Source: Lentisphaeria bacterium | GTDB lineage: Bacteria; Verrucomicrobiota; Lentisphaeria; Oligosphaerales; Oligosphaeraceae | Assembly (NCBI GenBank): GCA_033809415.1 | Contig: JAPXLT010000001.1 | Coordinates: 1 to 43,632, forward strand | Direction: 5' to 3' | Length of the DNA: 43,632 bases | In this document: one piece after another, positions 1 to 43,632 of the stretch | Layout of the letters: each line of letters begins with the position of its first letter | Numbering within the stretch: the first letter of the stretch is position 1 | Notes under the pieces: generated by a model | Told to the model about the DNA's origin: nothing | The model's input: only the letters and a program-made list of their open reading frames with translations | Databases searched by the model: none | Made by a program: the position numbers and the translations under genes

Positions 1-2
1 GT

Positions 3-69
3 GCAGGGGGCAGGGGGCAGGGGGCAGGGGGCAGGGGGCAGGGGGCAGGGGGCAGGGGGCAGGGGGCAG
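3..69. repeat. Tandem heptamer array (GGGGGCA) with 9 G5 tracts; G-quadruplex-prone; truncated by window start
   Basis: Direct reading: nine GGGGG runs separated by CA from position 6 to 66, running straight into module A at 70. Confidence 0.95.
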
Positions 70-256
70 GTTTAAAAAGTGGCGCAACCGTCCCGGTTGT
101 GATGGTGTCTTTAGTCTTTTCCTGCTGAATGGCGTGGTGCAGGTGCGGGGGCAGGGTGCAGGGGGCAGGTTTAAAAAGTGGCGCAACCGTCTCGGTTGTG
201 ATGGTGTCTTTAGTCTTTTCCTGCTGAATGGCGTGGTGCAGGTGCGGGGGCAGGGC
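70..256 (+). repeat. Module A' (REP-like hairpin plus 3' extension) as a 99-nt tandem duplication (copies start at 70 and 169)
   Basis: GTTTAAAAAGTGGCGCAACCGTC[C/T]CGGTTGTGATGGTGTCTTTAGTCTTTTCCTGCTGAATGGCGTGGTGCAGGTGCGGGGGCAGGG occurs twice head-to-tail. I see one substitution (C/T in the hairpin loop). The second copy ends early. Confidence 0.9.
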
Positions 257-401
257 ACTACTCTTAACTTAACGCTTTGTAGCCACACCGACGACGCAAT
301 TCCGTAAAGCCGACCTTGGCGCTCTTGGCGTCTTGGCGGTTAATTCTTCTTCATTGAACCGCCAAGCAACCGGAGAAAGCAACAAACCAAACCGCAAATC
401 C

Positions 402-479
402 GCATGCCGTTTCATCTGTCAAAACAACAACCCTATAGAAAATTTTCGTGCCTTTTCGTGCTTTTCGTTGTTAAAAAAA
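402..479 (+). repeat. D element copy 1 (forward)
   Basis: GCATGCCGTTTCATCTGTCAAAACAACAACCCTATAGAAAATTTTCGTGCCTTTTCGTGCTTTTCGTTGTTAAAAAAA matches the family consensus. It ends 3 nt from the XRE gene stop codon. Confidence 0.9.
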
Positions 480-481
480 GC

Positions 482-1060
482 CTATCCTGGGAAACGCACG
501 ACCATCTGAAATTCGGATTTTCCAGTGGAGATGGTGGTGATCGCATGCGGCAGATCAGCCTCGAAAGCGAGAAAATCGCCTTTTCGCAGTTCAGCCTCAT
601 TGTTTCCGGCTTTGACTTTGATGCTGCCCTTCAGAACCGCGATCAATTCCTCGGTGCCAGGTAGATGCCCTGCCGAGTGATGGGTGCAGCCTGGTTCCTG
701 GGTGACATGATAGAACTCCAGCTCATTGGCCATGCTTACTGGCGATATCACCCGGAAAAGAGTGCCGCTCTGCTGGGTAACCAGGGAAGTGATTTGACTG
801 CCGCGGTTGACTTCAAACCGACGGTTGTCTTCAGAGCCGGATTGCAGCAATACCCCAAAGTCAATCCCCAATGCCTGAACGATTTTCCATAAAACCGCTA
901 CTGTCGGATTGACTTTGCCGGTCTCAATCTGTGAAAGCATCGCCTTCGATACCTGGCTTGCTTCCGACAACTCCTCTAGTGAGAGCTGCTTCCGTTTGCG
1001 TTCACGATGCAAATTGACCCCGATCTCGGGCAAAGCCGCTATTTCCGCATTCCTGTTCAT
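482..1060 (-). CDS. XRE-family HTH transcriptional regulator with C-terminal cupin domain
   Basis: 192-aa ORF. N-terminal XRE-type HTH (QLSLEELSEASQVSKAMLSQIETGKVNPTVAVLWKIVQALG). The C-terminal half looks like a cupin barrel (GTEELIAVLKGSIKVKAG...GDFLAFEADLPH). Confidence 0.85.
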   Translation of the reverse strand: MNRNAEIAALPEIGVNLHRERKRKQLSLEELSEASQVSKAMLSQIETGKVNPTVAVLWKIVQALGIDFGVLLQSGSEDNRRFEVNRGSQITSLVTQQSGTLFRVISPVSMANELEFYHVTQEPGCTHHSAGHLPGTEELIAVLKGSIKVKAGNNEAELRKGDFLAFEADLPHAITTISTGKSEFQMVVRFPG

Positions 1061-1172
1061 TATACTGAATGACTCCGTAAGGACATTTACTTAAACAAAG
1101 CCAACTGCTGTTTAATATAATGCAAGAAAAGTTTGTGTGGCCGAGGAACTGGGATAAAAAATAGGCAAGATG

Positions 1173-1640
1173 GGCGCAGATTTCCAAGGCCAGGAATCGC
1201 TATGACTTCGGGAATCCTGACGATTCCTATGATTCCTATGATTTCGTAATGGGTTAGTCTTCTGTAGTGCGTAGTGCGGGTCAGACGTGGTGGACAGTGT
1301 GGACAGTGTGGACAGTGTGGACAGGACAAGACCCTCCCCGCACCCCACGACAGTCAGAATAATCACAACCGGGACGGTTGCGCTACTTTTTAAACCTGCG
1401 CCCCCTGCACCCGTTCCCAACGCACTACGCACCACGCACTACGCACCCCATTCCCTTGAACCCTGTACTACAGAAGACTCCTGAGGCATTACATGATTTC
1501 TATGTTTCTGCATGATTCTTTATGATTCTGCTTGCAAATTCGTTTTTGCGGCACTATTTTTTCACCGTGGTTCAGAAATCATCTAGCCCCCACCCACCCA
1601 GGGGGCAAACCACCTTCGGTACGTGCGCGCGAGGCAGCCA
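1173..1640 (-). repeat. Module B copy 1 (reverse orientation), interrupted by MITE copy 1
   Basis: Segments 1173-1245 and 1493-1640 together align with module B at 11468-11644 and 25617-25796 (e.g. TTTTTGCGGCACTATTTTTTCACCGTGGTTCAGAAATCAT...CCCACCCAGGGGGC). Confidence 0.85.
1246..1492 (+). mobile_element. MITE (element E) copy 1, 247 bp, TIRs and 8-bp target-site duplication ATGATTTC
   Basis: Left end GTAATGGGTTAGTCTTCTGTAGT; reverse complement of right end GTAATGCCTCAGGAGTCTTCTGTAGT. ATGATTTC flanks it on both sides (1238-1245 and 1493-1500). Inside are a (GTGGACAGT)x4 array and a module A hairpin. No ORF. Confidence 0.85.
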
Positions 1641-1647
1641 GGCAACT

Positions 1648-1689
1648 GTCGGACAGGTCGGACGGGTCGGACGGGTCGGACAGGTCGGA
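1648..1689. repeat. Tandem 9-mer array (GTCGGACRG, about 4.5 units)
   Basis: GTCGGACAGGTCGGACGGGTCGGACGGGTCGGACAGGTCGG read directly. Confidence 0.9.
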
Positions 1690-1732
1690 TGACCATTCCC
1701 AACGCCCTGTCTCACCCCCTATCCCCTGGCGC

Positions 1733-1803
1733 ATCGCAACCGGGACGGTCGCGCCACCTTTTAAACCTGCCCCCTGCCCCCTGCCCCCTGCCCCCTGCAC
1801 CCT
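1733..1803 (-). repeat. Module A (reverse) followed by C-rich heptamer array (CCCCTGC)n, ending 12 nt before the MFS ATG
   Basis: ATCGCAACCGGGACGGTCGCGCCACCTTTTAAAC then CCTGCCCCCTGCCCCCTGCCCCCTGCCCCCTGCACCC. Confidence 0.9.
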
Positions 1804-1814
1804 TTTTAGAAGAC

Positions 1815-3032
1815 ATGTACACAAGTTACTGGAAACGTAATTTATTCGTCATTTTCCTTTCGCAGTTTCTGGCCATGGTTGGCTTTGGCTGCTGCATGCC
1901 CTTCATTCCCCTTCTCCTGAAAAATCATCTGCACATTGACAGTGAGCAGCTCCGGGGGCTCTATGTATCCATCTATTCCCTGACGGGGCTGCTCAGCCTG
2001 ACTGTCGCCTACCCATTCTGGGGAACTCTGGCAGATAAGTACGGACGGAAAATCATGCTGCTCCGCGCCAGTTATGCGGCCGGTCTTCTCTATCCCCTGC
2101 TTGCCTTTGCAGGCAACTTCTGGTGGCTTCTGGGCATCCGCTTTTTCACCTCTTTCTTCTCCGGCACCGTCAATCCTGCGCAGACCCTCCTCGTGGCAAC
2201 CACCCCGAAAGACAAGCACGGCCTCGCACTGGGGCTTTTGAGCACCTGCATCTGGAGCGGGGATGTCACGGGATACCTTGCAGGCGGTCTGATGGTGGAT
2301 TACTTTGGCTACAAGGTCGCTTTCCTCTCCTGCGGATTTTTCTATATCCTAGGCGGAGTGCTTGTCCATCTGTTCGTTCAGGAAGACTTTGTTCCGCCTC
2401 CCAAAAAAGCGCCCGTCCCCAAAGCCAAGTCCGACTCGAAATACAAATTCTGGCAAACTGCCACACCGGCAGTGCTGTGGATCTGCGCATTCTTTCTCCT
2501 TATGGGCATTGCACGGCGCATTGACACTCCCTTTGTCGCCATGCTGGTGGAAAAGGTCAATGGCGCCGACAGGGCGGCAACCTACACCGGAATCACCAGC
2601 GCATTCGCGGCCGTTGGCGGCATTATCGCCGGTCTGGTCATCGGACGCCTTTGCGATACCATTGCCCCCCGCAAGCTTCTCCTGCCCATCCTTGTCTCGA
2701 GCGGACTATTTACGCTTGGTCAAGCCTTCGCCCAGTCCCTGCATGCCCTTATTCTCTGCCGCTTCCTGACCTATATGGCAGCCGCAGGACTGCAGCCCGT
2801 TCTCCAAGTAATGCTCACAAAAGTCACCGCTCCGGAAAAACAGGGAACTTTCTTCGGATGGACCGCCAGCCTTACCAGCGCAGGCGGTGTCCTTTGCAAC
2901 CTGCTCAGCGGTGGACTTGCCTACTATGTGGGCGTACGCGGTGTCTTTGCCGCTGGTGGACTCACCTTCCTGCTTATGATCCCACTGCTCATTCCCTTCC
3001 AGCGAGCCTATCGCAAAGAATACCGCAACTAA
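1815..3032 (+). CDS. MFS transporter
   Basis: Track ORF 1623-3032 trimmed to the first in-frame ATG after the repeat array; the upstream 64 codons are repeat-encoded low complexity. About 12 hydrophobic segments, and an MFS loop 2-3-like motif GTLADKYGRKIMLL. Start is uncertain and no SD is visible. Confidence 0.8.
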   Translation: MYTSYWKRNLFVIFLSQFLAMVGFGCCMPFIPLLLKNHLHIDSEQLRGLYVSIYSLTGLLSLTVAYPFWGTLADKYGRKIMLLRASYAAGLLYPLLAFAGNFWWLLGIRFFTSFFSGTVNPAQTLLVATTPKDKHGLALGLLSTCIWSGDVTGYLAGGLMVDYFGYKVAFLSCGFFYILGGVLVHLFVQEDFVPPPKKAPVPKAKSDSKYKFWQTATPAVLWICAFFLLMGIARRIDTPFVAMLVEKVNGADRAATYTGITSAFAAVGGIIAGLVIGRLCDTIAPRKLLLPILVSSGLFTLGQAFAQSLHALILCRFLTYMAAAGLQPVLQVMLTKVTAPEKQGTFFGWTASLTSAGGVLCNLLSGGLAYYVGVRGVFAAGGLTFLLMIPLLIPFQRAYRKEYRN

Positions 3033-3081
3033 CACCAACACGAGTGAAAATTGCACCGCTTTGTGACCAGTCGCGCAAAAG

Positions 3082-3326
3082 GTAATGGGTTAGTCTTCTG
3101 TAGTGCGGTGTGCGTGGTGCGGGTCAGACGTGGTGGACGGTGTGGACGTTGTGGACGTTGTGGACAGGACAAGAACATCCCCCCGCATCCCACGACAGTC
3201 AGAATAATCACAACCGGGACGGTTGCGCTACTTTTTAAACCAGCGCCCTCCCCCCTCGTACCCGTTCCCAACGCACTACGCACCACATTCCCCTGAACCC
3301 TGTACTACAGAAGACTGAGGCATTAC
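3082..3326 (+). mobile_element. MITE (element E) copy 2, 245 bp, same orientation as copy 1
   Basis: Left end GTAATGGGTTAGTCTTCTGTAGT; reverse complement of right end GTAATGCCTCAGTCTTCTGTAGT (20/23 TIR). Flanks are CGCAAAAG and TGCAAAAG (7/8 TSD). The internal 9-mer array is GTGGACGKT instead of GTGGACAGT. Confidence 0.85.
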
Positions 3327-3434
3327 TGCAAAAGTCCCTTTATGCGGTCACTAGTCTGGTTCTTTTGGGGAAAAGATATTATATTATATTTTAGCGTTTT
3401 TCTAACAACAAACTAAAAATAGGAGACTGAAAAT

Positions 3435-4205
3435 ATGAAATGCGGATTGGCTTGCGAACGTTGTAAGTTCTTTACATTAATAGAGTTGCTTGTGGTCATA
3501 GCGATCATTGCCATATTGGCCTCGATGCTGCTGCCGGCTTTGAGCAAGGCTCGGGAGAAGGCACAGGCGACTTCCTGCATGGGGAATATACGTCAAATCG
3601 GCTTGGCTCAGAGTGCCTATCTGAGCGATTCCGGCGATATTTTTGCGCCAAACAGGGATCGGAGCAACGGCTCGACAAATATCAATACGTATACATCAAC
3701 GTGGTATGTGCTTTATGCACCCTACCTGGGGCTGACTGAGCAAGCGGCACGTTATCCTGTGCGCGGTTTGGTGTTGACCTGCCCAAGAATGCCGCGCTAT
3801 GTCGGAGGGCATTACAATGTCAGCTATGCCTATAATTGTGAAGCCTTCGGGGAGGCCGGCGTGACTTCAAAGAGCAATTACGGTTTGACCTGGTACTGGC
3901 CGAGGCTGCTCGAGAAGATCAAACGCCCGTCCATGCAGGCGACCCATGCAGATGCCTGCTGGTCCAATTCCACTGAGGATTATCGCACTCGCGGACGATA
4001 TATGCTGGACTATCAGGATTATCTTGCATTCCGACACAGCCGGAAAGCGAATGCGCTTTATGTGGATGGCCATGCCGAACCCGGCGATGCAGTCTGGCTC
4101 TGGCAGGGACACCCTGCCAGCTATCCCTGGAATATCTGTGGTCGCAATCGTGCTTGGTATGCGTATCCCGGTCGCAAGGCCTGGGAAGTGGCATATGGCT
4201 ATTAA
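3435..4205 (+). CDS. Prepilin-type N-terminal cleavage/methylation domain protein (T2SS pseudopilin-like, DUF1559 / H-X9-DG type)
   Basis: AGGAG RBS about 8 nt upstream. [31 protein letters not shown] prepilin motif. C-terminal H-X9-DG ([12 protein letters not shown]). Confidence 0.85.
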
Positions 4206-4208
4206 TCC

Positions 4209-4283
4209 GAGGGTCTCCCATCCGTCTGAGCAACAACCCTATATAAAATTTCGTGTTTTTTCGTGTGTTTCGTGGTTAAAAAA
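4209..4283 (+). repeat. D element copy 2 (forward)
   Basis: GAGGGTCTCCCATCCGTCTGAGCAACAACCCTATATAAAATTTCGTGTTTTTTCGTGTGTTTCGTGGTTAAAAAA. Starts 4 nt after the pseudopilin stop. Confidence 0.9.
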
Positions 4284-4328
4284 TCTTTCCTTGCGTAATC
4301 ACGAGTCTCTAACGTAAAATGAGGTGTC

Positions 4329-6791
4329 ATGCTGAAGAAAATCCTGCTTCCCTTTGTTTGTCTGTCCGCATTTTTTTCACAAGCGGCCATTGATAATCCG
4401 GCATTGAATCCGGTCGAGATCAAGGAACCGCGGCAACATGCCGCATTGAATCTGATTCAGGACGGCAAAGCCTCGCTGCTGATTGTTGCAGATATGCGTC
4501 CGGAGGGAAAGCTGCTTGGCAGTCAACGCTCCGTCAGCAAATCCGTGCAGGCGCTTCAGGAGGCGTTTCAGCGTTGCGCGGGAATTCAGGTGCCGGTCTG
4601 CCTGCCGGAAGAAGTTTCTTCACAGTCGTATGATTTTCTGATTGCCTTAGGGGATACGCCGCAGGCCGCAGCCCTTGGCTTGGACCCGAGGAAATTGCCG
4701 AAAGAGGGTTTTGCGGTTTGCAGTTATGACAGGGGGATTGTCATCACCGGGAATGACGGCAGTTTGTTTCCCGACTGCTATGAAAAAGGCGACTGGTACC
4801 GTTTCCGGATCAATGGAACACTGTACGGCACGTATGACTTTATCGAACGTTTCCTGGGTGTACGCTATTATTTCCCCGGCATCGGAACGATTTTCCCGCC
4901 GATACGGAATTTGACTCTGGAACCGCTGTATTATCTGGATGCACCCTATTTTGAAAACCGCATGACGCACGCAGTGGCAGTGGCCACGGCCAAAAAGACG
5001 CACTGGCCGGAATTCGGAGCATACGAAGCCGCTGACTGGGAAGGGCGCTATCGCATGGCGTTGAGTACAAGGTACTGGGCCGGGCATGGCCCCAATCCGC
5101 AGAGTCTGGCAGATGCGTACCCGGATAAACTCGATACCATATTCTACCGGGATCAAGCCGGCTATCTGTATTACAATACCAAACAGCATATCGGCAATTA
5201 TTTTGATGTCAGCAACCTGAAATTTGTTGATATCCTGATGGACAGCATAAAACGTTACTATGAAAGCGAAGGCAAAGACAATACCGGCTGGAAAGGAATC
5301 CCGGGACCCAATCGGGATTGGATTTATTTTGGCCAGTGCGATACGCTGGTGCGCAATATGGACACCCCATCCATCCGGGAAAACAACCTGATTTCGCAGG
5401 AAAAACGGGGTGAACGCAACAATGAACTATCCGATGTCTATGCCCGTTTTCACATCCATTTGGCTGAGGAAATTGCACGGCAGTATCCCGGCAAGCGCCT
5501 GTCTTTGATGCCGTATCATAATTATGTGCTGCCGCCGCAGCGTCCGGAATACCGTAAGTGTCCGGATAATATCGATCTGCGTGTCTGTGTCTCCGACTTT
5601 CCCCGCTACAATTGCAATCCGGAAAAGGTCGCATACTGGAAGAATTTCCTGAAAGAATGGTCGGATGTGCTGGGGGGACGCCCTGTGGCTTCCCTATGGT
5701 TGTACAATGAACCGCTGAACCTTTTCGGACGAGCCATCGTTGGACGATATATCGCCGATATCCCCAAACAAATGGGCGCCTATCTCGGACGCCTTGAACT
5801 CTATTTCGATTTATGGGGCGGACACGATTGGGAATATTTCTATACGCACTATCTGGTCTGGCGCAGCATGTGGAATCCAAATTTCAATCAGGACGCAGCT
5901 TTGAACGAAATGTGGCAGCTGCTTTTTGGCGCCGCAGCCAAACCGGTGGCGGAATTCTACCAGCTGCTCTGCGAACGCTGGGAAAATGTCATGTGCAAGG
6001 ATGGGGATCGCAAAATTGCTTATAACAGCACTGTTCTTGACCGGATGGAAGCCCTGCTGCAACAGGCCGCTTCAGCTGTACCGACGGATTCCTTGGAAGC
6101 ACGCAGGCTGAGTGTTTTCAACAAACCCTGGGCGCAGGCTATCAAAGAGGCGCGCGGCATTCTGGCTTTCAGCAAACCAAATTACAAGGTTGTGAAAGTG
6201 ATTCCGGATCAGGAACCGGTCATCGACGGCCGGATTCAAGAACCTGTTTGGCAGACGGCTCGTGAAATGCGCTTCGAGGATGTCAAAGGTGCCGGAGAGG
6301 CGCCAAAACAGCCTGTCATGGCACGGCTGCTCTGGGATGCCCAGGCACTTTACGGTTGCTTTCAATTCAGCGGAAAAAGTGCACGCAATCCGGAACAGTC
6401 CATCTGGAATAACGACTCCCTCGAGGTGTTTCTTTCGCCGGCACTTTCACAGAGTGAATATTTTCAATATGTGATTTCATCGACCAATGAGACATTTATC
6501 GGGCAGAGGACGCTATTGCCGGTTGCGACGCCATATTCGAAGGATTTCCCCGCGCCGAAATTCCGGTCTGCGGTGCAAGCCGATGAGACGGGCTGGACAT
6601 TGGAATGGAGCATCTCCTGGGCTGACCTGAAAACCGATCCCCCTGCCGATTACGATAGCTGGTTCGGAAATTTTATTGTCAACCGGCTCGGCGATATCCG
6701 GGAAGTCGTCAGCTATTCAATGACTCTGGGCAACAATCATAATGTCGAACAATTCGGCTTCCTGAAATTTCTGGGCGCTGGAGATCGATGA
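4329..6791 (+). CDS. Secreted DUF4838-like protein with C-terminal carbohydrate-binding (CBM9-like) domain
   Basis: GAGGTG RBS. Signal peptide MLKKILLPFVCLSAFFSQAA. Motif YDFIERFLGVRYYFPG resembles what I recall of DUF4838 proteins. C-terminus VIDGRIQEPVWQTA...WDAQALYGCF...NDSLEVFLSP resembles CBM9. Family assignment is from memory. Confidence 0.65.
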   Translation: MLKKILLPFVCLSAFFSQAAIDNPALNPVEIKEPRQHAALNLIQDGKASLLIVADMRPEGKLLGSQRSVSKSVQALQEAFQRCAGIQVPVCLPEEVSSQSYDFLIALGDTPQAAALGLDPRKLPKEGFAVCSYDRGIVITGNDGSLFPDCYEKGDWYRFRINGTLYGTYDFIERFLGVRYYFPGIGTIFPPIRNLTLEPLYYLDAPYFENRMTHAVAVATAKKTHWPEFGAYEAADWEGRYRMALSTRYWAGHGPNPQSLADAYPDKLDTIFYRDQAGYLYYNTKQHIGNYFDVSNLKFVDILMDSIKRYYESEGKDNTGWKGIPGPNRDWIYFGQCDTLVRNMDTPSIRENNLISQEKRGERNNELSDVYARFHIHLAEEIARQYPGKRLSLMPYHNYVLPPQRPEYRKCPDNIDLRVCVSDFPRYNCNPEKVAYWKNFLKEWSDVLGGRPVASLWLYNEPLNLFGRAIVGRYIADIPKQMGAYLGRLELYFDLWGGHDWEYFYTHYLVWRSMWNPNFNQDAALNEMWQLLFGAAAKPVAEFYQLLCERWENVMCKDGDRKIAYNSTVLDRMEALLQQAASAVPTDSLEARRLSVFNKPWAQAIKEARGILAFSKPNYKVVKVIPDQEPVIDGRIQEPVWQTAREMRFEDVKGAGEAPKQPVMARLLWDAQALYGCFQFSGKSARNPEQSIWNNDSLEVFLSPALSQSEYFQYVISSTNETFIGQRTLLPVATPYSKDFPAPKFRSAVQADETGWTLEWSISWADLKTDPPADYDSWFGNFIVNRLGDIREVVSYSMTLGNNHNVEQFGFLKFLGAGDR

Positions 6792-7660
6792 TGAAACGCA
6801 GAGCCAACTTGATATGCCTGCTTGCCTTCATGGTCAAAGCAACCGTGCTTTTTGCTGCTCCCCCGCAATCAGAAATCATATCCTATCCGATTTACAAGCC
6901 GGAAACCGTTGCGGACAGCCGCTGCGTCAGCCTTTCCAACGACCTCAACCGCTATGTCCTTAAATTTATTGAATTCCATCCCGGCGGGCGGAACCCGGGC
7001 AGTTTCGAAATTCGCCTCCGGGAACCCTCCGTGTATTACAGTTTTTCCAGACCAATCAGCGACTTCATCAATCTGCAAGTGGATTCCTTGCCCATGCGCA
7101 AATTGTCACCGGATTTCAAGGCGATGACGCTTTTCCAAGATGAGCAACAAGCCGGCGTGACGATGCCGTTGAATTTCGGCGGAAAAAGAATCCTGTTGCA
7201 TTTTTATGTTCGTTCCGGCAGCCCGTTTCTGTTTGGACGCATTGAAAACCCTTCCGGCAAGGAATTGGGTTGTGTTCAGGTCGTTTTCAAGGCCTGCATT
7301 TCGAAGTTTGCCGGCCACAAGCCGGTATATCAGCGGCAAGCGCAAAGCGCCGCAAGGCAGCTGTCGCAGCAGCCCGAACCGCAGAACCTGCAACCCGATG
7401 ACCAATACTTGATCTTGGCGGATGAAAAGATTCAGCCGCCCGCAGACCCGGATGCGGTGGGACCATGCCTCTTGCAATGGAGCCATGCCGAGGTGCAAAA
7501 AGGCACGCTGAAACTGCAAAATCAGTATCAAACACGCATCGAATTTGAACTGAAATCCGCCTTCCAAAAATTCGAATTCGCCTTGCTGGAAAGCAAAAGA
7601 CCGCGCTCCAACCAGGAATTTTACAACTACGCCAAAGAATTCCTAAAACCTTTCCCATGA
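6788..7660 (+). CDS. Hypothetical secreted protein, translationally coupled to the upstream gene
   Basis: ATGA start/stop overlap at 6788-6791. Signal-peptide-like N-terminus (ANLICLLAFMVKATVLFAAPP). I recognise no domain. Confidence 0.55.
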   Translation: MMKRRANLICLLAFMVKATVLFAAPPQSEIISYPIYKPETVADSRCVSLSNDLNRYVLKFIEFHPGGRNPGSFEIRLREPSVYYSFSRPISDFINLQVDSLPMRKLSPDFKAMTLFQDEQQAGVTMPLNFGGKRILLHFYVRSGSPFLFGRIENPSGKELGCVQVVFKACISKFAGHKPVYQRQAQSAARQLSQQPEPQNLQPDDQYLILADEKIQPPADPDAVGPCLLQWSHAEVQKGTLKLQNQYQTRIEFELKSAFQKFEFALLESKRPRSNQEFYNYAKEFLKPFP

Positions 7661-7765
7661 AATTTTTTCGTATCACTCGATTTCTTCTTTTTTGGGAAAG
7701 ATTTTCCTGAAAAGCAATATCCAAGTCATTGGCACGCAAATCTTTTAAGGTACTGCCAATTCCTG

Positions 7766-7895
7766 TCTTTTTTCTCCGACTGATCCGTCGGAGAAACCAA
7801 TAGACCAGATCATAAATCCGCGTGCCATCCCATCCGTCAGAGCAGCAACCCCTAGAAAATTTTCGTGCCTTTTCGTGTCTTTTCGTGGTTAAAAA
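7766..7895 (+). repeat. D element copy 3, long form (hairpin module plus D core)
   Basis: TTTTTTCTCCGACTGATCCGTCGGAGAAACC...GCGTGCCATCCCATCCGTCAGAGCAGCAACCCCTAGAAAATTTTCGTGCCTTTTCGTGTCTTTTCGTGGTTAAAAAC. Same architecture as 15218-15341 and 31714-31836 in reverse. Confidence 0.9.
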
Positions 7896-8005
7896 CGTAA
7901 AAACGTCGTTTTTGACTCGGCTTGAAAAATTCGGCATGGGGGATTATCTTATTATACTTTACCTTTTATTTTTCAAGTTTTTCCACGTTTTAAGGAGGAT
8001 TTTTT

Positions 8006-8110
8006 ATGAGTCAGCAACATACCAAAGCTGCAAAAAGAGTTCGGCGCAAACGTTATTTGGAACGGGTTCGGGAACGTATCCGGGACGAAAAAAATAAAAA
8101 GAAACGCTGA
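8006..8110 (+). CDS. Candidate small, highly basic protein (34 aa: MSQQHTKAAKRVRRKRYLERVRERIRDEKNKKKR)
   Basis: Below the ORF-track length cutoff and found by eye. Strong SD (TAAGGAGGAT) 6-7 nt before ATG 8006; TGA at 8108-8110. 16 of 34 residues are K or R. No homolog recognised. Confidence 0.4.
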   Translation: MSQQHTKAAKRVRRKRYLERVRERIRDEKNKKKR

Positions 8111-8374
8111 ACGTATCCTCGGGTTTTCGCGGGAATTTAATGAGAGTGCCTCGGCAAGATTATGATGAACTTGGCGAGGCGTATTTCTTTCATGCGGGGA
8201 TCGTTTTGTGCAAAACGATTCGATTTTATCCGGACATTGGTTAGAAAAAGTTTTTGAGACCATGAGTGGGTATCAGCCCCTCGGGACTGACAGGCACTCA
8301 TGGTTTGCAAAGACTTTTCGGCTGATTGCCGGGGCAACAAGCAAAAAACAAAAAGAAGAAAAGGAAAAGAGCCA
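8111..8374 (+). promoter_or_regulatory. Hairpin-rich leader between the small ORF and ppdK (candidate terminator/attenuator or structured 5' UTR)
   Basis: Three stem-loops read by eye. GCCTCGGCAAG/CTTGGCGAGGC at 8148-8180. ATCGTTTTG/CAAAACGAT at 8200-8219, followed by TCGATTTTAT. ACCATGAGTG/CACTCATGGT at 8259-8304, enclosing a small inner hairpin. Confidence 0.3.
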
Positions 8375-11164
8375 ATGGCAACAAAAGCCGTAAAGAATGA
8401 CAAAAAAGCGGATGCAGCAGTAGCAAAAGCCCCGAAATATGTGTATCTGTTTGGTGGAAAGGACGCCGAAGGGGATGCCAAAATGCGCAATCTTCTCGGT
8501 GGAAAAGGTGCCAACCTGGCAGAAATGAACCGTTTGGGCTTGCCGGTGCCGGCAGGATTTACCATTACCACTGAATGCTGCACAGCCTATTTCAAGAATG
8601 GTGGACAGTTTCCCGAAACGCTTCTTGGCGAAATCCAGGAAGGCTTGGCCAAAGTCGAAAAGATCATGGGATGCAAGTATGGCGACAAGGATAACCCACT
8701 GCTGCTCAGCTGCCGCTCCGGCGCACGCCAGTCAATGCCCGGCATGATGGACACAGTGCTGAATATCGGACTGACCTCGAAAACGATCCCCGGCTTGATT
8801 AAAAGCACGAACAATGAGCGCTTTGTCTGGGATTCCTACCGTCGTCTGATTATGATGTATGCCGATGTGGTGATGGAAAAAGCCGAGGGCATCGACCCGG
8901 CCGACGGCAAGGGCATCCGCCGCTTGCTGGATGAGCTTCTCGATCAGTACAAGTACATCAAAAATTATAAAATGGATACAGACCTGACGGCGGAAGACCT
9001 GAAAGACCTGGCCTCCGCATTCAAGCGCCGCATCGTGGAAGTCCTCGGAAAAGAATTCCCGGACGATCCGATGGAGCAGCTGCTCGGCGGCATTGGCGCT
9101 GTCTTCAAAAGCTGGGTTGGGAAAAAAGCGGTGTCCTACCGCCGCATCGAAGGCATTCCGGATGATTGGGGCACTGCCGTCAACGTGCAGGCGATGGTCT
9201 TTGGCAACAAGGGTGAGAATTCCGCCACTGGCGTTGCTTTTACCCGCAATCCTGCCACCGGTCAGAACAAGTTCTTTGGTGAATGGCTGATCAATGCCCA
9301 GGGCGAAGACGTGGTTGCCGGTATCCGCACGCCCAGCCCCCTGAACAAGGAAACGAAGACCGACCAGAACAAGCACATGAAGTCTATGCAGGAACTCATG
9401 CCGGAGACCTATAAGGAACTGGTCGAGTACCGCAATATCCTGGAAAAACATTACCGGGATATGCAGGATATCGAATTCACTGTCGAAGACGGACGCCTCT
9501 TCATGCTCCAGTGCCGCAGTGGAAAACGCGGCGGAAAAGCTGCTGTCAATATGGCTTTGGATATGTTTGATGAAGGTCTCATCGACGAAGAAACCGCAGT
9601 GATGCGCGTGCATCCCAACCAGGTGCTCGAATTTCTGCTGCCGATCATCGAGCCGACGGCCGAAAGCAAGGCCCAGCGCCTGGTTAAGGGACTCCCTGCC
9701 GGCCCCGGCGCGGCATGCGGCGAAATCTATTTCACCAACCAGGATGCCATCCAGGCCGACCGCATAGGTAAAAAGGTCATCCTGGTTCGCGAGGAAACCA
9801 ATCCCGAGGACGTCGAAGGCATGCGGGTGGCGGACGGTATCCTGACCGCTCGCGGCGGTATGACCAGTCACGCCGCTCTGGTGGCTCGCGGCTGGGGCAA
9901 AAGCTGTGTTGTCGGTGCTGCTGAAATGCAGATCGATGCCGCCAATAAGACGCTGCGTGTCGGTGACGTGCTCCTGCGGGAGGGCGATCAGCTGACAATG
10001 AATGGTTCCACTGGCGTGGTCTATCAGGGAACTTTGCCCCTGGTCGAGCCGACTGCAGGCGAGGATTATGCGCGTTTCATGCGTTTTATGGCGATGGCGG
10101 ACAAATACCGCACAATGGGCGTCCGGGCCAATGCCGACAACCCGGCTGATGCCAAAAAGGCGCGTACACTCGGGGCGGAGGGCATTGGCTTGTTCCGTAC
10201 GGAGCACATGTTCTACGGACCTGGCTCGGCACAGTCGCTTTTCCTGCTCCGCAAGATGATTCTCTGCGTGAACACCCAGGATCGCATCAATGTCCTTAAA
10301 GAGCTGTTCCCGGCGATGAAGAAAGACATCAAGGACACGTTGACGGTCATGGAAGATTATCCTGTGACTGTGCGTCTCTTGGACCCGCCTCTGCATGAAT
10401 TTGTGCCGCATTCACCGCTGGGTCGCAAAGAGCTGGCTGCTGCCTTGGGCATTGCCGAGGATGAAGTGCACAAACGCGTGGACGCCTTGGCGGAAAGCAA
10501 CCCGATGATGGGGCACCGCGGCGTGCGTTTGAGTATTACCTATCCGGAAGTGACTGAATATCAGGTACGGGCCATTCTGGAAGCTTCGGCCGAATTGATC
10601 GTCGAGGGCAAGAAAGTGATTCCTGAGATCATGATTCCAGTCACCTGCGATGTGCGCGAACTCGAGTATGTCCGGGATATCGTCGTGCGTGTACATGAAG
10701 AGATCAAGCGTCGTTTCGACCTGAAGAAATTCGAGTATAGCCTCGGCACCATGATCGAGATACCACGCGCAGCTCTGATGGCCGACGAACTGGCCCGGGT
10801 TGCCGAATTCTTCTCGTTCGGAACCAACGATCTGACCCAAATGACCTTTGGTTTCAGCCGAGATGATACCGGCAGCTTCATGAATCACTATCTGGAAAAT
10901 CGCATGCTCGATGCGGACCCCTTCCAGACCATCGATAGGAATGGCGTTGGCGCGCTGATCAAGCTGGCTGCCGGCGGTGGGCGTGACACCAATCCCAAGC
11001 TAAAATTGGGTATCTGCGGTGAGCAGGGTGGAGATTCGGCCTCGGTCGAATTCTGTCATAGCGCCGGTTTGACCTATGTCAGCTGTTCTCCGTTCCGGGT
11101 TCCGGTTGCCAGGGTCGCTGCCGCACAGGCTGCCATCAAAGCCAGTAAAGCTGCAAAAAAATAA
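8375..11164 (+). CDS. ppdK: Pyruvate, phosphate dikinase
   Basis: Track ORF 8300-11164 trimmed to ATG 8375 (AAGGAAAAG RBS). KYVYLFGG...MRNLLGGKGANLAEMNRLGLPVPAGFTITTECC N-terminus; phosphohistidine swivel motif GGMTSHAALVARGWGK; C-terminal PEP-utilising TIM barrel (GTNDLTQMTFGFSRDD). Confidence 0.95.
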   Translation: MATKAVKNDKKADAAVAKAPKYVYLFGGKDAEGDAKMRNLLGGKGANLAEMNRLGLPVPAGFTITTECCTAYFKNGGQFPETLLGEIQEGLAKVEKIMGCKYGDKDNPLLLSCRSGARQSMPGMMDTVLNIGLTSKTIPGLIKSTNNERFVWDSYRRLIMMYADVVMEKAEGIDPADGKGIRRLLDELLDQYKYIKNYKMDTDLTAEDLKDLASAFKRRIVEVLGKEFPDDPMEQLLGGIGAVFKSWVGKKAVSYRRIEGIPDDWGTAVNVQAMVFGNKGENSATGVAFTRNPATGQNKFFGEWLINAQGEDVVAGIRTPSPLNKETKTDQNKHMKSMQELMPETYKELVEYRNILEKHYRDMQDIEFTVEDGRLFMLQCRSGKRGGKAAVNMALDMFDEGLIDEETAVMRVHPNQVLEFLLPIIEPTAESKAQRLVKGLPAGPGAACGEIYFTNQDAIQADRIGKKVILVREETNPEDVEGMRVADGILTARGGMTSHAALVARGWGKSCVVGAAEMQIDAANKTLRVGDVLLREGDQLTMNGSTGVVYQGTLPLVEPTAGEDYARFMRFMAMADKYRTMGVRANADNPADAKKARTLGAEGIGLFRTEHMFYGPGSAQSLFLLRKMILCVNTQDRINVLKELFPAMKKDIKDTLTVMEDYPVTVRLLDPPLHEFVPHSPLGRKELAAALGIAEDEVHKRVDALAESNPMMGHRGVRLSITYPEVTEYQVRAILEASAELIVEGKKVIPEIMIPVTCDVRELEYVRDIVVRVHEEIKRRFDLKKFEYSLGTMIEIPRAALMADELARVAEFFSFGTNDLTQMTFGFSRDDTGSFMNHYLENRMLDADPFQTIDRNGVGALIKLAAGGGRDTNPKLKLGICGEQGGDSASVEFCHSAGLTYVSCSPFRVPVARVAAAQAAIKASKAAKK

Positions 11165-11187
11165 GAGTAAAACCTGATTGAAAGCAC

Positions 11188-11226
11188 AAAAAAGCCCGGG
11201 GAAGCACATTTCCCGGGCTTTTTTTT
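11188..11226 (+). terminator. Rho-independent terminator downstream of ppdK (bidirectional shape)
   Basis: AAAAAAGCCCGGG-gaagcacattt-CCCGGGCTTTTTTTT: 7-bp GC stem, 11-nt loop, T8 tail, A-run upstream. Confidence 0.85.
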
Positions 11227-11228
11227 CG

Positions 11229-11669
11229 GGCAGGTGGCAGGGTGCGGGGTGCAGGTTTAAAAAGTGGCGCAACCGTCCCGGTTGTGTGGTGCAGGGTGCA
11301 GGGTGCGGGGTGCGGGGTGCAGGGTGCAGGGTGCAGGGTGCAGGTGTCAGGGTGCAGGGGGCGTAGAGGACTATGTTCTGTCCACCCTGTCCACCGCGTC
11401 CACAATGTCCACTTTATCCATAGTGTCCAGCCTGCCCCCTGCACCCTGCACCCTGCACCCTCCTTCCCTCGCGCACGCGGTAAGGGTGGTTCGCCCCCTG
11501 GTTGGGTGGGGCTTGGAGGCTGTCTGAACCACGGCGAAAAAATAGTGCCGCAAAAACGATTTTTCAAGCAGAATCATAAGAAGTCATGCAGAAACATAGA
11601 AAATCCACAGAAGTCATAGCAATTCCTAATCCTGGAAATCTGCCTTTTCGTGCCTTTCGTGGTTAAAAA
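11229..11669 (+). repeat. Full composite mosaic: G-heptamers / module A / G-heptamers / GTCCAC 9-mers / C-heptamers / module B / D tail
   Basis: G-heptamers 11229-11254. A at 11255-11287. (GGGTGCR)n at 11288-11366. Six 9-mers (GTCCACNNN) at 11380-11433. (CCCTGCA)n at 11434-11463. B at 11468-11644. Partial D (CCTTTTCGTGCCTTTCGTGGTTAAAAAC) at 11641-11669. Confidence 0.9.
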
Positions 11670-11754
11670 CTTTTTTGGACACCCCTAAAGTCGTGTCAGT
11701 CGCGTCAGAAGTTTGAAATGATGATTTGCTGAAATGCCTTCGGAAACTATGTTA

Positions 11755-11967
11755 AGTAGGGTGCAGGGTGCAGGGTGCAGGTTTAAAAAGTAGCGCAACC
11801 GTCCCGGTTGTGATGGTGCAGGGGACAGGGTGCAGGGTGCAGGGTGTGTCCCCTGTCCACGCCGTCCACCCTGTCCACGCCGTCCACCCTGTCCACCCTG
11901 TCCACCCTGTCCACTACGTCTGACCTGCCCCCTGCCCCCTGCACCCTGCACCCTGTCCCCTGCACCC
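11755..11967 (+). repeat. Short composite: G-heptamers / module A / 30-bp perfect inverted repeat enclosing eight GTCCAC 9-mers
   Basis: A at 11781-11816. GGTGCAGGGGACAGGGTGCAGGGTGCAGGG (11815-11844) is the exact reverse complement of 11937-11966. 9-mer units at 11855-11926. Ends 23 nt before the PHP gene ATG. Confidence 0.9.
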
Positions 11968-11989
11968 TTTACCAAAGAATTCTTGCCAG

Positions 11990-12886
11990 ATGAAGATCAA
12001 GCAAAATTTTCACATTCATTCTCAACGCTCCTGTGACAGCGCCTGCGCGAGTATCCTCGATATCATCGCGGAAATGGAGGAGTTCGGGATCGAAGAATAC
12101 GGTTTGACAGATCATATTCATACAGCATACAATCTGCCGGATGTTATAAGTGCAAGAAGGGATTATCTTGCCTCGCGTCCACCGGCAAATTTTCATTTTG
12201 GCGTCGAGGTGAGCTGCATGGATCAGCGGGAATGCGACCGCGTGGCGGCTGGCGATTATACTGCATGGGGTGACGAACCGGTCTATGGCTTCCGCGACAT
12301 GACCGACTATACAGGACAAATGGCCATCGGCATTACGCCGGAGGAAATCCTGGAGCTTGGCATTGAATATGTGGTCGGTGGCGTGCATTGGCCGCTGACA
12401 GTGTCGGAAGACCGTGATACGATCATTCGGAATTATCTCGATCAGCAACTGTTTCTTGTCAGGCATCCATCCGTGCACGTGCTGGCTCATCCCTGGGATT
12501 CACTGGCCCATGCTGTGGGCAACTGGTATAAGTACCGGACTAAGGAGCATGTCGATCTTACCGCATTCCGTTTTATTCCGGAAGAATACAACGATGCCCT
12601 GGCGCAGGCTCTTCTCGAGGAGGGAAAAGCCGCCGAGGTGAATCTCGCCGTTGTCGGGGGTGCTATTCCGGAAGTCCGGGAATATATGTTGAAACTCTTC
12701 GCAGGTTGGAAGCAGAAGGGAGTGAAATTCACCATCGGTGACGACCTGCATAAGGCCCATTTCTCGAAAGAGCTGTTCGAACGTGCAGAACAGTGGCTTA
12801 CAGAATGGGGGTTTGCAGAGAATGATTTTGTGCTTCCGTTTCAACAGAAATCGAAACAATATTTGCCAGAGCAACAAACCCTATAA
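11990..12886 (+). CDS. PHP-domain metal-dependent phosphoesterase (histidinol-phosphatase-like)
   Basis: 298-aa ORF. N-terminal FHIHSQRSCDS and LTDHIHT resemble the PHP His/Asp metal motifs. The last 7 codons and the TAA stop lie inside D element copy 5. Confidence 0.65.
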   Translation: MKIKQNFHIHSQRSCDSACASILDIIAEMEEFGIEEYGLTDHIHTAYNLPDVISARRDYLASRPPANFHFGVEVSCMDQRECDRVAAGDYTAWGDEPVYGFRDMTDYTGQMAIGITPEEILELGIEYVVGGVHWPLTVSEDRDTIIRNYLDQQLFLVRHPSVHVLAHPWDSLAHAVGNWYKYRTKEHVDLTAFRFIPEEYNDALAQALLEEGKAAEVNLAVVGGAIPEVREYMLKLFAGWKQKGVKFTIGDDLHKAHFSKELFERAEQWLTEWGFAENDFVLPFQQKSKQYLPEQQTL

Positions 12887-12926
12887 AAAATTTTCGTGCC
12901 TTTTCGTGTTTTTTCGTTGTTAAAAA
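12866..12926 (+). repeat. D element copy 5 (forward), overlapping the 3' end of the PHP gene
   Basis: CCAGAGCAACAAACCCTATAAAAAATTTTCGTGCCTTTTCGTGTTTTTTCGTTGTTAAAAAA. Confidence 0.9.
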
Positions 12927-12968
12927 ATAGATTGTGGGCGTCAGCCCACCCCAAAAGGAGAAGTCCAA

Positions 12969-15197
12969 ATGCAGATTCCATTTCTTGATGCATTGCAGTG
13001 CGGAAACATCGAGTTCAAGCCATACGCCGTCATTGGCAACCAAAGAATCGAGGGCGTCCAGAGCAGTTTCCAATACAACCCGGAGCGTGGAAATGCGCAT
13101 CTGATCCTGGAAAAACAGGCTCTCTTCCGGGACGATCTTTTCTTCACCTTCGAGAAGGATCAGATCGTCTGCCGCCGCAAGTTCCAGAATCTTTCCGGAC
13201 AAGTCATGAAGCTCAACGAACTGGGGATCACCCTCGAGGGAATCACTTTCGGCGGCATTCCCCGGGAGGACTTCTTCTACCATAACGAGAACCCGCGGAT
13301 TTACGAGGTCATGGCATTCCCCATTGACTACCAGCGCACAGGCGAGGACGCCAAGGATTCCTCCTTTGATCTCCAGGCTGGAAACCGCTGGGCGGACCCT
13401 GGCGTGGTCTGCGAACGCATCGGGCGCAGCCCCTACCAGCCCTTTCCCGCGATCCTGCTGGGAAACTACAAGTCGGTTCACGGCATTGTCCACGGCACGC
13501 TGAGCCAGAGGGTCTTCTTCCACAACTATCTTCTCAGCCATGACGGCGATACAGTGACCATGGAGATTTTTTCGGGATTCAAGGACACTGCATGGCTCGA
13601 AGTCGCGCCAGAACGCATCCTCACCGATGAATGGTACCTGGGGGCTACGGAGCAGGCGGACCGCATCGAGCATATCTTTGACAACTATAGCAAAGTCCTG
13701 CGCAAAAAGCTCCCGCCTCTGTATGGAGCAACCGCAATCAACCGCGACAATATGGTCTGGGGGTCCTGGAACGACGGCCTGTTCCGGAAGATCAGCGAAG
13801 AACTGATCCTTGAAGAGGCGTGCTACCTTAAAAAACATTTCCCGACGGTACAATGGATCCAGGTGGATGACGGATATGCCAACCGGGACCTGAGAAAATC
13901 CGCCCACGGGCTGGGCGTTCCCTACGAAGGGGAAGACGGAGTCGCCTACCATAAATTCCCGGAAGGGCTCCGCTCGTTTACCGATAAAGTCCGTGCCATT
14001 GGATTGCGCCCGGCGATCTGGATCGGTGGATTCTGCCCGAAGGATACAAAAATCTACCAGGAACATCCGGAATGGTTCATTGACTACAGCTATCGCGTGG
14101 CTAAATCCTCACCTCTGGATGTGAGTCTCCCCGAGGCACGCAACTACATGACCTTTGCACTGGATAAGCTGATCACCGAATACGGCTTTGAATCAGTCAA
14201 GCATGATTTCTGGAGCTACGCTTTCGAGGACAGCCATGACCTTTACCGCAACCGTGACGCGTCCGGTTACGAATGGCGCGACTGGTGGCTCAAGGAGGTG
14301 CGCAAGAGGATAGAAAGCGACGGCTACTTGCAGACCGGATGCGATATCGTGATGGGCAACCCCTTCCTCGGTGAATTCTTCACCAATTACCGCTACGGAA
14401 TCGATATCGGCGGAGGCAACTGGGACTATGTCCGAACCAACTATCTCTGGGGAATGGCCTGCTTTGCAACCCATACGGGCGATCTCTTTGTGCCGAACAG
14501 TGATTCCGTCGGCCTGTTTCCGGGTCTCAATGACACGGAAGCGATGTTCTGCCTCAATTACTGCCTGGTCACCCATTCGATGGTCGAGATCGCAGGACGC
14601 CTCAGCCAGAATCCGGATTCGCCCCGGCTTGCTCCGCTCAAAAAGGCGGTGTGCAACCCCAACAACGGGCAGGATGTCTTCTTCACCAAATGGGATTACC
14701 TTGATCCGAAACAGAAATACCCCGCAGTGCTCTACTTCAAGACGGCGCATTTCTGCCCGGCGGAGGATCAACAGGGGCTGCCGCTCAGAACGGTAGGCAT
14801 GTTCAATCTCGAGGACGAGGAGCAAAACCTCTCATTCAAAGCCTCTGAACTGGGACTCGATGACTCCAAGACCTATGCCCTGACCGATGTCTGGAGCGGA
14901 GAAACGCTCGCATTGAAGGAGGCGTTCAGCTGTCCCGTTGAAGCACATGGGAGCCGCCTGCTGGCAGTCAGCGAAAGCGATTCAGCGCAGCTGCGCGATG
15001 CGGATATCCGGATTCTCAGAAGCCAGAAAAATGGATGCACCATGAAACTCTTCTTCGACTATGCCGCACAAGCTACCCTCACCTTTGCTTCCATACCCAC
15101 AAAAATCGTCCTGGACGGAGTCGAACTACCGACGCCGAAAGAACCAACCGTGCAAGCCGAAATAAAGGAAAACAGCATGATGGAAGTCGAGTTCTGA
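12969..15197 (+). CDS. Cytoplasmic glycoside hydrolase, alpha-galactosidase/melibiase-like (clan GH-D-like)
   Basis: AAGGAGAAG RBS and no signal peptide. WIQVDDGYA and FESVKHDFW resemble the DDGW and KxD motifs of GH36/GH27-type enzymes. The family is not certain. Confidence 0.6.
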   Translation: MQIPFLDALQCGNIEFKPYAVIGNQRIEGVQSSFQYNPERGNAHLILEKQALFRDDLFFTFEKDQIVCRRKFQNLSGQVMKLNELGITLEGITFGGIPREDFFYHNENPRIYEVMAFPIDYQRTGEDAKDSSFDLQAGNRWADPGVVCERIGRSPYQPFPAILLGNYKSVHGIVHGTLSQRVFFHNYLLSHDGDTVTMEIFSGFKDTAWLEVAPERILTDEWYLGATEQADRIEHIFDNYSKVLRKKLPPLYGATAINRDNMVWGSWNDGLFRKISEELILEEACYLKKHFPTVQWIQVDDGYANRDLRKSAHGLGVPYEGEDGVAYHKFPEGLRSFTDKVRAIGLRPAIWIGGFCPKDTKIYQEHPEWFIDYSYRVAKSSPLDVSLPEARNYMTFALDKLITEYGFESVKHDFWSYAFEDSHDLYRNRDASGYEWRDWWLKEVRKRIESDGYLQTGCDIVMGNPFLGEFFTNYRYGIDIGGGNWDYVRTNYLWGMACFATHTGDLFVPNSDSVGLFPGLNDTEAMFCLNYCLVTHSMVEIAGRLSQNPDSPRLAPLKKAVCNPNNGQDVFFTKWDYLDPKQKYPAVLYFKTAHFCPAEDQQGLPLRTVGMFNLEDEEQNLSFKASELGLDDSKTYALTDVWSGETLALKEAFSCPVEAHGSRLLAVSESDSAQLRDADIRILRSQKNGCTMKLFFDYAAQATLTFASIPTKIVLDGVELPTPKEPTVQAEIKENSMMEVEF

Positions 15198-15217
15198 GCG
15201 GACGAACGCACAATACA

Positions 15218-15341
15218 TTTTTTAACAACGAAAAGGCACGAAAAGGCAAATTTTTTATAGGGTGTTGCTTTGACGGATGGGATGGCACGCGGACTGTGAT
15301 CAGGGACGCTGGTTTCTCCGACGGATCCGTCGGAGAAAAAA
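15218..15341 (-). repeat. D element copy 6, long form (reverse), filling the convergent gap
   Basis: TTTTTTAACAACGAAAAGGCACGAAAAGGCAAATTTTTTATAGGGTGTTGCTTTGACGGATGGGATGGCACGC...GGTTTCTCCGACGGATCCGTCGGAGAAAAAA. Perfect 7-bp hairpin at 15316-15335. Confidence 0.9.
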
Positions 15342-15343
15342 GA

Positions 15344-18331
15344 TTAATTTGACAGAATTCCGGTCATGGCGAGAATTACGGGGATGGCAGCACCCCCATT
15401 TTCAGTTTTGAAGCGTAATTCCTTTACACGTGCCATGGCACCCTTGGGATGCCCAAGGGTGATTTCTTTGTGAAAGATTGCTACCTCACACAAGGCATTT
15501 TGACTAAGCATTGCAATGTCAACCTTAGACTGGCCGTAACTATACCAATCGGCAATGTCACGATTCAGAAGCATGGGGATAGTTTCATTCCAGCCATCGT
15601 CATAGATAATTTCGAGTTGGTAGACGGGCTTGTCAGCAGGGTGCAGATAAGCGTACGTGCAGAGATGCAGGATGTGTATTTTGGCCAGGCGTGGTAATTC
15701 TGGCAGCGGCAATGCGGCGGAACTGGGAAAATAGGGTCTTTCATAACCATTCAGCACAAGGATGGATGTTCCATTATTTTCCTCTGGATTAGTGATGTGG
15801 TATGGAATGCCTTGGATTTTCAAATCGCCTAGCGGCAGCTGGCGTAAATCATTGCTACCTTCGTCGGTAAAACCGCCTGCTTGATCGCCGGCAACTTCAT
15901 CGCGCAGACTACGATTGGCGATACCACGGAGAGGAATCTGATAATAATAGGAGGACCAATCCTGGGCACTGGCGCGTTGTACACCGCCCGGCAGAGATTC
16001 TTTTGCGCGATCAATATCGCCTGAAATATTGGCATGCCATTCTGCCCCCGGTCTTGTTTCCCCTGAAAATTCGAGAAAGACTGGTTCCGGATCCACTTGT
16101 AAATCACCAGCGGCAGTTCGCAAGAGATTGCCCATGAAGTCATAAATACGCAGTTGACTGATCGTATCCGGTAATCGAATCGAGACTTTTTCGTTCTGGC
16201 GGATTTGTTCCAGCCAAATCGTTGCCACCCATTGGTCTTGTTTGCGGAACTGATAAATTTTCACCCTGGGATGCGGCTGGTCACGGTGGATCAATCGAGC
16301 GCCTTCCAAACGCCGGTGAATGGCTGCCATTGCGACTGCTATGGGCAGTGGGCTGCCATCAAATTCAGTAATATGACAAGAATACGTTGGACTGGCATTA
16401 AACAAGTGGAAGAAATATTTCACTTGATGTGCATAATGTATTGCCAAAACCCGGCTGAATGCCGCTGCCTGCTCGTAGAGTGCAACCTTCAGGACACCTT
16501 CGTGTCTTTCAATCTTGCGCAAGTTTTCCGGCAATCGGTAAAGCGTTCCCGTCATGCCTGTTGAACTTTCCGAATCCCAGATTGGCAGATCGGGTCTTCC
16601 GTATTCAGCACACAACTTCCGCAGATGCAAAATCCATTCTTTAAATGTCTTCTCTGTATTTACGGACAATCGATCCGAAAAGCAATATTGATGAAACGAC
16701 AAGACATCCATGTACTGGATTCCGCCAGATTCAAAAACTTTCCGGAAAAACTTATCCCCCATGGAGATGGGCGGCCCACAGATGCCGACAGTTTTGCTTC
16801 CGGGGGCAATCTGCTTTATTAGTTGATCGCTTATTTTCAACAGTTCGAAGTATCTCTGTGGGTGATCACGGAAAGTGTAGTATGGTTCATTAAAAACTTC
16901 AAAATATGTAACCTTGTCTTTCAGATGCCCGACCAGCGCGGGCAGATATTTTTCAGACCACCATTGCATGAAGTCTGCATATTGTTGATCTGTCATGGCA
17001 TTGATATTCTGATAGGACATTATGCTTCCCAGGGTTTGCATGCCAGCCTTCTCATCCAGATGCAGGCCGCGATCTAAATAGTCCCGATCAAGTTTATCAT
17101 CCTTGAAGATGCGTTCGGCTTCGCTGCTGACATAACCACAATGCCAGCGATGCCAGGTTAGTCCACAGACCTCAGCCAGCTCAAACAGGCCATCTTGGAC
17201 GCCGGAGGCACCAAGGATACCGTCTTTGATGGGATGCTCGGGAAGAGGCGGGAAAACAGCAAAAAGGGCTTCGCGCTTGCATTCGAATTCATCCGTAACC
17301 TCTAAGCGGTAACAGCCATTTTTCGGCATGTTGAATACAAAATCATATTTTTCAGCTTCCGCATTCAGCCTGACCGTGCCTTGTTCAATGAGTCGTTCCG
17401 ACTCATTTTTCAGTTGCCAATGGTAAGTGGCTTCATGAGCTGATTTTTTTTGCAGGGTAATCCGCATCGCCTCCCCGGCGGTGACAAAAGATTTTGGAAA
17501 TTGTTTCTTCCCAGGCTCCCGCAGTGGAAAAAGCTCACGAACCAGCTCGAAATTTTTGTGTCCAAGCTGCTTTTCATTAAGTTTCGCTTGGCTTTCGACT
17601 TTATTCGCGGAGGCTTGCCCCGTTCCAGGCGATAATGCATCTGGGATGTTCAGCATTTTATCAAACGCAAGGCTAAGTCCCCATTGAATGTCACGGTCGT
17701 CCTTTTCGAAATGATAGGAAGTAATGATGCGGATGCCATCATGGTATTTTTGAACAAAAACGCCCCAAACTTGATCCGGGCTCCAGATCTTGACATCGAA
17801 GCACAGTTTATGCAGCCCCTCAACCACGATACTTCCTGATTTCCTGAGACTGCCTAAATGCTGTTGGTGCTTGGCATCGCTTTTGAAAACACCTGTTTGT
17901 TCCCCGTTGACAAAAATCTTGGCGTTCTCTTTTAAGACAGTGCCTGGGAGAATAAAGCCCAATTCACCGGCACCGCCCGGACTTTGTAATACTTTGAGGT
18001 GCCAAGTGCTGATAATGCCGTTTTCACTGACATGATGCTGAATGGTCAAATTCCCGTTTTCCCTTTGGTAGGTAAACTTGCGCCCGATAAAACCTTCAAG
18101 CGGTGCAGGGGTGAATACAGCTTTTTGCTGGAAAAAAGAATAGTAAGCATTGGTTTTCGTATTGCGGGCCCATACCCCGGTAATCAGACTGCGGACGATT
18201 TCCTCCTCCGCAAAATAAATTTTTTCGGGGGTAAAACTGTATTGCCCCTTGGTAAGGATGTCAAGTCCTGAGGCAGCCAACAAATTGCAAAAACAAACTG
18301 CAATCAGCATGAAGAGTTGTTTCATATCCAT
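15344..18331 (-). CDS. Secreted glycoside hydrolase-like protein (clan GH-A-type NEP motif), 995 aa
   Basis: Signal peptide MDMKQLFMLIAVCFCNLLAASG. VTYFEVFNEPYY is a typical acid/base NEP motif of (beta/alpha)8 clan GH-A enzymes. IWDSESS is a candidate nucleophile region. GC is visibly lower than in neighbouring genes. Confidence 0.6.
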   Translation of the reverse strand: MDMKQLFMLIAVCFCNLLAASGLDILTKGQYSFTPEKIYFAEEEIVRSLITGVWARNTKTNAYYSFFQQKAVFTPAPLEGFIGRKFTYQRENGNLTIQHHVSENGIISTWHLKVLQSPGGAGELGFILPGTVLKENAKIFVNGEQTGVFKSDAKHQQHLGSLRKSGSIVVEGLHKLCFDVKIWSPDQVWGVFVQKYHDGIRIITSYHFEKDDRDIQWGLSLAFDKMLNIPDALSPGTGQASANKVESQAKLNEKQLGHKNFELVRELFPLREPGKKQFPKSFVTAGEAMRITLQKKSAHEATYHWQLKNESERLIEQGTVRLNAEAEKYDFVFNMPKNGCYRLEVTDEFECKREALFAVFPPLPEHPIKDGILGASGVQDGLFELAEVCGLTWHRWHCGYVSSEAERIFKDDKLDRDYLDRGLHLDEKAGMQTLGSIMSYQNINAMTDQQYADFMQWWSEKYLPALVGHLKDKVTYFEVFNEPYYTFRDHPQRYFELLKISDQLIKQIAPGSKTVGICGPPISMGDKFFRKVFESGGIQYMDVLSFHQYCFSDRLSVNTEKTFKEWILHLRKLCAEYGRPDLPIWDSESSTGMTGTLYRLPENLRKIERHEGVLKVALYEQAAAFSRVLAIHYAHQVKYFFHLFNASPTYSCHITEFDGSPLPIAVAMAAIHRRLEGARLIHRDQPHPRVKIYQFRKQDQWVATIWLEQIRQNEKVSIRLPDTISQLRIYDFMGNLLRTAAGDLQVDPEPVFLEFSGETRPGAEWHANISGDIDRAKESLPGGVQRASAQDWSSYYYQIPLRGIANRSLRDEVAGDQAGGFTDEGSNDLRQLPLGDLKIQGIPYHITNPEENNGTSILVLNGYERPYFPSSAALPLPELPRLAKIHILHLCTYAYLHPADKPVYQLEIIYDDGWNETIPMLLNRDIADWYSYGQSKVDIAMLSQNALCEVAIFHKEITLGHPKGAMARVKELRFKTENGGAAIPVILAMTGILSN

Positions 18332-18337
18332 GATCTA

Positions 18338-19108
18338 TCACCTTTCTTGCCAGGCGGGTGTGAATTCCCCGTCGGTCTTGCTGTTGGTTGGGGCGTGTTT
18401 ACGCCATTTTGCGTGCCCGTCGGCAAAAAGCCAGTTCGCGCCTCCGCCATGCGCAGGAACCAGATGATTGCTGTACCAGAAAGTGCCGCCTTCCACACTC
18501 GAAGTAATAAAATATTCGTTGGTTCGCCCATACATGTTGACCTTGGCTTCGGTCAACAGAGCAGTGCGCGACGGGGCTTTCAAGCTTACGAGTCTCCGTG
18601 GATGTTTTATTGTATTGGTTGTGTGTGCGACGCCATCGTGATTGTAATGCTCCGTCCACCCGCCGGTCGTTGTAATATACGACATCAGAACACCATACGC
18701 ATCTTGGTTTTTCGGGATGGATTTGCAATCAAAGATGTTTTTCCCCCAGCGGTATCCTTTGTATGAGCCATAGAATTTCTCAGCAATTCCGATATGGGGG
18801 CAAAGTACATCGGGCCAACAGATGGTGTGTGGTCCACTTCCCCCGTTATAGCCGAAATAGATAAGCGGTAGATACTCATCACTTTCATTGGTATACGATA
18901 ACAGGGCTAGGTAAATTTGCTTTTGCTGCGACAAACAGTGGGATTTGTTGGCCGCCTCCCGCGCCTTGGACAGCGCCGGCAGCAGCATCGAGGCCAGGAT
19001 CGCTATGATGGCGATCACCACGAGAAGCTCTATCAGTGTGAAAAAACGACCTTTGCGCTGGATGGCATCTTGTGCCGAGCAAATGCTGGTTTGTGCTGTG
19101 AGCGTCAT
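18338..19108 (-). CDS. Prepilin-type N-terminal cleavage/methylation domain protein (pseudopilin-like, H-X9-DG type)
   Basis: Track ORF trimmed to ATG 19108, preceded by a [41 protein letters not shown]; C-terminal [12 protein letters not shown] (H-X9-DG). Its stop is 6 nt before the start of the downstream GH gene. Confidence 0.85.
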
Positions 19109-19213
19109 AACTGCTCCTCCTGTTTTTTGTATTGCGACTATCACTGGGAACATTGGAACCAATTTGGTACCTAACATAAACTGCAAATGAATTGTTGTCA
19201 AGTTTTTTTAGTA

Positions 19214-19276
19214 TTTTTTTTACCACGAAAGGCACGAAAATTTTTTCTAGGGTGTTGCTTTGACGGATGATCATGC
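19214..19276 (-). repeat. D element copy 7 (reverse)
   Basis: TTTTTTTTACCACGAAAGGCACGAAAATTTTTTCTAGGGTGTTGCTTTGACGGATGATCATGC. Confidence 0.85.
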
Positions 19277-19347
19277 TCTGGCGAAGTTCTTGTGTGCCAA
19301 GATTGGCTTTACGCAGTTGCGTCGGAGGCGATATGGAACGCCGGCAA

Positions 19348-19375
19348 CTTTTTTAACCACGAAAAACATGAAAAC
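19348..19375 (-). repeat. D element fragment, copy 8 (reverse)
   Basis: CTTTTTTAACCACGAAAAACATGAAAAC, on the 3' side of the tRNA gene. Confidence 0.7.
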
Positions 19376-19379
19376 AAGA

Positions 19380-19412
19380 AAGCCGCCTAACTCCTTGGAG
19401 TCAAGCGGCTTT
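19380..19412 (-). terminator. Candidate terminator stem-loop downstream of the tRNA
   Basis: On the minus strand: AAGCCGCTTGACTCC-aa-GGAGTTAGGCGGCTT, an imperfect 15-bp stem, followed by TCTTGTTTTCATGTTTTT. Confidence 0.45.
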
Positions 19413-19417
19413 GAAGA

Positions 19418-19494
19418 TGGTGGGCCCAGCTGGACTTGAACCAGCGACCCGGTGATTATGAGTCACCTGCTCTGACCGACTGAGCTATGGGCCC
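19418..19494 (-). tRNA. tRNA with anticodon CAT (elongator Met or lysidine-modified Ile2), CCA encoded
   Basis: The reverse complement folds as a canonical cloverleaf: GGGCCCA-TA-GCTC-AGTCGGTCA-GAGC-A-GGTGA-CTCATAA-TCACC-GGGTC-GCTGG-TTCAAGT-CCAGC-TGGGCCC-A-CCA. Position 1:72 is paired and there is no GGG/CCC in the anticodon stem, so it is not an initiator. C4:G69/C5:G68 and the T-arm resemble what I recall of E. coli ileX. Confidence 0.93.
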
Positions 19495-19533
19495 GAAGTA
19501 TCTAAAAATATAAGTCTTTATCAGCGGGAAGTC

Positions 19534-19576
19534 AAGCAACACCCCTATTTTTTCGTGTGGTTCGTGGTTAAAAAAA
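19534..19576 (+). repeat. D element fragment, copy 9 (forward)
   Basis: AAGCAACACCCCTATTTTTTCGTGTGGTTCGTGGTTAAAAAAA. Inverted relative to copy 8, so the two bracket the tRNA. Confidence 0.8.
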
Positions 19577-19589
19577 TGGGTTTTGGCTA

Positions 19590-21176
19590 TCAGCCTGCAG
19601 TGTGATGTTGTGCTATGTCCGCAAATCGGATGCCATAGTTGGCAAGATATCGGGCAAGCCTGTCAGCGTCGTTCCTGCTCTTCTTGGCAAGGCGTGATAC
19701 GGCAAACAGTTTTCGCCCCGCTTCAGACATGTTTCTGCTGCTCGCGCAGACATGCAGGACTTCCTTCAATTGAACAAGCTCAAATGCGTCATAACGCGAT
19801 GCGTAATCCGATCCGAGAAGACGTTCGAGAAAACGATCCTTGCCTGCAAGCGTTGTCGGACGGTTCCGTTGCCATTCAGCCCGGACGGTCGCCACGTCAA
19901 TCCGTCCTCCCGGAGCCAGGGTGCCCAAGCGGGTGATGATCGCGTTAAGCTCGCGGAAATTTCCATGCCAGTCATGCTGGTTGGCAAAATCAAGGAATAC
20001 CTGCCACGCCTCCTTGTTGAAGCTGATGTGCTGCCCATGCTTCCGCGAAAACTGCTCGAGTTCATATTCGATGTTTGGCTCGATATCCTCACGGCGCTCC
20101 GCCAGCCCAGGCAGGCGAAAACTCCATAGATTGATGCGCTGGAACAGGTCGTCACGAAATTTGCCTACCGAAACAGCCTCCGCCAGATTCCGGTTAGTGC
20201 CGCAGATCAATTGGAAGGAACTCCCAGTCTCCTGGTCGGAACCAAGGGGAAGAAAAGTCTTTTCCTCGATAGCACGAAGCAGCATGGCTTGTTCATCCGT
20301 TCCAAGCTCCGCAATTTCATCCAGAAACAAGATGCCGCCATCCGCAGTTTTTAGCAGGCCTGGGCGGTCCTTCACCGCTCCGGTGAAGGCGCCACGGGTA
20401 TGCCCGAACAGCGTTGCCATGGCATGGTCCCCACGCAATGTGGCGCAGTTCACATCGACAAAGTTCCCTGATACCTGACGGTTCAGTTTCTTCAATTCGT
20501 AGATTTTGCGCGCAAGATGGGATTTGCCGGCACCGGTAGGTCCTGTCAGAAGAATCGGCTCCCGGGAACGGACGGCTACACGCTCGATCGTCTCGATCAG
20601 GGCGTTGAATCCAGGGTTTCGTGTTTCGATGCCGGATTTAAGGAATGCCAGATCATTCTGGCGCTCCACCGCAAAGCGCTTTGCCAGCAGATCATACCGG
20701 GACAGGTCCAAGTCAATGATTGTATATTTCCCCTGGGCGGGATTGCTGCCATGCGACGGTTGCGTCTGAATCAACTTCCCTGGAAGATGATGCGATTCAT
20801 TCAACAAAAACAGGCATATCTGCGCAACGTGCGTGCCGGTCGTGATATGGATGTAGTAGTTGTTCTCCTCAGGGATGAATTTCTGAAGGCGGCTGAAGTC
20901 GTACAACTTGCCATAGACCTCCTCGAAATCCCATGGGTCGCGCAGCTCCAAGAGCTCGGGAATAACTGTGGTGTCAGGAGAACATGCCAGGATGTCCTTC
21001 GCAATGACATCAAACAAACCCTGGAAACGCTCCTGATACCAAATGTGAAATTCATCAAAATGAAGATCATCCTGCATCGCTAATGCAATGGATGGACGCC
21101 AGAAAGCCCAGCGCGTGCTTTCACGGCGATGGCTGTCAAGAGTCGTCCCTAAAAATGAGTAAATGATGTTCTTCAT
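19590..21176 (-). CDS. rtcR: Sigma-54-dependent transcriptional regulator RtcR (CARF-like N-domain, AAA+ and HTH)
   Basis: 528 aa. Collinear with E. coli RtcR as I recall it: NPWDFEEVY, IHITTGTHVAQIC, IIDLDLSRY, GPTGAGKSHLAR, GAFTGA, NFRELN, NDADRLARYL. Confidence 0.9.
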   Translation of the reverse strand: MKNIIYSFLGTTLDSHRRESTRWAFWRPSIALAMQDDLHFDEFHIWYQERFQGLFDVIAKDILACSPDTTVIPELLELRDPWDFEEVYGKLYDFSRLQKFIPEENNYYIHITTGTHVAQICLFLLNESHHLPGKLIQTQPSHGSNPAQGKYTIIDLDLSRYDLLAKRFAVERQNDLAFLKSGIETRNPGFNALIETIERVAVRSREPILLTGPTGAGKSHLARKIYELKKLNRQVSGNFVDVNCATLRGDHAMATLFGHTRGAFTGAVKDRPGLLKTADGGILFLDEIAELGTDEQAMLLRAIEEKTFLPLGSDQETGSSFQLICGTNRNLAEAVSVGKFRDDLFQRINLWSFRLPGLAERREDIEPNIEYELEQFSRKHGQHISFNKEAWQVFLDFANQHDWHGNFRELNAIITRLGTLAPGGRIDVATVRAEWQRNRPTTLAGKDRFLERLLGSDYASRYDAFELVQLKEVLHVCASSRNMSEAGRKLFAVSRLAKKSRNDADRLARYLANYGIRFADIAQHHTAG

Positions 21177-21303
21177 TTTTTCTTCATTTTTCTAATGTTT
21201 TAGATTATTTTCTAAATAATATATCATTACTTACCTCTTGTGCCAATTCCTTTTTCTGCAAGGTTGGCGGGAAAACCCGGTTTCGAGTTTGCAAACTTGA
21301 AGT

Positions 21304-21319
21304 TGGCATCTATGTTGCT
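21304..21319 (+). promoter_or_regulatory. Sigma-54 (-24/-12) promoter for rtcA-rtcB
   Basis: TGGCATCTATGTTGCT has the exact spacing of TGGCACG-N4-TTGCW. It lies 39 nt upstream of the rtcA ATG, with an AGGAG RBS in between, in the gap divergent from rtcR. Confidence 0.8.
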
Positions 21320-21357
21320 ATAGACTCGATTCAGGTACTTTTTTACAGGAGCAGATA

Positions 21358-22377
21358 ATGACAAGCATTGACGGTTCTTTTGGCGAAGGCGGCGGGCAGA
21401 TCCTTCGCACTTCGCTTAGCCTGGCAGCAATAACAGGAAAGCCAATGCATATTAAGAATATCCGCGCCAACCGCAAGAAGCCCGGCCTGATGCGTCAGCA
21501 TCTTGCCTGTGCAAAGGCAGTGGCGGAAATCTGCCGCGGCGAACTCGAGGGCGCGGAGTTGAATTCCCAGGCGTTGACCTTGAAGCCAGGCAGGATTCAT
21601 GGAGGCGACTACCGCTTCGTTATCGGAAGCGCGGGCAATACGCTTCTGCTGGCGCAGGCGGTACTGCCAGTGCTCCTGTTCGCGGATAGCCCATCCCGGG
21701 TTGTGCTGCAAGGCGGCACATATACCATGCAGGCACCGGTCTTCGACTTCTTCGAGCGCGTTTATCTGCCTTGCCTGCATAAAATGGGGTTGGAGGTGGA
21801 GGGCACCATGGAACGCGCCGGTTTCTATCCTGCCGGAGGCGGCAGGGTCGTATTGTTCGTAAAGCCCGCCCGGGTCTGGAGGCAGCTTTCGCTCATCGAG
21901 CGCGGGGAGCTTCAGGAAGCACGGGTGACTGCCATTGGCAGCGGTCTGGATCAATCTATCCTCACGGATGAGCTGAAGATTTTCCAGGCCGGGCTGGCAG
22001 GCGCGTTGCCCTGGCAGGCGTTTGCCAGGAATGTCGAATCCGACGGCCCCGGCAACGTGCTTTTTGCCGAACTCGCATACGAAAATCTGACAGAGCTTTT
22101 CAGCGTTTGCGGGAGGTATGGCCTATCCAGAAAAAGTGTGGCCAAAAGTGCCATCAGCCATGTCAAGCAATACCTCGGACAGGGCTGGGTGGTAGGACAA
22201 TTCCTGGCGGATCAGCTGATGTTGCCCCTGGCTCTGGGAGCAGGAGGAAATTATCTGACAGGTCCCCCGACTCTGCACGCCGAAAGCAACCGTCAGGTCA
22301 TTAGGAAATTCCTGGATGTGAAAGTGGAATTCAAGAATATAACAGACAATCTTTGTGAAATGGAGGTGCAAAAATGA
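21358..22377 (+). CDS. rtcA: RNA 3'-terminal phosphate cyclase
   Basis: IDGSFGEGGGQILRTSLSLAAITGKPMHIKNIRANRKKPGLMRQHL, GGDYRFVIGSAGN, FYPAGGG and the LHAESN histidine region are collinear with E. coli RtcA. Confidence 0.92.
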   Translation: MTSIDGSFGEGGGQILRTSLSLAAITGKPMHIKNIRANRKKPGLMRQHLACAKAVAEICRGELEGAELNSQALTLKPGRIHGGDYRFVIGSAGNTLLLAQAVLPVLLFADSPSRVVLQGGTYTMQAPVFDFFERVYLPCLHKMGLEVEGTMERAGFYPAGGGRVVLFVKPARVWRQLSLIERGELQEARVTAIGSGLDQSILTDELKIFQAGLAGALPWQAFARNVESDGPGNVLFAELAYENLTELFSVCGRYGLSRKSVAKSAISHVKQYLGQGWVVGQFLADQLMLPLALGAGGNYLTGPPTLHAESNRQVIRKFLDVKVEFKNITDNLCEMEVQK

Positions 22378-23579
22378 AATGGATCAAGCAGGATGAAACC
22401 CTGCGTGTGCCCATCAAGAGCTGGTGTGAACCCATCGAGGAAGGGGCGTTGCAGCAGGCAATGGACCTGGCGCGCCACCCGGTCATCGAGCATCATGTGG
22501 CCCTGATGCCGGATTGCCACCTTGGTTACGGAATGCCGATCGGCGGCGTCATCGCAGTCAAAGATGCCATCTTGCCAAGTGCAGTCGGCGTGGATATCGG
22601 CTGCGGAATGGTCGCAGTCGAGACCAATCTTCCCGCAGAACGGCTCGCCAAAGTTACGGCGCGGCGTGCAATCCAGGAAAAGCTGAAGGCGCGAATTCCT
22701 GTCGGGGAAGGGGTGGCGCATCGGCAGAAACAGGAGTGGGAGGGCTTCGAACGCTACCTTGACGCCAACGGCACGGTCTGCGACTTCCCAAACGCTTTGG
22801 ACAGGCGCAACCTGGGTACGCTGGGCGGAGGGAACCACTTCATCGAACTGCAGAAATCAGACACCGGCTTTATCTGGCTGATGATCCATTCCGGAAGCCG
22901 CAACCTGGGGCAGCGGGTGGAAAAGCATTACCAGGCGAAGGCCAAGAAACTCAATGAGGCATTCAAAGCCAAGCTGCCTAATCCGGTACTGGCGTTCCTC
23001 CCCATGGAAACCAAGGAAGGAAAGGACTATTTCCGTGACATGACATTCGCCTTGGAATATGCGCTGGAAAACCGCCGCCGAATGATGATCATCTTCAAGG
23101 AAATCCTGCTCGAAACAGTCCCGGAAACGGAATTCCTGCAGGAAGTCAATATCCACCATAACTACGCTGCGCTGGAATCGCATTTCGGACAGAATCTATA
23201 CATCCACCGCAAAGGTGCAACCAGTGCAAAAAAAGATGAAATAGGAATCATCCCAGGCTCCATGGGAACGGCAAGCTACATCGTTCGGGGACTGGGCAAT
23301 CCAGAGTCGTTCATGAGCTGCTCGCATGGCGCAGGACGAACGATGAGCCGCACGGCAGCAAGCGCAAACCTGACCGTCGAGGAGTGCAACGCGGCAATGG
23401 AGGGAATCGTCTTCGAGCGTTGGAGCAAGTATAGGGGATTCGACAAGCGCCACAAGGGACGCCTCGATCTCTCCGAAGCACCACAGGCATATAAGCCAAT
23501 CGACGAAGTCATCGCTGCCGAAGCAGACCTGGTCGAACCAATTGTCCGACTGACGCCAATGGCAGTACTCAAAGGATAG
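22374..23579 (+). CDS. rtcB: RNA-splicing ligase RtcB
   Basis: ATGA overlap with rtcA. Motifs PDCHLGYGMPIGGV, DIGCGM, GGGNHFIE, HHNYA, GSMG and SCSHGAGR. Confidence 0.95.
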   Translation: MKWIKQDETLRVPIKSWCEPIEEGALQQAMDLARHPVIEHHVALMPDCHLGYGMPIGGVIAVKDAILPSAVGVDIGCGMVAVETNLPAERLAKVTARRAIQEKLKARIPVGEGVAHRQKQEWEGFERYLDANGTVCDFPNALDRRNLGTLGGGNHFIELQKSDTGFIWLMIHSGSRNLGQRVEKHYQAKAKKLNEAFKAKLPNPVLAFLPMETKEGKDYFRDMTFALEYALENRRRMMIIFKEILLETVPETEFLQEVNIHHNYAALESHFGQNLYIHRKGATSAKKDEIGIIPGSMGTASYIVRGLGNPESFMSCSHGAGRTMSRTAASANLTVEECNAAMEGIVFERWSKYRGFDKRHKGRLDLSEAPQAYKPIDEVIAAEADLVEPIVRLTPMAVLKG

Positions 23580-23582
23580 GGC

Positions 23583-23702
23583 AGGGTGCGGGGTGCGGGG
23601 TGCGGGGTGCGGGGTGCGGGGTGCGGGGTGCGGGGTGCGGGGTGCAGGGGGCAGGGGGCAGGGGGCAGGGGGCAGGGGGCAGGGGGCAGGGGGCAGGGGG
23701 CA
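23583..23702. repeat. Two adjoining G-rich heptamer arrays: (GGGGTGC)x8 then (GGGGGCA)x8
   Basis: Read directly. Sixteen G4-G5 tracts in about 120 nt, starting 4 nt after the rtcB stop codon. Confidence 0.95.
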
Positions 23703-23703
23703 G

Positions 23704-23767
23704 GTTTAAAAAGTGGCGCAACCGTCCCGGTTGTGATGGTGCCTTTAGTCTTTTCCCGCTGAATGAC
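23704..23767 (+). repeat. Module A' (forward)
   Basis: GTTTAAAAAGTGGCGCAACCGTCCCGGTTGTGATGGTGCCTTTAGTCTTTTCCCGCTGAATGAC. Near-identical to 70-133. Confidence 0.9.
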
Positions 23768-23795
23768 AGAGGCAGTGGTCAGTGGACAGTCTTCC

Positions 23796-24020
23796 GTCCA
23801 CAGCGTCCACAATGTTCACCCCGTCCACCCAGTCCACCCAGTCCACCCAGTCCACAGCGTCCACCCAGTCCACCCAGTCCACCCAGTCCACCCAGTCCAC
23901 AGCGTCCACCCAGTCCACCCAGTCCACCCAGTCCACAGCGTCCACCCAGTCCACCCAGTCCACCCAGTCCACCCAGTCCACCCAGTCCACCCAGTCCACC
24001 CAGTCCACCCAGGCCACAAT
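23796..24020. repeat. Tandem 9-mer array, 25 units (GTCCACCCA punctuated by GTCCACAGC)
   Basis: Unit-by-unit reading: AGC, AAT, a degenerate unit, CCAx3, AGC, CCAx4, AGC, CCAx3, AGC, CCAx8, then a degenerate end unit GGCCACAAT. Confidence 0.95.
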
Positions 24021-24039
24021 GTCTCTTCCGTATCCTATA

Positions 24040-25446
24040 AATGCTAACTTGTTTTTCAGGCAAAAAAGGCTTCTAATGACATGGATTTTTCCCCAGCGTC
24101 GGTCGGATTTTCTGCCTGATCGCATCCCAGTCCGCCGCCAGTTTGGGCGGCTTAATCATTGATGCGTCCTACTGTGGCGCGGCATGATACAATACCTTGA
24201 ATTTGCTCCACAAATTTCTGCGTGTCGCTTGAACAAGGCACGGCTCTCCAGGGGGAGAACGCTCCCCGGCGGGCGCTAAGGCGTTCAATTAAAAGCGCAA
24301 TAAACATTTTACCGTGCAGCCATGCCTGAGCGCTGCTGTCCGTATACTTTGGCAGCGCCCCGATCCTGGCTATGCTTTTGAATCTCTTGAACACAGGCTC
24401 CACCTGCCACCGGAGCCTGTATAGTTCAAGGACTTGTTTCAGGCTGAAAATCTCCGTGGGCAACGTCGTTATCAAGACAATGAAATCGCATGCGAGAAGC
24501 GCAAGCTCGGAGGTAGTCTTCTGCTTCTTTGAAGCCGCAACACTGTTCAGGACTCTTCTGGCGCGTTCCGCCGATTCGTCGTTTCTCCGGATGATGCAGA
24601 CGCGGCACGGCAGCTTCTCCCCCGGCGCATCGCCATGAATGAAGACATCGGCCTCGCCGCACATCCCATCACGCGGATGTGCCTTGAAAAGACCTCGGAT
24701 GTCGAAGGCACTTCCATCTCCGTTGTACAATGGAAGGGTTCCACTGTCCCAGCGGACGCAGCTGTATCCGCCTCCCGCCGCTACGTGCCGGATGCTGTTG
24801 AACCTGCAGTATCCCCAGTCGCTCACCATGATGTCATTCGGCTCGATTTCAAACTGCTCCAGCCCTTCAGCCACCGCTTTTGTAAGGTTGAAGGAGTCGC
24901 AAGCCATGTCCGGTAGCGAATAGCTGTAATGCAGCTTCCATCGCGTGCCGAACTGCCCCGTTTCTCTGATGCTCACTCCGTCAGCCAGACGGATGCGGTA
25001 GCCGTCGAAATCCGCGCCGCAGCTGACATTGCCGAACATTGCCGCGCAAAGCTCCTTGAACATATCGCTGCTTTTGCGGAGGCGTTTCAGGAGTGCTACA
25101 TCGCTCAAGGATGCAATGCCCGCCTCGGCGGCGATTGCGGATGTCTCACGGAGCGAGTACCCGCAGAGGAGGTGGAGCATAAGCACATGCATCAGCCTCT
25201 CCGGTTCCTTGTCTTTCCGCTGTCCTTTCAGCACATTGGTGGCCGCAGCGATCTCCCGCCAATTAGCCGGAAAACATGCCAGAAAATCGTCCCACGCCGA
25301 AATGTCATCTGTCTTGAAAACGCTTGAAGGTGTGTCGCTCATAATCTGCATCCTGTTGCCTGATTCTCAACGAAAAAACAACATAAAAATAATGTAAACC
25401 ATCAGCAACGAAATGCAATCTATGAAATCGAAAATAAGTTAGCAAA
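24040..25446 (-). mobile_element. IS4-family insertion sequence (about 1.4 kb); ends approximate
   Basis: Single DDE transposase ORF. Terminal inverted repeat core TGCTAACTTRTTTT at 24042-24055 and, reverse-complemented, at 25431-25444. I could not resolve the target-site duplication in the A/T-rich flanks. Confidence 0.75.
24152..25351 (-). CDS. IS4-family DDE transposase
   Basis: 399 aa. C-terminal YRLRWQVEPVFKRFK fits the IS4-family Y-(2)-R-(3)-E-(6)-K signature. N-terminal LMHVLMLHLLCGYSLRETSAIA...SDVALLKRLRKS is typical of IS4-like transposases. Confidence 0.85.
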   Translation of the reverse strand: MQIMSDTPSSVFKTDDISAWDDFLACFPANWREIAAATNVLKGQRKDKEPERLMHVLMLHLLCGYSLRETSAIAAEAGIASLSDVALLKRLRKSSDMFKELCAAMFGNVSCGADFDGYRIRLADGVSIRETGQFGTRWKLHYSYSLPDMACDSFNLTKAVAEGLEQFEIEPNDIMVSDWGYCRFNSIRHVAAGGGYSCVRWDSGTLPLYNGDGSAFDIRGLFKAHPRDGMCGEADVFIHGDAPGEKLPCRVCIIRRNDESAERARRVLNSVAASKKQKTTSELALLACDFIVLITTLPTEIFSLKQVLELYRLRWQVEPVFKRFKSIARIGALPKYTDSSAQAWLHGKMFIALLIERLSARRGAFSPWRAVPCSSDTQKFVEQIQGIVSCRATVGRIND

Positions 25447-25450
25447 ATAA

Positions 25451-25796
25451 GGGCAGGGTGCAGGGGTCAGGGTGCAGGGGTCAGGGTGCAGGAGGCAGGG
25501 GCAGGGGCAGGGGCAGGGGCAGGGGCAGGGTGCGTCTTCTGTCCACAATGTCCACAGCGTCCACCCTGTCCACCCCGTCCACCCTGTACCCTGCCTGCCT
25601 CGCATCCTCCTGCCGTTACGCGCGCGCACGTACCGAGGGTGGGTTGCCCCCTGGGTGGGTGGGGCTGGATGATTTCTGAACCACGGCGAAAAAATAGTGC
25701 CGAAAAACCGAAATTTCAAGCAAAATCATAAGAAGTTATACAGAAACATAGAAAATCCTACAAAATCCTACAATTCCTAAGCCTGGGAATCTGCGT
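25451..25796 (+). repeat. Composite mosaic: G-rich heptamer/hexamer arrays / GTCCAC 9-mers / module B copy 3
   Basis: GGGCAGGGTGCAGGGGTCAGGG... then a (GGGGCA)x5-6 run inside the 25497-25538 G-rich stretch. Five 9-mers at 25547-25591. B at 25617-25796 (…CTGAACCACGGCGAAAAAATAGTGCCGAAAAACCGAAATTTCAAGCAAAATCATAAGAAG…). Confidence 0.9.
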
Positions 25797-25898
25797 CCAT
25801 CTGCAGATAAAATATGCTCGGGAACCTTTTTTTTTAGACGTGGTCTATTTAAAAGCCGATTGCCGTAACGGTAAGACGTCAGTGCAACTGGATGACAG

Positions 25899-26025
25899 TT
25901 TTTTTTACAACGAAAAACACGAATGGACACGAAAAAATTTCATGGAAAATACGACTTGTTCTCGCAGACAAAGCCACTTCCATGAAATTTTTTCGTGTCC
26001 TTTCGGGCATTTCGTTGTTCAAAAA
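25899..26025. repeat. Inverted pair of D elements (copies 10 and 11) forming a long hairpin
   Basis: TTTTTTTACAACGAAAAACACGAATGGACACGAAAAAATTTCATGG, a 34-nt loop, then CCATGAAATTTTTTCGTGTCCTTTCGGGCATTTCGTTGTTCAAAAA. The inner 21 bp are perfectly complementary. Confidence 0.85.
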
Positions 26026-26249
26026 GAATTTCTTGCCTATCCGGGGTCACTGCCGCCTTGCCGCAACGACGCAAAAAACCTTCCATGATCCTCGAATCCA
26101 GTAGTAAAATGGCGTCGGGAAGGTACATTAAACGTCAGGACACGGGCCTGCCCTTTTGCGGCGTTTCCCTGTTGGGCGGGAAATAATCCCGCTTTTGAAC
26201 CGTTTATTGCTTGGAGCTTTTTTCTGCATCCAGGCTGATTTTCGAAAAT

Positions 26250-27680
26250 ATGGTTAATTTTGTCAGAACAATTTCAACGGCGGTATCCTGGAATCGGCAA
26301 GCCTGCCATGTCATCCGATTGCAGCGCTTCCGCGACACCTTCAAAGTGCTTGCCTGCTGGAGCGGAGAAGTCACGAAGGAGCAGTCTCTGGCAGAACTGA
26401 TTGCATTGGGGGTGAAAAGCGTCGATGCCTCCGATCAGGAGTTCATTGTTGCCAGTGGAGATACGACCGGCTGGGGTACCGCAGAAGTACAGCTGCCCGC
26501 GTTGTCCAAGCCAGAAATAAAAAGCGCATTGCACTTCGAGCTGCGCAAACAGACCCCGATCCCTCCCGAAAAACTGCGCTGGGGATACCGGATACTGGAA
26601 AATTCCGACAAGGGCATCCGCGTCCGGCTTTTTTACATCAAGGAAGAAGAGTGGGGGCGCTGGTGCAGCGCATTGAAAGGGCTTTCCCACGTTGATGTCA
26701 TCCTGCCCGCACAACTGGCCCTGGACCCCCTGTTCGAGGACGTGGATTGCTTCTTCCCGGATGAGACAGAACAGGCCGGATATGCCTGCCGCCGTGTAAA
26801 TGACAAACGGCTAATTGTGCGCGAACCAACCCCGCCGGAACTGACACCGGAAAAGGCATTTCCGCCGTTTGCCAGTTTCCAGCCAGGTCCATTGGGCGAC
26901 AAGACGCCTGCCGAGCAAATGGACTTTATCCCGGCTTTGATGGCGGCTGCCTATGGACTCACTCGTAATTCCAACCAGGATCAGGCTACCCTTATTCCAC
27001 CACCGGATGCGCTGAAGGCGCATCGCTATATCGCCAGCAAAATGATCGCAGCAGGGTTGCTCATATTCACCTGTGTCACCCTGATGCTGGGAATGGCCAG
27101 AAACCTCCAGGCAAGAGCCGCGCATCTGCGAAAAATCGACGCGGAAATCGGGAAGGTGCAGGCAGAGCTGAAGGCATTGCAAGCCAACCAGGGCGGCAAC
27201 ACCGAAAAGGAATTTGTCACCGTCCTCGAACAGGAATTGCGTGACCACGTGCAATCGATGCCAAGCTTCCCGGAAGTGCTGCTCGAACTGACCAACCTTA
27301 TCGAAGCGCCAACGTGGGCATCCTCGCGCATGGAATGGAACGCCGGCCAAGTCTCCCTGCAACTGCAAAGCCCGCAACGAGACCTCGAACTGCCCGGAAA
27401 ACTCGAAGAATCCCCAGTGCTTGGCGATGTGCGTGAATTGTCATCATCCTACAACCAGGGAAACTACCTTGCGCGCTACACTATGAATGCGCGATACGAC
27501 ACCCCCGAGGAAAAAGTCGAATTCGAACAGCGCCGGGCAAAGCGCCAAGAGCAAGAACAGCTGCGGAAACAGCAGGAGGCAGCAGAAGCAAAGCAGAAAG
27601 CAGCGGAAGCGAAAGCCGCCGAAGAAGCCGAACAGCAGGACGGTGAAGAGACCGCAGCTGAAGAGATGGAACAGGAATAG
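26250..27680 (+). CDS. T2SS/T4P inner-membrane assembly protein, GspL- or PilM/PilN-like (putative)
   Basis: Track ORF (TTG 26211) trimmed to ATG 26250. About 270-aa cytoplasmic domain, one TM segment (MIAAGLLIFTCVTLMLGMA), a coiled-coil periplasmic part and a Glu/Lys/Ala-rich tail. Assignment rests on topology plus position upstream of a GspM-like gene and a secretin. Confidence 0.45.
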   Translation: MVNFVRTISTAVSWNRQACHVIRLQRFRDTFKVLACWSGEVTKEQSLAELIALGVKSVDASDQEFIVASGDTTGWGTAEVQLPALSKPEIKSALHFELRKQTPIPPEKLRWGYRILENSDKGIRVRLFYIKEEEWGRWCSALKGLSHVDVILPAQLALDPLFEDVDCFFPDETEQAGYACRRVNDKRLIVREPTPPELTPEKAFPPFASFQPGPLGDKTPAEQMDFIPALMAAAYGLTRNSNQDQATLIPPPDALKAHRYIASKMIAAGLLIFTCVTLMLGMARNLQARAAHLRKIDAEIGKVQAELKALQANQGGNTEKEFVTVLEQELRDHVQSMPSFPEVLLELTNLIEAPTWASSRMEWNAGQVSLQLQSPQRDLELPGKLEESPVLGDVRELSSSYNQGNYLARYTMNARYDTPEEKVEFEQRRAKRQEQEQLRKQQEAAEAKQKAAEAKAAEEAEQQDGEETAAEEMEQE

Positions 27681-27725
27681 GGCTGATACGCGCCATACCC
27701 AGCGCAAAGGCTTCAAGAAAATTTT

Positions 27726-28355
27726 ATGGCAAGCATTTCGAAAATCAATCGCAGACAACTGGTGTTGCTGGCACTGATGCTGGTGATCGGCTTCTTCTTC
27801 GTCAGGCGCTATGTGACTTTTGCGCTGCCGACAACGCCACTGATCGATGAACGCCTCCTGAAATTGCAGTCCTTGCGGGGAGACTTGCAGGTCGCCCGAA
27901 AACAGGCCGAAGACCGCTTGCAGGAAATCAAAGCCTTGCAGAGCCTGGCCGAGCCGTATTGGGTTCCCACCGGGCAACGTGCCCTCGTCGATCAGGAGAT
28001 CAACAAGGAGTTTGGCAAGCTTTTGCGTCAGGCGCAACTGCCGGCCAACCAGAAAATCGATCTGCAACGCAATAAACTGCCAGGAGTGAACCATATTCAG
28101 GAGGTGCAGATTCGCCTGGAACTGCGCGGCATCAGCATGAGGGAGGTCAGCAGGTTGTTGCAGGAAGTCCATAAATACGGCGACAAATTGAGCTGGAGCT
28201 ATTGCCGCATCGAGCCAGACAATCCACGCACCCCGAAGAACGTTAATCTGTCAGCGCGTTTGCGCGCCTTGGTTCTAGGCAATGAAGCGGCGGATTACCT
28301 GAATCAGAGCGCGGCTGGCAAACAGCGCAATGAGCAAGGAGTACCCGCAATATGA
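27726..28355 (+). CDS. GspM/PilO-like bitopic membrane protein (putative)
   Basis: 209 aa. N-terminal TM (LVLLALMLVIGFFFV) followed by a coiled coil. Assigned from size, topology and context only. Confidence 0.4.
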   Translation: MASISKINRRQLVLLALMLVIGFFFVRRYVTFALPTTPLIDERLLKLQSLRGDLQVARKQAEDRLQEIKALQSLAEPYWVPTGQRALVDQEINKEFGKLLRQAQLPANQKIDLQRNKLPGVNHIQEVQIRLELRGISMREVSRLLQEVHKYGDKLSWSYCRIEPDNPRTPKNVNLSARLRALVLGNEAADYLNQSAAGKQRNEQGVPAI

Positions 28356-29359
28356 ACGGCCTCTCATGGTTCATCCTCAACCTGGCACTGCTAGTCGCAG
28401 CAATCTCCAGCAGGCCCATCATGAAAAAACTCTCGAATCCGGAATTGCCCCCGATCGAACAGCAGGAAAAAAGCACCCGCGAAAGCAAAACTGCCCGCAT
28501 CGAGCCAATACAGCCTGCCCATAGCCGGACAAAGACGAAAGCGCTTGCGCTGGATGGATTGTGGGAGAAATCGCTCTTCTGCCCGGAAAGAACGGAGAGC
28601 AATCTCCCTGAAGGCGATGCCGGTGAGACACCCGCACAGGCTGCCGAAAAATCCGATTTCGAGTTAACTGGGATTGCTTGGATCGGGCTTCCGGGTGAAG
28701 TAAAGCCGGTAGCGGTCATTAAGCAGCAGAAAATCCAGATGCGTCCATCCGCAAGGACACGTGCTACTGGTTCCCGCGGACGCATTCCCCAAAGGACTCC
28801 ACAGCAGCCTGCTCCCGAACCTGAAAAGCCCCAGAAGGTGATTTTTGCGGAGGGGGATTTGATCAATGATACAGGGTACACCCTCCTCGAGATCAACACC
28901 AAGGAAAACAGCGCCATTCTGGTACGCGGCAGCGAACGCCTCGAACTGAAAATTGAATTCGGCAGCGACGCCAGCTCCGAACGCAAGAATATCGCTGTCA
29001 CGGAGGCAGCCAACCGGCAGAAACAGCGTGAACAGGAACAGAAAGCAATCGCGGCTCAGCACGCCAAGCCGACCGACCAGGCCGCCAATGCCGCAGCCAA
29101 CGTAAATGCCGGAGTCGCCGGGCAACCACCACCACCACCTGGAGTGGATGGCGGCATCCCTGTTAAACCGACCACAGCCCCTCAGAGGCCGAGGGCAGAG
29201 CGTATCACACCGGGAAGCGCCAAGTCCGGAGCCGAAGAGGCGATTCAGCCGCCTCCCGCCGTGCGGCGTAGCAAGGATGAGGCGCCAAGTTCAAAGCAGC
29301 AGCGCTTGCAGCAACTGTATCGGGAAAGTGCAGAACGCAGGGCTAAAAAGGCCCAGTAA
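28352..29359 (+). CDS. GspC/PilP-like bitopic protein with Pro/Gln-rich linkers (putative)
   Basis: ATGA overlap with the upstream gene. N-terminal TM (LSWFILNLALLVAAI). The segment FELTGIAWIGLPGEVKPVAVIKQQ...IFAEGDLINDTGYTLLEINTKENSAILVRGSERLELKI resembles the GspC HR / PilP beta-domain pattern. Confidence 0.4.
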   Translation: MNGLSWFILNLALLVAAISSRPIMKKLSNPELPPIEQQEKSTRESKTARIEPIQPAHSRTKTKALALDGLWEKSLFCPERTESNLPEGDAGETPAQAAEKSDFELTGIAWIGLPGEVKPVAVIKQQKIQMRPSARTRATGSRGRIPQRTPQQPAPEPEKPQKVIFAEGDLINDTGYTLLEINTKENSAILVRGSERLELKIEFGSDASSERKNIAVTEAANRQKQREQEQKAIAAQHAKPTDQAANAAANVNAGVAGQPPPPPGVDGGIPVKPTTAPQRPRAERITPGSAKSGAEEAIQPPPAVRRSKDEAPSSKQQRLQQLYRESAERRAKKAQ

Positions 29360-29386
29360 AACGTTATTTCCAATAAGGGTTTGTCT

Positions 29387-31702
29387 ATGTTCAGCTTAGT
29401 CAGAACGAAAACTTTTTTCTTCTTGAGTATCGCAGTATTCTTCTGGGGAGGATGCCAGACCATCGAGCACGAGGGTTTTGCCCAGAAAGACCAGGCTTTT
29501 GATGCGGCCCTGCCGGAACCGCGCCCGTTGCCCTTCCAGCAGATCACCAGCCGCAAAGCGGAAATGATGGATGAAACCCCCCTGGCAGTCGCTGCTGACA
29601 CGGACGCCGAGAATCCCTCGATCGAGCGCAAGCTGGACATGCCAGCCCGCGTCTCATCGAAAGAAGGCGAAAGTTTTGCAGCCTCGGAGTATCCTGACAA
29701 TCTGATCAAGGGAGTGCCGGACCCGGAAACGGAGCTCGAGGTCGGCTTTGTCTTCAATGGCGATTCCATCGATGTGGTCACCAAAACTTTCGCTTCCGAA
29801 AACATGCTGAATTTCAGCTACCTGGTGGACCCCGCAGTGAAGGGGGCGATCACCATGGAGATCAAAACCAAAATGACGGCGCGGGAAACCTGGGCGACCT
29901 TCGAGCATATCCTCTGGCTGGCCGGTGCATACGCCTCGAAAAATCCAGGATTTATACACATCCTGCCGTTTGACAAGATGCCGAAGGAGCGCAGGATTTT
30001 TGCCGATCATGAAATCCAGCCCAATGTCATTGTCGATTTCCTGTACGTCCGCTACAAAAAAAGCGCCGATATCGCCAATCTGATCAAGCCATTTATGACC
30101 GATGGCGCAACAGTGACCGACCTGGTGGACTCGAATACGCTGATTGTAGTCGAGGCGCCGGCCAATATCAATAAAATCCGGGAGCTGGTCAAACGTCTCG
30201 ATAATAAAGGCGAGCGTGCCTGGCCAGTCAAATGTTTCCCCTGCAAAGAGGTCGATGCCGAGGAGCTGGCCGCCGAACTGCAACTGCTGTTGCCGGTGGT
30301 GGGACTACCGGTAGCCACCGGAACGGGCACTAGCGGGGGAGCGATCAAAGTCACCGCGCTGCCGCGGATCGGCATCATCATCGTTTCCGCAGCCCTCGAG
30401 GAAGTTGTCGATGAAGTCGGAAACTGGATCAAGTCCCTCGACCGCTCCGACCTGCTCGACCGCGAGGAAATTTACTTTTACAATGTGCGCCATAGCACGG
30501 TGGAAAAACTGAGCGCATCCCTGGATGCATTCTTCAATACCGTCACCAGCAGCAGCCCAACGACGGCATCCACGACCAAAAGCACCTCCGCCAAGGCGTC
30601 AGCAACCACTGGCAGTGACTTGTCAACCGGCAGCACCAGTCAGCGCAATACTTCACAGACCCGCAGCACAAGCTCGAACAGGCGCACATCCCAGGACAAG
30701 CAGAGCGGAGAGAAAAATTCGCTGACCACCACCGTTTTTGATACGGAAGTGATCGTTTATACGGATGATGAAAGCAACCGGATTACCCTGAAGACGACAC
30801 CGCGCACCTGGAACTTGATCAAGCTGTTTCTCGAACGCCAGGACGTCCCGCCGCGCCAGGTGGCCATCCAGGCCATTATCACCGAAATCAAGCTCGATAA
30901 GTCCAACGAATTCGGCATCAGCTACAGCCTCGAACGGGCGCTGCTCAATGGCACCCTGGCCGCCGGAAGCTTCGGGGCGGATACTGTCCTGAAATCAACA
31001 GCGCCGGGCAGCTTGATCGGAGGTAGCGGCGAGGCCGGCGGCGATACCTTGAATGCCTTGACCTCGACGGGGCTGGGCTTGCTGTTCAACAACAAGGCCG
31101 GAGATACCTTGGCCTTCCTGAAAGCCTATGCCGGCGAAGGCAACACACGGGTGCTGTCCGAACCGCAACTGGTGGTGCTCAGCGGATCATCGGGTTCGAT
31201 GCAGGCTGGCGAATCCGTGCCAATCGCTTCGGAATCGACTACCTACAGTGACAGCAGCAATAATTTCCGCACCAACTATGAATACAAGGATGTCGGCGTG
31301 ATCATGACCGTCACCCCCTACATCACCGCCGGACATGATGTGCGAATGGTGATCGAACAGGAAGTCTCGAGCGTCTCCAGAAACGCCGATACGACCAATC
31401 CGACCATCTCCAAGAAAACAGTCTCTTCCGAGCTGGTAGTCGCTGACAATACGACGTTGCTGATGGGCGGCATGATCCAGAATACCAGCACCACTGGACG
31501 CTATGGAATCCCGTTTCTGATGGATATCCCATACATAGGATTCATCTTCGGCTACAACACCACCTCGAACGTCCGCACCGAATTGCTGATCCTGCTCACC
31601 GTCAATGTCCTGGATACCAAAAACCCCCAGGAGGAACTGATCCGCCGCTACAAAGCCTCACTCGAGGAAATTGCCAAAAGCCGCGATACCGAACTGTTTT
31701 GA
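29387..31702 (+). CDS. Secretin (GspD/PilQ family outer-membrane channel), probable lipoprotein
   Basis: Track TTG 29381 trimmed to ATG 29387. Lipobox-like FFWGGC. Ser/Thr-rich linker. C-terminal secretin domain (VLSEPQLVVLSGSSGSMQAGESVPI...GIPFLMDIPYIGFIFG). Confidence 0.85.
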   Translation: MFSLVRTKTFFFLSIAVFFWGGCQTIEHEGFAQKDQAFDAALPEPRPLPFQQITSRKAEMMDETPLAVAADTDAENPSIERKLDMPARVSSKEGESFAASEYPDNLIKGVPDPETELEVGFVFNGDSIDVVTKTFASENMLNFSYLVDPAVKGAITMEIKTKMTARETWATFEHILWLAGAYASKNPGFIHILPFDKMPKERRIFADHEIQPNVIVDFLYVRYKKSADIANLIKPFMTDGATVTDLVDSNTLIVVEAPANINKIRELVKRLDNKGERAWPVKCFPCKEVDAEELAAELQLLLPVVGLPVATGTGTSGGAIKVTALPRIGIIIVSAALEEVVDEVGNWIKSLDRSDLLDREEIYFYNVRHSTVEKLSASLDAFFNTVTSSSPTTASTTKSTSAKASATTGSDLSTGSTSQRNTSQTRSTSSNRRTSQDKQSGEKNSLTTTVFDTEVIVYTDDESNRITLKTTPRTWNLIKLFLERQDVPPRQVAIQAIITEIKLDKSNEFGISYSLERALLNGTLAAGSFGADTVLKSTAPGSLIGGSGEAGGDTLNALTSTGLGLLFNNKAGDTLAFLKAYAGEGNTRVLSEPQLVVLSGSSGSMQAGESVPIASESTTYSDSSNNFRTNYEYKDVGVIMTVTPYITAGHDVRMVIEQEVSSVSRNADTTNPTISKKTVSSELVVADNTTLLMGGMIQNTSTTGRYGIPFLMDIPYIGFIFGYNTTSNVRTELLILLTVNVLDTKNPQEELIRRYKASLEEIAKSRDTELF

Positions 31703-31713
31703 GCACAACACAT

Positions 31714-31836
31714 TTTTTAACAACGAAAAGACACGAAAAGACACGAAAATTTTTTTATAGGGTTGTTGCTTCGACGGATGAAATGGCACGCGAATTTGTG
31801 ATCTGGCCTATTGGTTTCTCCAACGGATCAGTCAGG
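31714..31836 (-). repeat. D element copy 12, long form (reverse; hairpin module degenerate)
   Basis: TTTTTTAACAACGAAAAGACACGAAAAGACACGAAAATTTTTTTATAGGGTTGTTGCTTCGACGGATGAAATGGCACGCGAA...GGTTTCTCCAACGGATCAGTCAGGG. Confidence 0.85.
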
Positions 31837-32002
31837 GCGTTTCATTCTCTTTCATGGATAGTGGCAAGAACGGGAAACGAATGGCTGATCGGCGATGTAG
31901 GAATTAGCCCTGAAGGGGCGTGACATACCAGCCCAGGGCAACGCCCTGGGTTCGGATACCCATCCATCCGCAAAGCCCTGAAAGGGCGCGACATAATCTC
32001 TG

Positions 32003-32092
32003 TCCATCGTCCATCGTCCATCGTCCATTCAGCAGTCCATTCTTGTCCATTCCGTCCATCTTGTCCATTCCTGTCCCTGTCCATCGTCCATA
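32003..32092. repeat. Degenerate GTCCAT-based tandem array (7- to 12-nt units)
   Basis: GTCCATCGTCCATCGTCCATCGTCCATTCAGCAGTCCATTCTTGTCCATTCCGTCCATCTTGTCCATTCCTGTCCCTGTCCATCGTCCAT. Confidence 0.85.
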
Positions 32093-32133
32093 AAAAATCT
32101 TTCCCAAAAAACAAGATTCTGGGTGATAGTAGT

Positions 32134-32218
32134 ACGAAAATTTTTTTATAGGGTTGTTGCTTCGACGGATGAAATGGCATGTGGTTTAAAAAGTAGCGCA
32201 ACCGTCTCGGTTGTGATT
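32134..32218. repeat. D fragment (reverse) fused to module A (forward); the same junction as 40319-40430 in the opposite orientation
   Basis: ACGAAAATTTTTTTATAGGGTTGTTGCTTCGACGGATGAAATGGCATGTG-GTTTAAAAAGTAGCGCAACCGTCTCGGTTGTGAT. Confidence 0.85.
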
Positions 32219-32290
32219 GCTGTTTGCCCTCCCACGCTCGCACGCTCCCGTATGCAAGGGGCGCGTGACATAATCCCTAATCCAAATACC

Positions 32291-33943
32291 ATGCAAAATA
32301 CGACTGAACAACTCGAATCGACTTTACAGGCGCCCGTACCTGCCCCAGCGATGCTCGAACGCATACGTCAGCAATTGCAAAGCAAAATTCACGTTGCTCC
32401 GGATGCGGAGCTGGCTTGTGGCAGTGCCAGTCTCGATCAGGCTCTAGTTGCCGCCGGCAAGATCGAAGAGGGCGCTCTGTTGCAAATCTATGCAGAGGCG
32501 TCCGGTCTGAGCCTGCTCGATGAACAGGAAACCCGTGATGTCAATTTCTATCCGGAAGTCACCTTCGATTTCCTGAATACAGAATGCTGCCTGCCGCTGG
32601 CCTGGAGCAACGAGCAGGCCGTCCTCGCCATTGCTGCACCATACGCAGCAGGAAGACTGGCACTGCTGTGGAAAAACTTCTATGACGCAGAGGTGACCTT
32701 TGTCTTGGTGCGACGCTCATTTATCGAACGGCACATCAGTTCACTATATGACCGTCCCGACGAGGAGACCGGTGTCAACTGGGATGCCAGTAGCGAGCAG
32801 GCTCTGCGTGATCTTGCCAAGGAAGCCCCCATCGTCCGGCTGGTCAATGATATTTTCACCCAGGCCCAGGAAGCCGGCGCATCCGATATTCATATCGAAC
32901 CCGGCGAAAACGATGTCGCCGTCCGTTTCCGTATTGATGGTCTGCTGCAGGTGATTATGCGTCCGCCGAAGAATCAATATGCGGCCATAGCTTCGCGAAT
33001 CAAGCTGTTAGGCGGCATGAATATCGCGGAACACCGCCTGCCCCAGGATGGGCGTATCGAGCTTACCGGAAGCAGCATGAATTCGATTGACGTGCGCGTA
33101 AGCACGGTTCCAGGCATGCATGGCGAAAGCATAGTCCTGCGTTTGCTGCAAAAGGACCCGGCAGTCTTCGAGCTGGGAAAAATCGGCCTGCTTCCGGATA
33201 CGCTCGAGGAACTCGAGAAGCTATTCAATATGCCGCATGGCATCCTCCTGGTCGTCGGACCAACCGGCAGCGGGAAAACGACAACCCTCTATTGCATCAT
33301 GAATGTCCTCAATGCCGATTTCCGGAAGATCATCACCATCGAAGACCCGGTCGAATACCAGCTCGAGGGGCTAACACAAATCCACGTCCGCGCAAATATC
33401 GGCCTCACTTTCGCCAACGGGCTGCGCGCAATTGTACGCCAGGACCCCGATGTCATCCTCGTCGGAGAAATCCGCGACCGGGAAACCGCCGAAATCGCCA
33501 TCCATGCGGCGCTGACCGGACACCTGGTGCTGAGCACGCTGCATACCAACGATGCCGCAGGCGCAATCAGCCGCCTGATCGAAATGGGCGTCGAGGGATT
33601 CCTGATCTCATCCGCCATGCTGGCCGTGGCGTCACAGCGCCTCGTGCGCAGAATCTGCCCGGAATGCCAGGGAAGCGGAAGGATCGAGGGCGAGGAAAAG
33701 CGACGCTGCCGGAATTGCCTGGGAAGCGGATATCGCGGACGAATTGCCATCTTCGAGCTGATGATCATCAATGACGAATTACGCGCCGCTATCAATAGTC
33801 ATAAAGACACTTCCGAAATTACCAATATCGCGCGCCGCAATGGAATGCGCACACTCAAAGAGGACGGAGACCTCAAAGTCGAGCAGGGGCTAACCACCGC
33901 GTCCGAAGTCGCCCGAGTCTGTAAACTAGACCTCGATGAATAA
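32291..33943 (+). CDS. Type II secretion / type IV pilus assembly ATPase (GspE/PilB family)
   Basis: Track ORF (GTG 32123) runs through repeats, so I trimmed it to ATG 32291; ATG 32252 is also possible. T2SSE N-domain, Walker A GPTGSGKTTT, Asp/His boxes, Walker B VILVGEIRD, tetracysteine CPECQG...CRNCLG. Confidence 0.9.
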   Translation: MQNTTEQLESTLQAPVPAPAMLERIRQQLQSKIHVAPDAELACGSASLDQALVAAGKIEEGALLQIYAEASGLSLLDEQETRDVNFYPEVTFDFLNTECCLPLAWSNEQAVLAIAAPYAAGRLALLWKNFYDAEVTFVLVRRSFIERHISSLYDRPDEETGVNWDASSEQALRDLAKEAPIVRLVNDIFTQAQEAGASDIHIEPGENDVAVRFRIDGLLQVIMRPPKNQYAAIASRIKLLGGMNIAEHRLPQDGRIELTGSSMNSIDVRVSTVPGMHGESIVLRLLQKDPAVFELGKIGLLPDTLEELEKLFNMPHGILLVVGPTGSGKTTTLYCIMNVLNADFRKIITIEDPVEYQLEGLTQIHVRANIGLTFANGLRAIVRQDPDVILVGEIRDRETAEIAIHAALTGHLVLSTLHTNDAAGAISRLIEMGVEGFLISSAMLAVASQRLVRRICPECQGSGRIEGEEKRRCRNCLGSGYRGRIAIFELMIINDELRAAINSHKDTSEITNIARRNGMRTLKEDGDLKVEQGLTTASEVARVCKLDLDE

Positions 33944-34013
33944 TTTTTAACAACGAAAAGCACAAACAGGCACGAAAATTTTCCGCGCTTTCCGTGCTTT
34001 CCGTGGACAAAAA
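33944..34013. repeat. Inverted pair of D elements (copy 14a, and 14b of the CCGTG variant) in the convergent gspE/recQ gap
   Basis: TTTTTAACAACGAAAAGCACAAACAGGCACGAAAATTTTCCGCGCTTTCCGTGCTTTCCGTGGACAAAAAT. Begins immediately after the ATPase TAA. Confidence 0.85.
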
Positions 34014-34031
34014 TAGTTTGTGGATGCCAGT

Positions 34032-36083
34032 TCACCTCAAGGTTTTTGCGGAAAAGAGCTTGAGTTCCAATTTGATCTTTCCTTTCAGGGCATCGAGTCC
34101 TTTTCTGCTCAGTTCAAGGCATGGATATTCCCCGCTGCCGATTTGCAGGTAGCCCTGCATTTCCAGTGCATTGAGCAGGTTTTCAGTTCGCTTTTCCCCG
34201 TAGCTTTTCAGGCGTCCCCGGCTGGGATGCTGATGCAGCGCCATGTTGCTGTCATCATGTCCCAGCAGCATGCCCAGAAAACGCCGCCGCCCGAATTCGC
34301 CGTCAACCAGCTCCAGAGCCTGCAAAATCCGCTTTGCCTGGGCAAGGTCAGCCGAGCTGGCCGGACGCGACAGATTGGCGTTTATTCCGGCGCAAAGATC
34401 GCAGCAGCCGCAATGCCATGAGCCGATCTTCTCGCCAAAATATCCAATAATGTAAGCCTGCCGGCACTTTCGAGTATAGCAATACGACTGCACCCTGCCC
34501 AGCCGTGTTTCATCAAGTTCCCTTTTCTTTTTCAGAGCCTTCAGGTCGATCTGCAATGGCTCCTGACGGCCGATTTCTGTCAGATGCAGGAGGTCTCCTA
34601 GTTCGATTGCCTCCCAGCGCAATGACTCTCCGTTCAGATGCGACAATACTCGTGCAACCTGATCCCGGCGCAAACCACTGTAAGCCGACAATTCCGCAAT
34701 CGAGCAGCACAGGTTGCTGAGCTGATTCTCTGAAAAGACGCTCGCCATACGCGAAAGGAAGATCGAGCGCTGGGTCTGCACGCCCTGATGCTCCGCAAGC
34801 AAAGTGGGAAGCGGTTCGAGAAACGAAAGCTCACCCTGTCCACCAAGCTGATAGCTGCGCTCGACGATCCCGTGACGCTCCAGAATCCGGATGGCCGAAC
34901 GGAGCTGCGATTCCGAGTCCGCCATCGGAAACAAAGGCAGCAGTTTGCCAGGATTGAGATAAATGGCCGAATCGTCGGGGGTGTATTGCTTCAGGAGATA
35001 GCGATGCAGGCCGACCAGCAGTTCGGGAGGCGGGTTATTGAGGTTCAGCAGATACTCCTGAATATGGCGGTCGGCTGGCGCATTCAGCAGAATACAGGAG
35101 GCCGCTTCACCATCACGCCCCGCACGCCCGGCTTCCTGATAGTAGGCCTCGAGACTGCCAGGAATGTTGAAATGGATGACCTGGCGGATGTCCGGACGGT
35201 CAATGCCCATGCCGAAAGCGTTCGTAGCCACCAGAACAGGGCAGGGCGACTGGCTGAAATAATCCTGGGTTTGCTTGCGTTCCTGGTTGCTGAGCCCGGC
35301 ATGATAAAAGCGCAACGAAAACTCTCCGGCAACCCATTCGGCTTCTTTGCGCGATGAGGTATAGATGATCGTAGGCTGCTTCTGCGCCAGAACACGTTGT
35401 ACTATAGCAACCTTGTCGCCTTTGCTGCGGCAGTAAATCACGGAAAATGACAGATTTTTCCGCTTGAAACCGGAAACCATATCCAACATCCCCGGGCGTT
35501 GCAGATGCAAACGGATATCCTCGCGCACTTCCGGAGTGGCAGTGGCGGTGAACGCACACAGCTGCACATTGGCGATTGCCGGAAACTGACCCCAGATGCG
35601 CTGGTAATCAGGCCGGAAGTCATGTCCCCACTGGCTGATGCAGTGAGCTTCATCGACGACCAGAAGGGTAGGGGGATGCTCGAAAAAAAAGCGTTGGAAG
35701 ATGGGTGCCCGAAAGCGTTCCGGAGCGACATAGAGGAATTTGGCCTGACCAGATGCAATCGCCCGCATGGCCTGACTCTGTTCGGAGCTGGTCATGCTGC
35801 TGTTGAGAAAGACCGCCCGAAGCCCCTTGGCGTTCAAAGCATCAACCTGATCCTTCATCAGCGAAATCAGCGGCGACAGGATCAGACCGTACCCCGCACG
35901 CATAAGAATCGGCAACTGATAGCAAAGCGATTTGCCGGCACCAGTCGGCATCACAACACATAACTCTTCCCCACCCAGAATCCGCTCGATGACTTCCTGC
36001 TGACCTGCCAAAAATTCGCGGAAACCGAAATATTGTTGCAAAACAGCAGTTGCTGATGCTCGAATAGTATTTCCTTCAGTCAT
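34032..36083 (-). CDS. recQ: ATP-dependent DNA helicase RecQ
   Basis: 683 aa. FGFREFLAGQQEVI, VVMPTGAGKSLCYQLP, VVDEAHCISQWGHDFRPDY, ATNAFGMGIDRPDIRQVIH, YYQEAGRAGRDG and the Zn-binding/RQC region. Confidence 0.93.
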   Translation of the reverse strand: MTEGNTIRASATAVLQQYFGFREFLAGQQEVIERILGGEELCVVMPTGAGKSLCYQLPILMRAGYGLILSPLISLMKDQVDALNAKGLRAVFLNSSMTSSEQSQAMRAIASGQAKFLYVAPERFRAPIFQRFFFEHPPTLLVVDEAHCISQWGHDFRPDYQRIWGQFPAIANVQLCAFTATATPEVREDIRLHLQRPGMLDMVSGFKRKNLSFSVIYCRSKGDKVAIVQRVLAQKQPTIIYTSSRKEAEWVAGEFSLRFYHAGLSNQERKQTQDYFSQSPCPVLVATNAFGMGIDRPDIRQVIHFNIPGSLEAYYQEAGRAGRDGEAASCILLNAPADRHIQEYLLNLNNPPPELLVGLHRYLLKQYTPDDSAIYLNPGKLLPLFPMADSESQLRSAIRILERHGIVERSYQLGGQGELSFLEPLPTLLAEHQGVQTQRSIFLSRMASVFSENQLSNLCCSIAELSAYSGLRRDQVARVLSHLNGESLRWEAIELGDLLHLTEIGRQEPLQIDLKALKKKRELDETRLGRVQSYCYTRKCRQAYIIGYFGEKIGSWHCGCCDLCAGINANLSRPASSADLAQAKRILQALELVDGEFGRRRFLGMLLGHDDSNMALHQHPSRGRLKSYGEKRTENLLNALEMQGYLQIGSGEYPCLELSRKGLDALKGKIKLELKLFSAKTLR

Positions 36084-36097
36084 GACAAAATTCTAAT

Positions 36098-36284
36098 GGA
36101 CGGGACACGGACTGGACACGGACTGGACACGGACTGGACACGGACTGGACACGGACTGGACACGGACTGGACACGGACTGGACACGGACTGGACACGGAC
36201 TGGACACGGACGGGACACGGACTGGACACGGACTGGACACGGACTGGACACGGACTGGACACGGACTGGACACGGACGGGACAG
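36098..36284. repeat. Tandem 11-mer array, 17 units (GGACTGGACAC x14 and GGACGGGACAC/G x3)
   Basis: Counted directly: 187 nt = 17 x 11, with variant units at positions 1, 11 and 17. It starts 15 nt upstream of the recQ ATG. Confidence 0.95.
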
Positions 36285-36293
36285 ACATTTCAG

Positions 36294-36363
36294 CACCCTG
36301 TCCCCTGCACCCTACCCCCTGCCCCCTGCCCCCTGTCCCCTGTCCCCTGCACCCTGCACCCGC
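36294..36363. repeat. C-rich heptamer array (CCCTGCA / CCCCTGC / CCCCTGT), overlapping the 3' end of larA
   Basis: CACCCTGTCCCCTGCACCCTACCCCCTGCCCCCTGCCCCCTGTCCCCTGTCCCCTGCACCCTGCACCCGC. Confidence 0.9.
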
Positions 36364-37643
36364 ACGATAACAGAGACTCCGTCTGGGATAATCGCGATTT
36401 TGGCGCTTGAGCCGGTTTTTCGTCTGGCCAGCATCAGTGCCTCTTCGAGTGTACCGGCTGCCTGCATATGCATGGCCTGAATCATCGCGTGATTGCGTTG
36501 CTCCGTAACCACGATCACCGGATTTTTCGACAGGACTCTCGCCAGTATCTGGCTTTCCCATTGATCAGGAACCGTCTCGGTCGCCGGAACCTTCCGCAGC
36601 TTTTCCAGGACTTCTGCGGGGGACTTTGCTTCTGCCAGCGTGCGATAGAATCCCTCGCCGCCATGCCCGTCCTGGCAGGCTGCCGCGATGATGATGACTC
36701 CGCCCGGCGCGACCGCTGCTTCCGCCGCAGTCATTCCCTTGACTGCCTGATAGAGGTTCTGATCGAGCGGATAGCCCCCATTGCTGGTGATCACAATTTC
36801 ACTTTCCGGCACTTTAATCAAGGACAAGCCGGACATTTCCCGGCAGCCGGTCTCGTGTGCCGCAAAGGCGTCCCCCGCAAAAGCCCGCACAACTTCCTTT
36901 TCGCCATTCAAAATAACATTAACAATAAATGCAAGGCCCGCTTTCTTTGCCGCCCAGAGCATATCCCTGTGCAGCGGATTATTCTCGAGGTTCCCAGTGC
37001 GAGCAAATTCCGAATCGATAAAGGCCGCGCAGTGATTGCTCAAGACCGTCGTGCGACCGGCTATCCCTGGCAGCACGCTTTTGCGTCCGCCGGAGAATCC
37101 GGCAAAGAAATGCGGTTCGATGAAGCCTTCCGCGAGCAGCAAGTCTGTCTCGAGGGCAAGTTTATTCAGCCACAACTCGCCTCCGGATGGCAGGATTCCC
37201 GCGAATGCCAGCGAAGATTGATCCTGGCAGTCGTGCACGACGATATGTTCCCGGTCAACGATTTCGTCGCCGAACTTTCTCCGCAATTCCGCCTCTGTCG
37301 TTGCCCGGTGGAATCCAGTGGCAATCAGGATGGTGATCTGAATTTCCGGATTCCCACGGCGCAATTCCCGCAGCATTGGCGGCATGATGACCTTGCTGGG
37401 CACAGGACGGGTATGGTCGCTGGCGATGATTACCGCAGTTCTTTTGCTGCGGGCAAGTTCTGCCAGCCCACTCGAACCAATCGGCTGCGCCAGTGCTTTG
37501 TCTACCAGTTCCATCCCGGAGCTTCGAGGACGCTCCTGCTCGATCATCGAGCGAAAAATCCCGGCGACATCCTCTCTCGCCAGAGATAATTCCAACTTCC
37601 CATGCCCATAAGGAATCTGCGCGGTAATTTCCATTTTGCCCAT
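36312..37643 (-). CDS. larA: Nickel-pincer-dependent lactate racemase LarA (DUF2088 family)
   Basis: Collinear with L. plantarum LarA as I recall it: SDHTRPVPS, EGFIEPHFFAGFSGGRKSVLPGI, NGGYPLDQNLYQAVKGMTAAEA, GHGGEGFY, PDQWESQI, IIPDGVSVIV. The last 16 residues (RVQGAGDRGQGAGGRG) and the stop come from the heptamer array. Confidence 0.88.
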   Translation of the reverse strand: MGKMEITAQIPYGHGKLELSLAREDVAGIFRSMIEQERPRSSGMELVDKALAQPIGSSGLAELARSKRTAVIIASDHTRPVPSKVIMPPMLRELRRGNPEIQITILIATGFHRATTEAELRRKFGDEIVDREHIVVHDCQDQSSLAFAGILPSGGELWLNKLALETDLLLAEGFIEPHFFAGFSGGRKSVLPGIAGRTTVLSNHCAAFIDSEFARTGNLENNPLHRDMLWAAKKAGLAFIVNVILNGEKEVVRAFAGDAFAAHETGCREMSGLSLIKVPESEIVITSNGGYPLDQNLYQAVKGMTAAEAAVAPGGVIIIAAACQDGHGGEGFYRTLAEAKSPAEVLEKLRKVPATETVPDQWESQILARVLSKNPVIVVTEQRNHAMIQAMHMQAAGTLEEALMLARRKTGSSAKIAIIPDGVSVIVRVQGAGDRGQGAGGRG

Positions 37644-37686
37644 AAAAAATTCGTGCTTTTTCGTATCTTTTCGTTGTTAAGAAAAG
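37644..37686 (+). repeat. D element fragment, copy 15 (forward), filling the folC-larA gap
   Basis: AAAAAATTCGTGCTTTTTCGTATCTTTTCGTTGTTAAGAAAAG. The folC stop codon (TTA on plus, 37677-37679) lies in its GTTAAG end. Confidence 0.8.
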
Positions 37687-38909
37687 AGCTTTTCTCCAAT
37701 ACATGCAGTGAAGAAAGACCCCGTGAAGAGCAGGGGAGTTTCTGCTGGCAGCTGGCTCTTGTCCTGCAAGTTTTCAAGGATTGCGTTCACCTTCAACCCC
37801 GCTTTTGCTGCGTGTTCCTGCAATTCTTTCAGGGCAGAACCCTTGCTGGTATGCGGATTGGTGAGAATATAGTCCGCATCGAGTTTTTTCAGCGCCTCGA
37901 CCATGCCTGCGACATCCTTGCCCTGGACCATGCCCAGAACGACCGTAAAATGAATGCCGGGGTAAAGTTCTTGCAACGCCGCAACCAGCTTCTGCATCGA
38001 ATCCGCATTGTGTGCGGCATCCAGAACAACCAGAGGCACCGTGCTGATCGTTTCACAGCGGGCACGCAATTCCGGCAAGCGGAAGCGATCCCAGACCGGA
38101 TGCAAGCCAAGAACATTCATCACCTGCAACGCCACCGTGAAATTACTCCGCAGAAATGGAGCACAAGCCGACGGCAGAATCCCACCCGGAATATTCTGTA
38201 CCGGAAGCGGACGATATACCGGCACCTCGAGTTCACGGGCGCGTGCCATGATCACTTCTTCCGCCGCCGGAAAAGGCTGTTCGGCCAGCACCAGAGGACA
38301 ACCGCGCTTGAGAATGCCAGCTTTTTCCCCGGCAATCGCTTCAATGCTCGAACCGAGCAGAGCTAGATGATCATAACTTACCGGAGTAATCACCGTGCAT
38401 TGCGGCGAGGAAATATAATTCGTCGCATCGAGGCGTCCGCCAATACCCGTCTCGAGCACAACCCAGTCCAAACCCTCCTTGGCAAAGATTTTCAGAGCTA
38501 GAACCGTGAAAATCTCGAACAAACTGGGTTCCAGGCCAGCGGCAGCAAGCTTTTCGCAGAATTCCTGTCCCGCAGCAGTCAGCGTCTCGTAGGAGACCAA
38601 CTGATTGTCAATCTGAAAACGCTCACGCACCGTAGCCAAATGCGGACTGGTGAAGAGTCCGACCCGCTGCCCGCAAGCAGAAAGCAGGCTCGAGATATAA
38701 TGCGAAGTCGAACCCTTGCCCTTGGTGCCCGCAACGTGGACAATCTTCAGAGAACCCTCCGGATTGCCTGCCAGAGCCGCCAGCGGCAGCATCCTTGCTA
38801 AAGAGTAATTAGCAGGATCATGCTGACGCTTGGCATCTCTTTCTGAATCATAATAATGCTGGAACAACGAAAAAAAAGCCCGTTCCGCATCTTCCCTGTA
38901 ACCGCGCAT
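37677..38909 (-). CDS. folC: Folylpolyglutamate synthase / dihydrofolate synthase
   Basis: Mur-ligase P-loop HVAGTKGKGST, then FTSPHL, ETGIGGRLDATN and DAAHN in the C-domain. 410 aa. Confidence 0.85.
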   Translation of the reverse strand: MRGYREDAERAFFSLFQHYYDSERDAKRQHDPANYSLARMLPLAALAGNPEGSLKIVHVAGTKGKGSTSHYISSLLSACGQRVGLFTSPHLATVRERFQIDNQLVSYETLTAAGQEFCEKLAAAGLEPSLFEIFTVLALKIFAKEGLDWVVLETGIGGRLDATNYISSPQCTVITPVSYDHLALLGSSIEAIAGEKAGILKRGCPLVLAEQPFPAAEEVIMARARELEVPVYRPLPVQNIPGGILPSACAPFLRSNFTVALQVMNVLGLHPVWDRFRLPELRARCETISTVPLVVLDAAHNADSMQKLVAALQELYPGIHFTVVLGMVQGKDVAGMVEALKKLDADYILTNPHTSKGSALKELQEHAAKAGLKVNAILENLQDKSQLPAETPLLFTGSFFTACIGEKLFS

Positions 38910-38917
38910 AACCCAGA

Positions 38918-38954
38918 GTTTTCGTGCCTTTTCGTGTCTTTTCGTTGTTAAAAA
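38918..38954 (+). repeat. D element fragment, copy 16 (forward)
   Basis: GTTTTCGTGCCTTTTCGTGTCTTTTCGTTGTTAAAAA. Confidence 0.85.
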
Positions 38955-38967
38955 TGAGAAGATGCGT

Positions 38968-39267
38968 TTAGCCCTTCAGTTTTTCGACTTCTGCTTCCAG
39001 GTCGGCGACCCGTTTTTCCAGCTTGGCAATCGTGCTGTGGCAGGGAAGGATAACGTGCCCTTTTGCCAGAATGTCCTCGATCTGTGTCTTCAGATTGGCG
39101 CGTGCTTCCTTGCCGGCATCGATCAGCTGCTCACTGACTTTCTTGCCGTCCTCCTCATTCAAACCCGCCTTGGCAATGGCGCTTTTGACCATTTCCTCGG
39201 CTTTGTTAGCAGTAACACTCAACGCACCCAAACCCAAGTAAAAACCCTGTTCCAGTAAATTCGTCAT
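38968..39267 (-). CDS. Small coiled-coil protein, phasin-family-like (putative)
   Basis: AAGGAG RBS 8 nt upstream. 99 aa. GFYLGLGALSVTANKAEEMVK...KLEKRVADLEAEVEKLK resembles COG3937-type phasin-like proteins. Weak assignment, from memory. Confidence 0.5.
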   Translation of the reverse strand: MTNLLEQGFYLGLGALSVTANKAEEMVKSAIAKAGLNEEDGKKVSEQLIDAGKEARANLKTQIEDILAKGHVILPCHSTIAKLEKRVADLEAEVEKLKG

Positions 39268-39339
39268 CGTTTCATCTCCTTGTGCTGATTCCTAAACGCA
39301 CACAAACTATAAAGCACAAAACCACTGATGTCAAATCGA

Positions 39340-39408
39340 TTTTTAACAACGAAAAGCACGAAAAGTACGAAAATTTTCGTGTCTTTTCGTGCTTTTCGTT
39401 GTTAAAAA
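39340..39408. repeat. Head-to-head D element dimer (copies 17a and 17b), a near-perfect 69-nt palindrome
   Basis: TTTTTAACAACGAAAAGCACGAAAAGTACGAAAATTTTCGTGTCTTTTCGTGCTTTTCGTTGTTAAAAA. The outer 26 bp are perfectly complementary. The psd stop codon lies in the right-hand GTTAAAAA. Confidence 0.9.
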
Positions 39409-40292
39409 AATGTGTTCCGTCCGATTTCTTCTCCCATTCGCACTAGGCATTCCATATTTTCGCCGCTCTTTTCCAGCAAGTCTGCCGAAAAATTGACCCT
39501 GCCTGCCGGAAAGATCAGAATAATCGTCGAACCTCCAAATGCAAAAAAACCTTTTTCCTCGCCGCGACGGAAGGCAGACCCCTCGAAGGTCTGTTGAATC
39601 GAGGCAACCCCGAAGGCGCCCACTTCGATAAAGGCCGTTTTGCCGAAACCCTTCAATTCGAGTATCGAGACCTGGCGAACATTTTCGGAGAATACCCGCA
39701 GCCCCCGCTGTAATGCCAACGGATGAACGGAATGATATTTACCGCGCAGACGCCAGGTCTTCAGAAGCTGTCCGTCCGCCGGAAAATGATAGCGGTGATA
39801 ATCGGCTGGGCACAGACGGCAGATGCACAACGCCCCGTCCTTGAATCCCTCGACCAGGTCTGCTCCCTCGAGTCCCAGCAGCTCCGCAACCGTGAAGCGT
39901 GTCCCCTTGACCGGAATACAGCAATCCCCGCTTAACTTTGGATAGACCAACATCCGGCAATCTGCCGGAGAAATCAAACAATCCTCGTTTTCCGCCAGTG
40001 GGCGTGCGCCCGGCTTCAGTTTCCGGGTAAAAAAATCATTGAAGCTCGAAAAACCGCCGTCGGGCATCTCGACTTCGGACAGATCAATACCCAATTCCTT
40101 GACTGTTCCGGCAATCCTTCTCCTGGAAAACCGCGAGTCCGCATAGAACCCCAGCAGCCGCGAACACAAAGACCCGGCAAACAGAGGCCAATGCAAGCAT
40201 TTCCCGAAAGCGGACTGATAAGCAAAGCGCAACAGCGAGTCACCAAGCACTTTCTCCTGCTCGATGCAACCCGTCCGCCGATTATAAATCAT
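39402..40292 (-). CDS. psd: Phosphatidylserine decarboxylase proenzyme
   Basis: FNDFFTRKLKPGARP, and the self-cleavage motif FGGSTI (GST). Start set at MIYNRRTG (40292) by analogy with other Psd N-termini. The upstream in-frame TTG/ATG at 40319/40316/40310 abut module A. Confidence 0.85.
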   Translation of the reverse strand: MIYNRRTGCIEQEKVLGDSLLRFAYQSAFGKCLHWPLFAGSLCSRLLGFYADSRFSRRRIAGTVKELGIDLSEVEMPDGGFSSFNDFFTRKLKPGARPLAENEDCLISPADCRMLVYPKLSGDCCIPVKGTRFTVAELLGLEGADLVEGFKDGALCICRLCPADYHRYHFPADGQLLKTWRLRGKYHSVHPLALQRGLRVFSENVRQVSILELKGFGKTAFIEVGAFGVASIQQTFEGSAFRRGEEKGFFAFGGSTIILIFPAGRVNFSADLLEKSGENMECLVRMGEEIGRNTFF

Positions 40293-40318
40293 AACTACGC
40301 CTTGTCCCATCCGCATCA

Positions 40319-40430
40319 ATCACAACCGGGACGGTTGCGCCACCTTTTAAACCGCTTGCCATTCCATCCGTCAAAGCAGCAACCCTACAAAAAATTTTCG
40401 TGTCTTTTCGTGTCTTTTCGTTGTTCAAAA
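40319..40430. repeat. Module A (reverse) fused to D element copy 18 (forward)
   Basis: ATCACAACCGGGACGGTTGCGCCACCTTTTAAAC-CGCTT-GCCATTCCATCCGTCAAAGCAGCAACCCTACAAAAAATTTTCGTGTCTTTTCGTGTCTTTTCGTTGTTCAAAA. The FAD oxidoreductase stop (TCA on plus, 40425-40427) is inside GTTCAAAA. Confidence 0.9.
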
Positions 40431-42185
40431 CTCCTTAACTTCGAAAGCGAACAAGCGGCACTCCTCGGAACCCCAGGTGCTTTCCGGGATCAGCCGCACA
40501 GCGTCCGTTTCGACTTCAAAATCCACCCGCACCAGGCGCTGGTAATTATTGTCTTCCCGGTAGAACTCCTTCCAAGTGCCATCTGCCTGACGTGCCTCGA
40601 GGCGGAAGCTTTTTACCAACGTTGTTGGCGGAAGGCGCGGAGGCTGGTTCAGAGGAAAATTCGACAGGATGTTTTTCTCCCAGTGATGGCTGCAAGCTCC
40701 CTGTCCCTTCCGGTTCAGGTCACTGTCAAAGACCAGACGCGCGCTGCGGACAGTCTGCCGCTTCCCGAAGTCGTATTCGATGCAATCACCGCATTTGCCG
40801 CACCAGGAGTTTGCCGCGTCGCCGACCGGTCTGTCGATCCCATTGCGCAGCGCTTCCGCGTCCCCGCTCGAAGCGCGCAGCCGCGCTTTCGCCGATAAGG
40901 GGGCAATTTCCCGTTTGACTCTGGGCAGATAGCAATCATCCTCGAGCAGGAGCTGTTGCAGTTCCTGGATGTGGCTCTGATAAACTCCACGCGGGTTGCA
41001 GCTGTTTTTCACCGCCAGCGCTGCCGCGATTCCGACCGCATGTCCCATGAGGCTGCATGTGGCCATTACTCGAGTCGAGCTGATCCCGATATGCGTCGTG
41101 CTGATATTCCGGCCCGCAAAAAACAGGTTGTCAATGTTCCGCGAGTACAGGCTGCGGTAAGGAATGCCGTAGATTTCGGGTACGTGGATATTCCGGTTCG
41201 GGGGACCCGAATAATAAAATCCGCCAGGATGATGATCATCAATCGGCCAGCCACCATATGCGACAACATCTTCAAATTCGCCACGTGATAGGATTTCCTT
41301 TTCCGAAAGGATGTGGTCGCCCAGATAGCGGCGGCTTTCCCGCTTGCCAGGCAGGAAGCCGACCCATTCCAGCTCCCAGTTGTCCGCGCCATGATCCCCA
41401 TGATTCTTGATATGATCCCACACCCCAAAGGCCAGCGCAACCAGCTCGTCCCGCAAAGTCTCCGTGTCATGGATCGAATCCACATCACCGCCCAGCTCCA
41501 TCCACCAGAAATTGCTCAGGCCGGTAAAACCGTGCCCGCGATGTGCCAAATCATCATCGGACAGGATCTTCTTTGCCCAACGGGGCGCAATGAATGTTTT
41601 CGGGGAGTCCGTCTCACGTGCCTGGATCAGGCAGCTCATCCCCATGGTCTTGTTGTCAGCCACTTCATGCGCCAGGCTTTCCCCGAACTCCTCCGCAGCT
41701 TCGCGCCCAATGCGGAAGTCCGCACCGCTCAATGGCGCCAGAATGCTGTCGCCCGAGCAATCCGCGAAAAGCTTCGCCTCGATCGTATGCCAAGTCTCCG
41801 CAGTCCCCTGCCAGCCGCGCACCGAAACAATCCGATTCCCGGACATCTCGAGCGAATTCACCGAGCAATTCAAAAACAGGGTCAGGTTCTTCTCCTCGAT
41901 TGCCAGCTGATACAGAACGCTATCCCAGATCGAGAAATTCGAGCTGGGATTGCGGTAGTTGTTCTCGAGGTTGACTTCTTCGACTAGTCCGGTCTCGCGC
42001 TGGTCTTTGCCAGTAGCTCCGCAAATCCACATCCGGATTTCACTCGAAGCATTTCCCCCAAGCACAGGACGGTCATGCACCAGGGCTGTCCGTATCCCCT
42101 GGCGTGCCGCTGCTACCGCCGCGCATAAGCCAGACATGCCGCCGCCTACCACACAAAAGTCAAACCTGTGATTCAATTCTTTCAT
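40425..42185 (-). CDS. FAD-dependent oxidoreductase (FAD_oxidored-type, GIDA-like N-terminus)
   Basis: Track GTG 42197 trimmed to ATG 42185 (GGAGTGAG RBS). Dinucleotide-binding FDFCVVGGGMSGLCAAVAAARQGIRTALVHDRPVLGGNASSE. Substrate unknown. Confidence 0.75.
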   Translation of the reverse strand: MKELNHRFDFCVVGGGMSGLCAAVAAARQGIRTALVHDRPVLGGNASSEIRMWICGATGKDQRETGLVEEVNLENNYRNPSSNFSIWDSVLYQLAIEEKNLTLFLNCSVNSLEMSGNRIVSVRGWQGTAETWHTIEAKLFADCSGDSILAPLSGADFRIGREAAEEFGESLAHEVADNKTMGMSCLIQARETDSPKTFIAPRWAKKILSDDDLAHRGHGFTGLSNFWWMELGGDVDSIHDTETLRDELVALAFGVWDHIKNHGDHGADNWELEWVGFLPGKRESRRYLGDHILSEKEILSRGEFEDVVAYGGWPIDDHHPGGFYYSGPPNRNIHVPEIYGIPYRSLYSRNIDNLFFAGRNISTTHIGISSTRVMATCSLMGHAVGIAAALAVKNSCNPRGVYQSHIQELQQLLLEDDCYLPRVKREIAPLSAKARLRASSGDAEALRNGIDRPVGDAANSWCGKCGDCIEYDFGKRQTVRSARLVFDSDLNRKGQGACSHHWEKNILSNFPLNQPPRLPPTTLVKSFRLEARQADGTWKEFYREDNNYQRLVRVDFEVETDAVRLIPESTWGSEECRLFAFEVKEF

Positions 42186-42264
42186 AATTATTCTCACTCC
42201 AAGTCATTAAACCGCCAAAATACCAAGCAATCAGAGAGAAAACAACAGACCAACCCGTAAAACC

Positions 42265-42340
42265 GCGTGCCAGCCCATCCGTCGAAGCACCAACCCCATA
42301 AAAATTTTTCGTGCCTTTTCGTGCTTTTCGTTGTTAAAAA
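42265..42340 (+). repeat. D element copy 19 (forward), near-consensus full core
   Basis: GCGTGCCAGCCCATCCGTCGAAGCACCAACCCCATAAAAATTTTTCGTGCCTTTTCGTGCTTTTCGTTGTTAAAAA. Ends 2 nt from the kdsD stop. Confidence 0.9.
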
Positions 42341-42341
42341 C

Positions 42342-43340
42342 TCACATCATCTTGAACTTCGGCAGGTCCTGGATATCCACCAGGCCCATGAAGTGTCCCT
42401 GGTCGTCTACGGCTATGATATCATCGATTTTGCGCTTCTCGATGATTTTCATGATCTCGACCGCGAGGCAGTTCTGATTGATCGTGATTGGAGACTTCGT
42501 CATGACCTCTTCGATCTTTGCATTGAGCAGATCAGCGTCGCGCATGATCCCTCGCCGGAAATCCCCGTCCGTGAAGATTCCCAGCAGCATGTTATCCTGA
42601 TCGACGATGGCCACTGCGCCAGTACGCGCCGCAGTCATCTTCAGCAGAGCTTCCCGCACGCTTGTGCCGGGCAGTACGCTTGGGGCGTGCTCCCCGCTAC
42701 GCATGCAGTCTTGCACAGTCATCGTAATGCTGCGTCCAATCGCGCCGGCGGGATGCAGCTTTGCATAGTCATTCAGGCCAAAGCGGCGGCAATCGAGCAA
42801 AACCATTGCCAGCGCATCGCCGAGCGCCGCCAGTGCAGTCGTCGTCGTAGTCGGCGCCAAGTTGAAGGGGCAGGCCTCCCGCGGCACCGGCATGGGCACG
42901 CAAAAATCCGACCAGCCTGCAAGGCGTGACTCCGGCTTGCCGGTGATTGCAACGATTGCCACGCCCAGGCGTTTTACTGCCGGCAGCACCGCAAGCAGCT
43001 CATCCGTCTCACCGCTATAACTGACCGCCAGCATCAAATCCAGCTCGGAGACTTCCCCTAGGTCCCCGTGCATCGCTTCCACCGGATGCAGAAAAATCGC
43101 CCGCGACCCCGTGCTCGCAAGAGTCGCCGCGATCTTCTTGCTGATATGACCGCTTTTGCCAATCCCGCACAGCACCAGCTTGCCGCCACGATGCAATGTG
43201 TCCAGACAGCAATGCACCAGATGCACAAAATCCTCGCCAAGGTCCGACTGCAATGCCTGCAATCCCTCGATCTCGATCTCAACAACCTCCGCCGCACGAC
43301 GCAGGATTTCCTCAGAATCAGGACGATTCGTTTCCATCAT
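42342..43340 (-). CDS. kdsD: KpsF/GutQ-family arabinose-5-phosphate isomerase (SIS plus tandem CBS)
   Basis: GKLVLCGIGKSGHISKKIAATLASTGSRAIFLHPVEAMHGDLG, SYSGET, and C-terminal CBS pair. 332 aa. Confidence 0.9.
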   Translation of the reverse strand: MMETNRPDSEEILRRAAEVVEIEIEGLQALQSDLGEDFVHLVHCCLDTLHRGGKLVLCGIGKSGHISKKIAATLASTGSRAIFLHPVEAMHGDLGEVSELDLMLAVSYSGETDELLAVLPAVKRLGVAIVAITGKPESRLAGWSDFCVPMPVPREACPFNLAPTTTTTALAALGDALAMVLLDCRRFGLNDYAKLHPAGAIGRSITMTVQDCMRSGEHAPSVLPGTSVREALLKMTAARTGAVAIVDQDNMLLGIFTDGDFRRGIMRDADLLNAKIEEVMTKSPITINQNCLAVEIMKIIEKRKIDDIIAVDDQGHFMGLVDIQDLPKFKMM

Positions 43341-43451
43341 AAACCGCTCTCTTATTAATAAGGATTAGTAAGGACGAGTAATTGAAGATAATATACCATC
43401 CCCACACCGCAAAGACAAATCTAACACAGGGGGGGGGAACACACACAAGCT

Positions 43452-43526
43452 ATTTTTGTCCACGGAAAGCACGGAAAGCGCGGAAAATTTTTTTAGGGTT
43501 GTTGCTCTGATGGATGGCGGTGCGGG
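43452..43526 (-). repeat. D element copy 20 (reverse, CCGTG variant)
   Basis: ATTTTTGTCCACGGAAAGCACGGAAAGCGCGGAAAATTTTTTTAGGGTTGTTGCTCTGATGGATGGCGGTGCGGG. Confidence 0.85.
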
Positions 43527-43534
43527 ATGTGTGG

Positions 43535-43632
43535 GTGGACAGTGTGGACAGTGTGGACAGTGTGGACAGTGTGGACAGTGTGGACAGTGTGGACAGTGTG
43601 GACAGTGTGGACAGTGTGGACAGTGTGGACAG
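43535..43632. repeat. Tandem 9-mer array (GTGGACAGT), at least 11 units, truncated by window end
   Basis: Perfect GTGGACAGT repeats from 43535 to the last base. It is the same unit as the array inside MITE copy 1 (1289-1325). Confidence 0.95.

What the first reader, a model, noticed from the sequence alone, without database searches (positions are those of the whole stretch)
70..256. Module A has the hallmarks of a REP: a GT[A/G]G head and an imperfect palindrome, in 10 copies
Seen: all ten copies read AAAAA-GT(A/G)G-CGCAACCG-TCC-CGGTTGTG-AT. They lie at 70, 169, 1362-1396(rev), 1733-1766(rev), 3207-3240(rev), 11255, 11781, 23704, 32184 and 40319-40352(rev). The stem is 8 bp with one G.T pair. 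Copy 1733-1766 carries two substitutions (CGCGACCG...CGGTTGCG), and both keep pairing: one converts the G.T pair to G-C, the other A-T to G.T. Established: REPs are defined by a conserved GTAG/GTGG tetranucleotide 5' of an imperfect palindrome. They are mobilised or processed by RAYT (TnpA-REP, IS200/IS605-like HUH) transposases that recognise exactly that head plus hairpin. Inference: a cognate RAYT may exist elsewhere in this genome; none is in this window. At 70-256 the module is part of a 99-nt unit duplicated in tandem.
Basis: partly seen in the sequence, partly recalled or inferred. Interest (0 to 1): 0.65.

Follow-up and report, generated by a model that had tools for sequence, protein, structure and literature searches.

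The report
RAYT-type REP hairpin repeat family
Module A is a real 35-nt repeat that belongs to a family of short hairpin repeats (REPs) which, in related bacteria, sit on either side of genes for a domesticated transposase (RAYT), so it is a new example of a known kind of element.

Summary
Ten near-identical copies of GGTTTAAAAR-GTRG-CGCAACCG-TCY-CGGTTGTG-AT lie in the window, against 0 expected by chance. All are intergenic. The 99-nt tandem duplication at 48-255 is real.

The REP reading is supported by evidence from outside the window:
- The exact 23-nt core occurs in at least 52 loci of Lentisphaerota, Verrucomicrobiota and Brocadiaceae genomes.
- Variants show compensatory stem changes: 6 of 8 pairs change on both sides.
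- Y1_Tnp genes that JGI names 'REP element-mobilizing transposase RayT' are flanked by palindromes of this architecture (GTRG, 8-bp stem, 3-nt loop). These are 39 times denser within 150 bp of the gene ends than further away.
- The closest RAYTs (L053, L135, L136) carry the window's extended head, TTTAAAA(A/G)GTGGCGCAA.
- The only solved-structure match is E. coli TnpAREP (4ER8).

Not shown: a RAYT in the window organism's own genome. None is in the window, and the rest of that genome could not be searched.

In this genome the copies are singletons, not inverted doublets. They sit in at least five different sequence contexts, often inside heptamer-array palindromes, so A is a discrete module and not a fixed part of one MITE.

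GTAG/GTGG REPs in the PVC superphylum are already published (Di Nocera 2013). Verdict: new member of a known kind, moderate interest.

The parts
69..103 (+). Module A copy 1: GGTTTAAAAA + GTGG + 8-bp stem, TCC loop + AT. It lies in the first unit of the 99-nt tandem duplication.
168..202 (+). Module A copy 2 (TCT loop), in the second unit of the 99-nt tandem duplication.
48..255 (+). 99-nt unit duplicated in tandem (2.1 copies, 98% matches). It carries copies 1 and 2, and G-rich heptamer arrays precede each copy.
1362..1396 (-). Module A copy 3 (GTAG head). It sits in the type I composite 1246-1492, whose inverted ends are GTCTTCTGTAG...CTACAGAAGAC.
1733..1767 (-). Module A copy 4, the variant GTGGCGCGACCGTCCCGGTTGCG with an AAAAG head. 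It lies 58 nt upstream of the probable MFS start codon at 1815, on the opposite strand.
3207..3241 (-). Module A copy 5, in the type I composite 3082-3326. It is the only copy antisense to both neighbouring genes.
11254..11287 (+). Module A copy 6, about 50 nt after the terminator-like hairpin that follows the pyruvate phosphate dikinase gene. It lies inside a GGGTGCA heptamer array and is followed by T instead of AT.
11780..11814 (+). Module A copy 7. It interrupts a GGGTGCA heptamer array in phase (AG|unit|GGTGC). It forms a side hairpin in the long palindromic composite 11745-11975.
23703..23737 (+). Module A copy 8, after an 18-copy heptamer array. Its context is the same as that of copies 1 and 2.
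32183..32217 (+). Module A copy 9 (GTAG head, TCT loop). It is fused to the upstream repeat module that begins with the ACGAAAAG-type tandem repeat and TATAGGGTTG, and lies about 75 nt upstream of the probable start codon at 32291.
40319..40353 (-). Module A copy 10 (AAAAG head), with the same upstream module as copy 9.

Best explanation
Module A is a GTAG/GTGG-type REP (repetitive extragenic palindrome). It belongs to a family whose partner enzyme is a RAYT, a domesticated HUH Y1 transposase of the IS200/IS605 kind, from a clade that is widespread in the PVC superphylum.

Shown here:
- The unit is about 35 nt: an A/T-rich head (GGTTTAAAAR), the GTRG tetranucleotide, an 8-bp stem and a TCY loop.
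- The stem is maintained by compensatory changes across genomes.
- The same architecture, and in the closest cases the same head and stem sequence, flanks RAYT genes in related bacteria.

Inferred from the E. coli TnpAREP work (4ER8; Ton-Hoang 2012, as summarised in PMC3733652):
- When the strand carrying GTRG becomes single-stranded, for example at a replication fork, the hairpin forms.
- The RAYT binds the hairpin together with the 5' GTRG and cuts and rejoins the DNA there.
- This spreads or maintains the copies. It leaves neither terminal inverted repeats nor target duplications.

The copies in this genome are single units. Several have landed in, or been built into, heptamer-array palindromes and a promoter-proximal repeat module. 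Once present they are probably transcribed. Seven of the eight copies whose orientation can be judged are in sense with a neighbouring gene, and the G.T pair would be G.U in RNA. They may therefore act secondarily as RNA hairpins.
For: Abundance and spread:
- Ten copies against 0 expected.
- The exact core is found in at least 52 loci of three PVC phyla.

Stem:
- Variants AACCG/CGGTT, AAGCG/CGCTT, AGGCG/CGCCT, GAGCC/GGCTT, and CGC..GCG, GGC..GCC, TGC..GCA keep pairing.
- 95.8% of cells pair, against 82.7% in shuffles. Six of 8 pairs change on both sides. Forty double-changed cells are seen against 13.2 in shuffles. Slid controls pair at 32-40%.

RAYT association:
- RAYT-like ORFs next to copies pass the Pfam Y1_Tnp cut-off.
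- 4.37 palindromes per kb lie within 150 bp of RAYT ends, against 0.11 per kb further away in the same loci.
- L053's 226-aa RAYT is followed by an array of GGTTTAAAAAGTGGCGCAACCGGCCCGG.
- L135 and L136 are flanked by TTTAAAA(A/G)GTGGCGCAAGCGGCCCGCTTG(C/T)G.
- In L147 the REP GTAGTGCAACCGTCCCGGTTGCA overlaps the RAYT start codon.
- JGI names the family RayT.
- The only PDB match is TnpAREP 4ER8, aligned across the HUH and Y..NP motifs.

Unit in the window and prior reports:
- The boundaries are sharp and there is no target duplication.
- GTAG and GTGG REPs are already reported in PVC bacteria (PMC3733652).
Against: - No RAYT was found for the window's own organism. None is in the window.
- Contigs from four DNA runs that hold this organism matched the L053 and L008 RAYT genes only at low depth, so those matches come from other organisms. 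That test needs at least 80% DNA identity, so it is weak.
- All ten copies are singletons or a tandem pair. None forms the inverted doublets typical near RAYT genes and in the verrucomicrobial loci.
- No presence/absence polymorphism of A was seen among strains of this species, so there is no direct sign of recent movement.
- RAYT-driven REP mobility has never been shown directly for any family.
Confidence: 0.8

Rival explanations
1. Module A is primarily an RNA-level element kept by selection on transcripts. It could be a stabilising hairpin, a 5' leader or an attenuator, and its link with RAYT genes would be incidental.
For: - The G.T pair exists only on the GTRG strand, where it would be G.U in RNA.
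- Seven of the eight copies whose orientation can be judged are in sense with a neighbouring gene.
- The A core is abundant in metatranscriptome contigs.
- Copies 9 and 10, and their counterparts in another Lentisphaeria MAG, sit 75-100 nt upstream of genes, behind a shared repeat module.
Against: - The 39-fold enrichment of this architecture at RAYT gene ends is not explained.
- In relatives the same repeats are inserted in frame inside aconitase and other genes. That is transposon-like behaviour, not regulatory behaviour.
- No Rfam family matches, even at E up to 5.
- One copy is antisense to both of its neighbours.
- RNA contigs cannot exclude DNA carry-over and have no strand information.
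Confidence: 0.1
2. Module A is only an internal piece of larger composite MITEs. These would be the heptamer-array palindromes or the TIR-bounded element of about 240 bp, moved by a DDE transposase such as the one at 24152-25351. A would never be a unit of its own.
For: - Every window copy lies inside some larger repeat.
- The composite 11745-11975 folds as one long hairpin (z = -7.6) with A as a side branch.
- The type I composite has inverted ends.
Against: - The 35-nt unit keeps 0-2 substitutions while its 3' context falls into at least five unrelated classes.
- A composite of the same kind exists without A at 25451-25600.
- In L004, A plus the right half-composite abuts a gene's stop codon without the left half.
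- In Verrucomicrobiota and Brocadiaceae the same core occurs without any of these composites.
- A has no terminal inverted repeats and no target duplication.
Confidence: 0.05
3. Module A is a protein-binding or transcription signal. It could be a promoter -10-like TTTAAA with an operator hairpin, or a weak terminator when read on the opposite strand.
For: - On the opposite strand the hairpin is followed by CTACTTTTTAAA. The terminator scan flags three copies in that orientation and two more (1364, 3209) on the GTRG strand, before ATTATTCT.
- In copies 9 and 10, TTGCTT/TTGACG-like and TTTAAA hexamers lie upstream of genes.
Against: - The promoter scan reports no site at any A copy, and the total number of promoter-like sites equals the shuffle expectation.
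- On the opposite strand the T-run starts 4 nt after the stem, and that strand has an A.C mismatch.
- Orientation relative to genes is not consistent with a terminator role.
- The RAYT association is not explained.
Confidence: 0.05

Closest known systems
GTAG-type REPs and their RAYTs (E. coli REP/BIME with TnpAREP, PDB 4ER8; Pseudomonas REPINs; Stenotrophomonas SMAG)
   Same: - A GT[AG]G tetranucleotide sits directly 5' of a short imperfect palindrome.
- There are many dispersed intergenic copies.
- Sub-families differ by complementary stem changes, and G.T pairs occur.
- The cognate Y1 HUH gene is flanked by the repeats.
- The RAYT aligns with 4ER8 over the HUH and Y..NP motifs.
   Different: - In this genome the copies are singletons with a conserved A/T-rich 10-nt 5' extension. 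They are not inverted doublets.
- The 23-nt core is identical across three phyla, whereas classical REPs are usually specific to a genus or species.
- The RAYT is only distantly related to the E. coli enzyme (E = 0.005).
PVC GTAG repeat families of Di Nocera et al. 2013 (Opitutus terrae GTAG-17 to GTAG-20, which include GTGG heads; Rhodopirellula baltica)
   Same: - Same superphylum.
- GTAG and GTGG heads, and stems of 6-9 bp.
- Intragenic in-frame copies are reported in that paper and seen here in aconitase genes of relatives.
- Some families there are likewise embedded in longer palindromes.
   Different: The consensus sequences of those families appear only in a figure that could not be read here, so identity with module A is untested. 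Lentisphaerota and Brocadiaceae are not mentioned in that paper.
IS200/IS605 elements and their non-autonomous derivatives (PATEs)
   Same: Y1 HUH enzyme, recognition of a subterminal DNA hairpin on one strand, and no target duplication.
   Different: Module A has no distinct left and right ends enclosing a gene. The RAYT clade carries the features that set RAYTs apart from IS200 transposases: it appears to be single-copy, it is flanked by REPs, and in L147 it sits inside a sua5-murJ gene row.

Membership tests
REP (GTAG superfamily) | Short (20-40 nt) imperfect palindrome able to form a stem-loop | tested here: met
   The stem is 8 bp with a 3-nt loop and is the MFE fold of all four variants tested. 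Covariation supports it across 45 variants.
REP (GTAG superfamily) | Conserved GT[AG]G tetranucleotide at the 5' foot of the hairpin | tested here: met
   All 10 window copies have GTGG (6) or GTAG (4). The head is nearly invariant in the 45 variants.
REP (GTAG superfamily) | Many dispersed, mostly extragenic copies in one genome | tested here: met
   Ten copies in 43.6 kb, all intergenic. Between 31 and 74 contigs per run carry the core in DNA runs that hold this organism. The whole-genome count was not measured.
REP (GTAG superfamily) | A RAYT gene in the same genome, flanked by copies of the repeat | not testable with these tools
   No RAYT is in the window. The rest of the genome (species of MAG GCA_012800115.1) could not be searched. 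The feature is met in relatives for the same repeat family: L045, L008, L053, L135, L136, L147, with 39-fold enrichment at RAYT ends.
REP (GTAG superfamily) | Binding and cleavage of the single-stranded repeat by the RAYT | not testable with these tools
   This needs an in vitro assay.
REPIN / BIME (inverted REP doublet) | Two REPs in inverted orientation, a short distance apart, forming a larger hairpin | tested here: not met
   No inverted pair exists in the window. The nearest neighbours are a direct tandem pair (79 and 178) or lie more than 350 nt apart. Doublets are the rule in the verrucomicrobial loci and next to RAYT genes.
MITE of a DDE transposon | Terminal inverted repeats and a target-site duplication | tested here: not met
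   Alignment of the 10 copies with 30-nt flanks shows no duplication flanking the unit and no inverted repeats other than the hairpin itself.
Known structured RNA family (Rfam 15) | Match to a curated covariance model | tested here: not met
   No family covers any A copy at gathering score over the whole window. At E up to 5, tested on 31650-32450 only, none covers copy 32193.

The most novel reading that the evidence does not exclude
The 35-nt unit (A/T-rich head plus one hairpin) may be a REP that is mobilised singly. It would insert without duplication into G-rich heptamer arrays and promoter-proximal modules. It would also travel between PVC phyla together with its RAYT, which would explain why the identical 23-nt core appears in Lentisphaerota, Verrucomicrobiota and Brocadiaceae.

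Next to RAYT genes there are arrays of truncated heads: L053 736-830, L133, and L136 upstream. These would then be the footprints of RAYT cut-and-rejoin events at GGTT.
Probability: 0.15. Interest if true: 0.6.

Novelty: new member of a known kind. Interest (0 to 1): 0.35.

Why it matters
REP/RAYT systems are well studied in Proteobacteria but barely described in the PVC superphylum.

This family offers a compact REP with an unusually well-conserved core across three phyla. It comes with a matching RAYT clade of thousands of members (5,899 proteins at E <= 1e-20). There are also natural arrays of partial repeats beside the enzyme gene. Together these make it a usable system for asking how RAYTs recognise and process their hairpins.

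For annotating this genome the practical point is that the intergenic repeats are REP-type selfish or domesticated DNA. They are not genes or regulatory RNAs.

Tried and rejected
- Looking for the window organism's own RAYT by laying contigs of four DNA runs on RAYT genes. On L053 only contigs at 2.5-2.7x matched, and on L008 only short pieces at 3.4x and 8.7x. This organism's contigs run at about 7-23x in those runs, so the matches come from other organisms.
- Guessing that the RAYT homologues seen on many contigs (P0006, P0188) belong to the window organism. Their loci have 59% G+C and none of the window's repeats. No RAYT locus shares more than the REP itself with the window.
- Looking for filled versus empty sites among strains, upstream of the PHP gene. 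All strains carry copy 11790. The one different contig (L138) has an IS next to the composite.
- RNA evidence. Two calls were lost to the repeat filter. The one that ran shows A in RNA-derived contigs but has no strand or end resolution.
- A clean empty site for A in the upstream repeat module (copies 9 and 10 compared with the A-less copies at 437 and 31756). The sequences diverge at the junction and no exact boundary could be derived.
- A promoter reading. The promoter scan places no site at any A copy.
- Rfam. No match.

Full report
**1. The observation**

The pattern GTRGCGCAACCGTCYCGGTTGYG, allowing three mismatches, matches exactly ten times. The matches are at 79, 178, 11264, 11790, 23713 and 32193 on the + strand, and at 1364, 1735, 3209 and 40321 on the - strand. 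None of 100 shuffles gave a match.

Every copy is preceded by GGTTTAAAAR. That 14-nt head motif occurs nowhere else in the window, and no partial or degenerate copies exist.

Aligning the copies with 30-nt flanks shows full conservation from GGTTTAAAAR through the hairpin to AT. Conservation drops abruptly after that. The unit is therefore about 35 nt.

Two copies read AAAAG, two have a TCT loop, and copy 11264 is followed by T and not AT.

The 99-nt tandem duplication at 48-255 is confirmed. All copies are intergenic once probable start codons are used.

**2. The organism**

The window encodes DUF1559/N-methyl proteins and an Acido-Lenti-1 RNA. It is found in biogas and anaerobic-digester metagenomes. 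One of its genes occurs in MAG GCA_012800115.1.

Its repeats are shared most with Lentisphaeria and Oligosphaeraceae MAG loci. It is a PVC bacterium, most likely of Lentisphaerota.

**3. The repeat outside the window**

The loci come from Lentisphaeria, Oligosphaeraceae, Victivallaceae, many Verrucomicrobiota (Chthoniobacterales, Udaeobacter, Prosthecobacter) and Brocadiaceae.

In the verrucomicrobial loci the repeat usually forms an inverted doublet with a second palindrome. That partner has the same architecture but a different stem, for example GTGGCGCAACCGTCCCGGTTGCG ... CGCAAGCCAGAGGCTCGCGCCAC. In Brocadiaceae it carries an AATTTCAAAC head, and in Lentisphaeria a GGTT(T/C)AAAAA head.

I collected every sequence within five substitutions of the consensus, without asking for pairing. 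After I dropped five that were the palindrome read on its other strand or a doubtful match, this gave 45 distinct variants. On these:
- 95.8% of cells pair, against 82.7% in shuffles.
- Six of eight pairs show changes on both sides.
- Forty cells are double-changed, against 13.2 in shuffles.
- Sliding the partner by one to three columns drops pairing to 32-40%.

The hairpin is therefore under selection. Inside the window the only variant copy (1735) has two single-sided changes that preserve pairing. That is compatible with selection but weak evidence on its own.

**4. The enzyme**

A motif scan of the fetched loci found two Y1 HUH ORFs next to copies:
- In L045 the ORF lies between an upstream + copy and a downstream - copy.
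- In L008 it lies inside a 1381-aa open frame.

Both pass the Pfam Y1_Tnp cut-off.

I aligned the two and scanned metagenome contigs, which gave 80 further loci. Across the 84 RAYT loci (these 80 plus L133-L136), palindromes with a GTRG head, 8-bp stem and 3-nt loop occur at 4.37 per kb within 150 bp of the RAYT ends. Further away in the same loci they occur at 0.11 per kb. They mostly appear as +/- doublets on both sides of the gene. The loop region CGTC(C/T)CG dominates.

The RAYTs closest to the L008 enzyme carry repeats that match the window's unit even in the head:
- L053 has an intact 226-aa ORF. It is followed by an array of GGTTTAAAAAGTGGCGCAACCGGCCCGG.
- L135 and L136 are flanked by TTTAAAA(A/G)GTGGCGCAAGCGGCCCGCTTG(C/T)GAT.
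- In L147 a single GTAGTGCAACCGTCCCGGTTGCA overlaps the start codon of a RAYT wedged between sua5 and murJ.

The family has 5,899 members at E <= 1e-20, and JGI labels many of them 'REP element-mobilizing transposase RayT'. The only solved structure that L053's protein matches is E. coli TnpAREP, 4ER8. The alignment runs across the HUH histidines and the Y..NP tyrosine motif.

**5. What could not be shown**

No RAYT lies in the window. I could not search the rest of this organism's genome. Laying contigs of four DNA runs that hold the organism onto the L053 and L008 RAYT genes gave matches only at 2.5-8.7x depth. The organism's own contigs run at about 7-23x in those runs, so the matches belong to other community members. 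That test would miss a RAYT with less than 80% DNA identity. Candidates chosen because they appear on many contigs (P0006, P0188) come from other genomes with 59% G+C. Strains of this species show no presence/absence difference for copy 11790.

**6. Context in the window**

The copies are all single units, and 79 and 178 form a direct tandem pair. They sit in at least five 3' contexts:
- A composite of about 240 bp with inverted ends (1246-1492 and 3082-3326).
- A module that starts with the ACGAAAAG-type tandem repeat and TATAGGGTTG, found 75-100 nt upstream of genes (32183 and 40353).
- The 99-nt unit (69, 168 and 23703).
- Heptamer-array palindromes (11254 and 11780).
- A unique context at 1733.

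A composite of the heptamer type exists without A at 25451-25600. At 11780 the unit interrupts the GGGTGCA array in phase. In L004, A plus the right half of the first composite abuts a gene's stop codon without the left half. The composite 11745-11975 folds into a long hairpin (z = -7.6) with A as a side branch.

A therefore behaves as a discrete module.

**7. Rival readings**

An RNA-level role is plausible as a secondary function. Supporting points are the G.U-compatible pair, seven of eight judged copies in sense orientation, and the presence of A in RNA-derived contigs. It does not explain the association with RAYT genes. It also does not explain the in-frame insertions of the same repeats in aconitase genes of relatives.

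The promoter scan places no site at A, and its overall count equals the shuffle expectation. The terminator scan flags five copies, three on the opposite strand (where the T-run starts 4 nt after the stem) and two on the GTRG strand before ATTATTCT, but orientation relative to genes is not consistent with a terminator role. Rfam has no matching family.

**8. Comparison with what is known**

Di Nocera et al. 2013 (PMC3733652) describe:
- GTAG-tagged REP families in the PVC superphylum, with Opitutus terrae having mostly GTGG heads, and also Rhodopirellula baltica.
- Sub-families that differ by complementary stem changes.
- G.T pairs.
- REPs embedded in longer palindromes.
- Intragenic REPs.
- RAYT genes flanked by REPs.

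Module A fits this description on every feature that could be tested. The exception is that it does not form inverted doublets in this genome.

It is a new member of a known kind. Three features are noteworthy but not category-changing: the conserved A/T-rich head, the identity of the core across three phyla, and the arrays of truncated heads beside RAYT genes.

Noticed in passing
L008:3470-7615 (- strand): A 1381-aa open frame is a DUF1156/N6-methylase gene. It contains a complete RAYT domain (aa 435-511 match Y1_Tnp) and seven REP copies, all in frame and without stops. The REPs read as GNRDGCPTL and GGASVPLA. Many database RAYTs are likewise called as fusions, with D-Tyr-tRNA deacylase, MoaE, a cobalamin-binding protein, or a type I restriction R subunit.
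   Followed up: partly
L043:1100-1202, L012:90-189, L031:5396-5452, L047:3074-3130: In Verrucomicrobiota, REP doublets of this family are inserted in frame at two different sites of aconitase genes. They add peptides of about 20-35 aa such as GSATVPVA...EARVT and SGASVPLANSENATETVAPL.
   Followed up: partly
L053:736-830; L133 downstream of 923; L136:1-30: Beside RAYT genes there are head-to-tail arrays of truncated repeat units. One is a 26-nt unit, TAAAAAGTGGCGCAACCGGCCCGGTT, and another is a 16-nt unit, TAATAGTGGCGCAAGC. They look like repeated cut-and-rejoin products.
   Followed up: no
window 362-477, 4201-4284, 7766-7896, 12891-12917, 15208-15343, 31703-31833, 32134-32182, 33944-34020, 38919-38945, 39332-39408, 40349-40433, 42223-42343, 43461-43486: A second abundant intergenic repeat. 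It has 2-3 tandem copies of TTTTCGTGCC (or ACGAAAAGNC on the other strand). In the fuller copies these are followed by TTTTTTATAGGGTTGTTGCTTYGACGGATGRAATGGCA. The shorter entries (12891-12917, 33944-34020, 38919-38945, 39332-39408, 43461-43486) show only the tandem-repeat part. It occurs with A (copies 9 and 10) and without, and is shared with another Lentisphaeria MAG. Its position upstream of genes suggests a promoter or leader module.
   Followed up: partly
window 3-70, 11288-11359, 23579-23704, 25451-25530, 36296-36361; 9- to 11-mers at 1290-1324, 11851-11914, 23817-24017, 36098-36283, 43535-43632: Intergenic regions are packed with G-rich heptamer arrays (GGGGCAG, GGGTGCA) and with 9-mer (GTGGACAGT / CTGTCCACC type) and 11-mer (GGACTGGACAC) arrays, up to 22 copies long. 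They are often arranged as long imperfect palindromes. The 9-mers resemble TGTCCACA-type DnaA boxes (from memory, not tested).
   Followed up: no
window 31906-31950 (-): Acido-Lenti-1 RNA (RF01687) at 38.2 bits, against a gathering score of 37. It lies between the upstream repeat module at 31703-31833 and copy 9.
   Followed up: no
window 24152-25351 (-); L138:1612-2750: A DDE_Tnp_1 transposase gene lies between heptamer-array composites in the window. In one strain (L138) a DDE_3 element and a Cas3 gene replace the sequence directly left of the composite that carries copy 11790. The breakpoint is at AAGTAGGGTGCAGG.
   Followed up: no
window 19418-23579: tRNA-Met, an RtcR-type sigma-54 activator (19590-21176, -) and two divergent genes downstream, which looks like an RNA-repair (rtc) locus.
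   Followed up: no

What the first reader, a model, noticed from the sequence alone, without database searches (positions are those of the whole stretch)
1246..1492. A 246-bp MITE with TIRs and an 8-bp target duplication, nested inside another repeat (module B)
Seen: element E has termini GTAATG-N5/8-GTCTTCTGTAGT in inverted orientation. Copy 1 is flanked on both sides by ATGATTTC. The sequences left (1173-1245) and right (1493-1640) of it join into one uninterrupted module B when compared with the intact copies at 11468-11644 and 25617-25796; the empty site reads ...CCTATGATTTCTATGTTTCTGCATG... That is a textbook filled-versus-empty site comparison, so E inserted by transposition into B. E carries a module A hairpin, a 9-mer array and G/C-rich arms. 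This shows that at least some A-plus-array cassettes travel as MITE cargo. No transposase with matching ends is in the window; the resident IS4 ends (TGCTAACTT...) do not match.
Basis: seen in the sequence. Interest (0 to 1): 0.65.

Follow-up and report, generated by a model that had tools for sequence, protein, structure and literature searches.

The report
IS66-type MITE nested in another repeat
The 247-bp element is a real miniature transposon with no transposase gene, sitting inside another repeat in an uncultured Lentisphaeria bacterium from anaerobic digesters, and its ends match those of an IS66-family insertion sequence found in related metagenome contigs, so it is a clear but fairly ordinary new example of a known kind.

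Summary
E1 (window 1246-1492, 247 bp) has inverted ends GTAATG-N5/N8-GTCTTCTGTAGT. It is flanked by ATGATTTC on both sides and splits one copy of module B. A second copy, E2 (3082-3326), has a 7/8 duplication.

The internal 29-mer of E found copies at 10 or more further sites in digester metagenomes. Of 8 complete E copies, 3 have perfect 8-bp duplications, 4 have 7/8 and 1 has none.

The same 23-nt end bounds several structurally different non-coding elements in five Lentisphaeria MAGs. In those it also comes with 8-bp duplications.

The likely mobilising element was found. L093 is a 2459-bp insertion sequence with 22-bp perfect inverted repeats GTAATGGGTCAGTCTTCTGTAG. It encodes a DUF6788 protein and an IS66-family transposase (Pfam PF03050; NCBIfam NF033517, above cut-off). 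L093 comes from the same metagenome sample as a near-identical copy of the window. Ends starting GTAA, 20-30-bp inverted repeats and 8-bp duplications are the IS66 signature.

No such transposase lies in the window. The resident IS there is IS4-type with unrelated ends.

No allelic empty site was found, and both copies are present in every syntenic contig that covers their sites. The "cargo" claim holds for the E family, but only 2 of the 10 module A copies in the window lie inside E.

Verdict: new member of a known kind, of moderate interest.

The parts
1246..1492 (+). E1, a complete non-autonomous element (MITE), 247 bp
   Evidence: It folds as a long hairpin as single-stranded DNA (z = -3.2). 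It carries no transposase.
1246..1268 (+). Left terminal inverted repeat of E1, GTAATGGGTTAGTCTTCTGTAGT
   Evidence: It matches the inverted repeat of the IS66-family element L093 at 21 of 22 positions.
1467..1492 (-). Right terminal inverted repeat of E1, GTAATGCCTCAGGAGTCTTCTGTAGT, with a 3-nt insertion in the spacer
1238..1245 (.). Left copy of the target-site duplication, ATGATTTC
1493..1500 (.). Right copy of the target-site duplication, ATGATTTC
1290..1324 (+). 9-mer array (GTGGACAGT) x3.9 inside E1. The unit number varies from 2 to 7 among E copies.
1361..1396 (+). Module A inside E1: hairpin CAACCG-GGA-CGGTTG followed by CGCTACTTTTTAAACC
1420..1447 (+). Right arm (ACGCACTACGCACC) x2, which is the inverse of the GTGCGTAGTGCG arm at 1267-1279
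1173..1245 (+). Left part of module B copy 1, interrupted by E1
1493..1640 (+). Right part of module B copy 1
3082..3326 (+). E2, the second complete copy (245 bp), lying between the MFS gene stop (3032) and the DUF1559/prepilin-type gene start (3435)
3074..3081 (.). Left flank of E2, CGCAAAAG (7/8 duplication)
3327..3334 (.). Right flank of E2, TGCAAAAG
11468..11644 (-). Module B copy 2, uninterrupted (a paralogous empty site)
25617..25796 (-). Module B copy 3, uninterrupted (a paralogous empty site)

Best explanation
E1 is a MITE: a short, non-coding deletion or mosaic derivative that keeps the terminal inverted repeats of an IS66-family insertion sequence. That IS resembles the ISBst12 group in lacking tnpA/tnpB; it encodes a small DUF6788 protein and a roughly 590-aa TnpC-type DDE transposase.

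The inferred mechanism is as follows. The transposase, supplied in trans from an autonomous copy elsewhere in the genome, binds the roughly 23-bp ends. It inserts the element with 8-bp staggered cuts, and repair of these gives the 8-bp duplication.

E1 landed in the short tandem-unit stretch of a module B copy, in the promoter region between the divergent HTH-cupin and MFS genes. E2 landed downstream of the MFS gene.

The interior of E (7-mer arms, a 9-mer array and the module A hairpin) is passenger sequence of a kind that also occurs outside E. Its arrays change unit number by slippage after insertion.

Shown: the ends, the duplications, the many insertion sites, the shared ends with an IS66-family element, and the nesting in B. 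Inferred: mobilisation in trans by that transposase, its presence in the same genome, and the cut geometry.
For: Ends and duplication in the window:
- Inverted ends and the 8/8 duplication are read directly.
- B is contiguous once E1 and one duplicate are removed.

Other E copies:
- E copies lie at 10 or more other sites in metagenome contigs. Duplications are CTCTGGTC 8/8 (L085), CACAGAGT 8/8 (L077), 7/8 in L084, L074, L086 and E2, and none in L071/L078.
- The chance of 7/8 or better is 3.8e-4 per element.
- E1 and L085 are 98% identical, which suggests recent spread.

Same ends in other elements:
- The same end occurs in 58 loci of four Lentisphaeria MAG species, with only one chance hit elsewhere in 596 Gb.
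- Complete sister elements have 8/8 duplications: L029, L030, L034, L046 and L068. L069 has 9/9; L024 and L094 have 7/8.

Autonomous partner:
- L093 positions 246-2704 have 22-bp perfect inverted repeats GTAATGGGTCAGTCTTCTGTAG and encode DUF6788 plus a 597-aa transposase. The transposase scores PF03050 at 1.8e-26 and NF033517 at 186 bits against a cut-off of 180.
- L014, L091 and L092 are relatives with the same ends.
- The right subterminal sequence of L014, GTCTTCTGTAATACAGGGT(ACAGGGT)n, matches the right subterminal sequence of E, GTCTTCTGTAGTACAGGGTTCA.
- L093 comes from JGI sample 3300064082, the same sample as L001, which is a near-identical copy of the window.

Literature:
- IS66 has 20-30-bp inverted repeats starting GTAAGCG and 8-bp direct repeats (PMC11946415).
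- The ISBst12-group element ISDge4 has inverted repeats starting GTGACT/GTAACT and an 8-bp direct repeat (PMC12898284).

Abundance:
- Depth over E-specific segments is about 25-100 times that of the single-copy flanks in DNA runs. This is a sum over the whole community.
Against: - No IS66 transposase lies in the 43.6-kb window. L093 is a 3-kb contig that cannot be assigned to the window's genome.
- The one complete IS copy (L093) has no duplication, and the terminal hexamer of L014's right end is missing.
- No allelic empty site was found. Every syntenic metagenome contig that covers the sites carries the copy there (E2 in nine, E1 in six). The exception is L002, where a different IS has rearranged the region.
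- No site-skipping contig was seen for E2. The one seen for E1 is best read as a paralogous B copy.
- Several E copies have deletions within their ends, and E1 has a 3-nt insertion in its right end. Many copies may therefore no longer be mobile.
- The E1 duplication sits in a tandem-unit context, which on its own weakens that single case.
Confidence: 0.85

Rival explanations
1. The array-plus-hairpin cassette is the primary spreading unit, by an unknown mechanism, and it inserted into or recombined with a small pre-existing IS66-type MITE. On this view E is a MITE that was colonised, rather than a MITE that picked up cargo when it formed. E would still move as a MITE afterwards.
For: - The same ordered cassette also occurs without any E ends at 11758-11970, 11232-11460 and 23579-24040. 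Its order is: G-rich 7-mers, module A, a 9-mer GTGGAC/TCCAC array, CACGTCTGACC, then C-rich 7-mers.
- Only 2 of 10 module A copies lie inside E.
- Minimal MITEs with the same ends and almost no interior exist (L034, 113 bp).
- Metagenome contigs L070, L072, L076, L083 and L090 join the left half of E, through module A, to the common A-D13-D7 composite.
Against: - No boundaries, duplications or enzyme are known for the cassette.
- All full E copies share the same interior, so the interior was in place before the family spread.
- The chimeric contigs could come from recombination at module A, or from assembly joins in short-read data.
Confidence: 0.15
2. E is not transposed at all. The inverted ends and flanking octamers arose locally by tandem duplication or recombination within the repeat-rich intergenic region.
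For: - The E1 site lies within short tandem units (ATGATTCCT-like), and B1 has 25 extra nt of such units.
- One E copy (L071/L078) has no duplication.
Against: - E occurs at 10 or more unrelated sites, and similarity ends exactly at the termini.
- The flanking 8-mers differ from site to site.
- Sister elements in other species show the same pattern.
- The ends equal those of a transposase-bearing IS.
Confidence: 0.02
3. E is mobilised by a transposase other than the IS66-family one, and the shared ends reflect capture or convergence.
For: - The IS66-type partner was not shown to be in the same genome.
- The window's resident IS is IS4-type.
- Another DUF6788-linked IS, with a DDE_5 transposase, is active at this very locus in L002.
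Against: - The IS4 ends (GCTAACTT) and the L002 IS ends (ACTTGAGAGTACCGAGTT) are unrelated to the ends of E.
- E and the IS66-type ends agree at 21 of 22 positions, and the right subterminal sequences are also similar.
- An 8-bp duplication and a GTAA start fit IS66 (PMC11946415).
Confidence: 0.05

Closest known systems
IS66 family insertion sequences, in particular elements like the ISBst12 group that lack tnpA/tnpB
   Same: - Inverted repeats start with GTAA and are 22-23 bp long.
- The target duplication is 8 bp.
- The partner element encodes a TnpC-type DDE transposase that passes the NCBIfam NF033517 and Pfam PF03050 cut-offs (PMC11946415, PMC12898284).
   Different: - E itself has no transposase.
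- The partner IS carries an upstream, overlapping DUF6788 gene rather than tnpA/tnpB. The transposase is about 590 aa, against about 450-530 aa for most hits.
- The inverted repeat reads GTAATG, not the canonical GTAAGCG.
- The host is uncultured Lentisphaeria.
Bacterial MITEs paired with a resident IS, such as MITEPsy1 with ISPsy2 in Pseudomonas syringae (PMC3189936), and Correia, RUP and Nezha elements (from my own knowledge)
   Same: E is short (113-370 bp across the superfamily) and non-coding. It has inverted ends identical to those of an IS, target duplications of the IS-typical length, many copies, an intergenic location and a long hairpin fold.
   Different: - MITEPsy1 mobility was shown experimentally; E's is inferred.
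- The IS family and duplication length differ (IS5-like with 4 bp, against IS66 with 8 bp).
- The interior of E is a mosaic of short-period tandem arrays and a hairpin module that are also found free in the genome.
Modular intergenic mosaic repeats such as BOX (boxA, variable boxB, boxC) in pneumococcus and BIMEs in E. coli (from my own knowledge)
   Same: The window's intergenic regions are built from a small set of reusable modules (A, B, D7, D13 and 7-, 9- and 11-mer arrays). Unit number is variable and modules are nested.
   Different: BOX and BIME elements lack IS-type inverted ends and duplications. Here at least one module set is demonstrably bounded by IS66-type ends with 8-bp duplications.

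Membership tests
MITE (miniature inverted-repeat transposable element) | Small size (under about 600 bp) and no transposase | tested here: met
   E1 is 247 bp and E2 is 245 bp. tblastn with the IS66 transposase finds no hit. Copies differ by indels that are not multiples of three within the arrays.
MITE (miniature inverted-repeat transposable element) | Terminal inverted repeats | tested here: met
   GTAATG-N5/8-GTCTTCTGTAGT at both ends of E1 and E2. Shuffles give 0.00 expected.
MITE (miniature inverted-repeat transposable element) | Target-site duplication of constant length at independent insertions | tested here: met
   The duplication is 8 bp. Among 8 complete E copies, 3 are perfect, 4 are 7/8 and 1 has none. 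Sister elements give 5 perfect, 1 at 9/9 and 2 at 7/8.
MITE (miniature inverted-repeat transposable element) | Multiple dispersed copies | tested here: met
   Two copies in the window. 21 metagenome contigs cover 10 or more further sites. Depth is 25-100 times that of the flanks.
MITE (miniature inverted-repeat transposable element) | Filled and empty alleles of the same site (insertion polymorphism) | tested here: inconclusive
   Only paralogous empty sites were found: B2, B3, and uninterrupted B-like contigs in runs X1, X16 and X3. Every syntenic contig that covers the sites carries E1 and E2. Orthologous loci L094 and L095 lose homology at the gene borders.
MITE (miniature inverted-repeat transposable element) | Observed transposition | not testable with these tools
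   This needs an in vivo or in vitro assay.
IS66-family-derived element | Inverted repeats of 20-30 bp starting with GTAA | tested here: met
   The repeats are 22-23 bp and start GTAATG. The criterion is taken from PMC11946415.
IS66-family-derived element | 8-bp direct repeat at the insertion site | tested here: met
   The criterion is taken from PMC11946415 and PMC12898284.
IS66-family-derived element | An autonomous element with the same ends that encodes an IS66 (TnpC) transposase | tested here: met
   L093 positions 246-2704: perfect 22-bp inverted repeats, PF03050 at 1.8e-26, NF033517 at 186.4 bits against a cut-off of 180. L014, L091 and L092 are partial relatives.
IS66-family-derived element | That autonomous element resides in the same genome as E | tested here: inconclusive
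   It is absent from the window. L093 is from the same JGI sample as the window-like contig L001, but it is an unbinned 3-kb contig.
IS66 family, canonical three-gene type (tnpA-tnpB-tnpC) | tnpA and tnpB present upstream of tnpC | tested here: not met
   The partner IS has only a 101-102-aa DUF6788 ORF overlapping the start of tnpC. It therefore resembles the ISBst12-type organisation, but with an extra small gene.

The most novel reading that the evidence does not exclude
One IS66-type end set (GTAATG-N5-GTCTTCTGTAGT) serves across Lentisphaeria as a common chassis for many unrelated non-coding payloads. These include palindromic 9-mer arrays, G-rich 7-mer arrays, the module A hairpin, and a roughly 110-nt three-hairpin module. 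The array-and-hairpin cassettes that fill this organism's intergenic regions would then be a separate, self-propagating or selected system (for example protein-binding or G-quadruplex arrays, terminators or leaders), which the MITEs capture and spread rather than carrying as junk.
Probability: 0.15. Interest if true: 0.6.

Novelty: new member of a known kind. Interest (0 to 1): 0.35.

Why it matters
- It gives a mechanism and a named transposase family for part of the unusually dense intergenic repeat content of uncultured digester Lentisphaeria.
- It adds a well-documented MITE superfamily to the IS66 family, whose transposition is poorly understood. The conserved terminal hexamer and internal 12-mer could guide binding studies.
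- It flags DUF6788 as a recurrent small partner of two unrelated transposases.
- It explains why these MAGs fragment: contigs repeatedly end at this inverted repeat.
- It does not change any general concept.

Tried and rejected
- **Allelic empty sites.** Ten syntenic metagenome contigs were checked. All that cover the sites carry E1 and E2. L002 lacks E2, but only because another IS with DUF6788 and a DDE_5 transposase, plus a rearrangement, replaces the region.
- **Orthologous loci through MFS homologues.** L094 and L095 are 84-86% identical in nucleotides, but homology stops at the start and stop codons, so no empty site can be defined.
- **Laying DNA contigs on the region.** For E2 no skipping contig was seen. 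For E1 a contig in X1 and X16 joins 1243 to 1493 with CCT in between. Follow-up showed many B paralogues with different tandem units, so I read this as a paralogous site, not an allelic one.
- **Metatranscriptome contigs.** Module A and D7 are deep in RNA, but no deeper than their DNA copy number predicts. One contig runs from the MFS gene 30 nt into E2. No functional conclusion follows.
- **Rfam.** Nothing matches E, module A or module B.
- **Promoter and terminator scan.** Only the module A hairpin is flagged, and weakly, on both strands.
- **A consistent orientation of module A relative to genes.** None was found.
- **Contigs for transposase relatives P0004 and P0005.** They are too short to show the ends.
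- **Han et al. 2001 on IS66.** The paper is not held in the library.

Full report

Yes. Window 1246-1492 (247 bp) begins GTAATGGGTTAGTCTTCTGTAGT and ends ACTACAGAAGACTCCTGAGGCATTAC. The octamer ATGATTTC abuts both termini, at 1238-1245 and 1493-1500.

The end pattern occurs four times in the window, as two inverted pairs, against 0.00 expected in shuffles. The second pair bounds E2 (3082-3326). E2 aligns with E1 from terminus to terminus at 84-89% identity and is flanked by CGCAAAAG and TGCAAAAG.

With E1 and one octamer removed, the flanks align colinearly with the two intact module B copies (11468-11644 and 25617-25796, minus strand) straight through the junction.

One caveat applies. The site is inside a run of 9-nt units (ACGATTCCT ATGATTCCT ATGATTTC), and B1 has 25 extra nt of such units. 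The E1 duplication alone would therefore be weaker evidence than it looks.

**2. Where the window comes from**

The genes are typical of Lentisphaeria, for example a prepilin/DUF1559 protein. Rfam finds an Acido-Lenti-1 RNA. Identical or near-identical contigs come from anaerobic digester and biogas metagenomes. The exact genome is not among the GTDB species representatives, because no hit has the window's GGTTA spacer.

**3. Other copies**

*The E family.* A scan of metagenome contigs with a 29-mer specific to the interior of E returned 21 contigs. One of them is E1 itself (L073). The rest cover at least ten other sites. For complete copies the ends were located by similarity, without reference to the flanks. 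Their flanking octamers are:

| Copy | Flanking octamers | Match |
|---|---|---|
| L085 | CTCTGGTC / CTCTGGTC | 8/8 |
| L077 | CACAGAGT / CACAGAGT | 8/8 |
| L084 | CCTGAAGT / CCTGAGGT | 7/8 |
| L074 | TTCAAATA / CTCAAATA | 7/8 |
| L086 | CTGCTTAC / CTGCTTAT | 7/8 |
| L071 = L078 | no match | none |

With E1 and E2 this gives 3 perfect, 4 at 7/8 and 1 with none. The chance of 7/8 or better is 3.8e-4 per element. Copies are 83-98% identical (E1 against L085, 98%). They differ mainly in the number of 9-mer units (2-7) and 7-mer units (1-4), and in small deletions inside the ends.

*The wider superfamily.* A scan of 596 Gb of genomes with the end pattern gave 58 loci in four Lentisphaeria MAG species and a single chance hit, in an Arthrobacter. 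There the same 23-nt end bounds elements with entirely different interiors. Those that are complete again have 8-bp duplications:

| Locus | Duplication | Match |
|---|---|---|
| L029 | TCAAAAAG | 8/8 |
| L030 | CATTTGCC | 8/8 |
| L034 | AAATCCAG | 8/8 |
| L046 | GACCTATT | 8/8 |
| L068 | AAAATTAT | 8/8 |
| L069 | 9 bp | 9/9 |
| L024 | — | 7/8 |

A fifth genome gives another 7/8 case, L094.

For L024, L046 and L068 I found the right end by using the duplication itself, so those three are not independent tests. Many MWEG01-type elements showed no partner end with a duplication within 4 kb.

**4. The mobilising element**

L014 (MAG STF1_46) has the end GTAATGGGTCAGTCTTCTGTAGTAC. It is followed by a 101-aa DUF6788 gene that overlaps a 586-aa gene with the IS66 transposase domain.

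A homologue search gave close relatives, and their contigs were fetched. L093 holds a complete element at positions 246-2704:

- Its inverted repeats are 22 bp and perfect, GTAATGGGTCAGTCTTCTGTAG.
- It encodes DUF6788 and a 597-aa transposase.
- The transposase scores PF03050 at 1.8e-26 and NCBIfam NF033517 'IS66 family transposase' at 186 bits, above the cut-off of 180.

The E1 left end differs from this inverted repeat at one base. The right subterminal sequence of E (…GTAGTACAGGGTTCA…) resembles the right subterminal (ACAGGGT)n array of L014.

L091 and L092 show the same right ends. Their contigs begin just inside the left inverted repeat, the usual sign of an assembly breaking at a repeat.

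L093 comes from the same JGI sample as L001, a near-identical copy of the window. It cannot be assigned to the same genome.

Published descriptions give IS66 elements 20-30-bp inverted repeats starting GTAAGCG and 8-bp direct repeats (PMC11946415). An ISBst12-group member has ends starting GTGACT/GTAACT and an 8-bp direct repeat (PMC12898284).

The window itself contains no IS66 transposase.

**5. How it most likely works**

E is a non-autonomous IS66-family derivative moved in trans by the TnpC-type transposase. The 8-bp duplications imply 8-bp staggered target cuts. The ends, the duplications, the multiple sites and the shared ends with a transposase-bearing IS are shown. Trans-mobilisation and co-residence in one genome are inferred.

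As single-stranded DNA, E folds into a long hairpin through its ends and GTGCGTA/TACGCAC arms (z = -3.2 and -3.8). This is usual for MITEs.

E1 lies in the 754-bp region between the divergent HTH-cupin gene (start at 1060, minus strand) and the MFS gene. The likely true start of the MFS gene is 1815, where homology to orthologues begins. That region is almost entirely repeats.

E2 lies 50 nt after the MFS stop codon. One metatranscriptome contig runs from the MFS gene 30 nt into E2. I found no evidence that either copy has a function for the host.

**6. The 'cargo' claim**

All full E copies carry the same interior, so this cassette does travel with the E ends. However, the window has ten module A copies and only two are inside E.

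The same ordered cassette also occurs without E ends at 11232-11460, 11758-11970 and 23579-24040. Its order is G-rich 7-mers, module A, a GTGGAC-type 9-mer array, CACGTCTGACC, then C-rich 7-mers.

Five metagenome contigs join the left half of E, through module A, to the common A-D13-D7 composite. These could reflect recombination at module A or assembly joins. MITE transport therefore explains a minority of the cassettes, and their own origin remains open.

**7. Insertion polymorphism**

This was not demonstrated. Every syntenic contig that covers the sites carries E1 and E2. Orthologues in sister species lose homology at the gene borders.

A contig in two DNA runs skips E1 and reads …ATGATT-CCT-ATGATTTC-TATG…, with the octamer present once. 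Follow-up showed many near-identical B paralogues with different unit numbers, so I count this as a close paralogous empty site only.

**8. Verdict**

This is a real MITE, correctly interpreted, and now tied to the IS66 family. It is a new member of a known kind, and interest is moderate. The points a specialist might note are:

- MITEs assigned to IS66 are rarely described.
- One end set is shared by several unrelated non-coding families in at least five Lentisphaeria genomes.
- The partner IS has an unusual DUF6788+TnpC gene pair.
- The surrounding array-and-hairpin cassettes are unexplained.

Noticed in passing
window 82-99, 181-198, 1737-1754, 11267-11284, 11793-11810, 23716-23733, 32196-32213, 40323-40340 (plus the two copies inside E1 and E2): Module A (CAACCGGGACGGTTGCGC-YAC-TTTTTAAACC) occurs 10 times in 43.6 kb, and 8 of those lie outside any E end. 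It is usually flanked by 9-mer GTGGAC-type arrays on one side and C-rich 7-mer arrays or the D13-D7 composite on the other. I found no consistent orientation relative to genes.
   Followed up: partly
window 429-478, 4234-4283, 7846-7895, 12877-12926, 25976-26025, 37634-37683, 38905-38954, 39360-39409, 40381-40430, 42292-42341: A roughly 50-nt module, …AAAATTTTCGTGCCTTTTCGTGTCTTTTCGTTGTTAAAAA, has ten copies. It often lies within a few nt of a stop codon or about 45 nt before a start codon. In other genomes, about 8 of some 45 insertions bearing this end sit directly beside this module (L022, L029, L038/L069, L053, L055, L083, L088, L090). This suggests a target preference, or simply shared intergenic niches.
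   Followed up: partly
window 3-70, 11288-11359, 23579-23704, 25451-25530 (G-rich strand) and 1766-1803, 11924-11968, 36296-36361 (C-rich strand): These are long arrays of 7-mers such as (GCAGGGG)n and (GGTGCAG)n, up to 18 units. Runs of G3-5 spaced 2-4 nt apart are the textbook pattern for G-quadruplex formation. That is my inference and was not tested.
   Followed up: no
window 23817-24017, 36098-36283, 43535-43632: Three very regular arrays: (CACCCAGTC) x22; (GGACTGGACAC) x17 at 97% match; and (GTGGACAGT) x11 or more at 100% match, which runs off the window end. The last uses the same 9-mer unit as the array inside E1.
   Followed up: no
window 48-255: A 99-bp unit (7-mers, module A and a spacer) is duplicated in tandem 2.1 times at 98% identity. 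Whole cassettes therefore also duplicate locally.
   Followed up: no
window 24043-25444: An IS4-family insertion sequence: a 399-aa DDE_Tnp_1 transposase, scoring NF033592 at 114.7 bits against a cut-off of 115, with ends GCTAACTT…AAGTTAGC. It is inserted between a 9-mer array and a 6/7-mer array.
   Followed up: yes
L002 2470-4570, against window 3082-3400: In one biogas metagenome strain, a different IS with ends ACTTGAGAGTACCGAGTT sits directly upstream of the 256-aa gene. It carries a 110-aa DUF6788 gene and a 462-aa DDE_5 transposase, and the MFS gene and E2 are replaced by other genes. DUF6788 thus accompanies two unrelated transposase families (IS66-type and DDE_5-type). No paper in the library mentions DUF6788.
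   Followed up: partly
L017-L068 (MWEG01 and JBMNFR01 loci), for example L020 3764-4060: In two other MAG species the same end is followed by a conserved module of about 110 nt with three hairpins: GTGCCTTTACAAGGCAC, CCCCAGGCTGAAGCCTGGGG and GCGCCTACGGCGC. The first stem shows compensatory changes (TT..AA against CC..GG in L031, L050 and L057). The far end has only a short inverted repeat, GTAATCGGTCAG. I do not know whether this is an RNA or a DNA structure.
   Followed up: no
L086 1-355; L070, L072, L076, L083, L090: L086 has two E copies 9 bp apart in tandem. Five contigs have the left half of E joined at module A to the A-D13-D7 composite. In L083 and L090 the whole unit is flanked by direct repeats of about 29-40 nt of the TTTCGTG module. 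These could be recombination products or assembly chimeras.
   Followed up: partly
window 31906-31950 (-), 19421-19494 (-): An Acido-Lenti-1 sRNA (38.2 bits against a cut-off of 37) and a tRNA.
   Followed up: no
window 1689-1814: Some metagenome gene calls start the MFS gene at 1689 (447 aa), which would translate through a 9-mer array, module A and a 7-mer array. Other calls, and homology to orthologues, start it at the ATG at 1815 (405 aa).
   Followed up: partly
window 1509-1566 (right half of module B): At 95% identity or better, this part of module B is 20-30 times deeper than the single-copy flanks in digester DNA runs, and many paralogues have different tandem units to its left. Module B is therefore itself a high-copy family. 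Its nature is unknown, and Rfam has no match for it.
   Followed up: partly

What the first reader, a model, noticed from the sequence alone, without database searches (positions are those of the whole stretch)
42265..42340. D element: a ~75-nt repeat in about 22 copies that occupies almost every intergenic gap and hugs stop codons
Seen: the consensus is GCGTGCCATCCCATCCGTCAGAGCAACAACCCTATAAAAAATTTTCGTGCCTTTTCGTGCTTTTCGTTGTTAAAAA, with three TTTTCGTGC direct repeats. I count 22 full or partial copies in both orientations (see the feature list). From 37.6 to 43.5 kb every one of the six gaps between co-oriented genes contains one. Twelve gene ends lie within about 20 nt of a copy: XRE 3 nt, pseudopilin 4 nt, GH36-like 21 nt, the 995-aa GH 3 nt, secretin 12 nt, the ATPase 0 nt, recQ 19 nt, phasin-like 14 nt, kdsD 2 nt, and overlaps listed in the next finding. 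Established: in E. coli, REP elements can stabilise upstream mRNA, and REPs very close to a stop codon have been reported to reduce translation of the upstream gene. Inference: D may be a REP/MITE-like element with a 3'-end insertion preference, or with a retained function at mRNA 3' ends. Both orientations relative to transcription occur, which argues against a simple directional signal.
Basis: partly seen in the sequence, partly recalled or inferred. Interest (0 to 1): 0.65.

Follow-up and report, generated by a model that had tools for sequence, protein, structure and literature searches.

The report
Stop-hugging repeat derived from nuclease-cassette ends
The D element is a real, very abundant intergenic repeat that sits on or beside stop codons; its conserved core matches the repeat arrays that flank a widespread small nuclease gene (GxxExxY), so D is most likely a gene-less, parasitic offshoot of that little-studied cassette.

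Summary
A profile built from 8 copies finds 22 D copies, all at gene boundaries. Twelve of 17 testable units lie within 14 nt of a stop codon or overlap one (random placement in the same gaps: 7.1±1.6, P=0.0035). The same bias appears in related genomes.

D is modular. Its constant 3' core (module B) is three ~10-nt TTTTCGTGYC units ending in GT(G/T)GTTAAAAA. Its 5' part (module A, with X or hairpin extensions) varies and is often truncated. Single copies have no significant RNA fold.

D is gained and lost:
- One strain lacks the copy at 12857-12934.
- More distant orthologous gaps lack D.

D ends supply the stop codon of several genes.

B-type arrays occur in many phyla, usually as outward-facing inverted pairs. 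In 11 of 13 distinct GxxExxY loci examined, such arrays flank a ~125-aa GxxExxY protein (TIGR04256/PF13366, PD-(D/E)XK nuclease fold). One orthologous operon junction is empty in one lineage and holds the cassette in three others.

Best reading: D is a non-autonomous, MITE/REP-like derivative of the GxxExxY cassette ends. Mobilisation by the nuclease is inferred, and no GxxExxY gene was seen in this lineage's DNA. A dedicated role at mRNA 3' ends is not supported.

The parts
395..483 (+). D copy, near full length (A + linker + B). The B end abuts the stop of the XRE-cupin gene (482-1060, - strand).
   Evidence: nhmmer E 1e-25; context
4202..4287 (+). D copy, near full length. Its left end TTAATCC contains the TAA stop of the pseudopilin gene (3435-4205). 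It lies 41 nt before the next start codon.
7813..7899 (+). D copy, full length. It has a left extension from about 7767: a T-run, the 7-bp hairpin CTCCGACnGATCCGTCGGAG, then CCAGATCAYAAATCC.
11613..11675 (+). Partial D (linker plus two B units plus anchor).
   Evidence: nhmmer E 1e-7
12857..12934 (+). 5'-truncated D. It holds the last 9 codons and the TAA stop of the PHP gene. It is absent in a ~97% identical strain, where 31 nt replace window 12850-12962.
15211..15296 (-). D copy, full length, with hairpin extension to about 15343. It fills the convergent gap between the GH36-like gene and the 995-aa gene.
19217..19277 (-). Partial D (truncated A plus two B units).
19348..19374 (-). B remnant. 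Together with 19534-19576 it brackets the tRNA-Met gene at 19418-19494.
19534..19576 (+). Partial D (end of A plus two B units plus anchor), 13 nt from the RtcR stop.
25896..26029 (.). B(-)/B(+) inverted doublet with a 30-nt centre. It folds as a long hairpin.
   Evidence: (z -8.3)
31706..31798 (-). D copy, full length, with hairpin extension. The B end, including the AATGTGTTGTG tail, lies 3 nt from the secretin stop.
32134..32222 (-). Module A plus module X, with only a stub of B.
33941..34017 (.). B(-)/B(+) doublet in the convergent gap between the T2SS ATPase (stop at its left edge) and RecQ (14 nt away).
37639..37687 (+). B-only copy that fills the 33-nt gap. Its TTAA provides the Mur-ligase stop, and the LarA ATG follows the array directly.
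38911..38958 (+). B-only copy. It lies 9 nt after the stop of the 99-aa ORF and ends 9 nt before the conserved Mur-ligase ATG. The orthologous gap in L104 has no B.
39335..39410 (.). B(-)/B(+) doublet, a near-perfect 32-bp hairpin. Its TTAA provides the PSD stop.
   Evidence: (z -9.8)
40320..40435 (+). Module X (40320-40352) plus a full D (40348-40435). The D end TTTTGA provides the last codon and the stop of the FAD oxidoreductase. D is present at the same site in L102 and absent in L103 and L133.
42257..42344 (+). The copy named in the finding. It is full length and starts 1 nt after the conserved TGA stop of KdsD. The orthologous gap in L133 has no D.
43448..43518 (-). Truncated A plus a B variant (TTTCCGYG units, anchor GTGGACAAAAA).

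Best explanation
D is a non-autonomous, mosaic intergenic repeat of the MITE/REP kind.

**What the core is.** Module B consists of three ~10-nt TTTTCGTGYC units that end in an anchor, GT(G/T)GTTAAAAA. This is the same terminal array that, as an inverted pair, flanks a widespread ~0.5-kb cassette encoding a GxxExxY protein (TIGR04256/PF13366, PD-(D/E)XK nuclease fold).

**What happened in this lineage.** In this Lentisphaerota lineage from anaerobic digesters, the array became joined to lineage-specific modules (A, X, a small hairpin). The composite multiplied to roughly 10^2-10^3 copies.

**Where copies sit.** Copies land at gene junctions, usually with the anchor end on or a few nucleotides past a stop codon. 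Both ends carry TAA or TGA, so a copy that lands in the last codons replaces the host's stop, and the gene survives with a slightly altered C-terminus.

**Why copies are tolerated.**
- Single copies are unstructured.
- At least one copy lies within a single RNA contig.
- The A-rich strand of B can lie directly in front of a start codon.

**Shown here.**
- The repeat family, its modular anatomy and its stop bias.
- Gain or loss between strains and species.
- Stop codons supplied by D.
- The cross-phylum array family and its association with GxxExxY genes.
- One empty versus filled site for the cassette.

**Inferred, not shown.**
- That D descends from cassette ends.
- That a GxxExxY nuclease acting in trans moves D.
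For: **Family and anatomy.**
- There are 22 copies.
- The 3' end is constant (profile end 84-94) and the 5' start is variable (profile start 3-58), both here and in relatives.
- The modules are shown.

**Abundance.** DNA depth in the D core is 16879 against 9.85 in the flanks in run X4. Other bins show ratios of about 100-400.

**Stop bias.**

**Gain and loss.**
- An X4 contig lacks the copy at 12857-12934, and the PHP protein then ends KKKR* instead of SKQYLPEQQTL*.
- L103, L104 and L133 have short orthologous gaps without D. L102 keeps D at the same sites.

**Stops provided by D.** These are the stops of FADox, PSD, Mur ligase, pseudopilin and PHP.

**Cross-phylum arrays.**
- More than 101 loci were found.
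- A third unit with a GG anchor occurs in 57 of 108 matches (0.8% in controls).
- An inverted partner occurs in 49 of 108 (6.5% in controls).
- (-,+) pairs are mostly no more than 210 nt apart.

**GxxExxY link.**
- Five of the eight (-,+) pairs spaced 400-700 nt encode GxxExxY.
- Seven of the 9 GxxExxY genes in the loci held are flanked by B arrays.
- Four of four loci chosen by protein alone are flanked too.
- The catalytic D..ExK residues are invariant.
- The AF2 model has pLDDT 86.7 and a PD-(D/E)XK fold.
- GxxExxY proteins are about 80% identical between Kiritimatiellota and Planctomycetota.

**Cassette insertion.** The ATPase and permease genes overlap (GTGA) in L210/L211. In L017, L212 and L213/214 they are separated by B(-)-GxxExxY-B(+).
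Against: - No GxxExxY gene or remnant was found in the window or in the Lentisphaerota and related loci searched for one. The proposed trans-acting enzyme is therefore unobserved in this lineage.
- No target-site duplication or clean boundary is visible at the polymorphic D site or at the cassette site.
- Single D copies lack terminal inverted repeats.
- Nuclease activity, binding to the array and mobility of the cassette are all untested.
- The three filled cassette sites could stem from one old insertion (GxxExxY 63-76% identical against 81-84% for the permease).
- The D core at orthologous sites in the window and L102 is about 91% identical while the flanks are unalignable. This could mean host-level selection rather than selfish spread, although gene conversion would also explain it.
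- Some MAG taxon labels may be wrong.
Confidence: 0.6

Rival explanations
1. D is a host-serving mRNA 3'-end element. As with E. coli REPs, it would stabilise upstream mRNA, attenuate translation near the stop, or terminate transcription.
For: - D is tightly and significantly close to stops.
- The D core is about 91% conserved at orthologous sites, while the neighbouring intergenic DNA is not.
- Canonical hairpin-plus-T terminators are not enriched at gene ends in 25-43.6 kb (31 found, 23±4.9 in shuffles). Something else may therefore mark 3' ends.
- RNA depth in one run steps down across D copies: KdsD 25.7, FADox 13.5, PSD 4.7.
- B(-)/B(+) doublets form 30-bp hairpins.
Against: - Single copies, the majority, have no significant fold on either strand.
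- No U-tract follows any stem.
- Either strand can be the transcribed one.
- One RNA contig spans LarA, B and Mur ligase.
- The depth steps are absent in three other RNA runs.
- Close relatives do without D at the same genes.
- No Rfam match was found.
Confidence: 0.13
2. The arrays are DNA binding sites for a host protein and serve the chromosome. With ~10-bp phased units on one helix face plus an anchor, the protein could be a winged-helix, DnaA-like or nucleoid protein, and the role could be as transcription roadblocks, supercoil management or DnaA titration. The GxxExxY gene would then be only a frequent neighbour.
For: - The grammar is an array of weaker units with a 9-11 nt period, anchored by an outer stronger box, in two opposed arrays.
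- In L073 and L107, the second array type is anchored by a perfect DnaA-box-like TTATCCACA / TGTGGATAA.
- T-tracts are phased at about 10 bp.
- Unit sequence is conserved across phyla, and the D core is conserved at orthologous sites.
Against: - Presence or absence varies between close strains.
- Copy number is enormous.
- The array type changes along with the adjacent GxxExxY subfamily.
- Arrays overlap coding ends.
- The protein next to them is a nuclease-fold protein of about 125 aa that is 80% identical across phyla, which looks like horizontal spread.
Confidence: 0.12
3. D spreads and is homogenised only by general recombination, gene conversion and slippage among intergenic repeats. No dedicated enzyme is involved. 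It would be one tile of a BIME-like patchwork, alongside the 7-, 9- and 11-mer arrays and module X.
For: - The anatomy is mosaic, with interchangeable left modules (X, hairpin, A) and variable 5' ends.
- The polymorphic site is a segment replacement (31 nt against 113 nt) without target duplication.
- Many other tandem-repeat families occupy the same gaps.
Against: - Recombination alone does not explain first arrival at new junctions.
- It does not explain the anchor-to-stop orientation.
- It does not explain the recurrent pairing of the arrays with one nuclease family in many phyla.
Confidence: 0.15

Closest known systems
REP / BIME elements and REPINs with their RAYT transposase (Enterobacteria, Pseudomonas)
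   Same: - High-copy extragenic repeats that cluster at gene 3' ends.
- They occur as singlets and as inverted doublets that form hairpins.
- They form mosaics with other short motifs.
- REP termini often supply the stop codon of the flanking ORF (PMC3733652).
- A small gene flanked by the repeats is the presumed mobiliser.
   Different: - The D unit is not a palindrome.
- D has no GTAG or CGTC tag.
- The D core is three direct ~10-nt units.
- The associated gene is a PD-(D/E)XK-fold GxxExxY protein, not an HUH/Y1 RAYT.
- The core sequence and the protein are nearly the same across phyla.
Classical bacterial MITEs (Correia/NEMIS, RUP, ERIC, Nezha, Chunjie)
   Same: - Short, gene-less, abundant and intergenic.
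- Present or absent between strains.
- Gene-less B(-)/B(+) doublets share their terminal inverted arrays with a gene-carrying version.
- They can sit inside operons without breaking them.
   Different: - Single D copies have one array end only.
- No target-site duplication was seen.
- The gene-carrying partner is about 0.5 kb and encodes a nuclease-fold protein, not a DDE, HUH or serine transposase.
- The terminal repeats are built from short direct units.
GxxExxY protein family (NCBIfam TIGR04256; Pfam PF13366 PDDEXK_3)
   Same: The B arrays of D match the arrays that flank these genes, including an identical 18-nt core and the same anchor grammar.
   Different: - D carries no such gene, and none was found in the Lentisphaerota DNA searched.
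- The family is listed as function unknown with multiple inter-division transfers (PMC3424549).
- I found no paper that describes its flanking arrays or its mobility.
Cyanobacterial STRR heptamer repeats (from my own knowledge: Mazel et al. 1990)
   Same: Short tandem units fill intergenic DNA. The window also has 7-, 9- and 11-mer arrays.
   Different: D is a dispersed composite of fixed length with only three units. It is not an open-ended tandem array.

Membership tests
REP/REPIN (RAYT-associated) | The unit is a 20-40 nt imperfect palindrome (stem-loop). | tested here: not met
   Single D copies have z from -0.3 to +1.2 against shuffles on both strands. Only the B(-)/B(+) doublets fold, with z from -2.4 to -9.8.
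REP/REPIN (RAYT-associated) | A conserved GTAG or CGTC tetranucleotide tag at one end. | tested here: not met
   The alignments show ends ..TAAAYCC and GTTAAAAA, with no such tag.
REP/REPIN (RAYT-associated) | A cognate Y1/HUH RAYT gene flanked by the repeats. | not testable with these tools
   The whole genome was not available. In other phyla, the gene found between the arrays is GxxExxY.
REP/REPIN (RAYT-associated) | High-copy, extragenic, enriched at gene 3' ends. | tested here: met
MITE | Terminal inverted repeats. | tested here: inconclusive
   Met for four doublet or pair arrangements (25.9, 33.98, 39.37 kb, and the pair around the tRNA). Not met for the roughly 14 single D copies.
MITE | Target-site duplication. 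| tested here: not met
   Comparison of the empty and filled alleles at 12850-12962 shows a replacement without a duplication. This is a single case with 3-5% diverged flanks.
MITE | Shares its ends with a gene-carrying (autonomous) element. | tested here: inconclusive
   B arrays flank GxxExxY genes in other phyla. None was found in this lineage.
MITE | Insertion polymorphism between related genomes. | tested here: met
GxxExxY-cassette terminal array | At least 2 direct TTYGTG units at a 9-11 nt period, ending in an anchor GTGG-N-Y-A followed by A-rich sequence. | tested here: met
   Window copies read TTTTCGTGYC x2-3 plus CGT(G/T)GTTAAAAA. The same form is seen in L017, L190, L191 and L212.
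GxxExxY-cassette terminal array | A PF13366/TIGR04256 gene lies between an inverted pair of arrays. | tested here: not met
   No hit in the window, even at E<10. D is therefore at most a gene-less derivative.
Intrinsic (Rho-independent) terminator | A G+C-rich hairpin followed directly by a U-tract. | tested here: not met
   No D copy is listed as terminator-like, except for weak stems inside doublets.
Any described RNA family (Rfam 15) | A score at or above the family's gathering threshold. | tested here: not met
   The window yields only a tRNA and Acido-Lenti-1. Eighteen array-rich loci yield nothing.

The most novel reading that the evidence does not exclude
The B(-)-GxxExxY-B(+) unit would be a previously unrecognised class of minimal mobile element. 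It is about 0.5 kb and carries a PD-(D/E)XK nuclease as its only gene. Its ends are built from short direct units. It would insert at stop/start junctions inside operons and ride on host transcription and translation. It would spread between phyla and spawn very large gene-less families such as D, which remodel gene ends by donating stop codons and leader sequences. By extension, the other tandem arrays that fill this genome's gaps (7-, 9- and 11-mers, and the TGTGGATAA-anchored type) could be ends of sister cassettes.
Probability: 0.4. Interest if true: 0.85.

Novelty: new variant of a known kind. Interest (0 to 1): 0.7.

Why it matters
If the link holds, it gives a first biological context to a very large family of function-unknown proteins (GxxExxY/PF13366). 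More than 8000 database clusters matched here.

It would also explain four things:
- why those genes sit on short, broken contigs;
- a repeat family that fragments metagenome assemblies of PVC, Acidobacteriota and related phyla;
- how a selfish element can rewrite C-termini, stop codons and translation-start regions of ordinary genes;
- how such an element can be tolerated at stop codons.

It would also add a nuclease-based counterpart to the REP/RAYT pairing.

For annotation, the practical lesson is that D and its sister arrays create false ORFs and shift predicted stops and starts.

Tried and rejected
**RNA and regulatory readings.**
- RNA structure of single copies is not significant.
- Rfam gives no match.
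- I inspected D by eye for a sigma-70 promoter and found no convincing -35/-10. The scan places good promoters outside D, for example TTGACA-17-TATAGT at 39334-39306.
- Module A, read in reverse, contains TGGCACG-N4-TTTG. This resembles a sigma-54 -24 box, but the conserved -12 GC is off by one or missing, so I dropped it (sequence reading only).
- The end TTTTTAACAA resembles the NusB/E boxA. Other phyla have GGCCA or GGCTAA there instead, so I treat it as coincidence.

**Mobile-element leads.**
- The likeness to a Mu end (CACGAAAAACGCGAAAG) prompted a scan of viral contigs. It gave 8 hits, none at contig ends, so I dropped it.
- The IS4-family element in the window has unrelated 14-nt terminal repeats. 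It is not the mobiliser.
- Module A is not recognisably derived from GxxExxY coding sequence. The frame translations I read did not match.
- A literature search by sequence gave 0 hits.

**Data that could not be obtained.**
- RNA 3' ends: only unstranded Logan contigs exist, and they break inside D.
- Two read-laying runs failed on a filter.
- Extending the genome beyond the window through exact-protein look-ups failed, because the contigs end at the same repeats.

**Other checks on GxxExxY.**
- The defence-system library gave no real match.
- The solved-structure sequence search gave nothing below E 0.27.
Full report
**1. The observation**

The 9-mer TTTTCGTGC occurs 13 times, against 0.61 expected. 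All lie between genes or overlap gene ends by no more than 30 nt.

Several small ORFs next to D are made of tandem repeats and are probably not genes. Each of the six gaps between co-oriented genes from 37.6 to 43.5 kb holds a copy.

**2. Anatomy**

D is modular.
- **Module B** is the constant 3' part. It has three direct units (TTTTCGTGYC, TTTTCGTG(Y)C, TTTTCGT(T/G)G) with a period of about 10 nt, ending in GTTAAAAA. Some copies continue with AATGTRTTGTG and a small hairpin.
- **An A-rich linker** (CCCTATAAAAAA) joins B to module A.
- **Module A** is GCGTGCCATCCCATCCGTCAGAGCAAC.
- **Left of A**, some copies carry a T-run plus a 7-bp hairpin and CCAGATCACAAAT. Others carry module X (CACAACCGGGACGGTTGCGCCACTTTTTAAACC).

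Across the window and related genomes the profile end is almost always 84-94, while the start ranges from 3 to 58. The 3' end is therefore constant and the 5' end variable.

B also occurs alone and as back-to-back inverted doublets at 25.9, 33.98 and 39.37 kb. Single copies fold no better than shuffles on either strand (z -0.3 to +1.2). Doublets form hairpins of up to about 32 bp (z down to -9.8). No Rfam family matches.

**3. Source and abundance**

The window is held by anaerobic-digester and biogas metagenomes. Full D copies occur only in Lentisphaeria and Oligosphaeraceae MAGs.

DNA contig depth over the D core is 16879 against 9.85 in the flanks in run X4. Other D bins show ratios of about 100-400. 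This fits hundreds to thousands of copies per genome equivalent. The window density, one copy per 2 kb, points the same way.

**4. Stop-codon hugging**

Distances from D to an adjacent stop are -30 to 13 nt for 12 of 17 units. Random placement within the same gaps, allowing the same overlap with coding sequence, gives 7.1±1.6 such units (P=0.0035).

In ten independent loci of related Lentisphaeria:
- the median distance is 7.5 nt to stops and 98.5 nt to starts;
- D is nearer the stop in 11 of 15 co-directional gaps, and in 10 of 12 in the window.

Orientation matters. Of 36 contacts of the B end within 30 nt of a gene end, 28 are stops.

The ends of D often are the stop:
- The TTAA or TTGA of the B anchor ends Mur ligase, PSD and the FAD oxidoreductase.
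- The left end TTAATCC ends the pseudopilin.
- The linker TATAAA ends the PHP protein.

There is a precedent: GTAG-type REP termini often provide the stop of flanking ORFs (PMC3733652).

**5. Gain and loss**

*Between strains.* A 1223-nt DNA contig in run X4, whose flanks are about 97% identical to the window, joins 12849 to 12963 through 31 nt instead of the window's 113 nt. It thus lacks the copy at 12857-12934.
- In the empty allele the PHP protein ends ..QQKKKR*, and AGGAGG precedes the next ATG.
- In the window it ends ..QQKSKQYLPEQQTL*, with the last codons and the stop encoded by D, and a new AAGGAG.
- No target duplication is visible.

*Between species.*
- L102 (PSD 86% identical) has D in the same two gaps.
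- L103 (76%), L104 (71%) and L133 (56%, synteny KdsD-FADox-PSD kept) have short gaps without D.
- The KdsD stop is conserved, and D starts one base after it.
- FADox ends FAFEVR* in L133 but FAFEVKEF* in the window.
- The Mur-ligase ATG is conserved. In the window the B array ends 9 nt before it, where L104 has AAGGTG.

At the orthologous site in L102 the D core is about 91% identical, while the surrounding spacer cannot be aligned. This could reflect selection or homogenisation among copies.

**6. The B array beyond this lineage**

The phyla include Planctomycetota, Verrucomicrobiota, Kiritimatiellota, Lentisphaerota, Acidobacteriota, Desulfobacterota and others. Complete genomes are among them (Sulfidibacter corallicola and several chromosome-level MAGs).

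This is not chance.
- 57 of 108 matches continue with a further unit ending in GG within 6 nt, although that was not in the pattern (0.8% at control positions).
- 49 of 108 have an inverted partner within 260 nt (6.5% in controls).

Arrays have 2-6 units, a period of 9-11 nt, and an outer anchor GTGG-N-Y-A, often followed by TCTTCC. Consecutive arrays are overwhelmingly in (-,+) order and no more than 210 nt apart (51 of 59). (+,-) neighbours are a gene length apart. The unit is therefore an inverted pair with the anchors facing outward, abutting coding sequences.

In one Pyrinomonadaceae genome, three ~250-nt intergenic elements are homologous throughout. They are nested: outer B arrays and inner (CACAGATGAA)n arrays anchored by TTATCCACA. 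In Geobacteraceae and Opitutaceae, a lineage-specific module sits at a fixed distance upstream of a single B array. This parallels module A of D.

**7. The gene between the arrays**

Eight (-,+) pairs are spaced 400-700 nt. Five of them encode a ~125-aa protein that matches TIGR04256 'GxxExxY protein' (E 1e-26 to 1e-40) and Pfam PF13366 PDDEXK_3.

*Association with the arrays.*
- Nine GxxExxY genes were found in all loci held. Seven are directly flanked by B arrays.
- One, L107, is flanked by the other array type, (TAATCTGTG)n ending in TGTGGATAA. The array type therefore changes with the gene.
- Four loci chosen by protein alone were also checked: Stieleria neptunia CP037423, and loci carrying P0069, P0034 and P0175. 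All are flanked by B arrays or full doublets.

*The protein.*
- The motifs G..E..Y, D, E.K, Q and Y are invariant.
- An AlphaFold model (pLDDT 86.7) has the PD-(D/E)XK fold, with only weak matches to Cas4, RecB-type and lambda-exonuclease-type nucleases.
- No solved relative is found by sequence.
- The family is very large (at least 8000 clusters at E<1e-10), and many members lie on contigs under 1.5 kb.
- Members from Kiritimatiellota and Planctomycetota are about 80% identical.

*The literature.*
- PF13366 is listed as function unknown with multiple transfers between divisions (PMC3424549).
- 'GxxExxY' appears in three papers, and none that I read concerns mobility.

**8. An empty and a filled site for the cassette**

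In L210/L211, an ABC ATPase gene and its FtsX-type permease gene overlap by GTGA. In L017, L212 and L213/214 the permeases are 81-84% identical to one another and to L210. There the two genes are separated by B(-)-GxxExxY-B(+), about 460 nt, laid out as follows:
- host stop, then 2-20 nt;
- anchor and array, then 7-12 nt;
- the GxxExxY ORF from ATG to stop, then 1-20 nt;
- array and anchor, then 5-8 nt;
- the ATG of the permease.

The three GxxExxY proteins are 63-76% identical. A single old insertion is therefore possible.

The cassette is co-oriented with the operon. It has no evident promoter or Shine-Dalgarno sequence of its own (my reading of the sequence).

**9. Interpretation**

- *Shown:* D is an abundant, modular, stop-proximal repeat that is gained and lost. 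Its core belongs to a cross-phylum family of arrays that bracket GxxExxY genes. The gene-carrying unit is an insertion at a gene junction.
- *Inferred:* D and the gene-less doublets are non-autonomous derivatives of such cassettes, and a GxxExxY nuclease moves them.
- *Main gap:* no GxxExxY gene or remnant was found in the window or in the Lentisphaerota and related loci searched for one. Attempts to extend the genome failed because contigs break at the repeats.

The stop bias can be explained in two ways:
- the cassette's way of life, inserting directly behind a host ORF in the same orientation so as to be transcribed and translated by read-through;
- tolerance, because both ends of D carry stop codons.

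I could not separate target choice from selection.

**10. Function for the host**

I found no support for a dedicated role at mRNA 3' ends.
- There is no structure and no terminator shape.
- Either strand can be the transcribed one.
- One RNA contig runs through LarA, B and Mur ligase.
- The depth steps seen in one RNA run are not seen in three others.

Strand-specific reads were not available, so 3' ends remain unmapped. Two facts keep a host role open: the conservation of the D core at orthologous sites, and the lack of ordinary terminators at gene ends.

The A-rich strand of B lies directly before the start codons of GxxExxY genes, LarA and Mur ligase. It is therefore at least compatible with translation initiation.

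**11. Comparison with known elements, and verdict**

D works like a REP/BIME or MITE family, but it fails defining tests of each:
- its unit is not a palindrome;
- it has no GTAG or CGTC tag;
- single copies have no terminal inverted repeats;
- no target duplication was seen.

Its presumed parent is not a known transposase family. I class D as a new variant of a known kind. There is a substantial chance (about 0.4) that the parent cassette is a new kind of minimal mobile element.

Noticed in passing
window 1-70, 11247-11390, 23551-23715, 25436-25521; complementary strand at 1745-1808, 11424-11473, 11910-11987, 36290-36374: Long tandem arrays of 7-nt units (GGGGGCA / GGGTGCA, or CCCTGCC on the other strand) fill several intergenic gaps. 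They resemble cyanobacterial STRR heptamers, and they create spurious ORFs.
   Followed up: partly
window 1272-1334, 3115-3177, 43517-43624 (GTGGACAGT)n; 11810-11965 and 23751-24059 (9-nt units with GTCCAC); 36087-36295 (GGACTGGACAC)n; 31995-32095 (GTCCAT-type units): Further tandem arrays of 9- and 11-nt units share a GTCCA(C/T) / TGGAC core. Given the B arrays and the TGTGGATAA-anchored arrays that flank GxxExxY genes elsewhere, they may be ends of related elements. This is untested.
   Followed up: no
window 47-108, 146-207, 1336-1418, 1732-1803, 3181-3263, 11232-11293, 11758-11819, 23681-23742, 32161-32222, 40293-40375: Module X (CACAACCGGGACGGTTGCGCCAC TTTTTAAACC; a 6-bp hairpin, then a T-run after 6 nt) is a separate repeat family of about 10 copies. 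It is followed either by heptamer arrays or by module A of D. It is the most terminator-like motif in the region.
   Followed up: partly
window 31906-31950 (-): An Acido-Lenti-1 RNA motif (Rfam RF01687, 38.2 bits, threshold 37) lies in the repeat-rich gap between a D copy and an A+X copy. Its phyla (Acidobacteria, Lentisphaerae) overlap those of the B arrays.
   Followed up: partly
window 19348-19576: A tRNA-Met (CAT) gene (19418-19494, - strand) lies between an outward-facing B(-) and B(+) pair. This is the position that the GxxExxY gene holds in cassettes.
   Followed up: partly
window 24042-25444: An IS4-family insertion sequence (DDE_Tnp_1 transposase at 24152-25351, - strand) has 14-nt terminal inverted repeats TGCTAACTTGTTTT / AAAATAAGTTAGCA, which are unrelated to D.
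   Followed up: yes
window 1497-1629, 11470-11606, 25647-25758: A further ~100-130-nt repeat (GGGCTTGGAGGCTGTCTGAACCACGGCGAAAAAATAGTGCCGC...) occurs in three copies at 83-88% identity, in both orientations.
   Followed up: no
window 39306-39334 (-): A near-consensus sigma-70 promoter (TTGACA, 17 nt, TATAGT) lies just downstream of the B doublet and upstream of the 99-aa ORF, which has the AAGGAG ribosome site. That ORF has the highest RNA contig depth in the region.
   Followed up: partly
window 19590-23579: An RtcR (sigma-54 activator), RtcA (RNA cyclase) and RtcB (RNA ligase) locus has a divergent promoter gap (21176-21358). This is one of the few gaps without D.
   Followed up: no
L073:4596-4860, 6305-6565, 7250-7470; L107:1300-1960: A second array type, (CACAGATGAA)n / (TAATCTGTG)n, is anchored by a perfect DnaA-box-like TTATCCACA / TGTGGATAA. 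In a Pyrinomonadaceae genome it is nested inside B arrays. In L107 it flanks a GxxExxY gene.
   Followed up: partly
L053:3703-4430 and L059:4498-5230: A ~730-nt non-coding composite repeat (93% identical between two loci of one Lentisphaeria MAG) is bounded by B(-) on one side and X+A+B(+) on the other. It has no GxxExxY gene and no significant Rfam match.
   Followed up: partly
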